A stretch of 63,927 nucleotides of DNA, the filler included, from Basidiobolus ranarum (lineage: Eukaryota): the NCBI GenBank assembly GCA_040143965.1. It is 36 parts of 36 records of this genome, joined end to end, with 100 filler letters (N's around TTAATTAATTAA, not from the genome) between each part and the next. Parts side by side here need not be neighbours in the genome. Positions count along the whole stretch, not along the records: positions 62,257 to 63,927 come from JASJQH010004587.1; 35 more parts are not named here. The stretch is one strand, 5' to 3'. Positions 1 to 63,927 of the stretch are shown here, one piece after another. Every line of letters begins with the position of its first letter. Positions within the stretch are counted from its first letter, which is position 1. Made by a program: the position numbers and the translations under genes. The notes beneath the pieces are model-generated. The model was not told the DNA's origin. It did no database searches and worked only from the letters and a program-made list of their open reading frames with translations.

Positions 1-285
1 TAAATAAGTACAAATCCAATACTTCCAGTCTTTAAATTTAATATACACCTTGATGAGTAGATATGGATGGGAGTTCTAATAAAATATGATTGAACATTGA
101 CATTTTCAAGCATTTTCCTAATTAATTCAAATCTTGATCCTATCCTTTATTGCTCATTCAGATTGAATTCTCCACTATGTGACTGAGTGCATAGTATTTG
201 AAAATTGTTCAATAGTAATGGATATCAGTAAGCATGTTCAAGTCTGACTGGGCTCTTGACAGCAAAGTTATAAAGCTTAGTATTG
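1..285 (-). mobile_element. CACTA-type transposase fragment (decayed)
   Basis: Matches the KDWKYWICIYSSG / GSKFESIGKMLENVKIP region seen in the copies at 21732 and 35236. Confidence 0.8.
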
Positions 286-289
286 CATA

Positions 290-960
290 TGGTCAGTAGT
301 AATGTCAGATGCATCAGTTTTGACAACAAATGGCTTCTCTAGCTTGTGGTGCACCAAGATTGGCACTGAGGTAAAAGCATTCTTTGAAGTTACAAATCCT
401 TATTTTCAAGATAGGTTCCAGTTAAATGGTAGTTCATTGTTGGTAAGGCTTGCCAATGGTGCAGATATTAGACTTGTTCTATTTTATTGAGCCAGATCAG
501 GCCAGCTAAAAAGTGTGCCAACACCAATTGGCATGACTGGGCACTATCTGGCACAATGATATTTACCATTTTGGAAACAATTTATTTTAATTATGAGGTA
601 TATTTAGGAAAAGTACCTTTAGACATCATTGTACTTTCAAAAGATGATGAAAGCTTGATTCATAGTGTCTTAAGTCTAGAGCTCTCAATGGATGTTTTCG
701 AGTATGAATGGACTTGTTCCTGGTGATAGTGCCAGATTGTGCTATATATATCATATTGGATAAAGTGTTCTAAAATTTATGCAGCACAATTTGGCACTAT
801 CCATCAACCTGTGGCATGATCTATTTGAATTGCATTTACTCTATTATATGGATCTAAGGTCCAACAGTTCTTGGCACAATGGAACAAGTCCAATGTATTG
901 AGAATTAACCAAGATCCTTACTACTTTTCCTAACTTTAATCGAGGCCCACAAAGTGATTT
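290..960 (-). pseudogene. Ty3/Gypsy RT-RNase H remnant
   Basis: Minus strand reads PFVVKTDASDI (RNase H DAS motif) near 300-335. Many stops; boundaries approximate. Confidence 0.6.
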
Positions 961-1471
961 TCCTCTATACTTTCCTGCTACAATGTTTTATCTCTTTAGT
1001 TTACCAAAGCTATGTTCTAATCTTGCTCTAAAATGGGAAAAAATATCATTATAAAGCTTTTGCCTCTCTGTGAGTATCCCTCCTCTGGGCCTCTTGTTGG
1101 CTGTGACACATCCCAGCCTTTTGCATTCTTCTTCAACATATGCCAAATCAGCCCTAGTCTTTTCATATTAGACAAATGGTGCATGCCTCTCAACCCAAAG
1201 CCTTTTGTCATGGTGTCTCCCCAGATGTGGCCCACTAAACCAAATGATGTTTCCTTGCAAATGTGTCCAAGCCTGGAACTTTAGACAGTGGGCTTTGTAC
1301 TTGCCGGAATAGAATAGCTTTTGGTTGCTTTTGGGCCTGTCAATTGTGACAGGAAATGTGTAAAGAATACTTCTGATATGAACTCTATTAAGAAATACTT
1401 CAGGAAATGTAAGGGAGTTAGAGTCTGTCTATTGTTTGTCCCAGGCACCTTCAACATCATTCATCACTCAA

Positions 1472-1688
1472 CCCTAACAAAAATAAAATCGATTTGATCC
1501 GGATCGGATCCATCCTCCAAAATAGCAAAACCGTCAAAGAACTGTCACAATATTGCTGGCTTGCATTCTGCCGGGGATTTTGATGGTGTGATGGCGGTTT
1601 ATTGACGGTATCTTAACGGTATTCATATATGTTAAAATATTGATCCTCAAATTTGGCATGTGTTATTCAATAACCAGCAATTTTTGCA
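1472..1688 (-). mobile_element. CACTA-type element right end (TIR plus subterminal repeats), young CpG-retaining copy
   Basis: Begins CCCTAACAAAAATAAAATCGATTTGATCCGGATC. The reverse complement of this terminus follows the transposase 3' end at 6382, 18906 and 50426. Confidence 0.88.
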
Positions 1689-1788
1689 NNNNNNNNNNNN
1701 NNNNNNNNNNNNNNNNNNNNNNNNNNNNNNNNTTAATTAATTAANNNNNNNNNNNNNNNNNNNNNNNNNNNNNNNNNNNNNNNNNNNN
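1689..1788. other. Artificial contig linker (first of 35 identical ones): 44 N + TTAATTAATTAA + 44 N
   Basis: Identical 100-nt spacer about every 1.78 kb. TTAATTAATTAA gives stops in all six frames. Intervening contigs shrink monotonically from 1688 to 1671 nt. Confidence 0.99.
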
Positions 1789-3010
1789 TAACTGGAACAA
1801 GAATTGGGAATCTATATGACCTAAATATTGCCCTAACTACTGAGACTATTTCTAACTTTGCAACAATTACTTCTGGAAACTTGTTGACTTGGCATTGGAA
1901 CTTAGGTTATCTAAACTATAATAGTGGGAAATTATTATATAAAAATAGCCTATGTACTCTAAGGGATCTTAAGCCCTTAGATATTACTAAATGTGAAAGC
2001 TGTATTCAACAAAAGATCATCAAAAAATTGTTTCCAAAAGAAGGAGCTAGCAAACCAAAGATTTATTGGATCTTATTTATACAGACTTATATGCCCCAAT
2101 GCAAACTCTGACATCAAGTAAGCATAATATTTACTGATCTTTATTGATGATAAATCTCACTTCTCAGTTTGATATCTGTGGTCAAGCAAAGGAGAAGTGT
2201 TTTAATAATTCAAGATATATGAACCAAAGGTCACTGCCATAACAGGAAAAAAAATCAAATACCTATGCAGTGATACTGGAACTGAGTTTAGCAATGAAGC
2301 CACTAGCCTTTATCAAGAAAAGGGAATTCAGCAGCAGTTTACTATTTCATATAGTGCAGAACAAAATGGAGTTGCAGAAAGGATGAATAGGACTTTAGTA
2401 GAGAAAGCACATACAAGGCTGATTGAATCAGGTTTTCCTAAGACCTATTGGGGTCAAGCTATTTTGACAGCTACATATCTCCAAAATAGAAGTCCAACAT
2501 GTAGCAACCATGACCCTCAAACTCCTATTGAAATCTGAACTGGAAACAAGTCTAATCTGAATTATCACAGAACATTTGGGTCAATAATATATCCTCATAT
2601 TGCTAAACCTCAGCATAGGAAATTGGACAAAAAGGCAACTAAATGTATCCTATTAGGATATTAGAACAAAGTCTATCATCTCCTAATTGATGGCATAAAT
2701 CAAATCATCAACTCCAGATATATGTATTCTTTGAAGAAAATCTCAAACCTTCTAATCAAGGAAATTTGAGTTTGGCTGAAAATCAATTTCTCAATAACTC
2801 AAGTTCTGAGTTAACAAGTTCTCTTACCAATCTTGAGCTAATGAGCACTGAAATCAATCTTGAGCTAATAAGTACCAAAACCAACTTGGAAAATAATACT
2901 ATAGAAATAGATACTGGGATTAGGCCTGATTTTAAATCTGATACTATCTATAACATTATTCAAATTGATAAAATATCATATCTGGGACAAGGTCATGCAA
3001 ATCAACCACT
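1789..3010 (+). pseudogene. Ty1/Copia pol remnant (GAG-pre-integrase plus integrase)
   Basis: WHWNLG...CESC zinc-binding motif, FIDDKS, EQNGVAERMNRTLVEKA; stops and frameshifts. Same family as 55279-56617. Confidence 0.9.
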
Positions 3011-3689
3011 GTGGCATCCAAGAAAAAGTGGATAAAAAGTCTTGAACTTTGCTGAACCAAAGAAACAGTTAAGTGCAGAATCTTAGAACTGTTCAAGCAG
3101 GGTATATCAGCAGAGCATATCTAACTAATATATGTCTTGGGAATAGCAGTGGGTTGCTATGTTACGGTAGAGAGTAGGTTTGTTAGGCAGCTAGGCTTGA
3201 TGTTCTGTAGATACTAGTGGATACTAGGCTTGGATAGCAATCAGAGGGGAATATTGAATTTGTTGAGAAACACTGAGAAGTGTTGAGATCCTATATTTAT
3301 TGAGACACACACTAAACCAAAAGGTTCAGTTAGCTTTATTCATACTTTTTGATAGCAAAGTGAATTAGACAACACCAATATATTAGATGACTAATTCTGA
3401 TAAAAGTTGATGTGTTTGGATAGATATATATATAGATAAGTGATTCATGCATCAGCTGAAGTCTTGGCAGTGAAANNNNNNNNNNNNNNNNNNNNNNNNN
3501 NNNNNNNNNNNNNNNNNNNTTAATTAATTAANNNNNNNNNNNNNNNNNNNNNNNNNNNNNNNNNNNNNNNNNNNNTAGATTCAGTCTATCTTCTATAAAC
3601 CTGTAATAAAGTTTTTCATATCCAATTACAAAATCTTTGCACAATTGCTGTATCTGCCTGAGATCTGCCAATGTGAGCTGATGTACACT

Positions 3690-4713
3690 TCCAATTCCTG
3701 ATCAGCAGTGGAAATCCATATCCCTGTATTTCATAACCAGTCTATCCATGTCTGCCAAATATGATTCAATTCTGGTAATTGTTAACCATCTAACAAAGAT
3801 GGCCCACTTTGTGCCCTGCAACAAGTCACTTGATGCAAAACAAACAGCAGAATTGGTAACTCTAAATATCTTCTGCATACATGGACTCCTTGAAACTATC
3901 ATCTCTGACCAAGAACCTCAGTTTGCTTCCAAATTCTGGAAAAGCCTCCTCCATACTTTGGGTATCTCTGCCAATCTCTCCACAGCCTTCCATCCCAAAT
4001 CTGATGGCCAAACAGAAAGAGTGGAACAATATTTGCAACACACTATCAACTATAATCAAGATAATTGGATACAACTCTTGCCTCTTGCTGAATTTGCTTA
4101 CAACAACTCTTATCATACCTCAACACAGCAAGCTCCTTTCTTTACAAATTATGGATTCCATCCTTGCTTCCCAATTCCCCCACCATCCAAGTTGAAACAT
4201 GCTCAATCCCAATACAAGTACTTTGCTGATAAGAAAAGAAAGCCAAGCCCAGATCTCAAGCCAGGAGATTATGTTTGGCTACTCTGGAAAAATATCAAAA
4301 CCACTAGACCTTGGGATAAACTTGATCACAAAAGACTAGGGCCTTTTAATATTATTAAGCAAATCAATTCAGTAGCCTTCCATCTTGAACTCCCAGCCCA
4401 TTTCAAAGTCCACAACATATTCCATGTGTCTCCTATAGAGCCACATGCCAGAAACATCTTCCAGGGCCAATCCATTGACCCACCCCCAGCAATCCAAGTG
4501 GAAGAACACCCTGAATATGAAGTTAGCAAAATCCTAGATTCCAGAATTTATCAATGTAAGTTGCAATATTTAGTGGATTGGAAAGGATACTCAACAAATG
4601 ATCAATCATGGGAGCCAGCAACAAATCTTTCCAATTCCAAGGAACTTTGCCAGGAGTTTCACAAAGCCTACCCAGAAAAACCTGGCCCTATGATGTCTAG
4701 AAGCCATCATTAA
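3690..4713 (+). mobile_element. Chromovirus (Ty3/Gypsy) integrase with C-terminal chromodomain
   Basis: LSTAFHPKSDGQTER core, GPF/GPY module, chromodomain EYEVSKILDSR..LQYLVDWKGYS..DQSWEP. Followed by the polypurine tract AAAGAAGGGGA and an LTR. Confidence 0.95.
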
Positions 4714-4725
4714 AGAAGGGGATAC

Positions 4726-5262
4726 TGTCATGATTCTAATCTCAGCATACTGAACCACTACAAATAGAACTCCTCTATTATTAGATTATGACATCATGTC
4801 TGCTGTGCCATCCCTTCTTAGCAATCTGGTGTCAGTTCATCCAGATTACCCTATATGGAAGTCATGTTCTTTGGAACATTGTATGAAACTTTACCAATCA
4901 TATCATCCCACACATAGTGTATTTCCACCAAGACCTTCCATGGAAGGTCAACTGATCATCCTTACATCATCCTTACATCATCTCTCTTTGTATTGGTCCT
5001 TGTAGTCCCCAACACCCCAACTCTTGAACTTGCCACAGTATATTCCCTATTAAGTATATTATGTTTCACCTGGCAATATATATATAAGCCCCATGTATTC
5101 CTTGATCAGACCTCAGTCTGATCAATGCTAGTTATCAATAAAGATTCTTGCCAAAGTATCTTCCTTGTCCAGTCTTGTCTTGTCTTGTGGTCTACACCCA
5201 AGTACGCTCCTGCCCTCCAGCCTCTTGCCATTGTTTCCAGTCCTTGTCCAGTTCCTTATTGT
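4726..5262 (+). repeat. Chromovirus 3' LTR (LTR-A, about 540 bp, TGTCA...TGACA)
   Basis: Starts TGTCATG right after the PPT. Other copies at 7149-7372, 14463-15001(-), 16069-16332, 20866-21143(-), 26757-26904. Confidence 0.92.
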
Positions 5263-5362
5263 NNNNNNNNNNNNNNNNNNNNNNNNNNNNNNNNNNNNNN
5301 NNNNNNTTAATTAATTAANNNNNNNNNNNNNNNNNNNNNNNNNNNNNNNNNNNNNNNNNNNN

Positions 5363-6382
5363 TTATAGGCTCTTGCAATACATTCTGGGAGTTCCCAATG
5401 GAGCACACCTGTGGTGAATTAATGCTCTCTGTTAAATTGTAAGTATTACCATATGCTTATCTGATTAACATTGTGTCAGCAAAATCAGTGATGGATGTAA
5501 TGCAATGGGTTAAGGAGACTCCAGAGTATATTAATCTGCCAACAAAAGGCTCTTTTCCATGTGCTCATGGGTTTTCACATTGTTTGAGCACAATAACAGC
5601 AGCAAAGCCCAATCCATGGACACAGAGTAAGTACCTCTATAATTGGACTAATTTGCTTGTGTGATAATATGATGGTATATTTAGGAAAGCTGCAAGACAG
5701 ACTTCTTGTTGAGATAGATCAAGATATGCATTATCATTGCTTTAGCCATGAGGTAATCTATTCAAGCACTGACACATCTACTTGTGGCAGGACATTTGTT
5801 GACTGCAAGTCAGGGATATATGGTTGAATTCTTTATGGAAATGTGCCAAAATCTAAGAGTTTATTCTCATTGTGAATGGTAATAAGAATCAGCTATTTGC
5901 CAAGTGTCAGTGCTAATCAAAATTTCAGATGTTTAGCAATTTTTCCACCATTAGTTTGCTGGTAAAGCACATTGATGTAGTTGAGTTATGTGACATCAGT
6001 CAAGTATGTGCATATGTAGAGACTAAACCCAATGAGATTCTTGTATTTTTTGATTCTCATTATGGCTGGAATAGAGAGCCTAAGATATCTAAATAAAGGC
6101 ATGCAAATTGATTTGAATTGCTACTGCAGTAAACCCAGTAATTTGCCACTTAAAAATTATATTCTTGCAAAAATTCCCGGATATTTAATAATGCATGCCA
6201 AATTTGAGGATCAATATAGCTACACATATGAATAAAATCAAAAAAATGTCAAGAAACTGCTGTCACAACATCAAAATCCCGGGCAGAATGCAAGCCACCA
6301 AAATTGTGATGGTTCTCTGATGGTTTTGTTATTTTGAAGGGTGGATCCAATCTGGATCAAATCAATTTTGTTTTTGTTAGGG
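5363..6382 (+). mobile_element. CACTA-type transposase 3' part and right terminus
   Basis: FWEFPMEHTCG (DUF4218-like W.FP.ER motif), intron 5627-5684, ends ...TTTTTGTTAGGG. Confidence 0.88.
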
Positions 6383-7048
6383 GTTTTGTTGCTGTTTTTG
6401 TGCTCAATCAATGCAAAAACACATGAGCACATTGAAAACAGCCCTTTGTTGTAAGGTTAGTATACTCTGGAGTCTCCTTAATCCATTGCATTACATTCAT
6501 AACTGATTTTGCTGATACATTGTTAATCAGATTAGCATATGGTAATATTGACAATTTTGCACAGAGCATCATTTCACTGCTGGTGTGCTCCATTGGGAAC
6601 TCCCAGAAAGTATAGCAAGGGCCTATAATCTCCAAATATTGTGAAAGATGCAGCAGGGAATGTAGTGAATACTGGCATAGCTTCAGTCTGTCTTCTTTAA
6701 ACCTGTAACAAAGTTTTTCATATCCAATTACAAATCTTGGCACAGTTGCTATACCTGCCTGAGATCTGCCAATGTGAGTCGATGCTAAAAGAATATATTA
6801 ACAATATTGACAAACAACTCCCAATGCTGCCAATTCTTGTCTGGCAGAAAACTTTTCAAGATTCCACTTCAATATATACAAATCCAATACTTGCAGTCTC
6901 AGAACTCTGCACTCCTCAATAATCAAAGCAGCTTCCTTTACTGTAGTGTAATGAGTGTCCCAATGTTGGCCAATAACAAAGAGTCTGGAACAAAACTGTC
7001 ATCATCATCTTCAACTTCTGATATACTACCATTGGTACGGGAATAACC
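6383..7048 (-). mobile_element. CACTA-type transposase fragments (second copy, internally deleted)
   Basis: ORF 6408-6743 reads CQYSLHSLLHLSQYLEIIGPCYTFWEFPME. Confidence 0.85.
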
Positions 7049-7372
7049 NNNNNNNNNNNNNNNNNNNNNNNNNNNNNNNNNNNNNNNNNNNNTTAATTAA
7101 TTAANNNNNNNNNNNNNNNNNNNNNNNNNNNNNNNNNNNNNNNNNNNNATTATGTTTCACCTTGCAATATCTATTTAAGCCCCATGTATTCCTTGATCAG
7201 ACTGAGGTCTGATCAATGCCAGTTATCAATAAAGATTCTTGCCAAAGTATCTTCCTTGCCCAGTCTTGTCTTGTCTTGTCTTGTCTTGTCTTGTGGTCTA
7301 CACCCAAGTACTCTCCTGCCTTCTAGCTTCTTGTTGTTATTTTCAGTCCTTGTCATGTTCCTTATTGTGACA

Positions 7373-7640
7373 GAAATATAGAAAACTAACACTGGGATTG
7401 ATGTCAGAACATCTGTGGGAGTCAAATGAGCTATCTTTGGGGCAATTTGGATGGGTTTGAAATTTTCAATATGGATTTGCTAATTCTCACATGATTCACA
7501 TAGATATGAGCTATATGTTTGATTTTCAATTAAGTGATATTTGACTATTTAATGTCAACTTACTTATATGTCATATATGAAATAGTTAGGTGTATAAAGC
7601 TAGATATAGCAAATATGATAATGACAATAAACTTCAGCAG
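7373..7640 (-). repeat. Partial Copia LTR-C interrupted by LTR-A
   Basis: Similar to 43523-43897 and the reverse complement of 62620-62997. Confidence 0.75.
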
Positions 7641-8834
7641 GAATTAATGGTGTGTAAGACAAATATGAAAAATATTCACCTGACTTAGTAATTGGTAATT
7701 GTGTCCAAACAGCACATGACTTCAGGTTTTTCAGATCACCAGTGAAAGACAAACAACCATTTTGACATGAAGATAGTTTCATTACTGAAGCATTATAAGT
7801 CAAACAACTGACAAGTGTTTTCCACTTATATCAGGTCTGTGGCAAGCTAAAGTTGCCAATCAACTGTGGTAAAAGGCTAAGAAAACCAATACACACCTGG
7901 TTGCAAAGATTGGATTGAACTCTCCACTCCTCAATAAACAAAGCTGCTTTGGTTACTGTAAGTGTTATGAGTGGACTAATGCCTGCCAATAACAAAGAGT
8001 CCATAACATAACCATTGTGTTCTTCTTCAACTTCTTATATACTAACATCAGTACTGGAATAACCAAGGTCAACATCCAGCAGCATGTCCTGAAAGTTGTC
8101 TGTACTTACTAGTTTGACCAAAGTTGCATTTCTACCTACATCATTCTGGTAATATAAATGTGGTAACTTTATGGTATCTTGACTTTTGGCAGTGTTACCA
8201 AAACTTTGAGGCAAAGCACAGCCAGTGGACTTAGTGGGCAAAACTAAAGTCAATTTTGTGCACTTTTTACTATTGATATACACCAGGCTTTGTGCAGCTG
8301 GTGCATTTTTACAGTGACTGTGCTTGTGATTTTTTTTTGATAAAGCCTCTGGCTTTCATAAAACAAGAATTTGTGACAATAATAGCAGGGCTTCTTTAAA
8401 CATTTGTGTTGTGGCAAGAGAAGGATATTGTAGAAAAAAGAGCACCTATGCAAGGGTGGTATTTTAGGTATAGCCCATCAATATCATCAGATTGATTCAT
8501 CAGGGTATTTAGAAGATATTCCTAGTAATGGATGGCAATTTTGGTTTATTATAAACTGTTTCTAAGCATTTTCACTACAACAAGTTTACCATCTGAAAAT
8601 TTCAATGCCATCTAAAAAACATTCAAAATCAAAATCAAAATTGGCTTTCAAGCAAGAGCATGTGAGCACAAAAGGAAAAAGCCAGCAAGAATAGAATACC
8701 TCATTGATGTGCAGTATAGAAATCCACTATCCACTTTGCAAGGCATTAGCATGCTGGAAACTAACTCAAGTGATGAAGAAGTATTGATCTATTTACCAGA
8801 TGTGTTCCTGTATGGCAATGATGCAGGTGAAGAG
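7641..8834 (-). mobile_element. CACTA-type element centre: transposase 5' end (-) and ORF2 5' end (+), divergent
   Basis: KKPCYYCHKF zinc-finger-like start and C.NGC..F on the minus strand; ORF2 start (SKSKSKLA...KPAR) on plus from about 8605. Confidence 0.8.
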
Positions 8835-8934
8835 NNNNNNNNNNNNNNNNNNNNNNNNNNNNNNNNNNNNNNNNNNNNTTAATTAATTAANNNNNNNNNN
8901 NNNNNNNNNNNNNNNNNNNNNNNNNNNNNNNNNN

Positions 8935-9296
8935 TTGACACAAACTCATGTTGGGTATGAGCTAAACCTTGGGTATGAAGAACTCTATAAAAATATTCAG
9001 GAGAATATATCAAAGAGACTAGGGATTTTGAAGGTGACAAATTAGTGTTCAAGTTGTAATTGTGTAAAATTTGAGTTACATTTTTGCATATGTGTTGATC
9101 CATAGTTCGCCGAGATTTTTGCCAATCATTTGCAACTATTTTGTGAGATCTTGAAATTTCTCTCCTGAAACTGAAAAAATTGATTAAAATCAAATCTAAC
9201 TTGATGATTTTAAGATGGTAAGTAAACAGTCAATCCCAAATGGATTTAAATTGTGATGGTTTTCCTACAACAACAATCCTCAAATTTCTGTTAGGG
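8935..9296 (-). mobile_element. CACTA-type element left end
   Basis: Ends ...CAAATTTCTGTTAGGG (reverse complement CCCTAACAGAAATTTG); inserted in a Copia integrase. Confidence 0.88.
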
Positions 9297-10618
9297 TGTT
9301 TTGGTAAATCTTGATCACAAGGCAATGATCTTGCCTTTTCCATTATTGATCTGTTTGAATATTATGCTACTCCATTCTGCTGTGGGGAATGTGGCACTGT
9401 AGTCTGCTGCTTTATCCCATACATTGAGCAGAAGTTAGAGAAGAGTTTTGAGGTATATTCCCCGCCATTATCAGTATGGATAATCCTGATCTTTAGACCA
9501 GTTTCAGTCTCCACCATTGCTTTGAATTTCTTGAAAGTATCAAAGGCTTCAACCTTACTGGCCAGAGAGTTCAATTATGTATACTTTTTCTTATTAGCAA
9601 AAAAGGTCATAAAATACCTTTTTCTGCCTAAAGATTTTGTCTTCATTGGGCCATGCAAATATGAGTGTAGCATGCCCAATTTTCATCAATTTTGCTCTTT
9701 CCAGAGCCCATAAATGGATGTCTGTGTTGCCTACCATATAGGCAACCTTCACATAGCTCCAGATCTGGTGGAATTACAAAATGTAGTCCCAAAACAATCT
9801 TTTTTTTGATCACACATGTCATATTCTCAGCTTCTAGATGACCCAATCCACTTTGCCAGATTTCCAATCTATCTCTTCAGCTGTGTCAGTATTAACTTGT
9901 TCATATATTGGCCTAACATTTTGAAGTTTATACAAGATATTTTGCTTAGCTCCAGAAGCTATGTAATTCCCTTTTTGATACTTGATTGTATAGCCATTTT
10001 TATCAAAGTTAAAGCTATATCCCTCAGATGTAGCTTTACTCACTGATAACTAATTTTTGCTATCCCAGGCACATATAGCTCAATTTTCAGTGTCAAATAC
10101 ATGTTGCCAGAGATGCCCCCAAGATCCATTTCAATTTATCTCACTCCCAGAGCTTCTAGTGGCCAGTCATCTCTGATATAAACCTTCTTCTTTATTTTAG
10201 TTATGAGTGTTTTAAACCCGTTTCTTTGATTAGAGAGATGTTGTGAGGCTCCAGAATAAATATACCATGACCTAAAGTCTTTTTCAGAGGTCACTGATAG
10301 GGCAGAAATGAATGAAACTTCCTCTTTGGATGAAACCTGATTTGCTTGTTCTGACTTCCTACTTTTGTTGTAATTTCTTGATTTGCAATCTTTTATCTGG
10401 TGTCCTGGTTTGTTACAACCTTAACATAAACCTGGTTTCCTTCTGTTGTAATTTTTGTACTTGCCAAAGCTATGCTTTCCAGCTCCAAAAAGAGCCACTT
10501 CCTCAGATTTGATTTCCAAATTCTTTACTTCTCAGGTGTCAATCCACTAGCCTTTCCACCACAAACTCCAAAGACAACTTGTCAGATCTTGCTTCCAAAG
10601 TTGTGACCAAGTTTGAAT
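9297..10618 (-). pseudogene. Ty1/Copia gag-protease-integrase remnant (family also at 12503 and 62257)
   Basis: TDNGGEYTS..FC..GIKQQTTVPHSPQQNGVA, LGHL..CEGC. Confidence 0.9.
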
Positions 10619-10718
10619 NNNNNNNNNNNNNNNNNNNNNNNNNNNNNNNNNNNNNNNNNNNNTTAATTAATTAANNNNNNNNNNNNNNNNNNNNNNNNNN
10701 NNNNNNNNNNNNNNNNNN

Positions 10719-10950
10719 AAAATATGAGTTACGTTTTTTGCACATGTGTTGATCCATAGTTCTCTGAGATTTTAGCCAATCATTTGCAGCTATTTTGCAA
10801 GATCTTGAAATTTCACTCCTGAAACTGAAAAAATTGATTAACATCAAATCTAACTTGATGTTTTTATTTTGGTAAGTAAACAGTCAACCCCACATGGATT
10901 AAAATTATGATGGTTTTCCTACAATAACAATCCTCAAATTTCTGTTAGGG
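10719..10950 (-). mobile_element. CACTA-type left end
   Basis: Ends TTTCTGTTAGGG. Confidence 0.88.
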
Positions 10951-11008
10951 ATCCAGGTACACCAGTTGGAAGTGCTAAATTTGGAAGCTTATCCAACATC
11001 TGGCACCT

Positions 11009-12402
11009 CCCTGACAGGGAATTTGAGGATTGTTATTGCAGGAAAACCATCACACTTTTAATACATTTGGGTTTAACCATTTACTTACTGTCCTAAAATT
11101 GTCAAGTTAGATTAGATTTGAATCAACTTTTTCAGTTTTAGGAGTGAAATTTCAAGATCTTGCAAAATTGTTGCACATGCTTGGCTACAATCTCAGAGAA
11201 CTATGGATCAACACATGTGCAAAAAATGTAACTCAAGTTTTACACAATTACCACTTGAATGCTAATTTGTCACCTTTGAAATATCTATTCTCTTTGATAT
11301 ATTTTCCAGAATAGTTTTTTAGAGTTCTTCATACAAAAGGTGTAGCTCATACCCAACTTGGGTTTGTATCAATATCTCCATCAAAGCCCACCATTGTATT
11401 AGTTTGTATCAATATTGCCATCAATGCCTGCCATTGTATCAACATTGCTGAATCATCATTCTTACAGCAATCTGGTGGATATTCTTCTATATTGTGCCAT
11501 TCTGTATTAAGTTCTACCCAGATATCTGGATGGTCAACACCAGACTGAATGTCAAGTTGAATGTCCTTCTTCTGAAGCCACTTTCTGCATACTTGCACTA
11601 CATGTTTCCTTTCATATTTTTGAAAATGCTCCTCAAGCACTTTGACTATTTTTGTATATCCTTTTAATGTGACACTACTCAGGGTGCTTTGTGGTGTTTG
11701 TGTGGCTTTTTGCTTGCCTTTAACTTTGTTGCAATTTTCAACACTTTCAAAAGAACCAGTTGAGGTTGGAGAGCTACGAGTTCTATTTGCTCATGCTTTG
11801 GCTTGTTGAGAGGAGCCAAGTGTTGGATGAACCTCCAAATTTACCACTCTTCCAACTGGTGTAACCAGTTCAATGATGAAATTAAGCTTTTTTGCCCGTA
11901 TATCTGACTCTGGAATTGCAGATCTTTGTGATGGCGTTAAGAATTTGGTAAGTGCAACAGTAGTGCTCAAACTCACTGGCTCCTTTGGTTTTCCCTTGGG
12001 TTGACTAACTTCCTGCTCCTTGAGTACTTCTTTAGCAGCTTTTCTCTCTTTTCCAAGTCAAACATTACATACATTTTTGAGATGCTTCATGAATAGGCCT
12101 ATACTAGCCCAATTGCCATTTACTTGCAAAAGCCCAGGATAAGTCACACAAAATAAGTCCAGAACCTTCAGAGTAACACCTGGTTTTTGATTTTTTCATG
12201 ATTGGCTCAAATTTGGGTGATTTTGGGCAAGATACCGCAAAGTTTCCAAAATGTTAAACCACTCATCATCAGAGCAAGTGAAGACAGCTCTGACATTCAG
12301 AGTCTTTTGGTTTGCCAATTTTCCTATGAGATTTCTACTTTCATGTGCCCAAGCAATTTTGGGGCATTGTGTAGGCTTAATGGTCCAACACATATTCGGC
12401 TC
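11009..12402 (-). mobile_element. CACTA-type left end plus 3' half of accessory ORF2
   Basis: CCCTGACAGGGAATTTGAGG terminus at 11009. ORF2 pieces 12196-12393, 11791-11976 and 11347-11640 on the minus strand read toward the left TIR. Confidence 0.8.
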
Positions 12403-12502
12403 NNNNNNNNNNNNNNNNNNNNNNNNNNNNNNNNNNNNNNNNNNNNTTAATTAATTAANNNNNNNNNNNNNNNNNNNNNNNNNNNNNNNNNNNNNNNNNN
12501 NN

Positions 12503-13572
12503 ATCAACACCTCAGAAGTAAGATTTTGGAAAAAGAATCTGAGGTAGTGGCTCTTTTTGGAGCTGGAAAATGTAGCTTTGGCAAGTACAAAAGTTACAAA
12601 AGCAGGAATCCAAGTTTATACTATGGCTGTAACAAACCAGGACATCAGATAAAAGATTGCAAATCAAGAAATTAAAACAAAAATGAGAAGTCAGAAGAAG
12701 CAAATAAGGTTTGCACCATAGGGGAAGTTTTATTCTTTTCTGCCCTATCAGTGACCTCTGAACAAGACTGTAGGTTGCGGTATATTGATTCTGGAGCCTC
12801 TCAACATTTCTCTAATCAAAAAAACTGGGGTAAGACACTCAAAACTGACATAAAGAAGAAGGTTTTTATGGGAGATGACTGGCCACTAGAAGCTCCAGGA
12901 GTGGGAAAAATTGAAGTGGATATTGGGGGCCTCTGGGGACATGTATTAGACACTGAAAAATGTGATACATGTGCCTCAGATAGCAAAAATTCTGTCATCA
13001 ATGAGTAAAGCTACATCTGAGAGTTATAGCTTTAATTTTGATCAAAATGGCTGCACAATTTGGGATCATAAAGGGAATTACATAGCTTCTGGAGCTAAGC
13101 AAAATAACTTGTATAAACTTCATTATATTAGGCCAATATATGAGCAAGTTAATGCTGCCACAGCTGAAGAGATAGACTGGAAAATCTGGCATAGGAGATT
13201 GGGTCATTTAGGAGCTGAAAACATGAGAAATTAAATCAAAAACAAGATGGTTTTTGGGACTAAAGTTTGTAATTCCACCAGATCTGGAGCTATGTGAAGG
13301 ATGCCTATATGCTAGGCAACACAGACAGCCATTTGTGGGCTCAGGAATGAGCAAAATCAATCAAAAATTGAGCCTGATACACTCAGATCTGTGTGGCCCA
13401 ATGCAGACAAAATCCTTAGGTGGAAAAAGGTATTTTATGACCTTTATTGATGATAAGACAAAGTATACTTGGGTGTACTTTCTGGCCAGTAAGGATGAAG
13501 CCTTTGATACCTTCAAGAAGTTCAAAGCAATGGTGGAGACTGAAACAGGTCTAAAGATTAAGATTATCTGTA
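12503..13572 (+). pseudogene. Ty1/Copia gag zinc knuckle-protease-integrase remnant
   Basis: YIDSGASQHF protease, WHRRLGHL, HSDLCGPM, FIDDKT. Confidence 0.92.
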
Positions 13573-13577
13573 GTGAT

Positions 13578-14175
13578 CATTGATGGGGGTCCTGGTAAAA
13601 TATGATGGTATCTTGATGTTTTTGAGCATTTTCCACATTGATTCAAACTTTGATCCTATTGTGAATGGCTCATTTGTCTTGAATTTTCCACTATATGGCT
13701 GAGTTAGTAGTATAGGAATGTTGTTGAATAGTAAGTCCATAGTGTCTAATGGGAAGCTCTGGCTCCAACTGATCCCCTTTAGCAATATAATCTTAGGTTT
13801 ATGGCTAATACCAAGATTGATGTTAGACTGACTATTTGGTGAATTGATATCAGTGATCATGTTGAAATCTGACTGGGCTCTTCATGGTAAGATCAAGGAG
13901 TTTAGTGTTGTATTTGGATAATAGTAATGCATATGCCTGATAGAGTGAAATCCATGGATTTGACAAAATCTACAGCAAGATAGTGCATTGTGCCCACAAA
14001 AATCTCCAAGTTTACTGATGGCAGGAGTGTCATCAATACATACAATGATATTAGCTTTAATAAAATATTCACTACCTGAACCCCATTAGATAACTGTCCA
14101 AATTCCTCAATCAAAGGCTCCAAGCCGCTATCTATAAGTACTGGTGATTTAGGTCCAGATATGATGAAGAGTACT
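13578..14175 (-). mobile_element. CACTA-type transposase fragment
   Basis: SGPKSP..LEPLIEEF..L.NG and GHNA..C.FC region; LTR-C start TGTTGAAGTTT at the contig end. Confidence 0.85.
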
Positions 14176-14449
14176 GTTGAAGTTTNNNNNNNNNNNNNNN
14201 NNNNNNNNNNNNNNNNNNNNNNNNNNNNNTTAATTAATTAANNNNNNNNNNNNNNNNNNNNNNNNNNNNNNNNNNNNNNNNNNNNTAGTGTCTAGTCACG
14301 GATGTGCCTAGAGCAATTATCCAAAGGTGGAAGGTACCTTTGCCTTAGCAGGGAAGCTTGGGAAAGATGGGGAATAAGAGGGAAGCCAACCTTGGGGGGT
14401 TTCTTGGTTAGAGAACAGGGTAGAGAGAAGTCTACAGGCAAGTATAAGT

Positions 14450-14460
14450 AGTCTGATCAA
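14450..14460 (-). promoter_or_regulatory. Putative self-priming primer-binding site of the chromovirus (TTGATCAGACT)
   Basis: Lies 2 nt after the TGACA end of a 5' LTR-A. Exactly complementary to AGTCTGATCAA inside LTR-A, about 30 nt downstream of the TATA-like box. Confidence 0.7.
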
Positions 14461-14462
14461 AC

Positions 14463-15001
14463 TGTCACAATAAGGGACTGACAAGGACTGGAAACAAAAA
14501 CAAGAGGCTAGAAGGCAGGAGAGTACTTGGGTGTTGACCACAAGACAAGATAAGACTGGACAAGGAAGAAACTTTGGCAAGAATCTTTAGTGATAGCTGG
14601 CATTGATCCAACCCAGGTCCAATCAGGAAATACATGGGGCTTATATAGATATTGCAAAGTGGAACATTATATACTGAATAGGGAATATATTTGGCAAGTT
14701 CAAGAGTCAGGGTGTTGGGGACTACAAGGACCAATACAAAGAGGGATGATGTAAGGATGATATAAGTAATATCAGGGGACCTTCCATGGAAGGTCTTGGC
14801 AGAAATACACTATATGTGGGATGATATGATTGGTTAGGTTTCATGGAATGTTCCAAAGAACATGATTTCCATACAATGTAATCTGGCTGAAATAACACAA
14901 GATTGCCGGCAAGGGAGGGCACGGCAGATATGAAGTCGTAATCTAATAATGGAAGAGTTCTATTTGCAGTGGATCAGTATGCTGAGATCAGAATCATGAC
15001 A
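14463..15001 (-). repeat. Complete chromovirus 5' LTR-A (539 bp)
   Basis: TGTCA...TGACA ends; reverse complement of 4726-5262; followed by the PBS and leader on the minus strand. Confidence 0.92.
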
Positions 15002-15786
15002 GGCTCTTACTCAGCTCCAGCAAGAAAATCAAGAACTTTGTACTTCTATTGCTCAAGTACAGAATCCCGCTCCACTCAACTATACTGTAAATCCAACTCC
15101 TGAACCCAAAATCTCCTTTCCAAATAAGTTCAATGGCACAGGCCAAAACTATTGTGGTTTTATTAACCAAGTAAAGCTCACCATCCAGTTACATCCCCAT
15201 TGCTACCCCTCTGACCAAACAAAAGTAGGCTTGGTGGGAACACTATTATCAGCAACAGCTCTATCTTGGTTTGCCCCTTTAATGGAAAGTCAAACTCATC
15301 TTCTTTCAAGCTTCCTTGCCCTTCTTGCTTTACTGGAAGCCACATTTGGAAATGCACATATGGAAAGAACTTCAGCCACCAGGCTCTGTGCACTTAAACA
15401 AGGGTCAGAAATTGCATCAACTTATGCTGCAGAATTTTGCCTTCTTGCCTGTGATCTCAATTGGGGAAAATATGCCCTGATCAACCAATATCAATATGGA
15501 CTCCAAGGAGATATTAAGGATCTTTTACTCACTATTGCTAGCCCAGTGACCTTGACTGATGCTACCCACCAGGCAGTCAAATGTGGCAACCGGTGGTTTG
15601 AAATACAAGAACAAAGAAATATGGTTCCTTTCTTCACTCATGCATCATCTACTTTCAGACCTCCCTTCCATCAAACACAAAATACAGCTTGAGCCAATGA
15701 CCCAATGCAAGTTGATGGAACTTGCTTCAGAAAGCTTTGCCCTGAGGAGAAATATCAATGCCAACATGAGAATCTATGCCTCTATT
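15002..15786 (+). pseudogene. Ty3/Gypsy gag remnant (Retrotrans_gag)
   Basis: EPKISFPNKFNG, VGTLLSATALSWFAPL, LKQG...YAAEF, DPMQVDG. Confidence 0.88.
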
Positions 15787-15968
15787 CCCTAACAGAAATT
15801 TGAGGATTGTTATCGTAGGAAAACCGTCACAATTTTAATCCATTTGGGGTTGACCATTTACTTACCATCATAAAAACGTCAAGTTAGATTTGATTTTAAT
15901 CAATTTTTTCAGTTTCAGGAGTGAAATTTCAAGATCTCGCAAAATAGTTGCAAATGATTGGCTAAAAT
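15787..15968 (+). mobile_element. CACTA-type left end (young, retains CpG)
   Basis: CCCTAACAGAAATTTGAGGATTGTTATCGTAGGAAAACCGTCAC. Confidence 0.9.
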
Positions 15969-16338
15969 NNNNNNNNNNNNNNNNNNNNNNNNNNNNNNNN
16001 NNNNNNNNNNNNTTAATTAATTAANNNNNNNNNNNNNNNNNNNNNNNNNNNNNNNNNNNNNNNNNNNNTAGTCCCCAACACCCCTACTCTTGAACTTGCC
16101 ACAGTATATTCCCTATTTGGTATATTATGTTTCACCTTGCAATATCTATATAAGCCCCATGTATTCCTTTATCAGACCTCAGTCTGATCAATGCCAGTTA
16201 TCAATAAAGATTCTTGCCAAAGTATCTTCCTTGTCCAGTCTTCTCTTGTCTTGTGGTCTACACCCAAGTACTCTCCTGCCTTCTAGCCTCTTGTTGTTGT
16301 TTCTAGTCCTTGTCCAGTTCCTTATTGTGACAATAACC

Positions 16339-16620
16339 TATTGAAATTATTTAGGGAGAAATATTGATCTGGCCAGGATTTGAACCTGGGATCTCCTTTA
16401 CTCTAGCAAGGTTCTCTAACCACAGAGCTACCAATCCTTGTATGCTGTGCCTATATTGCTAGGGAACCTTAATGTAGTCTGTCAATATATTGTACTTTGG
16501 CATTTCAGGTATACAAGCAACTGATTGGTGTCAGACTTTGTATTCAGATGCAGTCACCAAGCTCCATATTTTCCTCTTTGGGAATTACTGCTTGTACCAC
16601 AAGTCACCAGACTTTTAATA
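16339..16620 (-). repeat. Copia-type LTR (282 bp) carrying a tRNA-like cassette, 5' LTR copy
   Basis: Colinear reverse complement of 63384-63665, same length. Followed on the minus strand by GGTTAT (start of the Copia PBS), then cut by an LTR-A insertion. Confidence 0.88.
16365..16437 (-). ncRNA. tRNA-like sequence inside LTR (degenerate)
   Basis: GGATTGGTAGCTCTGTGGTTAGAGAACCTTGCTAGAGTAAAGGAGATCCCAGGTTCAAATCCTGGCCAGATCA: A box, B box, T stem CCAGG/CCTGG. Confidence 0.75.
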
Positions 16621-17751
16621 GAAGCAACTTTGATTATTGAGGAGTGGAGAGTTCAATCCAATCTTAGCAACCATGTGTTTATTAGTTTTCTTACACTTTT
16701 ACCACAGTTGATTGGCAACTGTTGCTTGCCACCAACATGGTACAAGTGGAAAACACTTGTCAATTGTATGGCTTATAATACTCTGGTGATGAAACTACCT
16801 TCATGTCCAATTGGTTGTTTAGCTTTCACCAATGATCTGAAAAGCCTGATGTCATATACTGTTTTCATATTATTGACAATCACTGAATCAGGTAAATGTT
16901 GCTCATATTTGGCTTACATACCATTGATTCCCCATCTTAAAGTTTTAATGAAATCACCCATATATAGATCATTGATCCAATACTAAAGTACTCACCATAA
17001 AGCTGATGGTGTTACCAATATACTTGATGGCTACCACTACCAGAATCTGAAAAGTCAAGGTTTCTTTGAGAACAAGTATGATCATGCATTTGCATTGGCT
17101 CTGGATGGTTTCTTGCTAAACAAATAAACTGTTGGAAAGGCTTGCTGGCCAATAATATTAATCAACTTAAATCAAACTTGGTATAAGCCATAAGCCTGAG
17201 ATTACATTGTTAAAGGAGGGCTGCTGGGGCCAGAGCTTCCCATTAGGCACAATGTACTTACTACTCAACTGCATTCCAATACTACTTACTCAGCTCTACA
17301 GTGAAAAATTCTATATGAATGAGCCATTTGAGACACTATCAAAGTTTGAATCTATTGAACAAATGCTTGAAAATGTCAACATACCATCATATTTTACCAG
17401 GACTCCCATCACTATCCCCTCATCTAGGTGTTTATTCAATTGCAAGGACTGGAATCACTTCATTCATATATATTCAAGTGGAATCTTGAAAAGATTTCTG
17501 CCTGTGAAGTATTGCAACATTGGGAGTTGTTTGTTGACATTCTTAATATATTCTTATAGCATCAACTCACATTGACAGATCTCAGGCAGATACAGTGACT
17601 GTTCAAAGATTTTGTTATTGGATATGAAGAGCCTTATTATAGGTTTAAAGAAGATAGACTGAATCTATGCCAGTATTCAATACATTCCCTGCTGCATCTT
17701 TCACTATGCTTAGAGATTATAGGCCCTTGCTATACATTCTGGGAGTTCCCA
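16621..17751 (+). mobile_element. CACTA-type transposase remnant (Transposase_21-like core)
   Basis: CPIGCLAF, YIPLIPHL, ALALDGF..WPIILINLN, HSLLHL..IIGPCYTFWEFP. Confidence 0.9.
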
Positions 17752-17851
17752 NNNNNNNNNNNNNNNNNNNNNNNNNNNNNNNNNNNNNNNNNNNNTTAAT
17801 TAATTAANNNNNNNNNNNNNNNNNNNNNNNNNNNNNNNNNNNNNNNNNNNN

Positions 17852-18906
17852 AATCTATGCCAGTATTCAGTATACTCCCTGATGCATCTTGCACAATGCT
17901 TAAAGATTATAGGCCCTTGCTATATATTCTGGGAGTTCCCAATGGAGCACACCTGCGGTAAAATGATGCTCCATGTGAAATCATCAGTATTACTCTATGC
18001 TACTCCCATTAACAATGTATCAGCAAAACCAGTGATAGAGATAATGCAATGGGTTAAGGAGACTCCAGAGTATGTTAATCTGCCAACAAAGGGCTCTTTG
18101 AAATGTGCTCTTGGGTTTTCACATTGTTTGAGCATAATAAGAGTAACAAAGCCCAATCCATGGACACCGAGTAAGTACCTCTATAATTGGACTAATTTGC
18201 TTGTGTGATAATCTGAAGTCAGACTTCTTGGTGAGATAGATCAAGATATGCAGTATTATTGTTTTAGCCATGGGGTAATCAATTCAAGCAATGACACATC
18301 TACTTGTGGCAGGACATTGGTTGACTGCAAGCTGGGGATATATTGGCTGAATTCTTTATGGAAATTTGCCTATATCCAAGTGCTTATTCTCATTGTGAAT
18401 GGTAACAAGAGTCAGCTATTTACCAAGTGACAGTGCTATTCAAAATTGCAGATGTTTAGCAATTTTTCCACCTTTAGTTTGCTGGTAAAGCATATTGATA
18501 TTGCTTAGTTATGTCTAATCAGTCAAGTATGTGCATATGAATAGACTAAACACAACAAGATTCTTGTATATTTTGATTCTCAATATGGCTAGAATACAAA
18601 ACCAAAAATATCTAAACAAAGGCATGCATATTAATTCATATTATTACAGCAGTAAACCTAGCAATTTGCCATTCAAAAAATTTTTTTTTGCAACAATTGC
18701 CAGATATTGAATAAGGCATGCCAAATTTGAAGATCAATATCTTAACATGTATTAATAGCTTCAAAATTCTGTCAAGAAGCCATTGTTACACCATCAAAAT
18801 CCTTGGCAGAATGCAAGCCACCAATATTGTGATGGTTCTCTGACAGTTTTGCTATTTCAGAGGGTGGATCTGATCCAGATCAAATCAATTTTATTTTTGT
18901 TAGGGT
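17852..18906 (+). mobile_element. CACTA-type transposase 3' part and right terminus
   Basis: FWEFPMEHTCG; ends TTTTTGTTAGGG; abuts another transposase fragment at 18907-19533. Confidence 0.88.
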
Positions 18907-19633
18907 AAAGTCAAGGTTTCTGTGAGAATACATATGATCATGCATTTGCATTGGCTGTGGATGGTTACTCACTAAACAAATATACCAATGGACTGGCTTA
19001 CTGGCCAATAATTTTAATCAACTTAAATCTTCCTCCTTCTGAACAGTAAAAGAGTCATAATATTTTGATGCTATCCATCATATATTGACCTAAATCACCA
19101 GTGGTTATAGTTAGCTTCTTGGAGCCTTTGATTGCAGAATTTGAACAGTTAGCTAATGGGGCTTGGATGGGAGAATATTTTATAAAAGTTAAAATCATTG
19201 AATGTATCAGCAACATCCCTGCCATCAGTAAACTTGGAGATTTTTGCAGGCACAATGCACTATCTTGCTGTAGATTCTGTCAAATCAATGGATTTACTCT
19301 GTCAGGTATACACATTACTACTATCCAAATACAACACTAAACTCCATGATTTTACCATCAAGAGTCCAGTCAGATTTTAACATGATCACTAACAACAATT
19401 CACAAAATAGTCAGTCTAACATCAAACTTGGTATTAGCCATAAGCCTAAGATTATATTGCTATACAGCAACTGTGCAAAGATTTTGTAATTGGATATGAA
19501 AAATTTTATTTTGGTTTTAAAGAAGACAGAATGNNNNNNNNNNNNNNNNNNNNNNNNNNNNNNNNNNNNNNNNNNNNTTAATTAATTAANNNNNNNNNNN
19601 NNNNNNNNNNNNNNNNNNNNNNNNNNNNNNNNN

Positions 19634-20144
19634 AAACTTGAAATGTTTAACAAGGTGTTTGATTTTAAGAAACTCAGACTAAACAGGTAAGATATTTGAG
19701 CATATGTGACACATAGTATGTAAAAATTCTTACTTACCAAGCTCTTGGGTATAGTAGCTTCCAAGACCTAAAAGATTCAGACAAGAAGACAAAATTTGCT
19801 TTATCAAACGAGTACGGAAGACTTTGCTCATTATTCCGACCAAGACGTCCCCGTAACACTGCTGGGAGAGGTTATGACCAGTGAAGACTTGGACAAGATC
19901 TCTCTTTGCGCATTAGATCCCAATCGTAATCAAGTATTCGCTGCCTCCTATGGTGATGGTGACACATTCATGTAACGCAAGATCATTTACTGAAGCGTAT
20001 TTCGGGTTAAATAGTGTCCAAGCTTGTCAGAGTTGTGGGATATTATGGCAACGCGATGTAAACGCTTCAAAAATTATTTTGAAGATTTCCAAAGACGTAA
20101 TCAGTGGTCACGGGTGCCCAACAGCGTTTTCTAGAAGCCAATAA
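19634..20144 (+). pseudogene. Fanzor1-like (eukaryotic TnpB) nuclease remnant, intron-containing, internally deleted
   Basis: RuvC-I-like LCALDPNRNQVFAASYGDG (D at 19916). Zinc finger plus RuvC-III HSCNARS...ACQSCGILWQRDVNASKII.KI....ISGHGCPTAFSR* (stop ends 20144). GTAAG..TAG intron about 19687-19757. RuvC-II segment missing. Confidence 0.78.
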
Positions 20145-20865
20145 CTTCTTTTATCATATATAATACATCGCCGTCTCGTACACGGTTTCTCTTTTCAAAG
20201 AGATTTAGATTTTTACAGGTAAAAAAGTCTGATAACCTCTTCTCATTCGTCTCAAACTAATTCTTTTGTCTGAATTTTATTTTCGTTTCATCCAAAAAAG
20301 GTAAGCTAAATATCTGAAAATTCATTTTGATTCGTCAAGAAAAAAAGTAACATCGTCCCAATTTAAAGCGTATAATACACCTACAATACACCTGAGAGGG
20401 ACTGGTTCTCTGAGAATTGTGGAGAGCCTTATGCTCGTATCATGAGTGCTGATACGAGTTCTGCCAGTGGATATCCTACCAGCTTATATCATACTGTGTT
20501 CAAGTGGTTATGGATGGTGATCATACTAGCCAACAATTGATTTGAATTTGAAAGTTTCCCTATATTGTACATTTACAATAAAGAATAAAATGATTTGCGA
20601 AACAGGTGAATTGTTACATAATTTTCTACGTATTGCTTGGCATACAGGTAACTGAAATTAACTCCATCGAAACACCAGGATATATGTGATAAATACCGAA
20701 GACTGCTAAAACCGAGACATAAAGGTTATTTATTCAATTAAACTACATTCCGTGCGTTATCATGTGCTACATGTCTAAAATTGAACTATATATAGAACAC
20801 CGACGTATTTGAGCACACAGTGGACATGTTGTACATGACAACATACATTAGTTTTGGGGGACGCG

Positions 20866-21315
20866 GACAAGGACTGGAAACAATGATAAGAGGCTAGAAG
20901 GCAGGAGAGTACTTGGGTATAGACCACAAGACAAAACAAGACAAGACTGGACAGGAAATATACTTGGGCAAGAATCTTTATTCATAACTGGCATTGATCA
21001 GACTGAGGTCTTATCAAGGAATACATGGGGCTTATATAGATATTGCAAGGTGAAACATAATATACTGAATAGGGAATATACTGTTGCCAGTTCAAGTGTT
21101 AGGATGCTGTGGACCACGAGGACCAATACAAAGAGGGATGATGTTGTTGAAATTAGCATTGCCTAAACACCTATATAGTCATATATAGCTTAGTACTTAG
21201 TTATCTTATAATTCACTAAGATATTATTAATTATTCTCAAATGCAATTTACTTAGAATACTTTTACCAACTTAGAAGTTCTCAGATATTTAGATTTTTCA
21301 AACTTGTGCTAGAAG
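20866..21315. repeat. Partial LTR-A (-) with nested Copia LTR-B starting at 21145
   Basis: LTR-A sequence interrupted by TGTTGAAATTAGCATTGCC. Confidence 0.85.
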
Positions 21316-21415
21316 NNNNNNNNNNNNNNNNNNNNNNNNNNNNNNNNNNNNNNNNNNNNTTAATTAATTAANNNNNNNNNNNNNNNNNNNNNNNNNNNNN
21401 NNNNNNNNNNNNNNN

Positions 21416-23010
21416 TAGCTAATATCATTGTATGTATTGGTGACACTCCTGCCATCAGTAAACTTGGAGGTTTTCATGGGCACAATGCACTATCTTGCTG
21501 TAGATTTTGTCAAATCAATGGCATTTATTCTATCAGGCATATGCATTAGTACTATTCAAATACAACACTAAACTCCATGATTTTACCATCAAGAGCCTGG
21601 TCAGATTACAACATGATCATTGATGTCAATTCATCAAATAGTCAGTCTAACATCAAACTTGGTATTGGCTGCAAGCCTAAGAATCTATTGCTCATGGGGA
21701 TCAGCTGGAGCTAGAGGTTCCATTAAGCACTATGCACTTACTATTCAACAACATTTCAATACTACTTACTCAGCTATATAGTGGAAAATTCAATATGAAT
21801 GAGCCATTTGAGATAGGATCAAAGTTTGAATCAATTGGGAAAATGCTTGAAAACATCCAGATACCATCATATTTTACCAGGACTCCCATCAATATCCACT
21901 CATATAGGCATTTATTTAAATGCAAAGACTGGAAGTATTGGATTTGTATACACTCAAGTGGAATCTTGAACAGATTTTTGCCTGATCAGTATTGGCAACA
22001 TTGAGAGTTGTTTGTTGATATTGTTAATATATTCTTATGGAATCAACTCACATTGGCAGATCTCAGGCAGATACAGCAACTGTGCAAAGATTGGGTAATT
22101 AGATACAAAGACTTCATTACAGGTTTAAAAAAGATGGACTGAATCCACACTGTTGTTCAATATATTCCCTGCTGCATCTTTCACAATGCTTAGAGATTAC
22201 AGGCTCTTGCTATACATTCTGGGAGTTCCTAATGGAGTGCACCTGTGGTGAAATGATGCCCCATGTGAAATTGTCAGTATTACCATATGCTAATCTGATT
22301 AACAATCTATCAGCAAAATCAGTGATGGATGTTATGCAATAGGTTAAGGAGTCTCCAGAGTATATCAACCTTCCAACAAAGGGCTCTTTTGAATGTGCTC
22401 ATGGGTTTTTGCATTGTTTGAGCACAATAACAGCAACAAAGCCCATTCCATGGACACAGTGTAAGTACCTCTATAATTGGACTAATATGCTTGTGTGATA
22501 ATCTGACTGTAAATTTAGGAAAGCTGCAACACAGACTTCTAGGTGAGATAGATTAAGATATGTGGTATTATTGTTTTAGCAATGGGGTAATCTATTCAAG
22601 CAATGATGCATCTACTTGTGGCAGGACATTTGTTGACTGCAAGTTGGGGATATATTGGCTGAATTCTTTGGGGGAATTTGCCAAACTCAAAGAGCTTATT
22701 CTAATTTTGAATGGTAACAAGAGTCAGCAATTTGCCAAGTGTCTGAGCTATTCAAAATTTCAGATGTTTAGCAATTTTTCCACTGTCAGTTTGCTGGTAA
22801 GGTATATTGACACTGTTGAGTGATGTCTAATCAGTCAAGTATGTACATATGTAGAGACTAAGCACAACAAGATTCTTGTATTTTTTGATCTTCATTACGG
22901 CTGGAATAAAAAGCCTAAAATATCTAAATTAAGGCATGCATATTAATTTGAATACCTACAGCAGTAAACCCAGTAATTAGATTTTGCAAAAATTGCCAGA
23001 TATTGAATAA
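21416..23010 (+). mobile_element. CACTA-type transposase remnant, central to 3' part
   Basis: GDTPAISKLG.F.GHNALSCCRFC, MHLLFNN, KDWKYW, FWEFLMECTCG. Confidence 0.9.
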
Positions 23011-23325
23011 CACTGTAGTTGTTTTAGGGTGTAAGCAGCAACTATAACTGCAATATCCCAAGGGTTTTGTGAGGTGTCCAAGGGGTGCGATAACCANNNN
23101 NNNNNNNNNNNNNNNNNNNNNNNNNNNNNNNNNNNNNNNNTTAATTAATTAANNNNNNNNNNNNNNNNNNNNNNNNNNNNNNNNNNNNNNNNNNNNGAGT
23201 TACTTTCAAACAGAAATGGAGCAAAGAATCCTTACACTAGGGCCCATTCGCAATGTTCACTATATAGACAATTGAATTGAAGCCCTTCGAGATGTGTAAT
23301 TTCTGTTGCGAAATAAAGCAAAATA

Positions 23326-23398
23326 CGAGCATACCAGGGATCGAACCTGGAATCTCCTGATCCGTAGTCAGGCGCCTTATCCATTTGGCCATACGCCC
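23326..23398 (-). tRNA. tRNA-Arg(ACG)
   Basis: GGGCGTATGGCCAAATGGATAAGGCGCCTGACT-ACG-GATCAGGAGATTCCAGGTTCGATCCCTGGTATGCTCG folds as a cloverleaf. Confidence 0.95.
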
Positions 23399-23626
23399 GT
23401 GTTCTCTAGTGGTTGTAGATATTCTTCTTACAAATTGTGTTATATATAAGGCCATCGATGTAGGAACAGACATATGGTCAACGCATGTTTGTATTCCAAA
23501 ATAAAATGCTCATCCCACTGTAAAATAAAGCATTGATGAAAGTAGTGATACAGTGATATGGCTAGACAAGATAATAATGCACCGCTAAAAACAACTGCAA
23601 TGGAACTTAGCCAAACAGAGTCTTGT

Positions 23627-23698
23627 TTCCGCATCGGGGAATCGAACCCCGGCCTTCTCGGTGAGAGCGAGAGATCCTGACCACTGGACCAATGCGGA
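23627..23698 (-). tRNA. tRNA-Glu(CTC)
   Basis: TCCGCATTGGTCCAGTGGTCAGGATCTCTCGCT-CTC-ACCGAGAAGGCCGGGGTTCGATTCCCCGATGCGGAA. Confidence 0.95.
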
Positions 23699-24015
23699 GA
23701 AGTATATCGTAGCTAATACAGTATTCAACCAATTTTCACATTTCACTTTTCTCGTTTGATATTTCCAAGTCAGTGATGCAAAGTGTATTTCAATATTGTT
23801 ACTACTAGGTTGGGATCTTTCCCTAACGGTACTTATTGATGGCTGTATTTTGCTTAGGAAAAATATTGTAATCAACATGATGGATAAGATATCTTATAGC
23901 AGAGTTTGTTTGGCTATTTATTTAAAAATCATGGATAGTGATGATGTACAATATTGATTCGTCTCTTAAATTCCACAAACCAAGTATGCTCATAGTCGAA
24001 AAGAGCATAAAAAAA

Positions 24016-24087
24016 CTCTCGGACTGGGAATTGAACCCAGGTCTCCCGCGTGACAGGCGGGGATACTCACCACTATACTATCCGAGA
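24016..24087 (-). tRNA. tRNA-Asp(GTC)
   Basis: TCTCGGATAGTATAGTGGTGAGTATCCCCGCCT-GTC-ACGCGGGAGACCTGGGTTCAATTCCCAGTCCGAGAG, followed by an oligo-T terminator. Confidence 0.95.
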
Positions 24088-24359
24088 AGAGATAGTTATA
24101 TGGAGCAGCCTAATTCTCAATAATGGTTTGGTCTTAGTAGTGACTTATGGAATAGTAAACGAATCCAACAGCTTGAAACAATCGGAACAACGCACACCAT
24201 CAGGAAATTATGGCATGGAGTACAATCAGTGAAAATGTATCAAGGGTTGTGATTTCTTCATGGCACAACCATGCCACAAAAGGAAGTACCGGAAATATAA
24301 CAAAAAAAGGAAAAGAGCTATGATTTCCAACTGCATCAAGACTTGGATGCAAAAGTATA

Positions 24360-24433
24360 TGCTCACAGCAGGGGTCGAACCTGCGGCCTTGGCGTTATTA
24401 GCACCACGCTCTAACCAACTGAGCTATGCGAGC
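24360..24433 (-). tRNA. tRNA-Ile(AAT)
   Basis: GCTCGCATAGCTCAGTTGGTTAGAGCGTGGTGCT-AAT-AACGCCAAGGCCGCAGGTTCGACCCCTGCTGTGAGCA. Confidence 0.95.
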
Positions 24434-24683
24434 CGATGGTTACTTTAGATCTTACCACCAAGATATACCAAACCCGTTATACACAAGTCTCCATTCACTT
24501 GTATTGAAATAGGCCACGAATAAATGCATGATCTTGAATCATATTTAGCCACATCAGCATACCTAATTAGCGAAATCAACTTCTCATAAATCCACAATAT
24601 AGCTTACCAATAGCATCATCAAAATAAGTATAAAGTCAGAGGGAAAGTTAATGTGTCAAGAGTTTCATAAAGAAAAAATTAAG

Positions 24684-24755
24684 TGAGGAGTGTGGGATTT
24701 GAACACACAACCTTTCGCTCTGGAGGCGAACGCGCTACCGTTGCGCCAACCCCCC
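24684..24755 (-). tRNA. tRNA-Trp(CCA)
   Basis: GGGGGGTTGGCGCAACGGTAGCGCGTTCGCCT-CCA-GAGCGAAAGGTTGTGTGTTCAAATCCCACACTCCTCA; one T-stem mismatch. Confidence 0.88.
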
Positions 24756-24976
24756 ACTTTCATAAGGAGGTAGCTTGCTGCTAAATTCATATCTCAATCT
24801 AGTAGTATCATTGATGTTATAGAGAATGTGAAAATTTATATCGAACCTATTGAAGGCCTGGCAGGGTAATTTCCATNNNNNNNNNNNNNNNNNNNNNNNN
24901 NNNNNNNNNNNNNNNNNNNNTTAATTAATTAANNNNNNNNNNNNNNNNNNNNNNNNNNNNNNNNNNNNNNNNNNNN

Positions 24977-26570
24977 GATTTGGAAGTGTTTTGGACAAAA
25001 TGGAGATTTGAAATTACAACCTCAGGTATGTTGAATAGAACATGTCCCACTTATAGTGACATGAAATTGGATTATTGTGCAAGTTTAGATATTATTAAAG
25101 ATGCCTAATAAGCATGGGTGAAGATTTGATACAAGTTGGAAGAGTTTTGAGAAAATAGTGAAAATTGCTAAAATTGATCTATATAGTATCTCTGTCAATT
25201 AGAGCTATAAGCACACATATTTTAATGTCCCAATTGAGTGCTGAATAATCAGAATATGAGTAATCCAGCTACTAAATAAGAAGTTGCTATTTTTCTAATT
25301 TCAACATTTCCACTCAACCAATTATTTTGCACTTCTCTTCAATCTAGCTCATATTTTATTTTCAAGTTGTGCTTTTGCTAGAGACTTGATTGTGGTGTCA
25401 GCAATCTTTTCTTCAGTAGGGCAAAAGAGAAGTTCAACTATATACTTCTCTATGGCTTCTCAGACTAAATGATGGCTAATAACTTTGAACTGTATTTTGC
25501 ACAAAATGAAGAGTTTTTAACTAACAAAATGCAAATGTAATTTTCTTTAAATACAGTAGTATCATCTTTTACATATATCCTAAGTTTGTAAACAACTTCC
25601 TCAACCATACAGCTTCTTGTGTACTAGAAGAGCCATCTATTTATTCTGTGTTGGTAGGGAAGGTGCAGTGGTAGATTGCTTCTTACCAGAGTGTCAAAGT
25701 TTTTCAGAACTAGATATATGGTTCATCCTAAATACATTAATATTTGATTTCCTTTCCATTTTTAGATCAGATCCAGCATTTTTGAAGTATTGGCTGACAG
25801 TTTCCTTTGCCACAGCAAGGTCAGGACATGATTCAACCATTCTTTACATTAAACCTCCTGCCATGGATTAAAAAGGGCACTCCTGGCTTTATGTTGAGTA
25901 ACATTGGCCTAAATTGGATGACATTTTTACTACTTTCACATTGGGATCAATTGGTGTTGATACTGGCTGCTATTCTTGATGTTAATTCATCCCAGGATAC
26001 CCAGGATGTACCTACACAGATTGTGTATGATTTTCTGATTGGTTTTATCTATCTTGATTTAGATTCCAATAAAATAATTAATACATCCAATTCAGTCATC
26101 TGAAATTAGTTTGATAAGCTGATTTTGAGTCTGGGAATAACCTTATGCCTTTAATCTTGCTTTGTACCTTTCTATGATTTCATAAGCTTGTCTTTACTTG
26201 GTAGACCCATTTGCAACTTATTGGCTCTTCCCCTGGTGGTAGAGGACTTAGCTCATGTTTTATTTTTCAGAAGTGAAAAAAATGCTTCAACATTGCTTTT
26301 TCCTGTTATGTTAAATCTGGACATTTCAGAGCTTGATTGCAAGTGTGTAAGTTGTCATATATTGATGCATAGCATAGACACAGTCCTAGGAAGTGTTTAT
26401 CAGTTGTCTGGCTTATATCTCTTTCTGGATGATCTTCCAGGCCTTGAATCATCATCTGTTAAAGTTAGGCTTTGATTTTGGTTAAGTCAGGCACTAATTG
26501 TGCTAGAATTTTGTTGGACACCTCTTGAAGAGAACTGATGTAGTTTCAATGTCAATTGATTCATAATGTT
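24977..26570 (-). mobile_element. Highly decayed Copia RT-RNase H plus PPT and 3' LTR (LTR-E begins at 25306)
   Basis: Minus strand PPGEEPISCKWVYQVK..ERYKARL..GYSQ; PPT GTTGAGTGGAAA then TGTTGAAATTAGAAAAATAG. Confidence 0.7.
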
Positions 26571-26904
26571 TTCGCCTTGACTCACGGCCTGCTTCACCCT
26601 CTAGCTTCACTTCCAACTCTCTCTACTGCCAATGCTTTTTTTCTCGCACGCAGAATNNNNNNNNNNNNNNNNNNNNNNNNNNNNNNNNNNNNNNNNNNNN
26701 TTAATTAATTAANNNNNNNNNNNNNNNNNNNNNNNNNNNNNNNNNNNNNNNNNNNNAATGCCAGTTATCAATAAAGATTCTTGCCAAAGTATCTTCCTTG
26801 TCCAGTCTTGTCTTGTCTTGTCTTGTGGTCTACACCCAAGTACTCTCCTGCCTTCTAGCCTCTTGTTTTTGTTCCCAGTCCTTGTCCAGTTCCTTATTGT
26901 GACA

Positions 26905-28435
26905 CCTGTAGGTCTTAGTTTATGTATAAGAACCAAAAAATATGCACTTCTTACTTTTTGGATCAAATTTAGACCTATTTTTGGTCATAATTTAGATATG
27001 TGCAATGCATCCAAAGATTCTCAAATGTTCTACATCAAGTTTAGCTACAAACTAAACTTGATATGGTGTAGAGTTAGATAGACTTCTGCTCAAAGTCCTA
27101 CTCTTCAGATATACAGCTGTAGCATCAGATTCCACTCAAAAATTATGAGATACATTTTATGCATTTATCATAGATCTTGCCATTTCTATTATGGTCCTGT
27201 TATCTCTTTCAGCAACTCCAATTTGTTGAGGCAAAAGTGAATAAATAGTGCAGAAGTGTATTCTCCACCATAATCATTATTTTAGTTCCAGTTTCAGTCA
27301 CCACATGTATTTTAAAATCTCCAAAGATAGAGAGAGCTTCTGTTGAAATTAGCATTGCCTAAACACCTACATAGTCTTATATAATTTAGTACTTAGTTAT
27401 CTGATAACTTGCTGAGATATGATCAATTATTCTCAATAGGAATTTACTTAAAATATTTTTACCAACTTAGAAATTCTCAGATATATAGATTTTTCAAACT
27501 TGTGCTTGAAGCCCCAAACTTTGCGTACATGTTCCTGGGACCTTTCCTAACATATTCTACACATTAGTCTGTTTACATCTTGACAAAACTATAAATGTCT
27601 ACTTTCTACTCAATAAATCAATAAGTGAAAACTACCAATTCCGCTAATTCTCCAAACCACCTCCAACAGGCTCCCAAATACTATAACCGCTTTTTCATTT
27701 TGTTCCATAAAGTAGACCCAAGTATATCCTGTATATTCATCAATAAATATGATTAAATATCTTGTTCCACCTAAAGATAAATTTTGCACAGGTCTACACA
27801 AATCTGAATGAATTAGATCCAATTTTTGACAGATTTGAATAAACCAGAGCTCTTGAATGGTTGCCAACCTTGTTTTCCATATATACACCTCACAAATTTC
27901 AATTTTGGCTGGGGGTTAATTTTGATTGTAGAAATTAGGCAATTCTTGATCATTTGGCTCAAATAATGAAATCCAATATGGCCAAATCTTGTATGCCATA
28001 GTGCAATAGTTACTTGATTGGAATAACGTATATTAACATTTAAACCTCTTGGAATATATGTAAGGTTGTATAAGTTCTGATCCTTTTCTCCCAAAGCTAA
28101 ATAATTCCCATTTTGATCAGTGATGGTTCATCCTGACTTATCAAAATTGAATTTTAGCCCTTCAGAGGTGGTCTTGCATACAGATATTGAATTCTTGGAA
28201 ATATCTCAAACATGTAGCATATCCTTAAAAGTATACACTTTCTCTTCAGAAGCTGCAGTTAAATTGACTTGAATTTTTCCCATTTAAATAGCATCCAATG
28301 TGCAGTCATCTCCCAAGAAAACCTTTCTAATTGGGATTTCTTCATAATCCAAAAACCAATATTTTTCATTTGTGAAATGTTGGGAGACTCCAGAATCAAT
28401 ACACCATGTCTGAAAATCCTTATTGATAGTCATAG
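26905..28435 (-). pseudogene. Copia protease-integrase remnant (LTR-B family)
   Basis: WHTRFGHIGF, HSDLCRP, FIDEYT; near-identical to 38300-39101. Confidence 0.88.
27341..27688 (+). repeat. Solo Copia LTR-B (348 bp) with 5-bp TSD GCTTC/GCTTT
   Basis: TGTTGAAATTAGC...ATACTATAACC. Other copies at 21145, 37426, 45871, 52549(-), 55170(-), 56618, 60486. Confidence 0.9.
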
Positions 28436-28535
28436 NNNNNNNNNNNNNNNNNNNNNNNNNNNNNNNNNNNNNNNNNNNNTTAATTAATTAANNNNNNNNN
28501 NNNNNNNNNNNNNNNNNNNNNNNNNNNNNNNNNNN

Positions 28536-30214
28536 AGCCTTAGCTATGTTCAGGCACTACAAAGCAATGGTAGAGAAAAAATCTGCACAGAAGACAAGTG
28601 TACCAAGGAGTGATAATGGTGGAGAATACTGCTCTAAGTACTTGGCTGGTTTTTGTTCTAAACATGGAATTAAGCAACAAACTACTGTACCTTATACTCC
28701 ACACCAAAAATGGAGTGGCAGAACATTGGAATATGACCATTGGGGAGAAAGCAACATCAATGTTATATGATCAAAAGTTAGATCACCAATATTGTTCTGA
28801 ATCTGTCTCCACTGCAGTCTAAATCAAAAACTGACACGCAACAAAATTGCTAACAAGTTCTACTCCATTTGAAGCCCTATATGGATCAAAACCCAGTGCA
28901 GATTGTCTCAGAGACTTTGGTTGCACAGCATGTTGCCTAATTCCAGCTCAAAAATGCTCTAAATTGAAATCCAAATCAGAAAATGCATTTTCCTCGGTTA
29001 CTGTGATTGATCAATGGCCTGCAGACTGTTTGATACAGAAAATCAGAAGTGAATCAAATGCAGAGATATGCTTTTTGATGGAAAAACAAATGTTTCATCT
29101 CAAACCAGAGTTCATGATTGAGAAAACAAATCAGCACTGTTCAGGAAGTGTCTGACAGAATTCCAGCTGTATCTGAGCCCTATTGAACCAAAATTCTAGT
29201 CCCAATTTCATCAGAGGATGATTCAGGACCTAGAAGCTCATCCACAAGGAGAAATAAGCCAGGAAACTGGTGGAATACTTCCAATGATGATATATATGTT
29301 TATGCAGCATTCTGTGGCTAGCCACAGACTCTAGATCAAGCTCTGGAGTGTCCAGAATGCAAATTAGGGGAAAAAGGAACATCTCATAAGTTTTATTCAC
29401 TTCCAGACAACAACACGTGGTCTTGAGTCCTCTTCCATCAGGGAGAAGGCCAATAAGGGGCAAATGGGTCAACAAAGTAAAAAAACCAGCCGATTGAACC
29501 ATCAAAAAGCACAAATCAAGATTAGTTGCAAAAGGCTATTCCCAGACTCCAGGAGTTGATTTTACTGAAACCTTGCTCTAGTAGCCAAGTTTAGCTTCAC
29601 TAGATTAATCATGGTGCTTGCAGCTGTCCATTACCTTGATCTACATCAAATGGATATAAAAGCAGCCTTAGTGAAAGGAAATCTAGAAGAAGGGATCAAT
29701 ATGAAGCACCAAATGCATTTGCTGAGCCAAAATATCCTGATATGGTCTGTAAACTGCAAAATTGCTAAATGGACTCAAGCAATGGCTTGGTACGATAAGT
29801 TGGATACCTATTTGGAATCACTGCAGCTCTAAAAATGCATAGCAAATGACAGTATTTACATCAAAACAACCAGAAATAGAATCCTTATCATGGCACTATA
29901 TGTGGGTGACTCAATCATAGCCACAGATGTTCCAGAAGCACTTAATCACCTAACAAGCAGCTTGTCAAACCAATTTTAGATGACTGATATAGGTGAATTA
30001 AGATATTTTCTTGGAATACAAAAGAAGAGAGATAAACCCAATCAGAAAGTCATACAGAATCAGTCTAGAGACATCCTAGACATCCTGAAATGCTTCAATA
30101 TGGGGAATACCAAGCCTGTATCCACATCAATGGTTCCAAATGAGAAATTAATCAAAATTTCATCCAATTTGGCCCAAAGTGACTCAAATCAATGCCAAGA
30201 GTCCCCTTATCAGT
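28536..30214 (+). pseudogene. Copia integrase-RT remnant
   Basis: RSDNGGEY, TVPYTP.Q.NGVAE, HQMDIKAA, MTDIGELRYFLGI. Confidence 0.9.
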
Positions 30215-30374
30215 NNNNNNNNNNNNNNNNNNNNNNNNNNNNNNNNNNNNNNNNNNNNTTAATTAATTAANNNNNNNNNNNNNNNNNNNNNNNNNNNNNN
30301 NNNNNNNNNNNNNNCAAAACCCTTAGGATATTGCAGTTATAGTTGCTGCATACACCCTAAAACAACTACAATGT

Positions 30375-31993
30375 ACTAAATCAATAGTTGAGCAAAGTTC
30401 AACCAAAACACCATCAAGACCATCAACTTCCAAAATGGCTACTTTGCCCACTGTTGAACAACCCTCTGTAGAAAATTTGGATAGAATTATTACAACAAGG
30501 GAATCACAGGCATAACACCATAATGATGTGTATGCAATCATAAATAAAAACTATAAAGTTGCTATACAGGCCATGACAAGCAATAACACCGTAATATTGC
30601 AATTAATGCAGTGTTTGGAAGCAACTGGTCAACAGTTAGAGAGTCACTCAACAATGCTACTAGACCTTCATAATGCTGTACTTGAGCTACAGCAACATGC
30701 TGCTCCCTCCGTCCCTTCTCATATGGGATTTCAATCAATCCCACACCATACATATGAATGTCACCATGACAATCCAGCAGAGCAGAATATGTGTTGGATC
30801 ATTAAGCCTACACAACAACCCAAAATTGCTTGGGCACATGAAAGTAGAAGTCTCATAGGAAAACCGGCAAACCAAAAGATTATAAATATCAGAGCTGCCA
30901 TCACTTGCTCTGATGATGAGTGGTTTAACATTTTGGAAACTGTGTAGAATCTTGCCCAAAATCACTAGGATTTGAGTCAATTGTGGAAAAACCAAAAACC
31001 AGGCATTACTCTGAGGGTTCTTGACTTATTTCATGTGGCTTATCCTGAATTTGTGCAAGCAAATGGCAATGGGGCTAGCATAGGCCTATTCATGAAACAT
31101 CTCAACAATGTACACAATTATTGACTTGGAAAAGAAAGAAAAGCAGCTAAAGAAGTACTGAAGGAGCAAGAAATTGCTTAGAAACAGCTTATACTAATCC
31201 AAAATTGCCATGCAATACTGGAAATATCTTGTCAATCCCCTGATGACTCATGTGTGACACCGTCTCAGAATCAGCTGATGATATTAATGGGCTATACCTA
31301 AAATACCACCCTTATGTGAGAGGTGTTCTTTTTTCTACAATATCCTTCTCATGCTGCAACACAAACATTTAAAGAAGCCCTGCTATTATTGTTGCAAATT
31401 CTTGTGCTATGAAAGCTGGAGGCTTCATAGAAAATATAATCACTAGCACGGTCACTGTACAAAGCCACCAGCTGCACAAAGCCTGGTGTATAACAACAGT
31501 AATAAGTGCACTAAATCAACTTTAGTTTTGCCTATTGAGTCCACTGACTGTAGTTTGCCTCAAAGTTTTGGTAACACTGCTAAAAGTCAAGATACCATGG
31601 AGTTACCACAGTTATATGACCAGAATGATGTAGGTCAAAATGCAACTTTGGTTGAACCAGTAAGTCCAGACAACTTTGAGGACATGCTGCTAGATGTTCA
31701 CCTTGGTTATTTCAGTACTGATGGTAATATATCAGAAGTTGAAGAAGAAGACAACAGTTTTGTTGCAGGCTCTTTGTTATCAGCAAACATTAGTCTACTC
31801 ATAACACTTACAGTAAAGGAAGCAGCTTTGATTATTGAGGAGTGGAGAGTTCAATCCAATCTTAGCAACCAGGTGTTTATTAGTTTTCTTACACTTTTAC
31901 CACAGTTGATTGGCAACTGTTGCTTGCCACAGACCTGGTACAAGTGGAAAACACTTGTCAATTGTATGACTTATAATCCTTCAGTAATTAAAC
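30375..31993 (+). mobile_element. Rearranged CACTA-type copy: ORF2 fragment (+) followed by transposase 5' part (+)
   Basis: MATLPTVE...WAHESR...CSDDEWFNILET, then ORF 31486 transposase N-terminus. Confidence 0.8.
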
Positions 31994-32395
31994 NNNNNNN
32001 NNNNNNNNNNNNNNNNNNNNNNNNNNNNNNNNNNNNNTTAATTAATTAANNNNNNNNNNNNNNNNNNNNNNNNNNNNNNNNNNNNNNNNNNNNTTATAAT
32101 GATCAATTATTGTTACAGGCTGCTAATCTCCGTTCATTATGGATATGGACAAAGGAATGAATCTCGAACAGGTCATGGTGGGATATGGCTCACTTGAACG
32201 TTGCTTATTGTATCAGAGGGTTTGCGCAATTCAAGCTTACATCAAGTATGGCGTTATATTTTGAGTCAGTATCCTGGGTACTCTATGGGAATTATATCAT
32301 GGTGTGTAATGGCGAATTTAGCCCTTGGAGAATAAATACCAAAGGAAATTACCAATACACTCAACAATCCTTTTCCCTTTCTTATTTTTAACAGT

Positions 32396-32581
32396 ATGAA
32401 ATTCTCTGCCGTTGCCGCTCTCCTCGCCACTGTTACAGTGCTTGCAGTATTTGTCAATGCCACCCCTGTCGCAATGGAGGTCAAAGATACAATCGATGAT
32501 AAAGTAGGTACTCTCGGTTGCTGCCACAGATATGGATGTGGACCCAAAGGAGACCGTTGTTGTTACTTCGGAGGATGCTAA
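32396..32581 (+). CDS. Small secreted cysteine-rich prepropeptide (61 aa, 6 Cys)
   Basis: Classic signal peptide MKFSAVAALLATVTVLAVFVNA|TP, acidic pro-segment, C-terminal GCCHRYGCGPKGDRCCYFGGC; CpG-normal unique DNA. Confidence 0.82.
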   Translation: MKFSAVAALLATVTVLAVFVNATPVAMEVKDTIDDKVGTLGCCHRYGCGPKGDRCCYFGGC

Positions 32582-33871
32582 GTAACGAATGATAAAGAAA
32601 GTAACGAAATACTGTGAAGTGTAATGAATTGAACTAAATGTATTCCCAACTTTGAATAAATCTATGAAAAACAATCTATAGTTCCAATAATTAAGTTGAA
32701 TGAAGTGATAATACATTACCTAATACTGGGGTCTAGTAGTTTGATAAATTTTCAAATTACTGTCAAAAGATTTGAGAATGGTTATGTAATCCTAGTTAAC
32801 GTTGCACAAACCAGCAACGCTGATCCTCACTTAATGCAGTATTGTTGAGCTACAAGACATGCAATTTAAATTTCGTAATATCGTGCAAAGTGGCACAAAG
32901 TAAAGCCTGAGAGTATGGCAAAAGAAGAGTAACCATGTATATGTGTAGAAATATAACAAAAAACGTTTCTTTCTGATCTTGTTGAATTGGTAGCTCGTAT
33001 ACCTGTTTAGTACTTGTACTTGATGTGGCTTTCTTGCCCAGGCATAGTAATCTACCCAGGTTAGGAATGGATATTCTTATTGAGTGTGACATTGTGGGTT
33101 TCTGAATACATTTATTAGCCATCTCATGAATAACCTATCAGATATAGCAAGCTAGAATCGTTTAATGGATTTGGATTGATCTCAGAGTGTGGGAATAGAT
33201 TCACTTTTATACTAAGGTACGTGACCATTTTAGAGCAGACTAATAATAGAGTGTGGTTCGATACATGTTTGACTTAGACTGTAACCGCTGCTCAAATCAT
33301 AGATCTAGTCACCAAAGTTTGCCATTAATTCAGCTTCATCTTGGAATGTGGTATTCTGTACTATATGATCGTTTAATAACTATTCGAAGTCTATCAAAGA
33401 CTGGAACACTAATCTGTCATGTAAAGGCCGGAAGAAAGCGTCGTGAAAGCGTTGATACGGGGTATATATTGAATTTTAGTATCAGCAGTAGCCAAATTCT
33501 AATGGATTAATGGAGGTACATTGCACAACATTTACAGTAACTCTCCATCGCACTAGATATCCTGGAGTTTTAGGTTGTCAAGCAGCCAGTGATTTGTAGT
33601 AATCCCATTGTCGTGGAATACCGCTTGAAATCCCATCTTGAGCTTCAGTGCTAGTACGGACAGGGTCATAGTCCTCGTGAACCATACCAGAGACATCAAC
33701 ATCCAGGAACCAACTGTTATAAGCATTACGTGTTTTCTCTTGAACCTCTTTCACACATTCCCGAAATATTTNNNNNNNNNNNNNNNNNNNNNNNNNNNNN
33801 NNNNNNNNNNNNNNNTTAATTAATTAANNNNNNNNNNNNNNNNNNNNNNNNNNNNNNNNNNNNNNNNNNNN

Positions 33872-35548
33872 ATGGAATTGCTAATTCTCACATTATTCAT
33901 ATATATATATAATATATGATCAGATTTTCAGCTAAGTGATATTTGACTAAGTAATGTTAACTAACTTATATGTGATATGTGAAATAGTTAGGTGTATAAA
34001 AGTAGAGATAATAAATATGATAAAGACAATAAACTTCAACAGGATCCACCCTCCAAAATAGCAAAACAGTCAGAGAACCATCACAATATTGTTGGCTTGC
34101 ATTCTGCCAGAGATTTTGATGGTGTGACAGTGGTTTCTTGACAGTATCTTAATGGTATTTGTACATGTTAAAATATTGATCCTCAAATTTGGCATGTGTT
34201 ATTCAATATCCAGCAATTTTTGCAAAAATACAATTTTTAAATGGCAGATTACTGGTTTACTGCTGTAGGAATTTGATATAATATGCATTCGTTTATTTAG
34301 ATATTTTAGGCTTTGTATTCCAGCCATAATGAGAATCAAAAAATACAAGAATCTTGTTGTGTTTAGTCTCTACCTATACACATACTTGACTGATTAGACA
34401 TAACTCAACAACATCAATATGCTTTGCCAGCACACTAATGGTGAAAAAATTGCTAAACATCTGAGATTTTGAATAGCACTGATACTTGGCAAATTGCAAA
34501 CTCTTGTTACCATTCATAATGAGAATAAGCTCTTTGATTTTAGCAAATTTCCATAAAGAATCCAGCCAATATATCCCCAACTTGCAGTCAACAAATGTCC
34601 TGCCACCAGTAGATGTTTCATAGCTCAAATAGATTACCCCATGCCTAAAATGAAAATACTGTGTATCTCCATCTATCTCACCAAGAAGTTTGTCTTGTAG
34701 CTTTCCTAAAAATACCATCAGATTATCACACAAGCAAATTAGTCCAATTATAAAGGTACTTACTCTGTGTCCATAGATTAGGCTTTGTTGCTGTTATTGT
34801 GCTCAAACAATGCAAAAACCCATGAGCACATTGAAAAGAGCCCTTTGTTGGCAGGTGAATATACTCTGGCATCTCCTTAACCCACTGCATTATATCCATC
34901 ACTGATTTTGCTGATACCTTGTTAATCAGATTAGGATACAGTAATACTGACAATTTCACACAGGGCATCATTTCACCACAGGTGTGCTCCATTGGGAACT
35001 CCCAGAATGTATAGCAAGGGCCTATAATCTCTAAGCATTGTGAAAGATGCAGGAGGGAATGTATTGAATACCATCATAGATTCAGTGTATCTTCTTTAAA
35101 CCTGTAATAAAGTTTTTCATATCCAATTACTAAATCTTTGCACAGTTGCTGTATCTGCCTGAGATCTGCCTATGTGAGTTGATGCCACAGGAATATATTA
35201 ATGATATTGACAAACAACTCCTAATGTTGCCAATACTAATCAGGCAGAAATCTTGTCAAAACTCCACTTGAATATATACAAATCCAATACTTCCAGTCTT
35301 TGCATTTGAATAAACGCCTAGATGAGTGGATATTGATGGGAGTCCGGGTAAAATATGATGGTATCTTGACATTTTCAAGCATTTTCCCAATTGATTCAAA
35401 CTTTGATCCTATCTCAAATGGCTCATTCATATTGAATTTTACCATATATTCCTGAGTAATTAGTATCCTAATGTTGTTGAATAGTAAGTGCATAGTGCCA
35501 AATGGGAAGCTCTGGCTCCAGCTGATCCCCTTTAGTAATATAATCTTA
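33872..35548 (-). mobile_element. CACTA-type transposase 3' half, right end interrupted by LTR-C (33872-34041)
   Basis: ORFs 35236-35493, 34726-34992, 34374-34733. Confidence 0.88.
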
Positions 35549-35648
35549 NNNNNNNNNNNNNNNNNNNNNNNNNNNNNNNNNNNNNNNNNNNNTTAATTAA
35601 TTAANNNNNNNNNNNNNNNNNNNNNNNNNNNNNNNNNNNNNNNNNNNN

Positions 35649-36122
35649 TTGCAGGATTTTCCATATATTTGCTTACTATGCTTACTGCTGTAGCAATATC
35701 GGGCCTAGTACCAGTTGTTGCATATATGAGACTTCCAACTGCACTATGGTAAGGAATATGTTTCAAGATTTCAATATCTTCAGAGGTCTTTGGTTCCATA
35801 TTCTTAGTGAGTTTCAGCATACATAGTGGATTTGAAGCTGTATTACATTCTGACATATTGAATCTGTTTAAAACATCTCCAATATATTTTTCTTGTGTAA
35901 TACAGAGTCTTCCAATATTGTAATTTTGATTTATCTCCATTCCAAGACAATATGCCAGTGATCCAAGATCTTGCATTTCAAACTTGGTAGATAGCCAGGT
36001 CTTAGTTTGTTTCATCAGATTTGAGCAATTACTAACTATTATCATATCATCAACATAGAGGGCAATTATGACTTTGGTGACTTTGATAGTCTTGAAGTAT
36101 ATGCAGTGTTCAGTTTTGCTAC
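35649..36122 (-). pseudogene. Copia reverse transcriptase remnant
   Basis: LYVDDM, FEMQDLG...LGMEI, PYHSAVGSLIYATTGTRPDIA. Confidence 0.92.
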
Positions 36123-37159
36123 ACCTAACAGAAATTTGAGGATTGTTATTGTAGTAAAACCATCACAATTTTAATCCATTTGGGATTGACCTTTTACTTA
36201 CCATCATAAAAACATCAAGTTAGATTTAATTTTAATCAATTTTTTCAGTTTCAGGAATGAAATTTCAAGACCTTACAAAATAGTTGCACATGGTTGGCTA
36301 CAATATCAGAGAACTATGGATCAACATATGTGCAAAAAACATGACTCAAATTTTACACATTTACCACTTGAACACTAATTTGTCACCTTTGAAATCCCTA
36401 GTTTCTTTGATATATTCTCCTGAATAATTTTATAGAGCTCTTCATACCCAAGGTTTAGCTCATATCCAACACAAGTTTTTATCAATATCTCCATCAAAGC
36501 CCACCATTGTATTAATATTACTGAATAAACATTCTTCCAGCTATCTGGTTGATACCCTGCAATATTGTGCCACTCTGTATTAAGTTCTTCCCAGTTATCT
36601 ATGGTCAAGACCAGACTGAATGTCAAGTTGAATGTTCTTCTTCTGAAGCCACATTCTGCATATTTGCACCCCATTTTTCCCTTCATACTTGTGAAAATAC
36701 TCCTTGAGCACTTCAAATATTTTTATACAGCCTTGTAGTGAGACACTACTAAGGGTGCTTTGCAGTGTTTGTGTGGCTTTTTGCTTGCCTTTAAGTTTGG
36801 GGCTAATTTCAACACTTCAAAAGTACCAGTTGAGGTTGGAGAGCTGTGAGTTTTATTTGCTGGTGTTTTGGCTTGTTGAGAGATGCCAGGTGTTGTATAA
36901 ACTTCTTTAATTTAGCACTCTTCCAACTGGTGTACCTGGTTCCATGGTGAAATTAAGCTTTTTTGCCAGTATATCTGACTCTGGAAATGCAGATTTTCAT
37001 AATGGTGTGAAGAACTTTGTAAGTGGGACAGTAGAGCCTAAGCTCACTAGCTCCTTTGCTTTTCCCTTGGGTTTACCAACTTCCTGCTCCTTCAGTACCT
37101 CTTTAGCTGCTTTTCTTTCTTTTCCAAGTCAATGATTGCATGTATTTTTGAGATGTTTC
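36123..37159 (-). mobile_element. CACTA-type left end plus ORF2 3' part
   Basis: CCTAACAGAAATTTGAGG terminus; colinear with 11009-12090. Confidence 0.85.
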
Positions 37160-37425
37160 TGTTGGAGGATCTTGAAATAATAGGGGTACTCTTTATTGGG
37201 AAAATATGGGCTGTTTGGAGGAACTTTAGAAAAGTGGAGTTGTCAATAGCTTTGTGAGATAATTATTTATTGTCCAGAATTAAAGCATTTATACTTTTTG
37301 GTGGAAATACAGAAAACTAACACTGNNNNNNNNNNNNNNNNNNNNNNNNNNNNNNNNNNNNNNNNNNNNTTAATTAATTAANNNNNNNNNNNNNNNNNNN
37401 NNNNNNNNNNNNNNNNNNNNNNNNN

Positions 37426-39101
37426 AACCACCAATTCCTCTAATTCTCCAAACCACTTCCAACAGGATCCCAAATACTTTAACAGGTTATGAGCCCTGAG
37501 CTTGCACTCTCTGTAATATCTACTTCTCAAATTTATGGAACTTTTCCTTTTTCTGAAAAATTGGATGGGACCAACTATCAAGTTTGGAAAATTAAAATGA
37601 ATATGCTGCTGCAAGAAAAAGGACTTTGGGACACTGTTGTAGGAGAAGAAAACAATGCAAAACTATCTGAAACCAACGTATTGCTCCAGGTTAAAAAAGA
37701 ACAAAGTGCCGTCAACACAATTTGTCTTAATGTTAAAGACAAATTGCTAATTCAATGTTTAAGAGCTAAAACTGCCAAGAAGGTAGGAAAGCCTTGGAAG
37801 ACACCTACCAAACAAGTTCTGCTGTTTCTAAGAAGACAATTCTTTAACTTAAAGATGAAGCCAGGAGAAGACATTAAATCACTAATTAATAGAGTCACTA
37901 TTATAGTGGATGAAATGGCATGCATAGGAGTACCTACCACTGATCAAGATATCATAGTTACCGTCCTGAATAGCTTGCCACTCAAGTTTCAGAGCCTAGT
38001 AATGGCTCTAGAATCAAGAACTGAAATTTGCCCTTAAATTATGTATTTGGCGGACTTTGGGATAACAATCTATGCAAATCAGGACTCAACCAAAAGAATG
38101 AAGAAAATGCTTTAATAGGCTATGGGAAACCTTCCTATAAAGGTCAAAAGAACTTTAAGAAGAAGAGTAACACATTCTGTGATTACTGTAAAAGAACTGG
38201 CCATTTAAGCAAAGATTGTTTTAAAAGAATTGCAAAAGAAGAAAAACATACTGAATCTGGAAATGTAGTTACTACAGAAGATCACTTATTCATATCTGCT
38301 CTATCTATGACTACCAACAAGGATACTCAGACATGGTATATTGATTCTGGAGCTTCCCAACATTTCACAAATGAAAAACAATGGTTTGTGGAATATGAAG
38401 AAATCCCAATTGGAAAGGTTTTCATATGAGATGACTGCACATTGGATGCTATTGGAATGGGAACAATTCAAGTCAATTTAACTGGAGCTTATGAAGAGAA
38501 AGTTTATACTTTCAAGGATGTACTACATGTTCCAGATATTGCCAAAAATTTAATATCTGTGTTCAAGGCTATCTCAGAAGGGCTAAAATTCAATTTTGAT
38601 AAGTCAGGATGCACCATCACTGATCAAAATGGGAATTATTTAGCTTTGGGAGAAAAGGATCAGAACTTATACAAACTTACATATAATCCAAGAGGTTTAT
38701 GTGTAAATATAAGTTATTCCAATCAAGAAACTATTCAATTATGGCATAAGAGATTTGGCCATATTGGATTTGATTATTTGAGCAAAATGATCAAAAATCA
38801 CCTAATTTCTGGAATTCAAATTAACTGCCCAACCAAAATGGAAATTTGTGAGGGTTGTATATATGGAAAACAAGCCAGGCAACCATTCAAGAGCTCTGGT
38901 TTAATCAAATCTGTCAAAAAATTGGATCTAATTCATTCAGATTTGTGTGGACCTATGCAAAATTTATCTTTAGGTGGAAAAAGATATTTAATCACATTTA
39001 TTGATGATTATACAAGATACACTTGGGTCTACTTTATGGAAAGAAAAGAAGAAGCTCTCTCTATCTTTAGAGATTTTAAAACACTTGTGGAGACTGAAAC
39101 T
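37426..39101 (+). mobile_element. Copia element 5' region: LTR-B end, PBS, gag, protease, integrase
   Basis: PBS GGTTATGAGCCC at 37485-37496; KLDGTNYQVWK, CDYCKRTGHLSKDC, WYIDSGASQH, WHKRFGH, HSDLCGPM; only a few lesions. Confidence 0.95.
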
Positions 39102-39201
39102 NNNNNNNNNNNNNNNNNNNNNNNNNNNNNNNNNNNNNNNNNNNNTTAATTAATTAANNNNNNNNNNNNNNNNNNNNNNNNNNNNNNNNNNNNNNNNNNN
39201 N

Positions 39202-40877
39202 TGGAAAAATTGCTAAACATCTGAAACATTGAATAGCACTGACACTTGGCAAATAGCTGACTCTTGTAACCATTCACAATGAGAATAAGCTCTTGGATTT
39301 TGGCAAATTTTCATAAAGAATTTAGCCAACATATCTGAAACTTGCAGCCAACAAATGTCCTGCCACAAGTAGATGTGTTGTTGTTGCTTGAATTGATTAC
39401 CCCATGGCTAAAATGATTACACTGTGTGTCTTGATCTATCTCACCAAGAATTCTGTCTTGCAGCTTTCCTAAGAGTACTGTTGGATTATCACACAGACAA
39501 ATTAGTCCAAATTATAAAGGTACTTACTCTGTGGCAATGGATTGGGCTTTGTTGCTGTTATGGTGCTCAAACAATGCAAAAACCTATGAGCACATTGAAA
39601 AGAGCCCTTTGTTAGAAGGTTAATGTGCTCTGGAGTCTCCTTAACCCATTGCATTACATCTATTACTGATTTTGCTGATGTGTTGTTAATCAAAATAGCA
39701 TACTGTGTAGCATTGGAAATATTCCAATCATATATTGCGTGTAATAAGCAGGAAGAAAATTATCTATTGCTACCTTATAGTTTTTACCAATCAAGAAAAA
39801 GAACAAGAATATTCAATTGCTTATAGTTTCATCAATACTTCATACATTACAGTAGTGAAGCTGCAATCAAGCACTCCGGAATTAGAGCTTTGCAACCATG
39901 CAAGAATCATAAGATTTGATTAATTATTGGTAGAGCTACAATCACTTCAAAATTGCCAACATAAAAATTAACGCCAGCATATATTCAGAATATAGGAATT
40001 CAGGACCTCAAGATGCTCACAAAATTAGTGCTAACTATTGAAATCGCCAATGAATTCTTGGCAAATTTTGCACAGAACTGCAACAGTACTTGATGCTGAT
40101 ATGTTTAAAGTTTCAAAGCTGCAGCTGCTATCTTAGTGATTTCATTGGCACTCAATGCTAAGCCACCAACCCATAGCATTTATTCTCAGCCACTAATTTA
40201 TTGCATTTATTCTAAGCTGTTTCTTTATATAAGAAACCCTTCCCCCTGTTGAAAAAGCTTCTAGCCTTAGCACCATCCAGAACTGCACCATATTCTTTAT
40301 CCTTTCCTGAACTAGATATTCTACCCTGTATCATGGTAAGATAATAAAGATTCCTTCTGCAACTCAACTAGGCTTGACTATTTAAGATTACAGTACAGAT
40401 TCTTTCATAGTTATCTTTACTTTTACAGCCATAGAATATATCCAACTCTTAATGCAAGTCTTTGCCAATCCAAAAAGAACTATATCTACTTCTTCAGACT
40501 TCAAGTTAGAGAAACCAACAGAGTTATATCTACCCTTGTAGTATTGAGGATTTTTGATAGTCTTATTATCAGACATAATCTTTTTTCATAAAAGTCTTCA
40601 AGCTATTGACATACTAAAGTGTGTCTTTACCCTTCAAAGATAGAGTGAAGAATAAATCTCCTATTGATAAATTTAAGCTTACTGTATAGAAAATTCAGCT
40701 CTGCTGGAGATATGTAGTGGGATTAAGCTCTATTACTGAATATTTAAGTCAACACCCCTATCCCACACTACAATGGTAATTCTGATGATTTCACATGGGG
40801 CTTCATTTCACACAGTTGCACTCCATTGGAAACTCCCAGAATGTATAGCAAGGGCTTATAATCTCCAAGCATTGTGA
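39202..40877 (-). mobile_element. CACTA-type transposase fragment with nested LTRs: TGTAG...CTACA (39706-40772) containing TGTTGA...TCAACA (40247-40754)
   Basis: Transposase resumes colinearly on both sides; the inner LTR is flanked by CCCCC/CCCCT. Confidence 0.7.
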
Positions 40878-40977
40878 NNNNNNNNNNNNNNNNNNNNNNN
40901 NNNNNNNNNNNNNNNNNNNNNTTAATTAATTAANNNNNNNNNNNNNNNNNNNNNNNNNNNNNNNNNNNNNNNNNNNN

Positions 40978-42653
40978 AATACAATGGTGGGCTTTGATGG
41001 AGATAATGATACAAACTTGTGTTGGGTATGAGCTAAACCTTGGGTATGAATAACTCTATAAAAATATTCAGGAGAATATATCAAAAAGACTAGTGATTTG
41101 GAAGGTGACACGTTAGCATTCATGTAGTAATTATGTAAAATTTGAGTTATGTTTTTTGCATATTTGCCGGTCAATAGTTCTCTGAGGTTGCAGCCAATTA
41201 TGCACAACTATTTTGCAAGATCTTAAGTTTCACTCCTGAAACTGAAAAAATTGATTACAATCAAATCTAACTTGACAATTTTATGATGGTATATAAATGG
41301 TCAATATCAAATGGATTAAAATTGTGATGGTTTTCCTACAATAACAATCCTCAAATTTCTGTTAGGTAATGATCTATATTTGAGTGGCTTTATCAATACT
41401 TTCATATGGGGAATCAATGGTATGCAAGCCAAATATGAACAATATTTATATGATACAGTGATTGCCAATTTTGTGCAAACAGTACATGCAGTTAGTTCTT
41501 TCAGATCACTTGTAAAAGCCAAAAAATCCTTTGGATTTGAAATATTTTAATTACTGAAGGATAATAGTCATACAATTGACAAGAGCTTTCCCCTCGGACC
41601 ATAGCTGTGGCAAGCAACAATTGCCAATCAAATGTTGCAAAAGTGTGAGAAAGCCAATAAACAAGTGGTTGCCAAGATTGGATAGAACTATCTACTCCTC
41701 AATCATCAAAGCAGCTTCCATTACTGTAAGTGTTATGAGTGGTCTAATGCTTGCCTATAACAAGGATTTTGTAATAAAACCATTGTTTACTTCATCTTCT
41801 GATACAATGCCATCAATACAGGAATATCCAAGATTGACAACTGGCATCATGTCCTCAAAGTTGTCTGTACTTGCTGGTCTGACCAAAGTTGGATTTCTAC
41901 CTACATCATTCAGGTTATATAACTATGGCAACTCTATGGTATCTTGACTTACAGCAGTGTTATCAGAACTTTGAGGGAAAGCACAGTGGGTGGACTTAGT
42001 GGGCAAAACTCAAGTTGAATCTATGAACTTATTGCTATTGATATTCACAAGGCTTTTTGCAGCTGGTGGCTTTGCACAGTGACTATACTTATGATCTTTT
42101 TCTATGAAGCCTTCAGCTTTCACAGCACAAGAATGGGGGACAATAATATAGGGCCTGTTTAAACATTTGTGTTGCAGCATGAGAAGAATATTGTGGAACA
42201 AAGAATACCTCATATGTAAGGGAGGTATTATAAGCATATCCTATCAATATCATCAGCTGATTCTGAGATATTATCACAGACAAGTCATCAAGGGATTCAC
42301 AAGATATTTCCAGTAATAGAAGGCAATATTAGTGTATGATAAGCTAATTACAAGCAATTTTATTACATCAAGCTTACTATCAAAAACTTTTGATACCATT
42401 CAAAAAGTTTTCAAAATATGAATCAAAATTGGCTTTCAAGCAAACACCTGCTGGCACAAAAGGAAAAAACCAGCAAGAACAGAGGACTCAATTAATGAGT
42501 AGTCTAACTATCCACTATCCACCCTATCAAAGATAAAATTAATTTGGTCTGGATTGGATCCACCCTTTGGATTGGCAAAACTTTGAGTGAACCATCTCAA
42601 TATCTGTGGCTTGCATTATGCCAGGTATTTTAATGGTGAGACAGCATCTTCTT
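40978..42653 (-). mobile_element. Nested CACTA-type copies: left end (to 41367), transposase 5' (-), ORF2 start (+), right end from about 42521
   Basis: Termini motifs and similarity to other copies. Confidence 0.78.
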
Positions 42654-42753
42654 NNNNNNNNNNNNNNNNNNNNNNNNNNNNNNNNNNNNNNNNNNNNTTA
42701 ATTAATTAANNNNNNNNNNNNNNNNNNNNNNNNNNNNNNNNNNNNNNNNNNNN

Positions 42754-43307
42754 TTAACCTGCCAATAAAGGGCTCTTTTCAAAGAAATTTGCCAAAATCC
42801 AGGAGCTTATTCTCATTGTGAATGGTAACCAGAGTCAGCTATTTGCCAAGTGTCAGTGCTATTCACAATTTCAGAGGTATAGTAACTTTTCCATGGTGAG
42901 TTTGCTGGTAAAGCTTATTGATGTTGTTGAGTTAAGTCAAATTAGTCAAGTATGTGCATATGTGGAGACTACACACAACAAGATTCTTGTATTTTTTGAT
43001 TCTCATTATGGCTGGAATACAAAGCCATGGATATTAAATCAAATTCCTAAAACAGTCTACCCAGTAATTTGCCATTCAAAAATTATATTTTTTCAAAAAT
43101 AGCCTGATATTGAATAATGCATGTCAAATTTGAGGATCAATGTTTAAACATATATGAATACCATCAAAATACTCTCAAGAAACCACCATCACACCATCAA
43201 AATCCCTGGCAGAATGCAAGCCACCAATATTGGGATGGTTCTCTGATAGTTTTGCTATTTTGGAAGGTGGATCCAATCTGGATCAAATCAATTTTATCTT
43301 TGTTGGG
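42754..43307 (+). mobile_element. CACTA-type transposase 3' end and right terminus (decayed)
   Basis: SQVCAYVET.HNKILVFFDSHYGW; ends TCTTTGTTGGGG. Confidence 0.8.
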
Positions 43308-43522
43308 GAATAGCATCAAGAAGCTGTCATGGGTGGATCCAATCAGGATCAAATCAATTTTATTCATGTTTGTGCATTATGCCACTGTTTATTACGTTCT
43401 CCCTAGATATCTGCCTGATCAATATCAGACTAAATGTCAAATTGAAAATTCTTCTTCTGAAGCCACTTACTGCTTACTTCCACTGTGTTTTTCCATTCAT
43501 ACTCCCAAAAATACTCTTCAAG

Positions 43523-44428
43523 TATTGGGAAAATATGGGCTGCTTGGAGGAACTTTAGAAAAGTGGAGTTGTGAATAGCTTTGTGAGATAATTATATATT
43601 GTCCAGAAATAAAGCATTTATGCATTTTGGTGGAAATACAGAAAACTAACACTGGGGTTGTGTTCCAAACATCTGTGAGAGTAAAATGAGCTATTTGGGG
43701 CAATTTGGATGAGTATGAATTTTCCAATATGGAATTGCTAATTCTCACATTATTTACATATATATATAATATATGTTCCTATTTTCGGTTAAGTGATATT
43801 TGACTAAGTAATGTTAATAACTTATATGTGATATATGAAATAGTTAGGTGTATAAAGATAAAGATAACAAATATGATAAAGACAACAAACTTCAACATTC
43901 CCACTCAACTAAATATTCATATATCTCAGTCCTAGCTTAAATCTTAATTCTTCAAATTTTGGCTTGGGTAATGGCTTGGTAAGGATGTCAGCAAGCATGT
44001 CCTTGGTTGGACAGTACTGTAGTTAGACATGCTTATTCTCAATAGCTTCCCTAACAAATTGATGTTGAATGTCAATGTGCTTAATTCTAGCATGAAATTT
44101 GGGATTTTAAGCTAAAGAAATACAACCTTGATTATCTTTGAAAATTGTGGTGGGTGAACTTTGAAAAATTCTCAAGTCTTTGAACAGTTTCCTTAACCAC
44201 ATAGCCTCATTTGCTATATGTGATGCTGCCATGTACTCTGCTTCAGTTGTTGAAATTGCTATGGTGGGTTGTTTCTTGCTATTCCAAGATATGGCTGCTT
44301 CACTATGGAGAAAGGTATATGTAGTGATAGATCTTCTGTCCTCAATATCACCTCCCCAATCTGCATCACTAAACCCAATTAGATCCTTATTTTCATAAGA
44401 ATATGTGTATCTTAATCCCAGATCAATT
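43523..44428 (-). mobile_element. Copia RNase H, PPT and 3' LTR-C (43523-43897)
   Basis: SKKQPTIAISTTEAEYMAAS, KHIDIQHQFVRE; PPT GTTGAGTGGGAA; TGTTGAAGTTTG. Confidence 0.92.
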
Positions 44429-44528
44429 NNNNNNNNNNNNNNNNNNNNNNNNNNNNNNNNNNNNNNNNNNNNTTAATTAATTAANNNNNNNNNNNNNNNN
44501 NNNNNNNNNNNNNNNNNNNNNNNNNNNN

Positions 44529-45870
44529 AACACTTGTCAATTGTTTGACTTGAAATACTTCAGTAATTAAACTACCTTTATGTCTAAATGGTTGTTTGGC
44601 TTTCACTGGTGATCTGAAAAACCTGAAGTCATATCCTGTTTGCACCAAATTGGCAATCACTAAACAGGTAAATATTTTTCATATTTAGCTTGTATACCAT
44701 TGATTTCCTGTCTTCAATTTTTGATAGTACCACCCAAATATTGATCATTGATCCATTACTAAAGTACTCACCAGAGAGCTGATGGTATGACTTTTATACT
44801 TGAAGAATATCACTACCAGAATCTAAAAACTCAAGGTTTCTTTGAGAACAAATATGATCATGCACTTGCATTAGCTATGGATGATTTCTCACTAAACAAA
44901 TATGCCATTGGAAAGGCTTGCTGGCCAATAATTTTAATTAAATTAAATCTTCTTCCTTATGAGCAGTTTAAAAGTTATAATACTTTGATATTATTAATCA
45001 AATCTGGACCTAAATCAACAGTTCTTGTAGATAGCTTCTTAGAGCCTTTGATTGTGGAATTTGAATGGTTATCTAATGGGGTTCAGGTGGGTGAATATTT
45101 TTCTAAAGCCAATATCATTGTAAGTATTGGTGACACTCCTGCCATCAGTAAACTTGTAGCTTTTTGCAGGCACAATGCTCCGTCTTCTTGTAGATTCTGT
45201 CAGGTCAATGGAGTTTACTCTACCTGGCATACACATTATTAATATCCAAATAGAACACCAAACTCCATGATTTTGCCATCAAAAGCTGGCTCAGATTTGA
45301 ACATGATCACTGATATCTTTTGACCAAGTAGTCAGTCCAACATCAAACTTGGGATTAGGTGTAAGCCTAAGATTATTTTGCTAAAGGGGATCAGCTGGAG
45401 CCAGTGCTTCCCATTAGGCACTATGCACTTGCTTTTTAACAATATTCAAATACTACTTACTCTGCTATATAGTAGAAAATTCAATATGAGTGAGCCATTC
45501 TAGATAGGATCAAAGTTTAAATTGATTGGAAAAATGCTTGAAAATTTCAAGATACCATGATTTTTTTTCAAGACTCCCATCAATATCCACTCATCTAGGT
45601 GTTTATTCAAATATAAAGATTGGAAGTATTGTCTTTGTATATATCCAAGTGAAATTGTTAAAGGATTTCTGCCTGATAAGTATTGGCAACATTGCAAGTT
45701 GTTTGTGGATATTGTTAATATATTCTTATGGTATCAACTCATATTGGCAGATCTCAGACAAATACAGCAAATGTGCAAGTTTTTGTAATTGGATATGAAA
45801 AACTTTATTACTGGTTTAAAGAAGATAGACTGAATCTATGCAGATATTTAATAAATTTCCTGCTGTATCT
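44529..45870 (+). mobile_element. CACTA-type transposase catalytic core remnant (followed by LTR-B, 45871-46203)
   Basis: ALAMDDF..WPIILIKLNLLP..F...SGPK...DSFLEPLI.E...L.NG...GDTPAISKL..F..HNA...CRFC. Confidence 0.9.
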
Positions 45871-46303
45871 TGTTGAAATTAGCATTGCATAAACACCTAT
45901 ATAGTCATATATAACTTAGTAATTAGTTATCTTATAATTTACTAACATATTATCAATTATTGTCAGTTGGATTTACTTAGAATATTTTTACCAACTAAGA
46001 AGTTCTTAGATATATAGATTTTTCAAACTTGTGCTAGAAGCCCCAAACTTTGCACACATATTGCTGGGACCTTCCTTAACATATTCTACACATTAGTTTG
46101 TTTACATCTTGACAAAACTATAAATGTCAACTTTCTACTAAATAAATCAATAAGTGAAAACCACCAATTCCTCTAATTCTCCAAACCACTTCCAACAGGC
46201 TCCNNNNNNNNNNNNNNNNNNNNNNNNNNNNNNNNNNNNNNNNNNNNTTAATTAATTAANNNNNNNNNNNNNNNNNNNNNNNNNNNNNNNNNNNNNNNNN
46301 NNN

Positions 46304-47977
46304 GGAGGTGGGTAAGCTACAAGATCACTCTATGGACTTAAACACTCACCCAGGGCCTGGTGCACTAAGATAGACACATACTAGGAATCACTTGATTTCC
46401 AAAAGAGTACAGCAGATTTTGAGATTTACTTTAAGACAGATAATGACAGTAAGGTGATACTTGCCTTATAGGTAGATGAACCGATTATAGCTACCAATAA
46501 TGATGAAGCTCTCAGGAACACCAAAAGAGATCTATCAATCCAATTCAAGATTACCAATTTAGATGAATTTTATACTTTTTTAGGCCTGTAGATCCATACA
46601 GATATATTGAAAAAATCTGTTACTCAGAGTCAATCTAAATATATCTTTGACATTCTCAGATGCTACAGGATAGAGAATTGCAAGCTAGTAGCAACTCCCA
46701 CGGATCCAGGTGTGCAACAAGTCAAAAATCACATCAAAAATGATGAAAATTGGCCAAATATGGATCAAAACATGTCATTTGAAAGCCCTGAGTTCCCTTA
46801 TCAATCTATGGTAGGTAGTCTGATTTACAGTATGACTGGAACCTGGCCAGATATCTCTTTTGCAGTGGGAGTAGTTAGCCAACATGTGCAAACCCCAGGA
46901 TATGAGCATTATGTAGCAATTAAGTGGATCTTCAGATATTTGAAGGGGACAGTTGATCTGGGATTAGGATACTCATATTCTTATGAGAATAAGGGTCTAA
47001 GTGGGTTTAGTGATGCAGATCGGGGATGTGATATTGAGGACAGAAGATCTATCACTCGATATACCTTTCTCCATAGTGAAGCAGTGATATCTCTGAATAG
47101 CAAGAAACAACCTACTGTAGCACTTTCAATAACTGAAGAAGAGTATATGGCAGCATCACATACAACAAAGGGGGCTATGTGGTTAAGGAAACTGTTCAAA
47201 GACTAGGGCATTTTTCAAAGTTCACCCACTGTAGTTTTCAAGGGTTATCAAAGTAGTATTTTTTAAGCTAAAAATCCCAAATTTCATGCTAGAAGTAAGC
47301 ACATCGACATTCAGCATCACTATGATAGGGAAGCTATTGAGAATAAGCACATCCAACTGGAGTACTGTCCAACTGAGGATATGATTGCTCAAATGCTTAC
47401 CAAACCATTGCCCAAGCCCAAATTTGAAGAATTAAGATTTAATTGAGTTGTTTTCTTTATCATATTCGTTATCTCTATCTTGATACACCTAATTATTTCA
47501 CATATCACATATAAGTTAGTTAACATTACTTAATCAAATATCACTTAGCTGAAAATTCAACATATATTATATATATGTGTATAATGTGAGGATCAGCAAT
47601 TCAATATTGGATATTTTAAACTTGTCCAAATTGCCCCAAAGATAGCTCATTTTACTCCCACAGATATTCTGAACACAACCCCAGTGTTAATTTTCTGTAT
47701 TTTTTGCAAAATGTATAAATGCTTTATTTCTGGACAAATAATAATTATCTCACAAAGTTATTCACAACTTCACTTTTCTAAACTTCCTCCAAACAGCCCA
47801 TATTTTCCCAGTAGGTTATGAGCCCCATGTTCTAATCTTTACAGCATGACAGAAACCACTACAATTACCTTTATTAACTCAAGTGTTGAAAAGCTTGATG
47901 GAGAAAATTACAATTTCTGGAAGTTTAAGATGCAAATCATGCTGGAAGACAGGGAGCTTTGGGATGTAGTCTCTGGA
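46304..47977 (+). mobile_element. Copia RT/RNase H - LTR-C - PBS - gag junction
   Basis: LYGLKHSPRAW, YQSMVGSL, FSDAD..D..DRRS, KHIDIQHH; LTR about 47447-47813; GGTTATGAGCCC at 47814-47825; KLDGENYNFWKFKM. Confidence 0.9.
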
Positions 47978-49851
47978 NNNNNNNNNNNNNNNNNNNNNNN
48001 NNNNNNNNNNNNNNNNNNNNNTTAATTAATTAANNNNNNNNNNNNNNNNNNNNNNNNNNNNNNNNNNNNNNNNNNNNGACTATCCTAACAAAATAACTAT
48101 GAGGAGCTCAAGAGTAAAAGAGAATAGTGAGAGCGTGAACCAAAAAAACGAATGAAAAGGGGCAAACGGGGGAAGAGCAGGGAGGCTAAGGTTGCAGAGA
48201 TGGAGGGGCAACAAATACCAAGTAATGTGTACGGGGGAGTGGGAAACAGAGGCAGGGGCATGATGGTATATGGTATCTCTTGAGTGGCTCATTAAATGAG
48301 AGGTAGTTAGGTCGCTCAAGTGGGACATACATATGCTACATCACTTTAATTCTGCCAATCAATATGTTTTACCGTAATTAGACAGTACACCTTTGGTCTA
48401 ACCATTAAATAAGGTATGTGGTTTGATGTTTATTCCATATTTGAATCCATTTTAATAGTGGCTCTTACCGTAGTTGCTTATACTATAATAATATATAATG
48501 GAACATGTGATGACTCTCAGAATTCAGTAATTTCCCTTCATGCCTGTCTAATTACTATTATTATTACGAGCGTAAGGGATATATTAATTGCATCACTGAG
48601 TGCCTATGCATACTGAAGTAAATTGACTTCGTCACACTACTCAGATGCAACAATTGGTAAAAAGTGCTTTGTGTACTCCACTATGTTCATGCTATGATGA
48701 AGAACCCAAGTGAGCTATTATCGAAAAACAAGGGTGGATCTTTATCAGAGACGTAGTTACTAGTTGAGGATTTTCTCTTACTGGGTTGAAAGTAATGTTT
48801 GCTTCTCCAAAAGTTTGAATATGCCTCAGTTGCACATGACGATCCAATGATAAAACCCCTAGGCCTCATATCATCAAGTTTAAGGATTGAAAAGGGGATA
48901 TCGACAATTGTGTGCTGTTACGACAGCAAGGCAGCTGAAGAACTTGAATAGAGAACATCATCAAGTTCCTACACTCTTTTTCAGACTTCTATGAAGACAC
49001 GCTAGATATAAAATCAATATAATACATATATTTACCCACATGTTGTAGCCACTGCCCAGATTCTAAATATATAAATTAGATTGTTCCGCCTGTGTTGCGA
49101 ATCATGGAACTATTTACACTGCGTCGCTCTAAGTATCAGTGTATTCAGTAGTTGGTACAAATTCTGTCAATTATTGTATCTTCGAAACGTCAGTTAGTTC
49201 GGTTTACTTCTTGTATATGAGGCAGATTTTAAAGTTCTATAAACTAAGTCAAACCGAGATGCATAGATTCTTATACCCGCAGACCTTACTACTACCAGTG
49301 ACTATTTCAAAAGCGAAGAGTGCAGGTACTAATTCAATACTGGAAAGATCAAGTTTTTCTTTGGAGGTTAAAAGAAAAGGACGAGAAATACCAAGCGCAT
49401 GCATATAAATTTAAGCCGAACAATGCTATGTTTCCATAGCCTCTTTTTTAATAGTCCATACAAAAGCTTATGGATATATGTTATAGAGGCATCAGTGAAG
49501 ATAGTTTGTTTAAATTATTTTCAGTCAATGAATATTGAATCTGGTTTTGGCACCAAGTCTAGAGCTGCTGTTTGTCACCTCAGGATTTTCACCTGTAGCT
49601 GAGGATCACCGTTACTTTAGCCGATAAATTGCTATCATTAGATTTTGAGTGCGTGAAATTGGAGAACGTCCAAAATAATCACAAGGCTCTTGTTCAGAGA
49701 CACTCAAGTTCTCGAAGTGGTTCTCGCTAAGTCGAGGAGATGAGGGAGCAGNNNNNNNNNNNNNNNNNNNNNNNNNNNNNNNNNNNNNNNNNNNNTTAAT
49801 TAATTAANNNNNNNNNNNNNNNNNNNNNNNNNNNNNNNNNNNNNNNNNNNN

Positions 49852-51524
49852 GTTGGGGATATATTGGCTGAATTCTTTATGGAAGTTTGCCAAAATCCAA
49901 GAGCTTATTCTCATTGTGAATGGTAACAAGAGTCAGCTATTTGCCAAGTGTCAGTGCTATTCCAAATTTCAGATGTTTAGCAATTTTTCCACCATTAGTT
50001 TGCTGATAAAGCATATTGATCTTGTTGATTTATGTCTAATCAGTCAAGTATGTGCATATGTAGAGACTTAACATAACAAGATTCTTCTATTTTTTGATTC
50101 TCATTATGGCTGGAATACAAAGCCTAAATTATCTAAGTAAAGGCATGCATATTCATTCAAATTCCTACAGCAGTAAACCCAGTAATATGCATTTTGAAAA
50201 TTAAATTTTTGCAAAAATTGCTGGATATTGAATAACGCATGCCAAATTTGAGGATCAAAATGACAACATGTTTGAATACCATTAAGATACTGTCAAGAAA
50301 CCACCATCACACCATCAAAATCCCTGGCAGAGTGCAAGCCAACAATATTGAGACAGTTCACTGATGGTTTTGCTATTTTGGAGGGTGGATTGGGTCTGGA
50401 TCAAGTCAATTTTATTTTTGTTAGGGTACTTGAGTCAGTTTCTGGCATGTTAATGCTTTCCAAAGTGGATAGTTGATTGCTAGACTGCTCATCAATTAAG
50501 TCCTCTGTTCTTGCTGGTTTTTTTCCTTTGGTGCCAGCAGGCTTTGCCTTGGAAGCCAATTTTGACTTAGATGTTGAACACTTTTTGAATGGCATTGAAA
50601 TTTTCAGATGGTACACTTGGAGTAATGTAATTGCTTAAAAAGAGCTGATGAAACACCAAAAATGTCATCCAATACTGCAAATATCTTGTAAATCCCCTGA
50701 AGACTTGTCTGTGACACTGTCTCAGAATCAGCTGATGATATTGATGGGATATACCTGAAATACCACCCTTACATTGGAGGTGTTCTTTTTTCTACAATAT
50801 CCTTCTCATGCTGCAACACCAACATTTAAAGAAGCCCCCCTAGTATTGTCACAAACCCTTGAGCTATGAAAGCCAGAGGCTTCATAGGAAAAATAATTAC
50901 CAGCACACTCACTGTACAAAGCCACCAGCTGCACAAAGCCTGGCATAGAACAACAGTAATAATTGCACTAAGTTGACTTTAGTTTTGACAATTGAGTCCA
51001 CTGACTGTAGTTTGCCTCAAAGTTTTGGTAACACTGCCAAAAGTCAAGACACCATGGAGTTACCACAGTTATATGACCAGAATGATGTAGGTCAAAATGC
51101 AACTTTGGTCAAACCAGTAAGTCCGGCAACTCTGAGGACTTGCTGCTAGATGTTGACCTTGGTTATTCTGGTACCAATGGTGGTATATCAGAGGTTGAAG
51201 AAGATGATGATGGTTTGTTACAGACTCTTTGTTATTGGCAAACATTAGTTCACTCATAACTCTTACTGCAAAGGAAGCAACATTGATTATTGAGGAGAGG
51301 AGAGTTCAATCCAATCTTAGCAACCAGGTGTTTGTTGGTTTTCTTACACTTTTACCACAGTTGATTGGCAACTGTTGCTTGCCACAGACCTGGCACAAGT
51401 GGAAAACACTTGTCAATTGTATGACTTATAATCCTTTAGTAATTAAACTACCTTCATGTCCAAATGGTTGTTTGGCTTTCACCAGTGATCTGAAAATCTG
51501 AAGACATTTACTGTTTGCACACAG
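49852..51524 (+). mobile_element. CACTA-type right end (to 50426) inserted in ORF2 of a second copy; divergent ORF2 (-) and transposase (+) starts
   Basis: ORF 50401-50616(-) MPFKK..SKSKLASKAKPAG; transposase CPNGCLAF on plus. Confidence 0.85.
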
Positions 51525-51731
51525 NNNNNNNNNNNNNNNNNNNNNNNNNNNNNNNNNNNNNNNNNNNNTTAATTAATTAANNNNNNNNNNNNNNNNNNNN
51601 NNNNNNNNNNNNNNNNNNNNNNNNAATTTATTTTAAAAAGTTTAATCCAAGATGAAGTTCGGGTTTGGAAAATAATATTTTAAAAAGTTTTGTCTGGATT
51701 TTGAGATTCGAGATAAAGTTTGGTCTAGAGT

Positions 51732-52225
51732 TTAGCCATAATTAACCTGATGACCAATGTAATCAAGTTCAGAGGATGTAAATACAGTGTTAAGGGGCAA
51801 AGATGGTAAGCAGAAAGGAAGGTACTCAGTACAAACCAGATGGACAATGGGACAAAAACCTGGAATAATGGGAATTAAGAAAGGTGTCTTGGATGCAAGG
51901 TATTGCTTCCATAGGTCTAGCTGGAAGTCTATAGCAACAATTTTTGGCTGTTTTGTTTCATGCAGCTGTAAAGCTAACTGAGAAACAAGAGTATCATCTT
52001 GTATCAATTTCCTGCATGATAGTGCATTTGAAGAAGATGTGGCTAGCAACTTCTTAATCAGTGGATTTCTGCAGTCATTTAGTAGGAGTAGAGATCTTGC
52101 CCTGAGTAAAACTACTCTAATATGATATGGGAAGAATCCAAAAGTTCCATTCAGAGCATGATCATAGGGAGTCTCAGGCAAGTCAGGCATCAGCAGCCTG
52201 AGGCAGTAGCTGATGAATCTATCAA
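51732..52225 (-). pseudogene. Probable non-LTR retrotransposon ORF C-terminal remnant
   Basis: About 165 aa open; its YLPFCLPSLPLNTVF resembles FLPLLLPPTPLNSVL in the adjacent repeated 3' ends. No RT motif visible. Confidence 0.4.
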
Positions 52226-53283
52226 GGGTTAGGGGGGAGACAGTCACCCAAAGGTGAAATCTTTATTTCAAACAAAACAAAGAAGCCATAACTACTTTTG
52301 TAGTTTCTTAACTAATGTATGGAGATCAGGAGTATTTGTATGAATGTTGCAAAGCAGAAAAGTTAAGTCAGTAGAATCTAAGACACTGTTAAGTGGAGTG
52401 GGAGGGAGTAACAAAGGTAAAAATGGTAGGGGGATGATAAACACTAGAAGGTGTAATACTTATTTATCAATTTAAACAAAGTCAATAAATAAATAAGCCA
52501 AGTTAGAATATAGGGTTAGGGGGGAGACAGTCACCAGAAGGTGAAATCTGTTAAAGTATTTGGGAGCCTGTTGGAAGTGGTTTGGAGAATTAGAGGAATT
52601 GGTGGTTTTCACTTATTGATTTATTGAGTAGAAAGTTGACATTTATAGTTTTGTCAAGATGTAAACAAACTAACATGTAGAATATGTTAAGGAAGGTCCC
52701 AGGAGCATGTGTGCACAGTTTGGGGCTTCTAGCACAAGTTTGAAAAATCTATATATCTGAGAACTTCTGAGTTGGTAAAAATATTTGAAGTAAATTCCAA
52801 TTGAGAATAATTGATAATATCTTAGTGAATTATAAGATAACTAAGTACTAAGCTATATATGACTATATAGGTGTTTAGGCAATGCTAATTTCAACACTCT
52901 CCCTCAACTAAATAGTCATATAAACTAATCCTAATAAAGGTCTAAATTTCTCAAATTTCTGTCTAGCTAATGATTTGGTTAATATACCAGCAATCATGTC
53001 TTCTGTAGAACAATAAGTTAAGTCAATAAACTTATTCTCAATAGTCTCTCTAATGAACTGATGCTTAATATCTATGTGTTTGGGTTAGGGGGGAGACAGT
53101 CACCCAAAGGTGAAATCTTTATTTCAAGCAAAACAAAGAAGCCATAACTACTTTTGTAGTTTCTTATCTACTGTATGGAGATCAGCAGTATTTGTATGAA
53201 TGTTGCAAAGCAGAAAAGTTAAGTCAGTAGAATCTAAGACACTGTTAAGTGGAGTGGGAGGGAGTAACAAAGGTAAAAATGGT
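52226..53283 (-). repeat. Three 5'-truncated copies of a 3' end terminating ...GACTGTCTCCCCCCTAACCC (52226-about 52460, 52513-52548, 53082-53283), interleaved with Copia LTR-B (52549-52896) and RNase H
   Basis: Near-identical GGGTTAGGGGGGAGACAGTCACC boundary three times on the plus strand; AATAAA upstream on the minus strand. Confidence 0.75.
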
Positions 53284-53397
53284 TTGTCAACCATGGANNN
53301 NNNNNNNNNNNNNNNNNNNNNNNNNNNNNNNNNNNNNNNNNTTAATTAATTAANNNNNNNNNNNNNNNNNNNNNNNNNNNNNNNNNNNNNNNNNNNN

Positions 53398-54188
53398 CCA
53401 CCAAGGTAATATACAACCTTCACGATGGCAGCGAAGAAAATAACTGCAGGTAAGACGGTAAAGACAAAAATACCGATGTCGGCGATATCGTCACTGGTTA
53501 CAAATGCCAAGCCAGATTTAGAGAAATGGAGAAGAGTGGAGCACATGTTTGATACCCAGCTGAAAATATCGTATCCGACAGATGTCTTGAGGATAAACAA
53601 ACCGAGGAGGAATTGTAACAGCACACCAACAACAACAGTTCTCCAAGGAATACCTTTGCGATTGTCGGATGTTGCATATAGTAGCACAATAAATACAACG
53701 AGACCAAGGAGTGATCTTAGTCTGTCTAAACGACTGCTATGTCCCTCTTGAACAGGAAGAGCAAGAGTAACAGATACAATCAAGGCAACTGGAAGTAGGA
53801 CACCCAAGATGAGACGGATTCTTTCGGGAATCACCGACACGACTTTCATGATTGTACCAAAAAGCATTCCCAAAGGCTTGGAAAGCACTCTGGTAGTCAC
53901 GTGGTAAAACATGAGCTTTAATGAAACAAAAGCCCAAAGCAACGAAAGGACCAAGGTGTCCTTTCCGTGCAATACCCAGGCTCCTATCATCATCCCGGTA
54001 ATGATCAAGAACATGAGGAGATGGAACCATAAGCGATAGCGACGGTAAAATGTCGGCGGTAGATCATCTAGTGAGGTGTCAACCTCTTTCTTTTCCTCGG
54101 GATAAGAGTCTTTTGCACTTACAGGGAGAAAAGAGGTAGGATGAGACTCAGAAGCCCTGGGAGCTTCGATGGTGTTGTCCACAGTCAT
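53398..54188 (-). CDS. Concentrative H+/Na+ nucleoside cotransporter (CNT/SLC28), 5' part
   Basis: IPWRTVVVGVLLQFLLGLFILKT.VGYDIF, FVFTVLPAVIFFAAIV.V.YYLG; truncated by the contig end. Confidence 0.93.
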
Positions 54189-54856
54189 TAGGAAGTAGTA
54201 GTTGAAGAAGTAGATAGTATGGATAGTTACTTGGAGCACAATACTTTTATACAAATAGCTGTGTTGGTCTCGACATGGCGAATCGGAACTATAGTGATGA
54301 TTGCCATTTTTAGAATCAATTAAGAATATTTACCATTCCAAAAAAGATTTGCGTATATAGCTATTATTAGTATTTATGGTTTGGTTGGATACTTGGATAG
54401 GAGAATTAAAAGGACAGACTTGGACTATGCTCAAGGCGACGGAACAAACACCGTGTTCTCAAACCTTGGCTACCACGTTGGTCAATCCCTTGGTTAATAC
54501 CTGAGTAAGTAGGGAACAGGGCTCTAGCAAAAACCCTGAACACGTTAGATTACCATTTATAGTCAAATTGGCAAGTCAATGTTGGTAAAATGGAAATACT
54601 TAATATATATCCATATTAAGCAGTTTCTCCTTGATTTCGAACAGTTTGTGGCAGAAAGCTTAAAAAGGTCACTATGCGCACATATTAAAGATGAATCCAA
54701 GCGGTAATATTGTGTGGAGCTCAGACGAGTCCAAGCAGTAATATTGTGTGGAGTAAAGATGAATCCAAACAGTATTTGCGTCCAATCATCTGTGGATTTC
54801 TAACTCTAATATCCATGACATTAGATTTGGCATAATTGCGATGATACCAAATGATC

Positions 54857-55069
54857 AACAGACTTGATGCTATTGTCTTTGATAAGACTGGAACTTTGAC
54901 TATTGGTAAGCCTATCGTCAATGGAGTCAGAATGTACTTGAGTAGTGAGCATATTACCCGTGATTCTAAAACAGCTACCTTTGATTCCGAAAAGAAAGAG
55001 GATCATACGAAGACCTTAATCCTCTCGGACGCGGAACGTTTCTTATGCGAGTTAGTGCATAAACTCGAG
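54857..55069 (+). pseudogene. P-type ATPase (P1B heavy-metal-like) phosphorylation-domain fragment
   Basis: LDAIVFDKTGTLTIGKPIV; no room upstream for the N-terminal half. Confidence 0.65.
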
Positions 55070-55278
55070 NNNNNNNNNNNNNNNNNNNNNNNNNNNNNNN
55101 NNNNNNNNNNNNNTTAATTAATTAANNNNNNNNNNNNNNNNNNNNNNNNNNNNNNNNNNNNNNNNNNNNAAGTAAATTCCGATTGAGAATAATTGATAAT
55201 ATCTTAGTGAATTACAAGATAACTAAGTACTAAGCTATATATGACTATATAGGTGCTTAGGCAATGCTAATTTCAACA

Positions 55279-56617
55279 AAGACAATATACTAGTGATCCA
55301 AGATCTTGTATTTCATACTTGGTAGATAGCCAGATCATAGGTTGTTTCAACAGATTTGAGCAATTACTAACTATTATATCATCAACACAGAGTCTCATTA
55401 TAACTTGGTGACTTGGATAGTTTTGAAGTATATGCAGTGATCAGCTTTGCTATGATGGAAAGGATGTTTTGTAAAGATTTGATTGATTTTGGTATTCCAT
55501 GTGCAAGGAGACTGTTTCAGACCATATTGACTTCTGTATAGTTTATATATTGGATGTTCTTTTCCTTTTGCAATATATCCCTCTGGTTGATCCATATGTA
55601 GATCTTCATCAGTTTCTCCATTAAGAAATGCTGTCTTAGCATCCATTTGTTCAATCAGCTCTCCTTGGTGAGTAGCAATAGCTTAGATGACTCTAATTGA
55701 GGTAAACTTAGTAACAGGAGGAAATGTTTCATCATAGTCAATGTCATGATTCTGAACATAGCCATTTATTACTAGTCTTGCTTTTTACTGGTTGATAGAT
55801 CCATCTGAGTTAAGTTTCAGTTTCAGCACCCATCTCTAACCAATTTTTTTCCTTCCAGCAGATAAGTCCACAAGGATCCATGTGTTGTTCATGATCAGGG
55901 AGTGAATTTCTTCATCAGTGGCTTTTCTCCATTCTGTCACTTCATCAGATTTCAGTGCCTGTGTCAAATTTCCTGATTCCTGATTGGCTGGAAAAATATC
56001 CATTTTCTGATTATCATCTTTTTTATTGGTAGCGATAATATGCTGATTTCCAAAAGCTGATTCTAAATTATTAGTATCCTCTGAGTAATTATCAAGTTTC
56101 CTGGTACAAATTGGTGCATTCACAGTGTTGTCTAATGTTTCACTACTTGTATAGCTGCTTGATTCCAGAATGTCATATAATAGTTTCTTCTGCTTGGTTT
56201 CAGTACTCATAGAGAAGTTTGAGACAGGATTATTGCTTGTTGGATTTCTGTTAGGAATATTTACTACAGGGATTGGTAATGATTTGAGCTTTGTCACATA
56301 TTCATTGGTGGCTGATGTTTTAGACCATGTCCCAGATGTGACATTTTCTTAATTTGGATATGGTTGATAGATGGTTTCAGATTCCAAATTTGGCCTAATT
56401 CCAGTGTCTACTTCCAATAAATCATTTTCCAAGTTGGTTTCAGTACTTGTTAACTCAAGATTGGTTTCAGAATTTGAGTTATAGAGAAATTGATTTTTAG
56501 CCAAAATCAAGTTCCCTTGATTGGAAGATATAAGGTTTTCTTGAATGAATACAGTATCTTTGGAGTTGATGATTTGATCTGTGCCAGCAATTAGGAGATG
56601 ATTGCCTTTGTTCTAAT
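55279..56617 (-). pseudogene. Copia integrase-linker-RT remnant flanked by LTR-B insertions
   Basis: W..A.DEEI.SL..NNTW.LV, KARLV.NGY.Q, QMDAKTAFLNG, YGLKQSP..W. Confidence 0.9.
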
Positions 56618-56941
56618 TGTTGAAATTAGCATTGCCTAAACACCTATATAGTCATATATAGCTTAGTACTTAGTGATCTTATAATTCACTAAGATATTAT
56701 CAATTATCCTCAATTGGAATTTACTTAGAGTATTTTTACCAACTTAGAAGTTCTCAGATATATAGATTTTTCAAACTTGTGCTAGAAGCCCCAAACTTTG
56801 CACACATGTTCCTGGGACCTTCCTTAACATATTCTACATGTNNNNNNNNNNNNNNNNNNNNNNNNNNNNNNNNNNNNNNNNNNNNTTAATTAATTAANNN
56901 NNNNNNNNNNNNNNNNNNNNNNNNNNNNNNNNNNNNNNNNN

Positions 56942-58146
56942 GCGGGGTCAAGAAGGCCCATGTTTTGAGGACTATAATAATTAGGGAGTATTATATGAAC
57001 ACCAGCACTGGGAGCAACAATCTCCGCTTGTCTAGGCTCGTCCATTTGACGAAGGCCATCAGTGAAGGGACCAGTGGCATTGATAACGCCTTTGGCCCTA
57101 ACAGTCCACTCTTCGCCAGTAAAGGCGTCTCTAACTACAGCACCACGGACTACCTCTTTAGTTTTATCATCAGGAGAAATTTCCTTAATCAGGCTGACAA
57201 CTTCAACATGATTTGCTACGACAGCACCATACGCAACGGCTGTAAGGGCAATGGCCACGTTCATTCGAGAATCATTGTGTTGACCGTCGTAATAGACCAG
57301 GGCTCCAACCAAGTTCTCTTCTTTGAGCATTGGAAAGGCCTCCAATGCCTTGCTTTTACTCAAAATATAACTACTTTCTAGTTTCTCTTTCCCGGCAAAG
57401 AGATCATAGAACTTACATCCCACCCAATAATAAGGTAGTTGCCACCATCTGGAAACAGGTAGCATGTCATAAATAAATGTATTCCATGTGAAAGTACTCT
57501 AAATAGTGAAAAAAAACTCACTTGTAGACCGGCAACATAATAGGAAGTTGATAACTTAAATAAGGGGCGATCTTCAGGAATGTTGCTCTTTCATGAAGCG
57601 CTTCGGTTACAAGTTTGTATTGTTCATAATCAAGTTCCATAAACGCTTTTTCAAGATAACGTACACCTCCATGAACCAACTTGGTAGATCTAGAGGAAGT
57701 GCCTGAAGAAAAATTCATTTAGCTAAGTTGTTTTGAGAGTAATAGAAAGGAAAAATGGTACCTGAAGCGAAATCATCACGCTCCACCAAAGCAACTTTTA
57801 GTCCTCTGGTAGCAGCGTCTAATGCAACGCCAGTTCCAGTAGCCCCACCACCGACGATTAGTAAATCAAAAGGCGGCTCGCTTTGTTCAACTCTTGGCCG
57901 TTCAGACCCATCCTTTCGGAGTCCCTTCAGTTGATTGATAACTTGTTGACGATTAGGGGGAGACCAGAAGTTTTTAGGTCTATTGGGGTCGATGTCATCC
58001 AAAGCTTGTGGCTGAGCATCGGCATAAGCCTGCGACAGGAAAGGAGGTCTAGATTGTCGTTGGTTAAGATAATAATAAGAAGTGGCAACACCTGTGGCTA
58101 CAAGAGAGCTGCAAAGGTAAGGTTTGCTTCTTAAACGAGCCCACAT
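56942..58146 (-). CDS. GUT2: Mitochondrial FAD-dependent glycerol-3-phosphate dehydrogenase, exons 58146-57762, 57702-57522, 57448-<56942
   Basis: [70 protein letters not shown] introns of 59 and 73 nt. Confidence 0.96.
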
Positions 58147-58781
58147 GAACTACAGGATCCAATGAAAAGGGTATGTGAAAAAGTATATGACTGAGGGTCT
58201 GTATGATCATATTTATATATGATTTGGTCAATCCACCTCAATGTCTAGAAAGGGATGACCTACTATCACTGGCACACGTTGCACGTGAATAAGACTGGGA
58301 ATCTCAGCAAAGAAGGGATATTTGTGTGTATCTCTGTATATTTCCAAAATGAGAACTATGCAGATTCTACGTGCTATCAAGAGCAAATTACGGGGATCTT
58401 GAAACCATTGTAGCATTGAGGTTGATTGCTACCCGGTAGCAAAGCAAATACGCCATGGCACACGGCCCTAAGGCAATTTCAAAAGGCGCCAGATCTCCAG
58501 CGCACTCATAGTTAGACTTGAATACTAATTGGAATAGAGAAGGTGGTTTTGAAACTAATGAAAAAGAAAAACTGAGGAGACTAACGAGTATAGGTGACGC
58601 TGTGCCTAAATATNNNNNNNNNNNNNNNNNNNNNNNNNNNNNNNNNNNNNNNNNNNNTTAATTAATTAANNNNNNNNNNNNNNNNNNNNNNNNNNNNNNN
58701 NNNNNNNNNNNNNACAGGGATTGGTAATGATTTGAGCTTTGTCATATATTCATTGGTGGATGATGTTTTAGACCTTGTCCC

Positions 58782-59266
58782 ATGGATAAAGGAGTACTAC
58801 CATATTTATCTGGAATATCGGGAAATGCCCCATAGCTCAGTAAAAGTACAACTGTGCGCATACAACCATTGGCGCAAGCATAGTGTAAAGGTGTACTACC
58901 GTTTCCTGTAGCATTGCTCCCTACTCCACAATCAGCTGACTCTCCACTATAACGACGAGAAAATCTATCCGGAGTAAGAATAAGTCTAAGTGACGTAAAG
59001 AAAATTAGCAATGTCATTTACCTTCTAGCATTGACATCAGCGCCTCTGTCAATTAGATATTTAACTACAGCAGGGTTACCGCTACAACAAGCAGCGTGAA
59101 TAGGGAGAACACCATTCACTACTGAATTTATGCTTTGACCATGGTCTAAAGCAAATTTGACCAGTCCTAAGTTACCACTAGCTGCGCCAGAGTGAAGGCC
59201 CAAATTGAGAAAAGGCTTGGTTTTCGGTTTGTTTGGTTTAAATACAGGTTTGCTGAGTTTGTTCAT
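58782..59266 (-). CDS. Ankyrin-repeat protein, 5' part (intron about 58965-59021)
   Basis: LHSGAASGNLGLVKFAL, PIHAACCSGNPAVVKYLIDRGADVNA, TPLHYACANG. Confidence 0.88.
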
Positions 59267-60594
59267 TTCAAAATGTGTGAACAACAGATATTTGAGGTAT
59301 AAAAAGAGATAAAGAGAAGGGAAGAAACAAAACAGGTGGTTAAGAGGAAACGAATCAACACGAAAGAGTAGTCAAAAAAAGATATCTGAATGGGATAGTT
59401 GAGAAATTTATGGCAGTCCTAATAAAATGATCTTATTTCATTTTTCTATAAACTGGTTTTCCCAACCCAATATGTATTTATCAGTAAGATAAATCGATGC
59501 AGATCGACTATTGTGCGAACCGATTAATTGTGATTTTCATATATGGTCTAGAACTGGGCTGTTGCATCATGTGATGATCAGGTAGTTCTATTTCCAGATA
59601 CGGGCTTGGCATATTTAGTGGCAGCTTAAAAAAGCGTCAGCCCCATCAATTGATCACATCACATCTCAACTCAATCAAATCGACTAATGTGCGAACTTAA
59701 ACACACTTCCCAACAGGAACTCACTTTACCCCACTATAGACGCCAACTCTGTCCTCGAAAATGTTTTCATCTACGCTAACAATATTAATGTAATGGTGAG
59801 GCACTGCAAAAGGCTGTGTGTGATAATAGGATTCAGTTAACTAGGAATTGTGGATAATCTTGTGAGCATCATTATAGCTAATTTTGTATTCATATTGTAT
59901 TACAAATCGCTTTACGAGTCACTATTTCTACATACAGGCGGCTATCTTTTGAATCAAGTGGAGGTTACTCAGCAAAAAATTGAAAGTAGAGAGTTGAGTA
60001 AGGCAATCGAGCATTAGTGTTCAATATTCTTGAGTAATGCAATCGAGCTCGCCTCCGATTGTCGGGGTGATGAGATATCGGAAGACGAATAAATATCGAG
60101 AAAATCTCAGGCGATATGCTTTATACAGTTTCACATGGTTTTGCACAACAACGCTAGATCTACATTGAGTGATGACGTTGAGCAGGAGTAGTATATATAG
60201 TTGTAATACTTTTTTTTAGTAGGATATATGGATGAGCTCACCTATTTAAGTGGGCATTCGCAATGCGATCCAGTCATAAAGCGATCTTTCTGTCTGAGTG
60301 TGCCTTCTTGTCTTCACATGAAATTCATTTACCATTCTTTCGTCATTACTCCCCCCTTTTTTGGTTCCTGCCACTAGTATATATTNNNNNNNNNNNNNNN
60401 NNNNNNNNNNNNNNNNNNNNNNNNNNNNNTTAATTAATTAANNNNNNNNNNNNNNNNNNNNNNNNNNNNNNNNNNNNNNNNNNNNTTGACAAAACTATAA
60501 ATGTCAACTTTCTACTCAATAAATCAATAGGTGAAAACCACCAATTCCTCTAATTCTCCAAACCACTTCCAACAGGCTCCCAAATACTTTAACA

Positions 60595-62156
60595 AATGGT
60601 CCAACACATATTCTGCTCTGCTAGATTGTCATGGTGATGTTCATGTGTCTGGTGTGGGATTGATTGAAGTACTGTATGAGAATGGACAGAGGGAGAAGCA
60701 TGTTGCTGCAGCTCAAGTACAGTATTCTGAAGGGCTTGTATCACTGTTGAGTGACTCTCTAACTGTTGACTAGTTGCTTCTGAATGCTGCATCAATTGCG
60801 GTATTGCAGCATTATTACTTGTCATGGCCTGTATAGCAACTCTGTAGTTTTTACTTATGATTGCATACAAATCATTACAGTGTTCTGCCTGTGATTCCTG
60901 TGCTGTAATGATTCTATCCAAATTTTCTACAGAGGGTTGTTCAATAGTGGGCAAAGTAGCCATTTTGGAAGTTGATGGTCTTGATGGTGTTATGGTTTTA
61001 CTTTGCTCAACTATTGATTTACTATGTAATTGGGGATTACAATTTCTTCACTTGCAATGTTTCTGGAAAGGAACGCATCTAGTAAATTGATTAATGCTTC
61101 ATCATTACTTCAGTGAGTTTCTGGCATTTTAATGCCTTCCAAAGTAGATAGTGGAGCATTAGACTGCTCATCAATTAAGTCCTCTGTTCTTGCTGGTTTT
61201 TTCCATGTGTGCCGGCAGGCTTTGGCTTGGAAGCCAATTTTAATTTAGATTTTGAATGCTTTTTGAATGGCATCAAAATTTTTGGATGGTAAACTTGGTG
61301 TAATGAAATTGTTTAGAAACAGCTTATAACAAACCAAAGTTGCCATCCATTAATGGAAATATCTTGTAAATCCCTTGATGACTCATCAGTGACACCGTCT
61401 CAGAATCAGCTAATGATGTTGATGGTCTATATCTAAAACGCCACCCTTACATAGGGGGTGTTCTTTTTCTACAATATCCTGGTTATGCTGCAACACAAAC
61501 ACTTAAAGAAGCCCTGCAATTATTGTCACAAATTCTTGTGCTATGAAGCTGGAAGTTTCATAGAAAAATAATCACAAGCATTGTCACTGTACAAAGCCAC
61601 CAGCTGCACAAAGCCTGGTTTATAACAACAGTAATAGGTGCACTAAATGGACTTTAGTTTTGCCCATTGAGTCAACTGATTGTACTTTGCCTCAAAGTTT
61701 TGTTAACACTGCCAAAAGTAAAGATACAATGGAGTTACCACAGTTATATGACCAGAATGATATAGGTATAAATGCAACTTTGGTCAAACCAGTAAGTCCG
61801 GACAACTTTGAGGACTTGCTGCTAGAAGTTGACCTTGGTTATTCCAGTACCAATGGTAGTATATCAGAAGTTGAAGAAGAGTACAACAGTTTTGTTACAG
61901 AATCTTTGTTATTGGCAAACATCAGTCAACTGATAACACTGGCTGTAAAGGAAGCAGCTTTGAATATTAAGGAGTGGAGAGTTCAATCCAATATTAGCAA
62001 ACAGATGTTTATTGATTTTCTTACACTTTACCACAGTTGATTGGCAACTGTTACTTGCACAGACCTGGTACAAGTGGAAAACTCTCATCCACTGTATGAC
62101 TTATAATCCTTCAGTAATTAAACTACCTTCATGTCCAAATGATTGTTTGGCTTTCA
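60595..62156 (+). mobile_element. CACTA-type element centre: ORF2 5' half (-, from about 61273) and transposase 5' part (+, from about 61486)
   Basis: ORF 60589-60963(-) and ORFs 61660-62212(+); LTR-B end at 60486-60594. Confidence 0.85.
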
Positions 62157-62619
62157 NNNNNNNNNNNNNNNNNNNNNNNNNNNNNNNNNNNNNNNNNNNN
62201 TTAATTAATTAANNNNNNNNNNNNNNNNNNNNNNNNNNNNNNNNNNNNNNNNNNNNAAGAACCTGAGGCAGTGGCTCTTGTTGGAGCTGGAAAGCATAGC
62301 TTTGGCAAGTACAAAGGTTACAAAAGAAGGAAACCAGGTTTATGCTATGATTGTAACAAACCAGGACACCAGATAAAAGATTGCAAATCAAGAAATTACA
62401 ACAAAAATGAGAAGTTGGAACAAGTAAATCAGGTTTCAACCAAAGAGGAAGTTTTATTCATTTCTGCCCTGTCAATGACCTCTGAACAAGACTATAAGTT
62501 GTGGTATATTGATTTTGGAGCCTCTCAAAATTTCTCTAATCAATAAAACTGGTTTAAGACACTCAAAACTGACATAAACAAGAAGATCTATATGGGAGAT
62601 GACTGGCCATTAGAAGCTC

Positions 62620-62997
62620 TGTTGAAGTTTATTGTCTTTATCATATTTATTATCTCTATCTTTATACACCTAACTATTTCATATATCACATACAAGTTAG
62701 TTAACATTACTTAGTCAAATATAACTTAGCTGAAAATCAGAACATATATTATATATATATGTGAATAATGTGAGAATTAGCAATTCCATACTGGAAATTT
62801 TAAACTCATCCAAATTACCCCAAAGATAGCTCATTTTACTCCCACAGATGTTCTGAACACAACCCCAGTTTTAGTTTTCTGTATTTCCACCAAAAAGTAC
62901 AAATGCTTTATTTCTGGACAATAAACAATTATCTCACAAAGCTATTCAAAACTCCACTTTTCTAAAGTTCCTCCAAACAGCCCATATTTTCCCAATA
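62620..62997 (+). repeat. Solo Copia LTR-C (378 bp), TSD AGCTC
   Basis: AGCTC-TGTTGAAG...CCCAATA-AGCTC. Confidence 0.93.
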
Positions 62998-63383
62998 AGC
63001 TCTGGGAGTGTGAGAAATTGAAGTGGATCTTGGGGACATCTCTGGGTACATGTGTTTGACACTGAAAAACATGCTATATGTGCCTGGGATAGCAAAAAAT
63101 TTGTTGTCAGTGAGTAAAGCTACATCTGAGAGATGTAGCATTAATTTTGATCAAAATGGCTGTACAATCTGGGATCAAAAAGGGAATTACGTAGCTTCTG
63201 GAGCCAAGCAAAATAACTGGTATACACTTCATTATGTTAGGCCAATATATGAACAAGTTAATACTGCTACAGCTGAAGAGATAGACAGGAATATCTGGCA
63301 TAGGAGATTGGGTCATCTAGGAGCTGAAAATATGAGAAATTTAATCAAAAACAAGATGGCTTTGGGACCAGATTTTGTAATTC

Positions 63384-63665
63384 TGTTGAAAGTCTGGTGA
63401 CTTGTGGTACAAGCAGTATTTCCCAAAGAGCAAAATATGGAGTATGGTGACTGCATCTGAACACAAAGTCTAAGGCCAATCAGTTGCTTGTATAGCTGAA
63501 ATGCCAAAGTACCATATATTGTTAGACTAGGTTAAGGTTCCCTAGCAATATAGGCAGAGCATACAAGGACTGGTAGCTCAGTGGTTGGAGCACCTTGCTA
63601 GAGTGAAGGAGGCCCCAGATTCAAATCCTGGCCAGACCAATATTTATCCTTAAATAATTTCAATA
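63384..63665 (+). repeat. Solo LTR (282 bp) with tRNA-like cassette, TSD AATTC
   Basis: AATTC-TGTTGAAA...TTTCAATA-AATTC; the empty site TTTGTAATTCCACCAG is seen at about 13266-13281. Confidence 0.92.
63567..63639 (+). ncRNA. tRNA-like sequence inside LTR (nominal anticodon AGA, short variable arm)
   Basis: GGACTGG-TA-GCTC AGTGGTTG GAGC-A-CCTTG CTAGAGT GAAGG-AGGCC-CCAGA TTCAAAT CCTGG-CCAGACC-A; 73 nt. Confidence 0.78.
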
Positions 63666-63927
63666 AATTCCACCAAATCTGGAGCTATATGCAGGTTGCC
63701 TATATGGTAGGCAACACAGACAGCCATTTGTGGGCTCTGGAATGAGCAAAATTGATCAAAAATTGGGCATGATACACTCAGATCTGTGTGGCCCAATGCA
63801 GACAAAATCCTGAGGCAGAAAAAGGTATTTTATGACCTTTATTGATGATAAGACAAAGTATACTTGGGTGTACTTTCTGGCCAGTAAGGATGAAGCCTTT
63901 GATACCTTCAAGAAGTTCAAAGCAATG

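What the first reader, a model, noticed from the sequence alone, without database searches (positions are those of the whole stretch)
19634..20144. Fanzor (eukaryotic TnpB/OMEGA-type RNA-guided nuclease) remnant with a spliceosomal intron
Seen: a hydrophobic strand ending in ALDPNRNQVFAASYGDG, and after a frame change HSC...ACQSCGILWQRDVNASKIILKISKDVISGHGCPTAFSRSQ*. Upstream, KLEMFNKVFDFKKLRLN is followed by a GTAAG...TAG intron (about 19687-19757). Known: hhhDPG/N is the RuvC-I motif, and CxxC..W.RD.NA..I....G..P..F.R is the zinc finger/RuvC-III tail of TnpB/Fanzor1 proteins in fungal transposons. Inference: this is an internally deleted copy lacking RuvC-II, implying a Fanzor family in this genome. 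Unlike the other TEs here it retains CpGs, so it is low-copy or escaped silencing. The ORF track shows only the last 64 aa.
Basis: partly seen in the sequence, partly recalled or inferred. Interest (0 to 1): 0.85.

Follow-up and report, generated by a model that had tools for sequence, protein, structure and literature searches.

The report
Broken Fanzor1 nuclease gene remnant
This is a dead, internally deleted fragment of a Fanzor1 gene (a transposon-borne RNA-guided DNA cutter of eukaryotes) at the edge of a small unplaced contig; it is a real but ordinary relic of a known kind.

Summary
The 62-residue tail (19956-20141) finds 26 proteins at E<=1e-3 among 1.84 billion (best 5e-11, 69% identity). 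All 13 of its close relatives that carry a source name are from Mucorales. A profile of that family hits the two solved Fanzor1 structures first: SpuFz1 at 5e-12 and PpFz1 at 3.8e-8.

The upstream part is weak piece by piece. The RuvC-I strand aligns with P=0.029. Jointly it is significant: 0 of 350 real-sequence chunks and 0 of 3000 shuffles reach its score.

About 206 codons are missing between RuvC-I and the zinc finger, including the catalytic Glu, and there is one extra base at 19964. The copy is dead.

New points:
- The window is a chain of 36 unplaced contigs, so the copy is cut at a contig start (19634).
- The normal CpG content continues about 720 bp past the gene, so it belongs to the locus rather than the element.
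- About 70 nt after the stop codon are conserved with a Rhizopus copy, which makes them a candidate omega-RNA scaffold.

The intron and a genome-wide family could not be tested. The kind is known and interest is low.

The parts
19534..19633 (.). Artificial linker (N44-TTAATTAATTAA-N44) between two unplaced contigs. It marks the 5' edge of the contig that holds the remnant.
   Evidence: 35 identical linkers split the window into 36 pieces of 1688 down to 1671 bp, sorted by size.
19634..19686 (+). Exon-like piece of the Fanzor1 N-terminal half (KLEMFNKVFDFKKLRLN), cut upstream by the contig start.
   Evidence: tblastn gives 10 of 15 identical to P0028 133-147 and to P0029 405-419, and 11 of 21 to P0031 132-152. 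That last hit is the top HSP of 2578 (27.3 bits, E 0.026 against the whole window). It is collinear with the rest of the remnant. Joint test.
19687..19757 (+). Candidate 71-nt spliceosomal intron (GTAAGA ... CTTAC ... AG; an alternative acceptor ends at 19754). Unverified.
   Evidence: Sequence. In the exon frame, 3 stops fall inside it and a fourth lies just after it (19769-71). That is 4 stops in the 29 codons 19685-19771, against none in the next 67 codons. No homology in any frame. No RNA data.
19835..19963 (+). RuvC-I segment (SDQDVPVTLLGEVMTSEDLDKISLCALDPNRNQVFAASYGDGD). The catalytic Asp codon is at 19916-19918.
   Evidence: The only hhalign hit falls on P0028 209-228, the IDPGRK..FTAA.GLGD strand (45% identity over 20 columns, P 0.029). 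tblastn to P0028 212-234 gives 23.9 bits, rank 7 of 2578 HSPs. P0030 401-448 matches at 33% over 49 residues. A small HMM on its own did not single this segment out (3.1 bits).
19964..19964 (+). Deletion joint with one extra base (a frame shift). About 206 codons of the relatives are missing here, including the FGDG strand and the DEF(K)TS motif with the catalytic Glu.
   Evidence: The N side ends at P0028 residue 228. The C side starts at P0028 residue 435. Alignment A1 puts VTHSC directly after the DEF.TS column.
19965..20144 (+). TNB zinc-ribbon, RuvC-III and Fanzor1 C-terminal tail. Cys codons lie at 19971-73, 20025-27 and 20034-36, so 3 of the usual 4 remain. The RuvC-III Asp is at 20055-57, the GHGCPTAFSRSQ tail follows, and the stop is at 20142-44.
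   Evidence: Whole-library phmmer: 26 hits at E<=1e-3, best 5e-11. hhalign against the family profile: probability 98.9, E 1.6e-17. Pfam PF07282: E 0.0012, 19.4 bits, below the 26.3 cut-off. The PDB matches fall at the very C-termini of L79, Cas12m, SpuFz1 and TranC.
20145..20222 (+). Conserved non-coding stretch right after the stop codon. It is a candidate omega-RNA scaffold or right-end region, with two small hairpins (20170-20186 and 20188-20203).
   Evidence: The tail of the Rhizopus microsporus model P0009 matches 20151-20219 read through the stop (E 1.5e-5 against the whole window). The tail of P0005 matches the same DNA in another frame (E 0.11, its best hit). Relatives end their ORF where this copy does. 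Fold z-score is -1.74. No Rfam family matches.
20223..20864 (.). Flank of unknown nature with normal CpG content. No family, tRNA or repeat match was found.
   Evidence: CpG observed/expected is 1.01 (20145-20500) and 0.93 (20501-20864). No match to other pieces. No tRNA. No Rfam match.
20865..21315 (.). CpG-depleted repeats shared with other contigs of the window. They tie the contig to the host genome.
   Evidence: blastn gives 85-95% identity to pieces 3, 5, 9, 10, 16, 26, 30 and 32. CpG observed/expected is 0.07.

Best explanation
Window 19634-20222 is the 3' portion of a dead copy of a Fanzor1 element. Fanzor1 is the eukaryotic, transposon-borne relative of TnpB, an omega-RNA-guided RuvC nuclease. 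The copy belongs to the subfamily so far seen in Mucorales fungi.

What is shown: the copy keeps a short piece of the N-terminal half, the RuvC-I strand with its Asp, most of the zinc ribbon, RuvC-III with its Asp, and the Fanzor1-type C-terminal tail and stop. An internal deletion of about 206 codons removed the middle of the RuvC domain. The loss includes the alternative catalytic Glu in the DEF(K)TS motif and the first Cys of the zinc finger. One extra base at the joint shifts the frame. The copy cannot make an active nuclease.

What is inferred: such internal deletions are the usual way cut-and-paste elements decay into non-autonomous derivatives. The roughly 75 nt after the stop codon, conserved with a Rhizopus copy, are the remains of the omega-RNA scaffold and right end. 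In live relatives that RNA would guide the nuclease to the DNA flanking the element. The fragment kept its CpGs because it sits in a low-copy stretch that the host's CpG-destroying process, which has hit the repeats, does not reach.
For: 1. C-terminal part. phmmer of 19956-20141 against 1.84 billion proteins gives 26 hits at E<=1e-3, the best 5e-11 at 69% identity. Relatives carry DEF.TS, CxxC..CxxC, WQRDxNA and G.GRP..F.R. Five of the 6 relatives scanned pass the Pfam PF07282 cut-off; the sixth, the 74-aa P0001, stays below it at 20.4 bits. hhalign to the family profile gives probability 98.9, E 1.6e-17.

2. Family identity. The A2 profile hits the two solved Fanzor1 structures first in the PDB: SpuFz1 (8gkh) at 5e-12 and Parasitella Fanzor 1 (9cf0) at 3.8e-8. 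TranC, Fanzor2 L79, TnpB, Cas12m and Cas12f follow. The window tail aligns with the GHGRPEVFSRS end of SpuFz1.

3. Upstream part. For 19634-19958 against the N-terminal parts of P0028, P0029 and P0031, the best local score is 59 and the two-part collinear score is 97. None of 350 real-sequence chunks reaches these (maxima 57 and 82). None of 3000 dinucleotide shuffles does either (maxima 58 and 86). hhalign puts the RuvC-I strand exactly on the family's IDPGRK strand.

4. Deletion. Family positions 229-434 of P0028 have no counterpart.

5. Rearranged RuvC-II. The FGDG strand, with the DEF Glu 42 residues later (nearly invariant F384/G385, invariant D426/E427), fits the description in Jiang et al. 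2023 (PMC10530073, passages read).

6. Post-stop conservation. SpuFz1 has a 75-nt omega-RNA scaffold between its stop codon and its right inverted repeat (Saito et al. 2023, PMC10432273, section 7 read).

7. Host origin of the contig. Its 3' 451 bp are repeats shared with 8 other pieces.
Against: The RuvC-I piece is weak on its own. hhalign gives P 0.029 and probability 1.7%. A small HMM gave it 3.1 bits, rank 9 of 3194 fragments. Pfam found nothing in it.

The window tail by itself stays below the Pfam cut-off (19.4 against 26.3 bits). It ranks Fanzor2 L79 and Cas12m above SpuFz1 in the PDB.

Two word-index searches with the window peptides found nothing.

The omega-RNA reading rests on one clear relative (P0009). 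The folding z-scores are unremarkable (-1.7).

The deletion joint could be an assembly artefact of a 1.68-kb unplaced contig. No reads could be laid on it.
Confidence: 0.85

Rival explanations
1. The fragment is a non-autonomous 'ghost' derivative that is still used. It would keep the right end and omega-RNA scaffold and be mobilised, or supply guide RNA, in trans for intact Fanzor1 copies elsewhere in the genome.
For: The post-stop stretch is conserved with a Rhizopus copy. CpGs are intact. Spizellomyces has 134 ghost loci that keep the right-end region (PMC10432273, section 7).
Against: No second copy lies in the window. No inverted repeat or left end is available because the contig is cut. 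The fold is not unusually stable. No expression data could be used.
Confidence: 0.07
2. The apparent internal deletion, or the whole contig, is an artefact. It could be a collapsed or chimeric assembly of short reads, or a stray piece from another fungus joined to host repeats.
For: The contig is a 1.68-kb unplaced piece. All named close relatives are Mucorales. CpG content changes abruptly at 20864/20865.
Against: Identity to any database protein is at most 69%, so it is not a known contaminant. The frame shift and degenerate Cys fit a decayed copy. The 3' repeats match 8 other pieces at 85-95%. Seven of the 36 contigs share the normal CpG level.
Confidence: 0.06
3. It is not Fanzor1 but a remnant of another TnpB-type gene (Fanzor2/IS607-type, viral, or bacterial TnpB), or a chance zinc-finger look-alike.
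For: With the window tail alone, the PDB ranking puts Fanzor2 L79 (E 0.022) and Cas12m (0.023) above SpuFz1 (0.14).
Against: The nearest relatives at 1e-7 to 5e-11 are eukaryotic proteins whose family profile hits the two Fanzor1 structures first. The tail motif is Fanzor1-like. The metagenome loci found with the RD.NA.KN motif are only distant, at 25-42%.
Confidence: 0.02

Closest known systems
Mucorales Fanzor1-like proteins, unnamed in the literature I saw. Examples: P0001 (Cokeromyces recurvatus), P0002/P0003/P0009 (Rhizopus microsporus), P0030 (Parasitella parasitica, 716 aa), P0029 (Mucor plumbeus, 745 aa), P0027 (Mycotypha africana).
   Same: 47-69% identity over the zinc-ribbon, RuvC-III and tail region. 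The ORF ends at the same place. Both share the FDF.KLR piece and the DPxR..F.AA.G strand. The post-stop stretch is conserved with P0009.
   Different: The window copy lacks about 206 residues, including the catalytic Glu and one zinc-finger Cys. It is frame-shifted and is cut at a contig start. Its host is unknown and may not be a Mucorales fungus.
Spizellomyces punctatus Fanzor1 (SpuFz1, PDB 8GKH) and the Spu-1 elements with their 'ghost' derivatives (Saito et al. 2023, PMC10432273).
   Same: Best PDB hit of the family profile (5e-12). The same W.RD ... GHG.P..FSRS tail. [quoted passage not shown]
   Different: Only distant in sequence. phmmer of P0030 against the PDB finds nothing at E<=1e-3. 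Inverted repeats and RNA are not shown here.
Parasitella parasitica Fanzor 1 (PDB 9CF0).
   Same: Second-best PDB hit of the family profile (3.8e-8). Both the DPGRR RuvC-I strand and the DEF.TS ... W.RD ... RP.LFSR end are aligned.
   Different: It is a different Fanzor1 lineage from P0030 of the same species. It is intact and active, according to the entry title and the abstract of PMC11423790 (search listing only).
Bacterial IS200/IS605 TnpB and Cas12f.
   Same: The same Pfam TNB domain and RuvC-III motif.
   Different: Far weaker matches (4.6e-4 to 0.25). Canonical RuvC-II. No Fanzor1 tail.

Membership tests
Fanzor1 (eukaryotic TnpB-like omega-RNA-guided nuclease) | Sequence homology of the TNB zinc-ribbon and RuvC-III region to family members | tested here: met
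   (best E 5e-11). (hhalign E 1.6e-17). (the family profile hits SpuFz1 and PpFz1 first). On its own, the Pfam hit stays below the cut-off.
Fanzor1 (eukaryotic TnpB-like omega-RNA-guided nuclease) | RuvC-I strand with the catalytic Asp | tested here: met
   The Asp codon is at 19916-18 in LDPNRNQVFAASYGDGD. It aligns to the family's IDPGRK..FTAA.GLGD strand (P 0.029). The joint upstream test gives 0 of 350 and 0 of 3000. It is weak when taken alone.
Fanzor1 (eukaryotic TnpB-like omega-RNA-guided nuclease) | RuvC-II region with the rearranged (alternative) catalytic Glu | tested here: not met
   The FGDG strand and the DEF.TS motif of the relatives have no counterpart. They fall in the deletion between 19963 and 19965. 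The rearrangement is described in PMC10530073.
Fanzor1 (eukaryotic TnpB-like omega-RNA-guided nuclease) | RuvC-III Asp in W.RD.NA | tested here: met
   WQRDVNA with the Asp codon at 20055-57. R33 and N36 are invariant and D34 is nearly invariant in A1.
Fanzor1 (eukaryotic TnpB-like omega-RNA-guided nuclease) | Four-Cys zinc ribbon (CxxC ... CxxC) | tested here: not met
   Only 3 Cys remain. The first knuckle reads T-H-S-C.
Fanzor1 (eukaryotic TnpB-like omega-RNA-guided nuclease) | Intact open reading frame | tested here: not met
   There is a frame shift at 19964, there are stops upstream of 19772, and the 5' half lies beyond the contig edge.
Fanzor1 (eukaryotic TnpB-like omega-RNA-guided nuclease) | Omega-RNA encoded at or after the 3' end of the ORF, abutting the right end | tested here: inconclusive
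   The post-stop stretch 20151-20219 is conserved with P0009 (E 1.5e-5). The fold z-score is only -1.74. No Rfam family matches. No relatives' DNA and no RNA reads were available.
Fanzor1 (eukaryotic TnpB-like omega-RNA-guided nuclease) | Location inside a transposon with terminal inverted repeats or an associated transposase | not testable with these tools
   The contig is cut at 19634. No convincing inverted repeat lies inside it. No genome is held.
Fanzor1 (eukaryotic TnpB-like omega-RNA-guided nuclease) | Spliceosomal introns (frequent, not obligatory) | tested here: inconclusive
   GT..AG signals at 19687-19757 and a cluster of stops fit an intron. There is no homology support and no RNA data.
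Fanzor2 / prokaryotic TnpB | Closest relatives are IS607-type, viral or prokaryotic proteins | tested here: not met
   The named close relatives are all Mucorales, 13 of 13. In the family profile search, Fanzor2 L79 scores 1.8e-4 and TnpB 4.6e-4, behind the two Fanzor1 structures.

The most novel reading that the evidence does not exclude
The host may not be a Mucorales fungus. Its repeats are almost free of CpG, which I recall as typical of other fungal lineages rather than Mucorales; this is not tested. If so, this fragment would be the trace of a horizontal transfer of a Mucorales-type Fanzor1 element. The conserved 75 nt after the stop would then define the omega-RNA scaffold of a Fanzor1 subfamily that nobody has characterised, possibly surviving here as a ghost element in a CpG-protected niche.
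Probability: 0.12. Interest if true: 0.45.

Novelty: new member of a known kind. Interest (0 to 1): 0.2.

Why it matters
It matters little on its own, because dead and partial Fanzor copies are common where Fanzors occur. S. punctatus has 42 Fanzor loci, only 19 of them full-length, plus 134 ghost loci (PMC10432273).

It is useful in three ways:
- It flags that this genome had, or still has, a Mucorales-type Fanzor1 element, which is worth a whole-genome search for intact copies.
- It gives a first hint of the conserved post-stop RNA region of that subfamily.
- It serves as a natural marker: a low-copy transposon relic that escaped the CpG-destroying process that hit the repeats around it.

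Tried and rejected
- The word-index protein search with each window peptide, 'longer' lengths, found nothing.
- The own-genome search is not possible for this window. Copy number, intron and deletion joint therefore stay untested.
- The metagenome scan with the tail alignment returned 10 loci. All are only distant TnpB-like relatives (25-42% identity, RuvC-II to the end), and none resembles the 3' flank.
- A small HMM of the region before and around RuvC-I (8 sequences) did not single the window out (3.1 bits). My first chain-of-HSPs statistic did not discriminate. I replaced it with local-alignment scores tested against real-sequence and shuffled nulls.
- I first thought HSCNARSFTEAYFGLNS continued the RuvC-I side, matching H.IRRCSTKEYY.LTGS. 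I rejected this. The zinc-knuckle side aligns better: 47-49% identity over 57-59 residues to P0002 and P0003.
- A look for homology inside 19687-19835 in all three frames gave only noise-level scores.
- Rfam and tRNA scans of the contig were empty. Folding gave z-scores of +0.30 to -1.92.
- Two protein-atlas look-ups of host gene fragments gave no usable hint about the host lineage.
- Earlier findings of this scan held nothing on this genome or sequence. The word search returned unrelated Fanzor and TnpB relics in other organisms.
- P0033, a 637-aa 'member' of one cluster, is unrelated low-complexity protein.

Full report
**Setting**

The window is not one stretch of a chromosome. Thirty-five identical linkers (44 N, TTAATTAATTAA, 44 N) split it into 36 pieces of 1688 down to 1671 bp, sorted by size. 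It is a chain of small unplaced contigs. The finding lies at the very start of piece 12 (19634-21315). What precedes 19634 is a linker and an unrelated contig, and the feature is cut on its 5' side.

Twenty-nine of the 36 pieces have CpG observed/expected of 0.19 or less. Seven pieces (12, 14, 19, 28, 31, 33, 34) have 0.60-0.77. The CpG-poor pieces carry Ty3/chromovirus, Ty1/copia and Tnp2-type transposase remains.

**Observation**

- KLEMFNKVFDFKKLRLN at 19634-19684.
- A 67-codon open stretch at 19772-19972, ending ...ISLCALDPNRNQVFAASYGDGDTFM.
- A 75-codon open stretch in the next frame at 19917-20141, ending ...CQSCGILWQRDVNASKIILKISKDVISGHGCPTAFSRSQ, followed by a stop.

GTAAGA follows the first peptide at 19687, and AG dinucleotides end at 19754 and 19757.

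**The C-terminal part is a TnpB/Fanzor tail**

- Pfam gives only a sub-threshold hit to Cas12f1-like_TNB: E 0.0012, 19.4 bits against a cut-off of 26.3.
- Against the PDB, the peptide matches the extreme C-termini of several TnpB-superfamily proteins: mimivirus TnpB-like L79 (E 0.022), Cas12m (0.023), SpuFz1 (0.14, including its GHGRPEVFSRS end) and TranC (0.3). A few antibody chains appear as noise.
- The decisive result is the whole-library phmmer with 19956-20141. It gives 26 proteins at E<=1e-3, the best at 5e-11 and 69% identity. Three of the 26 (P0006, P0019, P0025) are long repetitive proteins with several matched stretches and no Fanzor motifs, so I take them as spurious.
- The real hits carry DEF(K/R)TS, CxxC ... 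CxxC, WQRD.NA and G.GRP..F.R.
- Of the 20 hits I looked up, 13 carry a source name. All 13 are Mucorales: Cokeromyces, Rhizopus microsporus, Helicostylum, Apophysomyces and Mycotypha.
- Starting from P0024, I found 6 longer relatives of 498-745 aa. Five are named, from Mycotypha, Mucor, Parasitella and two Rhizopus species.
- Five of the 6 relatives I scanned pass Pfam's cut-off for PF07282 (33.6-42.3 bits). The 74-aa P0001 does not (20.4 bits).

**The family is Fanzor1**

A profile of 12 family members (A2) hits SpuFz1 first in the PDB (8gkh, 5e-12) and Parasitella parasitica Fanzor 1 second (9cf0, 3.8e-8). TranC (about 2e-6), Fanzor2 L79 (1.8e-4), TnpB (4.6e-4), Cas12m and Cas12f follow. The alignment to PpFz1 covers both the DPGRR RuvC-I strand and the DEF.TS ... 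W.RD ... FSR end.

The family has FGDG where canonical TnpB has its RuvC-II Glu, and an invariant DEF 42 residues later. This fits the rearranged catalytic site with an alternative Glu 'approximately 45 residues away' that Jiang et al. 2023 describe for Fanzors (PMC10530073, passages read).

hhalign of the window tail against A2 gives probability 98.9 and E 1.6e-17.

**The upstream part**

On its own it is weak:
- Pfam finds nothing.
- The PDB gives only noise.
- A small HMM gave the RuvC-I stretch 3.1 bits, rank 9 of 3194 fragments.
- hhalign's single hit gives probability 1.7% and P 0.029, but it lies exactly on the family's RuvC-I strand: LCALDPNRNQVFAASYGDGD against PAFIDPGRKSVFTAAVGLGD, P0028 209-228.

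In a tblastn of 9 N-terminal parts against all 36 pieces, the top HSP of 2578 is P0031 132-152 on 19634-19696 (27.3 bits, E 0.026). The matches of P0029 and P0028 to the same place rank 3rd and 5th, and the RuvC-I HSP ranks 7th. The other top HSPs are CCHC knuckles of retrotransposon gag genes.

I then scored the 325 nt upstream of the tail (19634-19958) against the N-terminal parts of P0028, P0029 and P0031. The best local score is 59 and the best two-part collinear score is 97.
- 0 of 350 equally long chunks of the other 35 pieces, both strands, reach either value (maxima 57 and 82).
- 0 of 3000 dinucleotide shuffles do (means 33.9 and 60.0, maxima 58 and 86).

Both upstream pieces lie on the same strand as the tail. 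They are in the right order and at about the right distance: 78 codons here against 62-65 in the relatives. I accept them as homologous.

**The deletion**

The N side of the homology ends at P0028 residue 228. The C side begins at residue 435, with the window's Cys on the second Cys of the first zinc knuckle. In the DNA the two sides are separated by a single extra base (19964), which shifts the frame.

About 206 residues are therefore missing. They include the FGDG strand, the DEF Glu and one zinc-finger Cys. The copy keeps both Asp codons (19916-18, 20055-57) but cannot encode an active nuclease.

**The intron**

The 71 nt at 19687-19757 have a good donor (AG|GTAAGA), a CTTAC about 20 nt before the acceptor, and two possible acceptors. 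In the exon frame there are 4 stops in the 29 codons from 19685 to 19771, and none in the following 67 codons. This fits a non-coding insert.

Three points count against a firm call:
- Removing 68 or 71 nt changes the frame, so one more frame shift would be needed before 19882.
- No frame shows homology to the relatives between 19687 and about 19835.
- The alignment to P0031 even runs a few residues into the 'intron'.

Fanzor genes often have introns (PMC10530073), so the idea is reasonable. I put it at about 0.4. It needs RNA reads or a second copy.

**After the stop codon**

Relatives end their ORF where this copy does. P0001 ends ...FTREQ, P0030 ...FRRSK and P0023 ...YSRD.

Even so, the tail of the Rhizopus microsporus model P0009, which reads on, matches 20151-20219 at 52% over 23 residues. 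With the tail alone against the whole window, the E-value is 1.5e-5. The tail of P0005 has its best hit on the same DNA in a different frame (E 0.11). P0016 shares only KDLDFYR (E 0.64), and the Mycotypha tail is not significant.

The conservation is therefore in the DNA, not in a protein extension. [quoted passage not shown] By analogy, I read 20145-20222 as the remains of the scaffold and right end.

This is inference. The predicted fold has two small hairpins and a z-score of only -1.74 (9 of 200 shuffles fold as well). Rfam has no match. I had no DNA of relatives for a covariation test, because the metagenome scan gave only distant TnpB-like loci.

**CpG**

CpG observed/expected by segment:
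- 19771-20144: 1.03
- 20145-20500: 1.01
- 20501-20864: 0.93
- 20865-21315: 0.07

The last segment consists of repeats shared at 85-95% with 8 other pieces. The simplest reading is that the process that removes CpGs here acts on repeats, and that this relic is low-copy. In the window it has no second copy: with 32 query proteins, only piece 12 is hit at E<0.03.

**What remains open**

- The host lineage could not be determined. Whether a Mucorales-type element here reflects descent or transfer is therefore unknown.
- Copy number, inverted repeats, partner transposase, intron and RNA are untested.
- The joint could in principle be an assembly artefact.

**Verdict**

This is a real, correctly recognised, dead Fanzor1 remnant. 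It is a new member of a known kind and of low interest in itself. Its modest value is as a pointer to a Fanzor1 subfamily whose guide-RNA region has not been described in the papers I read: sections 5 and 7 of PMC10432273, and passages of PMC10530073. I saw the other papers only as search listings.

Noticed in passing
window 1-63927: The window is an artificial chain of 36 unplaced contigs (1688 to 1671 bp, sorted by size) joined by N44-TTAATTAATTAA-N44 linkers. Neighbouring pieces are not neighbours in the genome, so any finding that spans a linker is an artefact.
   Followed up: yes
all 36 pieces: CpG content is sharply bimodal. Twenty-nine pieces have observed/expected of 0.00-0.19, and these are transposon remains. 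Seven pieces (12, 14, 19, 28, 31, 33, 34) have 0.60-0.77. Inside piece 12 the switch is abrupt at 20864/20865. This looks like a repeat-targeted CpG-destroying process.
   Followed up: partly
window 44763-45239 (+); similar ORFs at 17171-17575, 18909-19340, 21364-22004: A Tnp2/CACTA-type transposase (Pfam PF02992, E 3.2e-12) recurs in several pieces, all CpG-depleted and full of stops.
   Followed up: partly
window 56944-58149 (-) and 53398-54329 (-): There are two host gene fragments on CpG-normal pieces. One is an FAD-dependent oxidoreductase that I read from the motifs as a glycerol-3-phosphate-dehydrogenase-like protein. The other is a concentrative nucleoside transporter (PF01773, E 2.6e-26).
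   Followed up: partly
window 38139-38261, 62307-62435, 10334-10429: The N-terminal CCHC knuckles of the full-length Mucorales Fanzor1 proteins (CKDCKEPGHY...) resemble the gag zinc knuckles of retrotransposon remains in pieces 22, 36 and 6 (E 0.11-0.7). It is a shared motif type, not evidence of further Fanzor copies.
   Followed up: no
window 20433-20459: A 10-bp perfect hairpin (CUCGUAUCAU ... loop ... complementary arm) lies in the unexplained CpG-normal flank. The 101-nt fold around it has a z-score of -1.92. No family match.
   Followed up: no
P0004, P0023 (Rhizopus microsporus and an unlooked-up source): Several database 'proteins' of the Mucorales family are themselves short or internally gapped models, and 19 of the 26 hits are shorter than 150 aa. 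Decayed or mis-predicted copies seem to be common in that family too.
   Followed up: no

What the first reader, a model, noticed from the sequence alone, without database searches (positions are those of the whole stretch)
63384..63665. LTR that carries its own tRNA-like (Pol III) gene
Seen: a 282-bp element with TGTTGAAA...TTTCAATA ends and a perfect 5-bp TSD (AATTC), inserted in a Copia integrase whose empty site occurs at about 13270. It contains a 73-nt cloverleaf with A box (TAGCTCAGTGG) and B box (GG/GATTCAAATCC) at 63567-63639. A second colinear 282-bp copy lies at 16339-16620(-), so the tRNA is an integral part of the LTR and not a chance SINE insertion. Known: plant Cassandra elements carry 5S rRNA in their LTRs; tRNA-bearing LTRs have to my recollection been reported only for a few non-autonomous elements. 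Inference: a fungal Copia lineage using an internal Pol III promoter, a tRNA-like barrier against silencing, or tRNA mimicry. The acceptor and T stems are disrupted at different sites in each copy, so the consensus should fold better.
Basis: partly seen in the sequence, partly recalled or inferred. Interest (0 to 1): 0.85.

Follow-up and report, generated by a model that had tools for sequence, protein, structure and literature searches.

The report
Helenus-type tRNA-bearing solo LTR
This is a leftover long terminal repeat of a small retrotransposon whose repeat contains a decayed tRNA copy, a kind of element described in 2024 as Helenus, here found in a Basidiobolus-like fungus outside the groups where it was reported.

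Summary
A 282-bp element (63384-63665) sits between perfect 5-bp AATTC duplications inside a Copia integrase, and the uninterrupted site is at 13271-13275. A gap-free 90% copy lies at 16339-16620(-). Both carry a 73-nt tRNA-like segment that passes Rfam tRNA (49.0 and 41.7 bits, cut-off 29).

It behaves as an LTR. Copy 2 is followed directly by GGTTAT, the first six bases of the GGTTATGAGCCC primer-binding site that follows two Copia LTRs in this window. Its ends (TGTTGAAAG...TTTCAATA) match those of a Copia LTR (TGTTGAAG...CCCAATA).

This architecture is already published as Helenus/TRIMp3 (Kojima 2024, PMC10886601): tRNA-like LTRs, 5-bp duplications, a tRNA-iMet anticodon-loop primer site, Copia-mobilised, frequent solo LTRs.

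Two points are new. The host looks like Basidiobolus (two genes 88-90% identical), not a rust or mushroom. No full-length element could be seen, so non-autonomous status is inferred.

The tRNA-like part is not a working tRNA: 3 of 21 pairs are broken in each copy, two of them shared, and there is no cloverleaf minimum-energy fold.

The window is an artificial chain of 36 contigs of about 1.68 kb.

Verdict: new member of a known kind, modest interest.

The parts
63384..63665 (+). Solo LTR (copy 1), 282 bp, ends TGTTGAAAG...TTTCAATA, inserted in a Copia integrase
   Evidence: Read. The copy has 0 CpG and no run of 4 or more T in sense.
63379..63383 (.). Left target-site duplication AATTC
63666..63670 (.). 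Right target-site duplication AATTC
63567..63639 (+). tRNA-like segment of copy 1 (LTR positions 184-256)
   Evidence: Rfam tRNA 49.0 bits. ARAGORN calls it 'Ser(aga)', 73 nt. 3 of 21 pairs are non-standard. The minimum-energy fold is not a cloverleaf, z +0.46.
63574..63584 (+). A-box-like TAGCTCAGTGG (tRNA positions 8-18)
   Evidence: Read. It matches the TRGCY...YGG pattern that PMC10886601 gives for Helenus LTRs.
63618..63628 (+). B-box-like GATTCAAATCC (tRNA positions 52-62); G53 is changed to A in this copy, while copy 2 keeps GGTTC
16339..16620 (-). Copy 2 of the LTR, read here as a 5' LTR; 90% identical to copy 1, no indels
16365..16437 (-). tRNA-like segment of copy 2
   Evidence: Rfam tRNA 41.7 bits; 3 of 21 pairs non-standard
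16333..16338 (-). GGTTAT directly after the LTR end: a stub of a primer-binding site, cut off by another LTR insertion
   Evidence: The full motif GGTTATGAGCCC follows two Copia LTR ends in this window.
16069..16332 (+). End of an unrelated LTR family ('X', ...CCTTATTGTGACA) that interrupts the element 6 bp after copy 2
   Evidence: Of 6 X copies printed, the same terminus is seen in full at 16332, 7372, 26904 and 14463 (reverse strand). One copy is cut by a contig end and one is truncated short of it. Matches are listed.
16621..16973 (+). Target DNA on the outer side of copy 2: repeat family 'Y', entered at an internal point (GAAGC...)
13271..13275 (.). Empty site: single AATTC in a paralogous Copia integrase on another contig
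   Evidence: Pfam rve and gag_pre-integrs around it
62620..62997 (+). Second solo LTR in the same Copia contig ('LTR-Z', 378 bp, TGTTGAAG...CCCAATA), flanked by AGCTC at 62615-62619 and 62998-63002; empty site at 12891-12895
47448..47977 (+). LTR-Z followed by GGTTATGAGCCC (47814-47825) and a Copia gag N-terminus: a candidate autonomous partner family
37426..39101 (+). Another Copia: LTR end ...TTTAACA, then GGTTATGAGCCC (37485-37496), then gag, protease and integrase
   Evidence: Pfam Retrotran_gag_2 at E 8e-26. Similarity to the Copia at 12779-13546.

Best explanation
The 282-bp unit is the LTR of a Helenus-type element (TRIMp3): a short LTR retrotransposon whose LTR has absorbed a tRNA-derived block that keeps A- and B-box-like motifs.

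Copy 1 is a solo LTR left by LTR-LTR recombination after integration into a Copia integrase. Copy 2 is a 5' LTR whose internal region was cut off, 6 bp in, by another LTR insertion.

Proposed mechanism, with the status of each step:
1. Integration by a Copia-type integrase that recognises TGTTGAA.../...CAATA ends and makes 5-bp duplications. The insertion and the duplication are shown; the Copia type of the integrase is inferred.
2. Minus-strand priming by a 3'-truncated initiator tRNA on a GGTTATGAGCCC-type site next to the 5' LTR. Only the first 6 bases are seen. The rest is inferred from Copia elements in the same window.
3. Transcription from the tRNA-like internal Pol III promoter at LTR position 184, giving U3 = 1-183 and R-U5 = 184-282. 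With no T4 terminator in the LTR, transcripts would run through the internal region and end beyond the 3' LTR. This is inferred by analogy with Cassandra and Helenus and was not tested.
4. Gag, RT and integrase supplied in trans by an autonomous Copia such as the LTR-Z family. This is inferred.

Both copies are dead relics: 0 CpG, about 10% diverged, and the tRNA part is not a usable tRNA. The host is a Basidiobolus-like fungus.
For: Insertion and LTR identity:
- Perfect 5-bp duplication and a matching empty site.
- A second gap-free copy at 90% identity.
- Copy 2's end abuts GGTTAT.
- GGTTATGAGCCC directly follows LTR ends at both of its 2 occurrences in the window, and a Copia gag follows each.
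- LTR-Z is a Copia LTR that also occurs as a solo LTR with a 5-bp duplication in the same contig. It shares the terminal motifs TGTTGAA and CAATA with this element and nothing in between.

tRNA-like block:
- It passes Rfam tRNA in both copies.
- TAGCT...TGG is kept in both copies and GGTTC in copy 2.
- There is no T4 run in sense in either copy.

Published precedent, PMC10886601. I read the abstract, Methods, Results, Discussion, figure legends and Tables 1-2.
- Fungal Helenus has tRNA-like LTRs with TRGCY/YGG and GGTTC motifs and 5-bp duplications.
- Many copies are solo LTRs flanked by 5-bp duplications, and many are called tRNA-Ser-AGA by gene finders.
- Reported LTR lengths run from 120 to 323 bp, so 282 bp fits.

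Host: a nucleoside-transporter fragment is 88% identical, and a glycerol-3-phosphate dehydrogenase fragment 90% and 89% identical, to Basidiobolus proteins. The next taxa are at 76% or less.
Against: - No full-length element was seen, with no second LTR and no polypurine tract. Non-autonomous status and element size are therefore unknown.
- The PBS evidence is 6 bases. The chance of a match at a fixed position is about 1 in 4096, but it is one observation.
- The motif GGTTATGRG is not over-represented in the window: 2 found, 0.90 expected, and 23 of 100 shuffles reach 2. Only its position carries weight.
- The LTR ends TG...TA, not the canonical TG...CA.
- The B box is mutated in copy 1 (GATTC) and A14 in copy 2.
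- No Pol III terminator lies inside the LTR, unlike Cassandra as described in PMC10886601.
- The tRNA block is not better conserved than the rest of the LTR: 12.3% against 9.1% divergence.
- In fungi Helenus is reported only from Pucciniales and a few Agaricomycetes.
- No sequence comparison with the published consensus sequences was possible, because they are in supplements and Repbase, which I could not see.
Confidence: 0.68

Rival explanations
1. It is the LTR of an autonomous Copia retrotransposon. The tRNA-like block sits in the LTR of a full gag-pol element.
For: - The PBS stub and the terminal motifs are the same as those of autonomous Copia elements in the window.
- The internal region of this family was never seen, so a coding interior is not excluded.
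Against: - All tRNA-bearing LTR families in PMC10886601 are TRIMs of 311-1263 bp. However, its screen kept only elements shorter than 1000 bp, so this is partly circular.
- That paper argues that Pol III processivity would not allow a long element.
- None of the Copia internal regions in this window is joined to this LTR.
Confidence: 0.14
2. It is an LTR, but the tRNA block is only a passenger: an old tRNA or SINE retro-copy fixed in the family's LTR. The element would be transcribed by Pol II like any LTR element, and the A and B boxes would have no role.
For: - The block is no better conserved than the rest of the LTR.
- Box B or A14 is hit in each copy.
- There is no T-run terminator.
- A 6-nt CAATAT occurs 20 nt upstream of the block and again at its 3' end. 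It could be a relic duplication, or chance.
Against: - Two dead copies cannot show selection either way.
- In the described Helenus families the box A and B motifs are the conserved part.
- Cassandra, the 5S analogue, is reported to be transcribed from its 5S promoter.
Confidence: 0.15
3. It is not an LTR at all. It would be a tRNA-derived SINE, or a miniature DNA transposon with 8-bp inverted ends.
For: - It contains a tRNA-derived block with A and B boxes.
- Its ends form a 7-of-8 inverted repeat.
Against: - The tRNA block is at positions 184-256 of 282, not at the 5' end, and there is no A-rich or simple-repeat tail.
- The duplication is exactly 5 bp, as for the Copia LTR-Z 760 bp away.
- The ends are shared with that Copia LTR.
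- Copy 2 is followed by a PBS-like GGTTAT.
Confidence: 0.03

Closest known systems
Helenus (TRIMp3), fungal families such as LTR-1_PTrit, Helenus-9_PSt, Helenus-2_UVF (Kojima 2024, PMC10886601)
   Same: - A tRNA-like block with TRGCY...YGG and GGTTC motifs inside the LTR.
- 5-bp target duplications and frequent solo LTRs.
- A PBS of the tRNA-iMet anticodon-loop type and a link to Copia.
- Gene finders call it 'tRNA-Ser-AGA' although it is not a working tRNA.
- The LTR length lies inside the reported 120-323 bp range.
   Different: - The host is Basidiobolus-like (Basidiobolomycota). Fungal Helenus is listed only for Pucciniales, Agaricus, Coprinopsis and Amylostereum.
- No full-length TRIM was seen here.
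- No sequence similarity to the published consensus sequences could be tested.
- Whether this is a separate origin is therefore unknown.
Cassandra (plant TRIM with 5S rRNA in its LTRs)
   Same: An LTR element whose LTR holds a Pol III-type small-RNA gene copy. The proposed logic is the same: an internal promoter in the 5' LTR drives the template RNA.
   Different: - Cassandra carries 5S (type 1 promoter) rather than tRNA (type 2).
- It has conserved Pol III terminators in the LTR and an 18-bp terminal RNA repeat. This LTR has no T4 run.
- Cassandra is found in plants, this element in a fungus.
tRNA-derived SINEs (SINE2)
   Same: A tRNA-derived block with A and B boxes, interspersed and non-coding.
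   Different: - SINEs start with the tRNA head, carry a tail and are moved by LINEs with variable duplications. These SINE traits are recalled, not taken from a call.
- Here the block is internal to a unit with LTR ends, a 5-bp duplication and an adjacent PBS.
Copia elements primed by a 3'-truncated initiator tRNA (Ty5, Drosophila copia; the Copia families in this window)
   Same: A GGTTAT... primer site directly after the LTR, 5-bp duplications and shared LTR end motifs.
   Different: Those elements are autonomous and their LTRs have no tRNA-like block. Rfam at E up to 1 found none elsewhere in the window apart from the five genuine tRNA genes.

Membership tests
LTR retrotransposon LTR (solo or 5' LTR) | Discrete insertion with a 4-6 bp target-site duplication and a matching empty site | tested here: met
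   AATTC lies on both sides. There is a single AATTC at 13271-13275 in the paralogous Copia.
LTR retrotransposon LTR (solo or 5' LTR) | Short inverted termini 5'-TG...CA-3' | tested here: inconclusive
   The termini are TG...TA (TGTTGAAA/TTTCAATA, 7 of 8 inverted). A proven Copia LTR in the window ends the same way...CCCAATA or ...CAGTA.
LTR retrotransposon LTR (solo or 5' LTR) | Primer-binding site directly after the 5' LTR | tested here: inconclusive
   Only GGTTAT (6 nt) is seen before an unrelated LTR cuts in. The full GGTTATGAGCCC follows 2 of 2 Copia LTR ends that carry it.
LTR retrotransposon LTR (solo or 5' LTR) | Occurs as a direct pair flanking an internal region with a polypurine tract | not testable with these tools
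   There are only 2 copies, on separate 1.68-kb contigs.
Helenus / TRIMp3 | tRNA-derived sequence inside the LTR, with box A (TRGCY, YGG) and box B (GGTTC) | tested here: met
   Rfam tRNA gives 49.0 and 41.7 bits. TAGCT...TGG is present in both copies. GGTTC is present in copy 2 and is GATTC in copy 1.
Helenus / TRIMp3 | TRIM architecture: two LTRs, a short non-coding interior with PBS and PPT, total length 311-1263 bp | not testable with these tools
   No full-length copy is available.
Helenus / TRIMp3 | [quoted passage not shown] | tested here: inconclusive
   The 5-bp duplication is met. For the PBS only the first 6 nt are seen. Reading GGTTATGAGCCC as the complement of the initiator-tRNA anticodon arm rests on recalled tRNA knowledge.
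Helenus / TRIMp3 | Sequence relatedness to a published Helenus consensus | not testable with these tools
   The consensus sequences are in supplements and Repbase, which I could not see. The main text has 0 mentions of Basidiobolus, Zoopagomycota or Mucoromycota.
Functional tRNA gene | Cloverleaf with intact stems, and an anticodon that agrees with the body type (Ser needs a long variable arm; recalled) | tested here: not met
   3 of 21 pairs are non-standard in each copy. The minimum-energy folds are not cloverleaves, with z +0.46 and -0.20, while the 2 genuine tRNAs folded beside them give cloverleaves. The anticodon is AGA but the variable loop has only 5 nt.
tRNA-derived SINE | tRNA head at the 5' end of the unit with a 3' tail (recalled definition) | tested here: not met
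   The block is at 184-256 of 282, and 183 nt of shared LTR sequence precede it in both copies. There is no tail.

The most novel reading that the evidence does not exclude
The LTR belongs to an autonomous Copia of an early-diverging fungus, and that Copia has recruited a tRNA-derived Pol III promoter into its LTR. That would be the first coding LTR retrotransposon with a small-RNA LTR. It would also be an origin of the tRNA-in-LTR design independent of the Basidiomycota Helenus.
Probability: 0.1. Interest if true: 0.65.

Novelty: new member of a known kind. Interest (0 to 1): 0.3.

Why it matters
tRNA-like LTRs inflate tRNA gene counts. PMC10886601 shows hundreds of false tRNA-Thr, Ser and Ala calls in rust genomes. 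The two 'tRNA-Ser(AGA)' calls in this window are of that kind and should be masked in annotation.

If the Basidiobolus assignment holds, the Helenus/TRIMp3 design also exists outside the Basidiomycota. That points either to a much older origin or to another independent capture of a tRNA by a Copia-dependent element. It would also give a second fungal lineage in which Pol III-driven LTR retrotransposition could be tested.

Tried and rejected
- Whole-genome copy census: no genome is held for this window.
- Metagenome scans. A 21-mer from the conserved 5' part of the LTR gave 0 hits. A 19-mer from the tRNA-like anticodon arm gave 4 loci. In 0 of 4 did similarity extend beyond the 19-mer, and 0 of 4 held a tRNA, so these are chance matches.
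- More copies in the window. blastn with word size 7 and an nhmmer profile gave only the two known copies. There was also a weak partial hit (E 0.022) on the genuine tRNA-Arg gene and 5 hits with E above 3.
- Rfam at E up to 1 found no further decayed tRNA-like blocks.
- Earlier-findings look-ups by place, sequence and words returned nothing relevant.
- Source tRNA. Global alignment to the 5 genuine tRNAs in the window gave 40-48 identities over alignments of 73-81 columns, so none stands out.
- Protein-atlas look-ups did not settle the host taxon. The Copia protein search gave only unnamed or plant-like relatives, the best at 75%.
- A literature search for the PBS motif gave nothing useful.
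- Rejected: a rust-fungus host, which was my first guess from CpG depletion and the tnp2-type transposase. Two host genes point to Basidiobolus instead.
- I did not build a consensus of the two copies. With two sequences it would add nothing beyond the per-position comparison.

Full report
**What the window is.** The 63,927-base window is not one stretch of chromosome. It holds 70 runs of exactly 44 N, arranged as 35 spacers of N44 + TTAATTAATTAA + N44. The 12-mer was checked at 5 of 5 spacers. The spacers separate 36 pieces of 1671-1688 bp, ordered by falling length. This is a chain of small unplaced contigs, so distances and neighbourhoods across pieces mean nothing. Copy 1 of the finding lies in piece 62257-63927, copy 2 in piece 16069-17751, and the 'empty site' in piece 12503-14185.

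**Checking the observation.**
- The element 63384-63665 (282 bp) starts TGTTGAAAG and ends TTTCAATA. AATTC flanks it on both sides, at 63379-63383 and 63666-63670.
- The flanks are a Copia gag-pre-integrase/integrase region. Pfam finds gag_pre-integrs and Pol_BBD upstream, and rve in the paralogue.
- The paralogous copy on piece 12503-14185 aligns straight across the junction with a single AATTC at 13271-13275. This proves a discrete insertion with a 5-bp duplication.
- A second copy at 16339-16620(-) is colinear. It has 28 differences in 282 positions, 16 of them transitions, and no indels.
- blastn at word size 7 and an nhmmer profile of the two copies found no further copy in the window. 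The only other hit below E = 1 was a partial match (E 0.022) on the genuine tRNA-Arg gene.
- ARAGORN calls a 73-nt 'tRNA-Ser(aga)' in each copy.
- Rfam's tRNA model scores them 49.0 and 41.7 bits against a gathering score of 29. The five genuine tRNA genes of the window score 58.9-65.8.

**Is the tRNA block integral to the repeat?** Yes, for these two copies. It occupies positions 184-256 of the 282-bp unit in both, with no gap at either edge. It has diverged about as much as the rest: 9 of 73 positions, against 17 of 183 upstream and 2 of 26 downstream. It has no tail and is not at the 5' end of the unit, so the unit is not a SINE.

**Is the unit an LTR, and which way does it point?** Three results say yes, in the sense orientation of the tRNA block.
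1. The duplication is 5 bp with a clean empty site.
2. In copy 2 the outer side (16621 onward) is a repeat family entered at an internal point. On the inner side the LTR end TTTCAATA is followed by GGTTAT and then at once by the terminus of an unrelated LTR family. That terminus...CCTTATTGTGACA, is also seen in full at 7372, 26904 and 14463.
   - GGTTAT is the start of GGTTATGAGCCC, which occurs twice in the window. Both times it sits directly after an LTR end...TTTAACA at 37484 and ...CCCAGTA at 47813. Both times a Copia gag follows: Pfam Retrotran_gag_2 at E 8e-26 for the first, and a clear ...EKLDGENYNFWKFKM... gag N-terminus for the second.
   - The reverse complement of that 12-mer reads as an anticodon arm with anticodon CAT between G/C stem bases. 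From recalled tRNA knowledge this is the initiator-tRNA arm used by copia and Ty5. PMC10886601 states that such anticodon-loop priming is the dominant type in fungal Helenus and in their Copia partners.
   - The motif count itself is not above chance: 2 found, 0.90 expected, and 23 of 100 shuffles reach 2. Only the position is informative, and for copy 2 only 6 bases are visible.
3. The same Copia contig that holds copy 1 carries a second solo LTR, 'LTR-Z'. It spans 62620-62997 (378 bp), is flanked by AGCTC, and has its empty site at 12891-12895. LTR-Z is the LTR that precedes the PBS and gag at 47814. It starts TGTTGAAG and ends CCCAATA. It therefore shares both terminal motifs with the tRNA-bearing LTR and nothing in between. 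Shared ends and a shared PBS start point to the same or a related Copia integrase and RT.

**What the tRNA block is not.** It is not a working tRNA.
- In the Rfam alignment 3 of 21 stem pairs are non-standard in each copy. A3:A70 and G31:G/A39 are shared by both. A53:C61 is private to copy 1 and also destroys the GGTTC of box B. G10:A25 is private to copy 2.
- Neither copy folds into a cloverleaf at minimum free energy. Their energies are no better than shuffles (z +0.46 and -0.20). The two genuine tRNAs folded beside them give cloverleaves (z -0.83 and -1.19).
- The anticodon AGA would mean serine, but the variable loop has 5 nt rather than the long arm of serine tRNAs (a recalled rule).
- The differences at stem positions 4 and 71 keep G:U pairs. 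No pair changes on both sides, so two copies give no covariation signal.

**Comparison with print.** A search for tRNA-derived LTR elements in fungi led to Kojima 2024, PMC10886601. I read its abstract, Methods, Results, Discussion, figure legends and Tables 1-2. Its supplements, which hold the family list and consensus sequences, were closed.

[quoted passage not shown] For the fungal families it reports:
- 5-bp duplications;
- PBS similarity to Copia, and in one case internal similarity to Copia;
- many solo LTRs flanked by 5-bp duplications;
- gene finders calling them tRNA-Thr-AGT, Ser-AGA, Ala and so on in their hundreds, although most cannot encode a functional tRNA.

Together with Cassandra (5S) and Ajax (5S), the paper groups them as 'TRIMp3'. 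The element here matches every feature that could be tested: box motifs, 5-bp duplication, PBS start, Copia link, the 'Ser-AGA' call, the solo-LTR state, and an LTR length inside the 120-323 bp quoted. The architecture is therefore already known.

**What is new or open.**
- Host. A nucleoside-transporter fragment (piece 53398-55069) is 88% identical to a Basidiobolus ranarum protein and 54-62% to other Basidiobolus proteins. A glycerol-3-phosphate dehydrogenase fragment (piece 56942-58613) is 90% and 89% identical to B. ranarum and B. meristosporus, with the next taxa at 76% or less. NCBI taxonomy places the genus in Basidiobolomycota. This assumes that all pieces of the chain come from one assembly.
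- Reported range. Kojima lists fungal Helenus only from Pucciniales and from Agaricus, Coprinopsis and Amylostereum. The main text never mentions Basidiobolus, Zoopagomycota or Mucoromycota. Its screen was seeded from Repbase and extended only to related genomes, so absence from the list is not evidence of absence.
- Further literature searches. Helenus + TRIM + retrotransposon found 4 papers, of which 3 were listed. Basidiobolus + tRNA + retrotransposon found 13 papers, of which 5 were listed. Basidiobolus + genome + TE + LTR was also searched. No listed title or abstract reported such an element in Basidiobolus.
- Structure. No full-length element was available, so 'non-autonomous TRIM' is an inference by analogy. 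An autonomous Copia with this LTR is not excluded.

**Mechanism.**
- Shown: integration with a 5-bp duplication, LTR-type ends shared with a Copia LTR, the presence of a tRNA-derived block with box-like motifs, and decay of both copies.
- Inferred: priming by a truncated initiator tRNA (6 nt seen), trans-mobilisation by a Copia such as the LTR-Z family, and Pol III transcription from the block.
- If Pol III starts at the block's first base, then U3 = 1-183 and R-U5 = 184-282. Neither copy has a run of 4 or more T in sense. A Pol III transcript would therefore not stop in the 5' LTR, but it would also find no terminator in the 3' LTR and would have to end in flanking DNA. This differs from Cassandra, which is reported to terminate inside its 5S copy.
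- This gap, and the lack of extra conservation of the block, keep alive the rival reading that the block is a passenger in a Pol II-transcribed element.

**Verdict.** It is best filed as a probable new host lineage or family of that kind, with full-length structure and Pol III use still to be shown. Interest is modest.

Noticed in passing
whole window; spacers e.g. 1689-1788, 62157-62256: The window is an artificial chain of 36 contigs of 1671-1688 bp, sorted by falling length. They are joined by N44 + TTAATTAATTAA (stops in all frames) + N44. Any finding that relies on distance or synteny between pieces is void.
   Followed up: yes
all 36 pieces (table): CpG loss is extreme and specific to repeats. 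29 of 36 pieces, the transposon-filled ones, have CpG observed/expected of 0.00-0.19. The 7 genic or tRNA pieces have 0.60-0.77. GpC is normal throughout. This suggests methylation-driven or RIP-like C-to-T decay aimed at repeats in this fungus.
   Followed up: partly
23326-24755 (-), piece 23197-24876: Five good tRNA genes (Arg-ACG, Glu-CTC, Asp-GTC, Ile-AAT, Trp-CCA; 58.9-65.8 bits) are packed head to tail at about 300-390 bp spacing on one 1.68-kb contig. This is a mixed tRNA gene cluster.
   Followed up: no
62620-62997: A second solo LTR (378 bp, AGCTC duplication, empty site 12891-12895) lies in the same Copia contig. It belongs to a Copia family whose 5' LTR, PBS and gag start are at 47448-47977.
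   Followed up: yes
46953-47977 and 43523-44426: In piece 46304-47977 the LTR-Z copy is preceded by the same roughly 490 bp that precedes a 3' LTR copy at 43523-43897, and it is followed by PBS and gag. Either the elements are tandem and share an LTR, or the assembler collapsed the 3'-interior/LTR/5'-interior path.
   Followed up: partly
44763-45239 (+); related repeats at 17171-17751, 21652-22229, 34993-35546: There is a multi-copy DNA transposon family with a Transposase_21 (tnp2, CACTA-like) domain at E 3e-12. It is as CpG-depleted as the retroelements.
   Followed up: no
3682-4710 (+): A Ty3/chromovirus integrase C-terminus, with rve, a Tf2-1-like SH3 and a chromodomain, has a 343-codon open frame. 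It is the longest open frame in the window.
   Followed up: no
63549-63554 and 63638-63643: The hexamer CAATAT occurs 20 nt before the tRNA-like block and again overlapping its last two bases, in both LTR copies. It could be a relic duplication from the original tRNA or SINE capture, or chance in AT-rich DNA.
   Followed up: no
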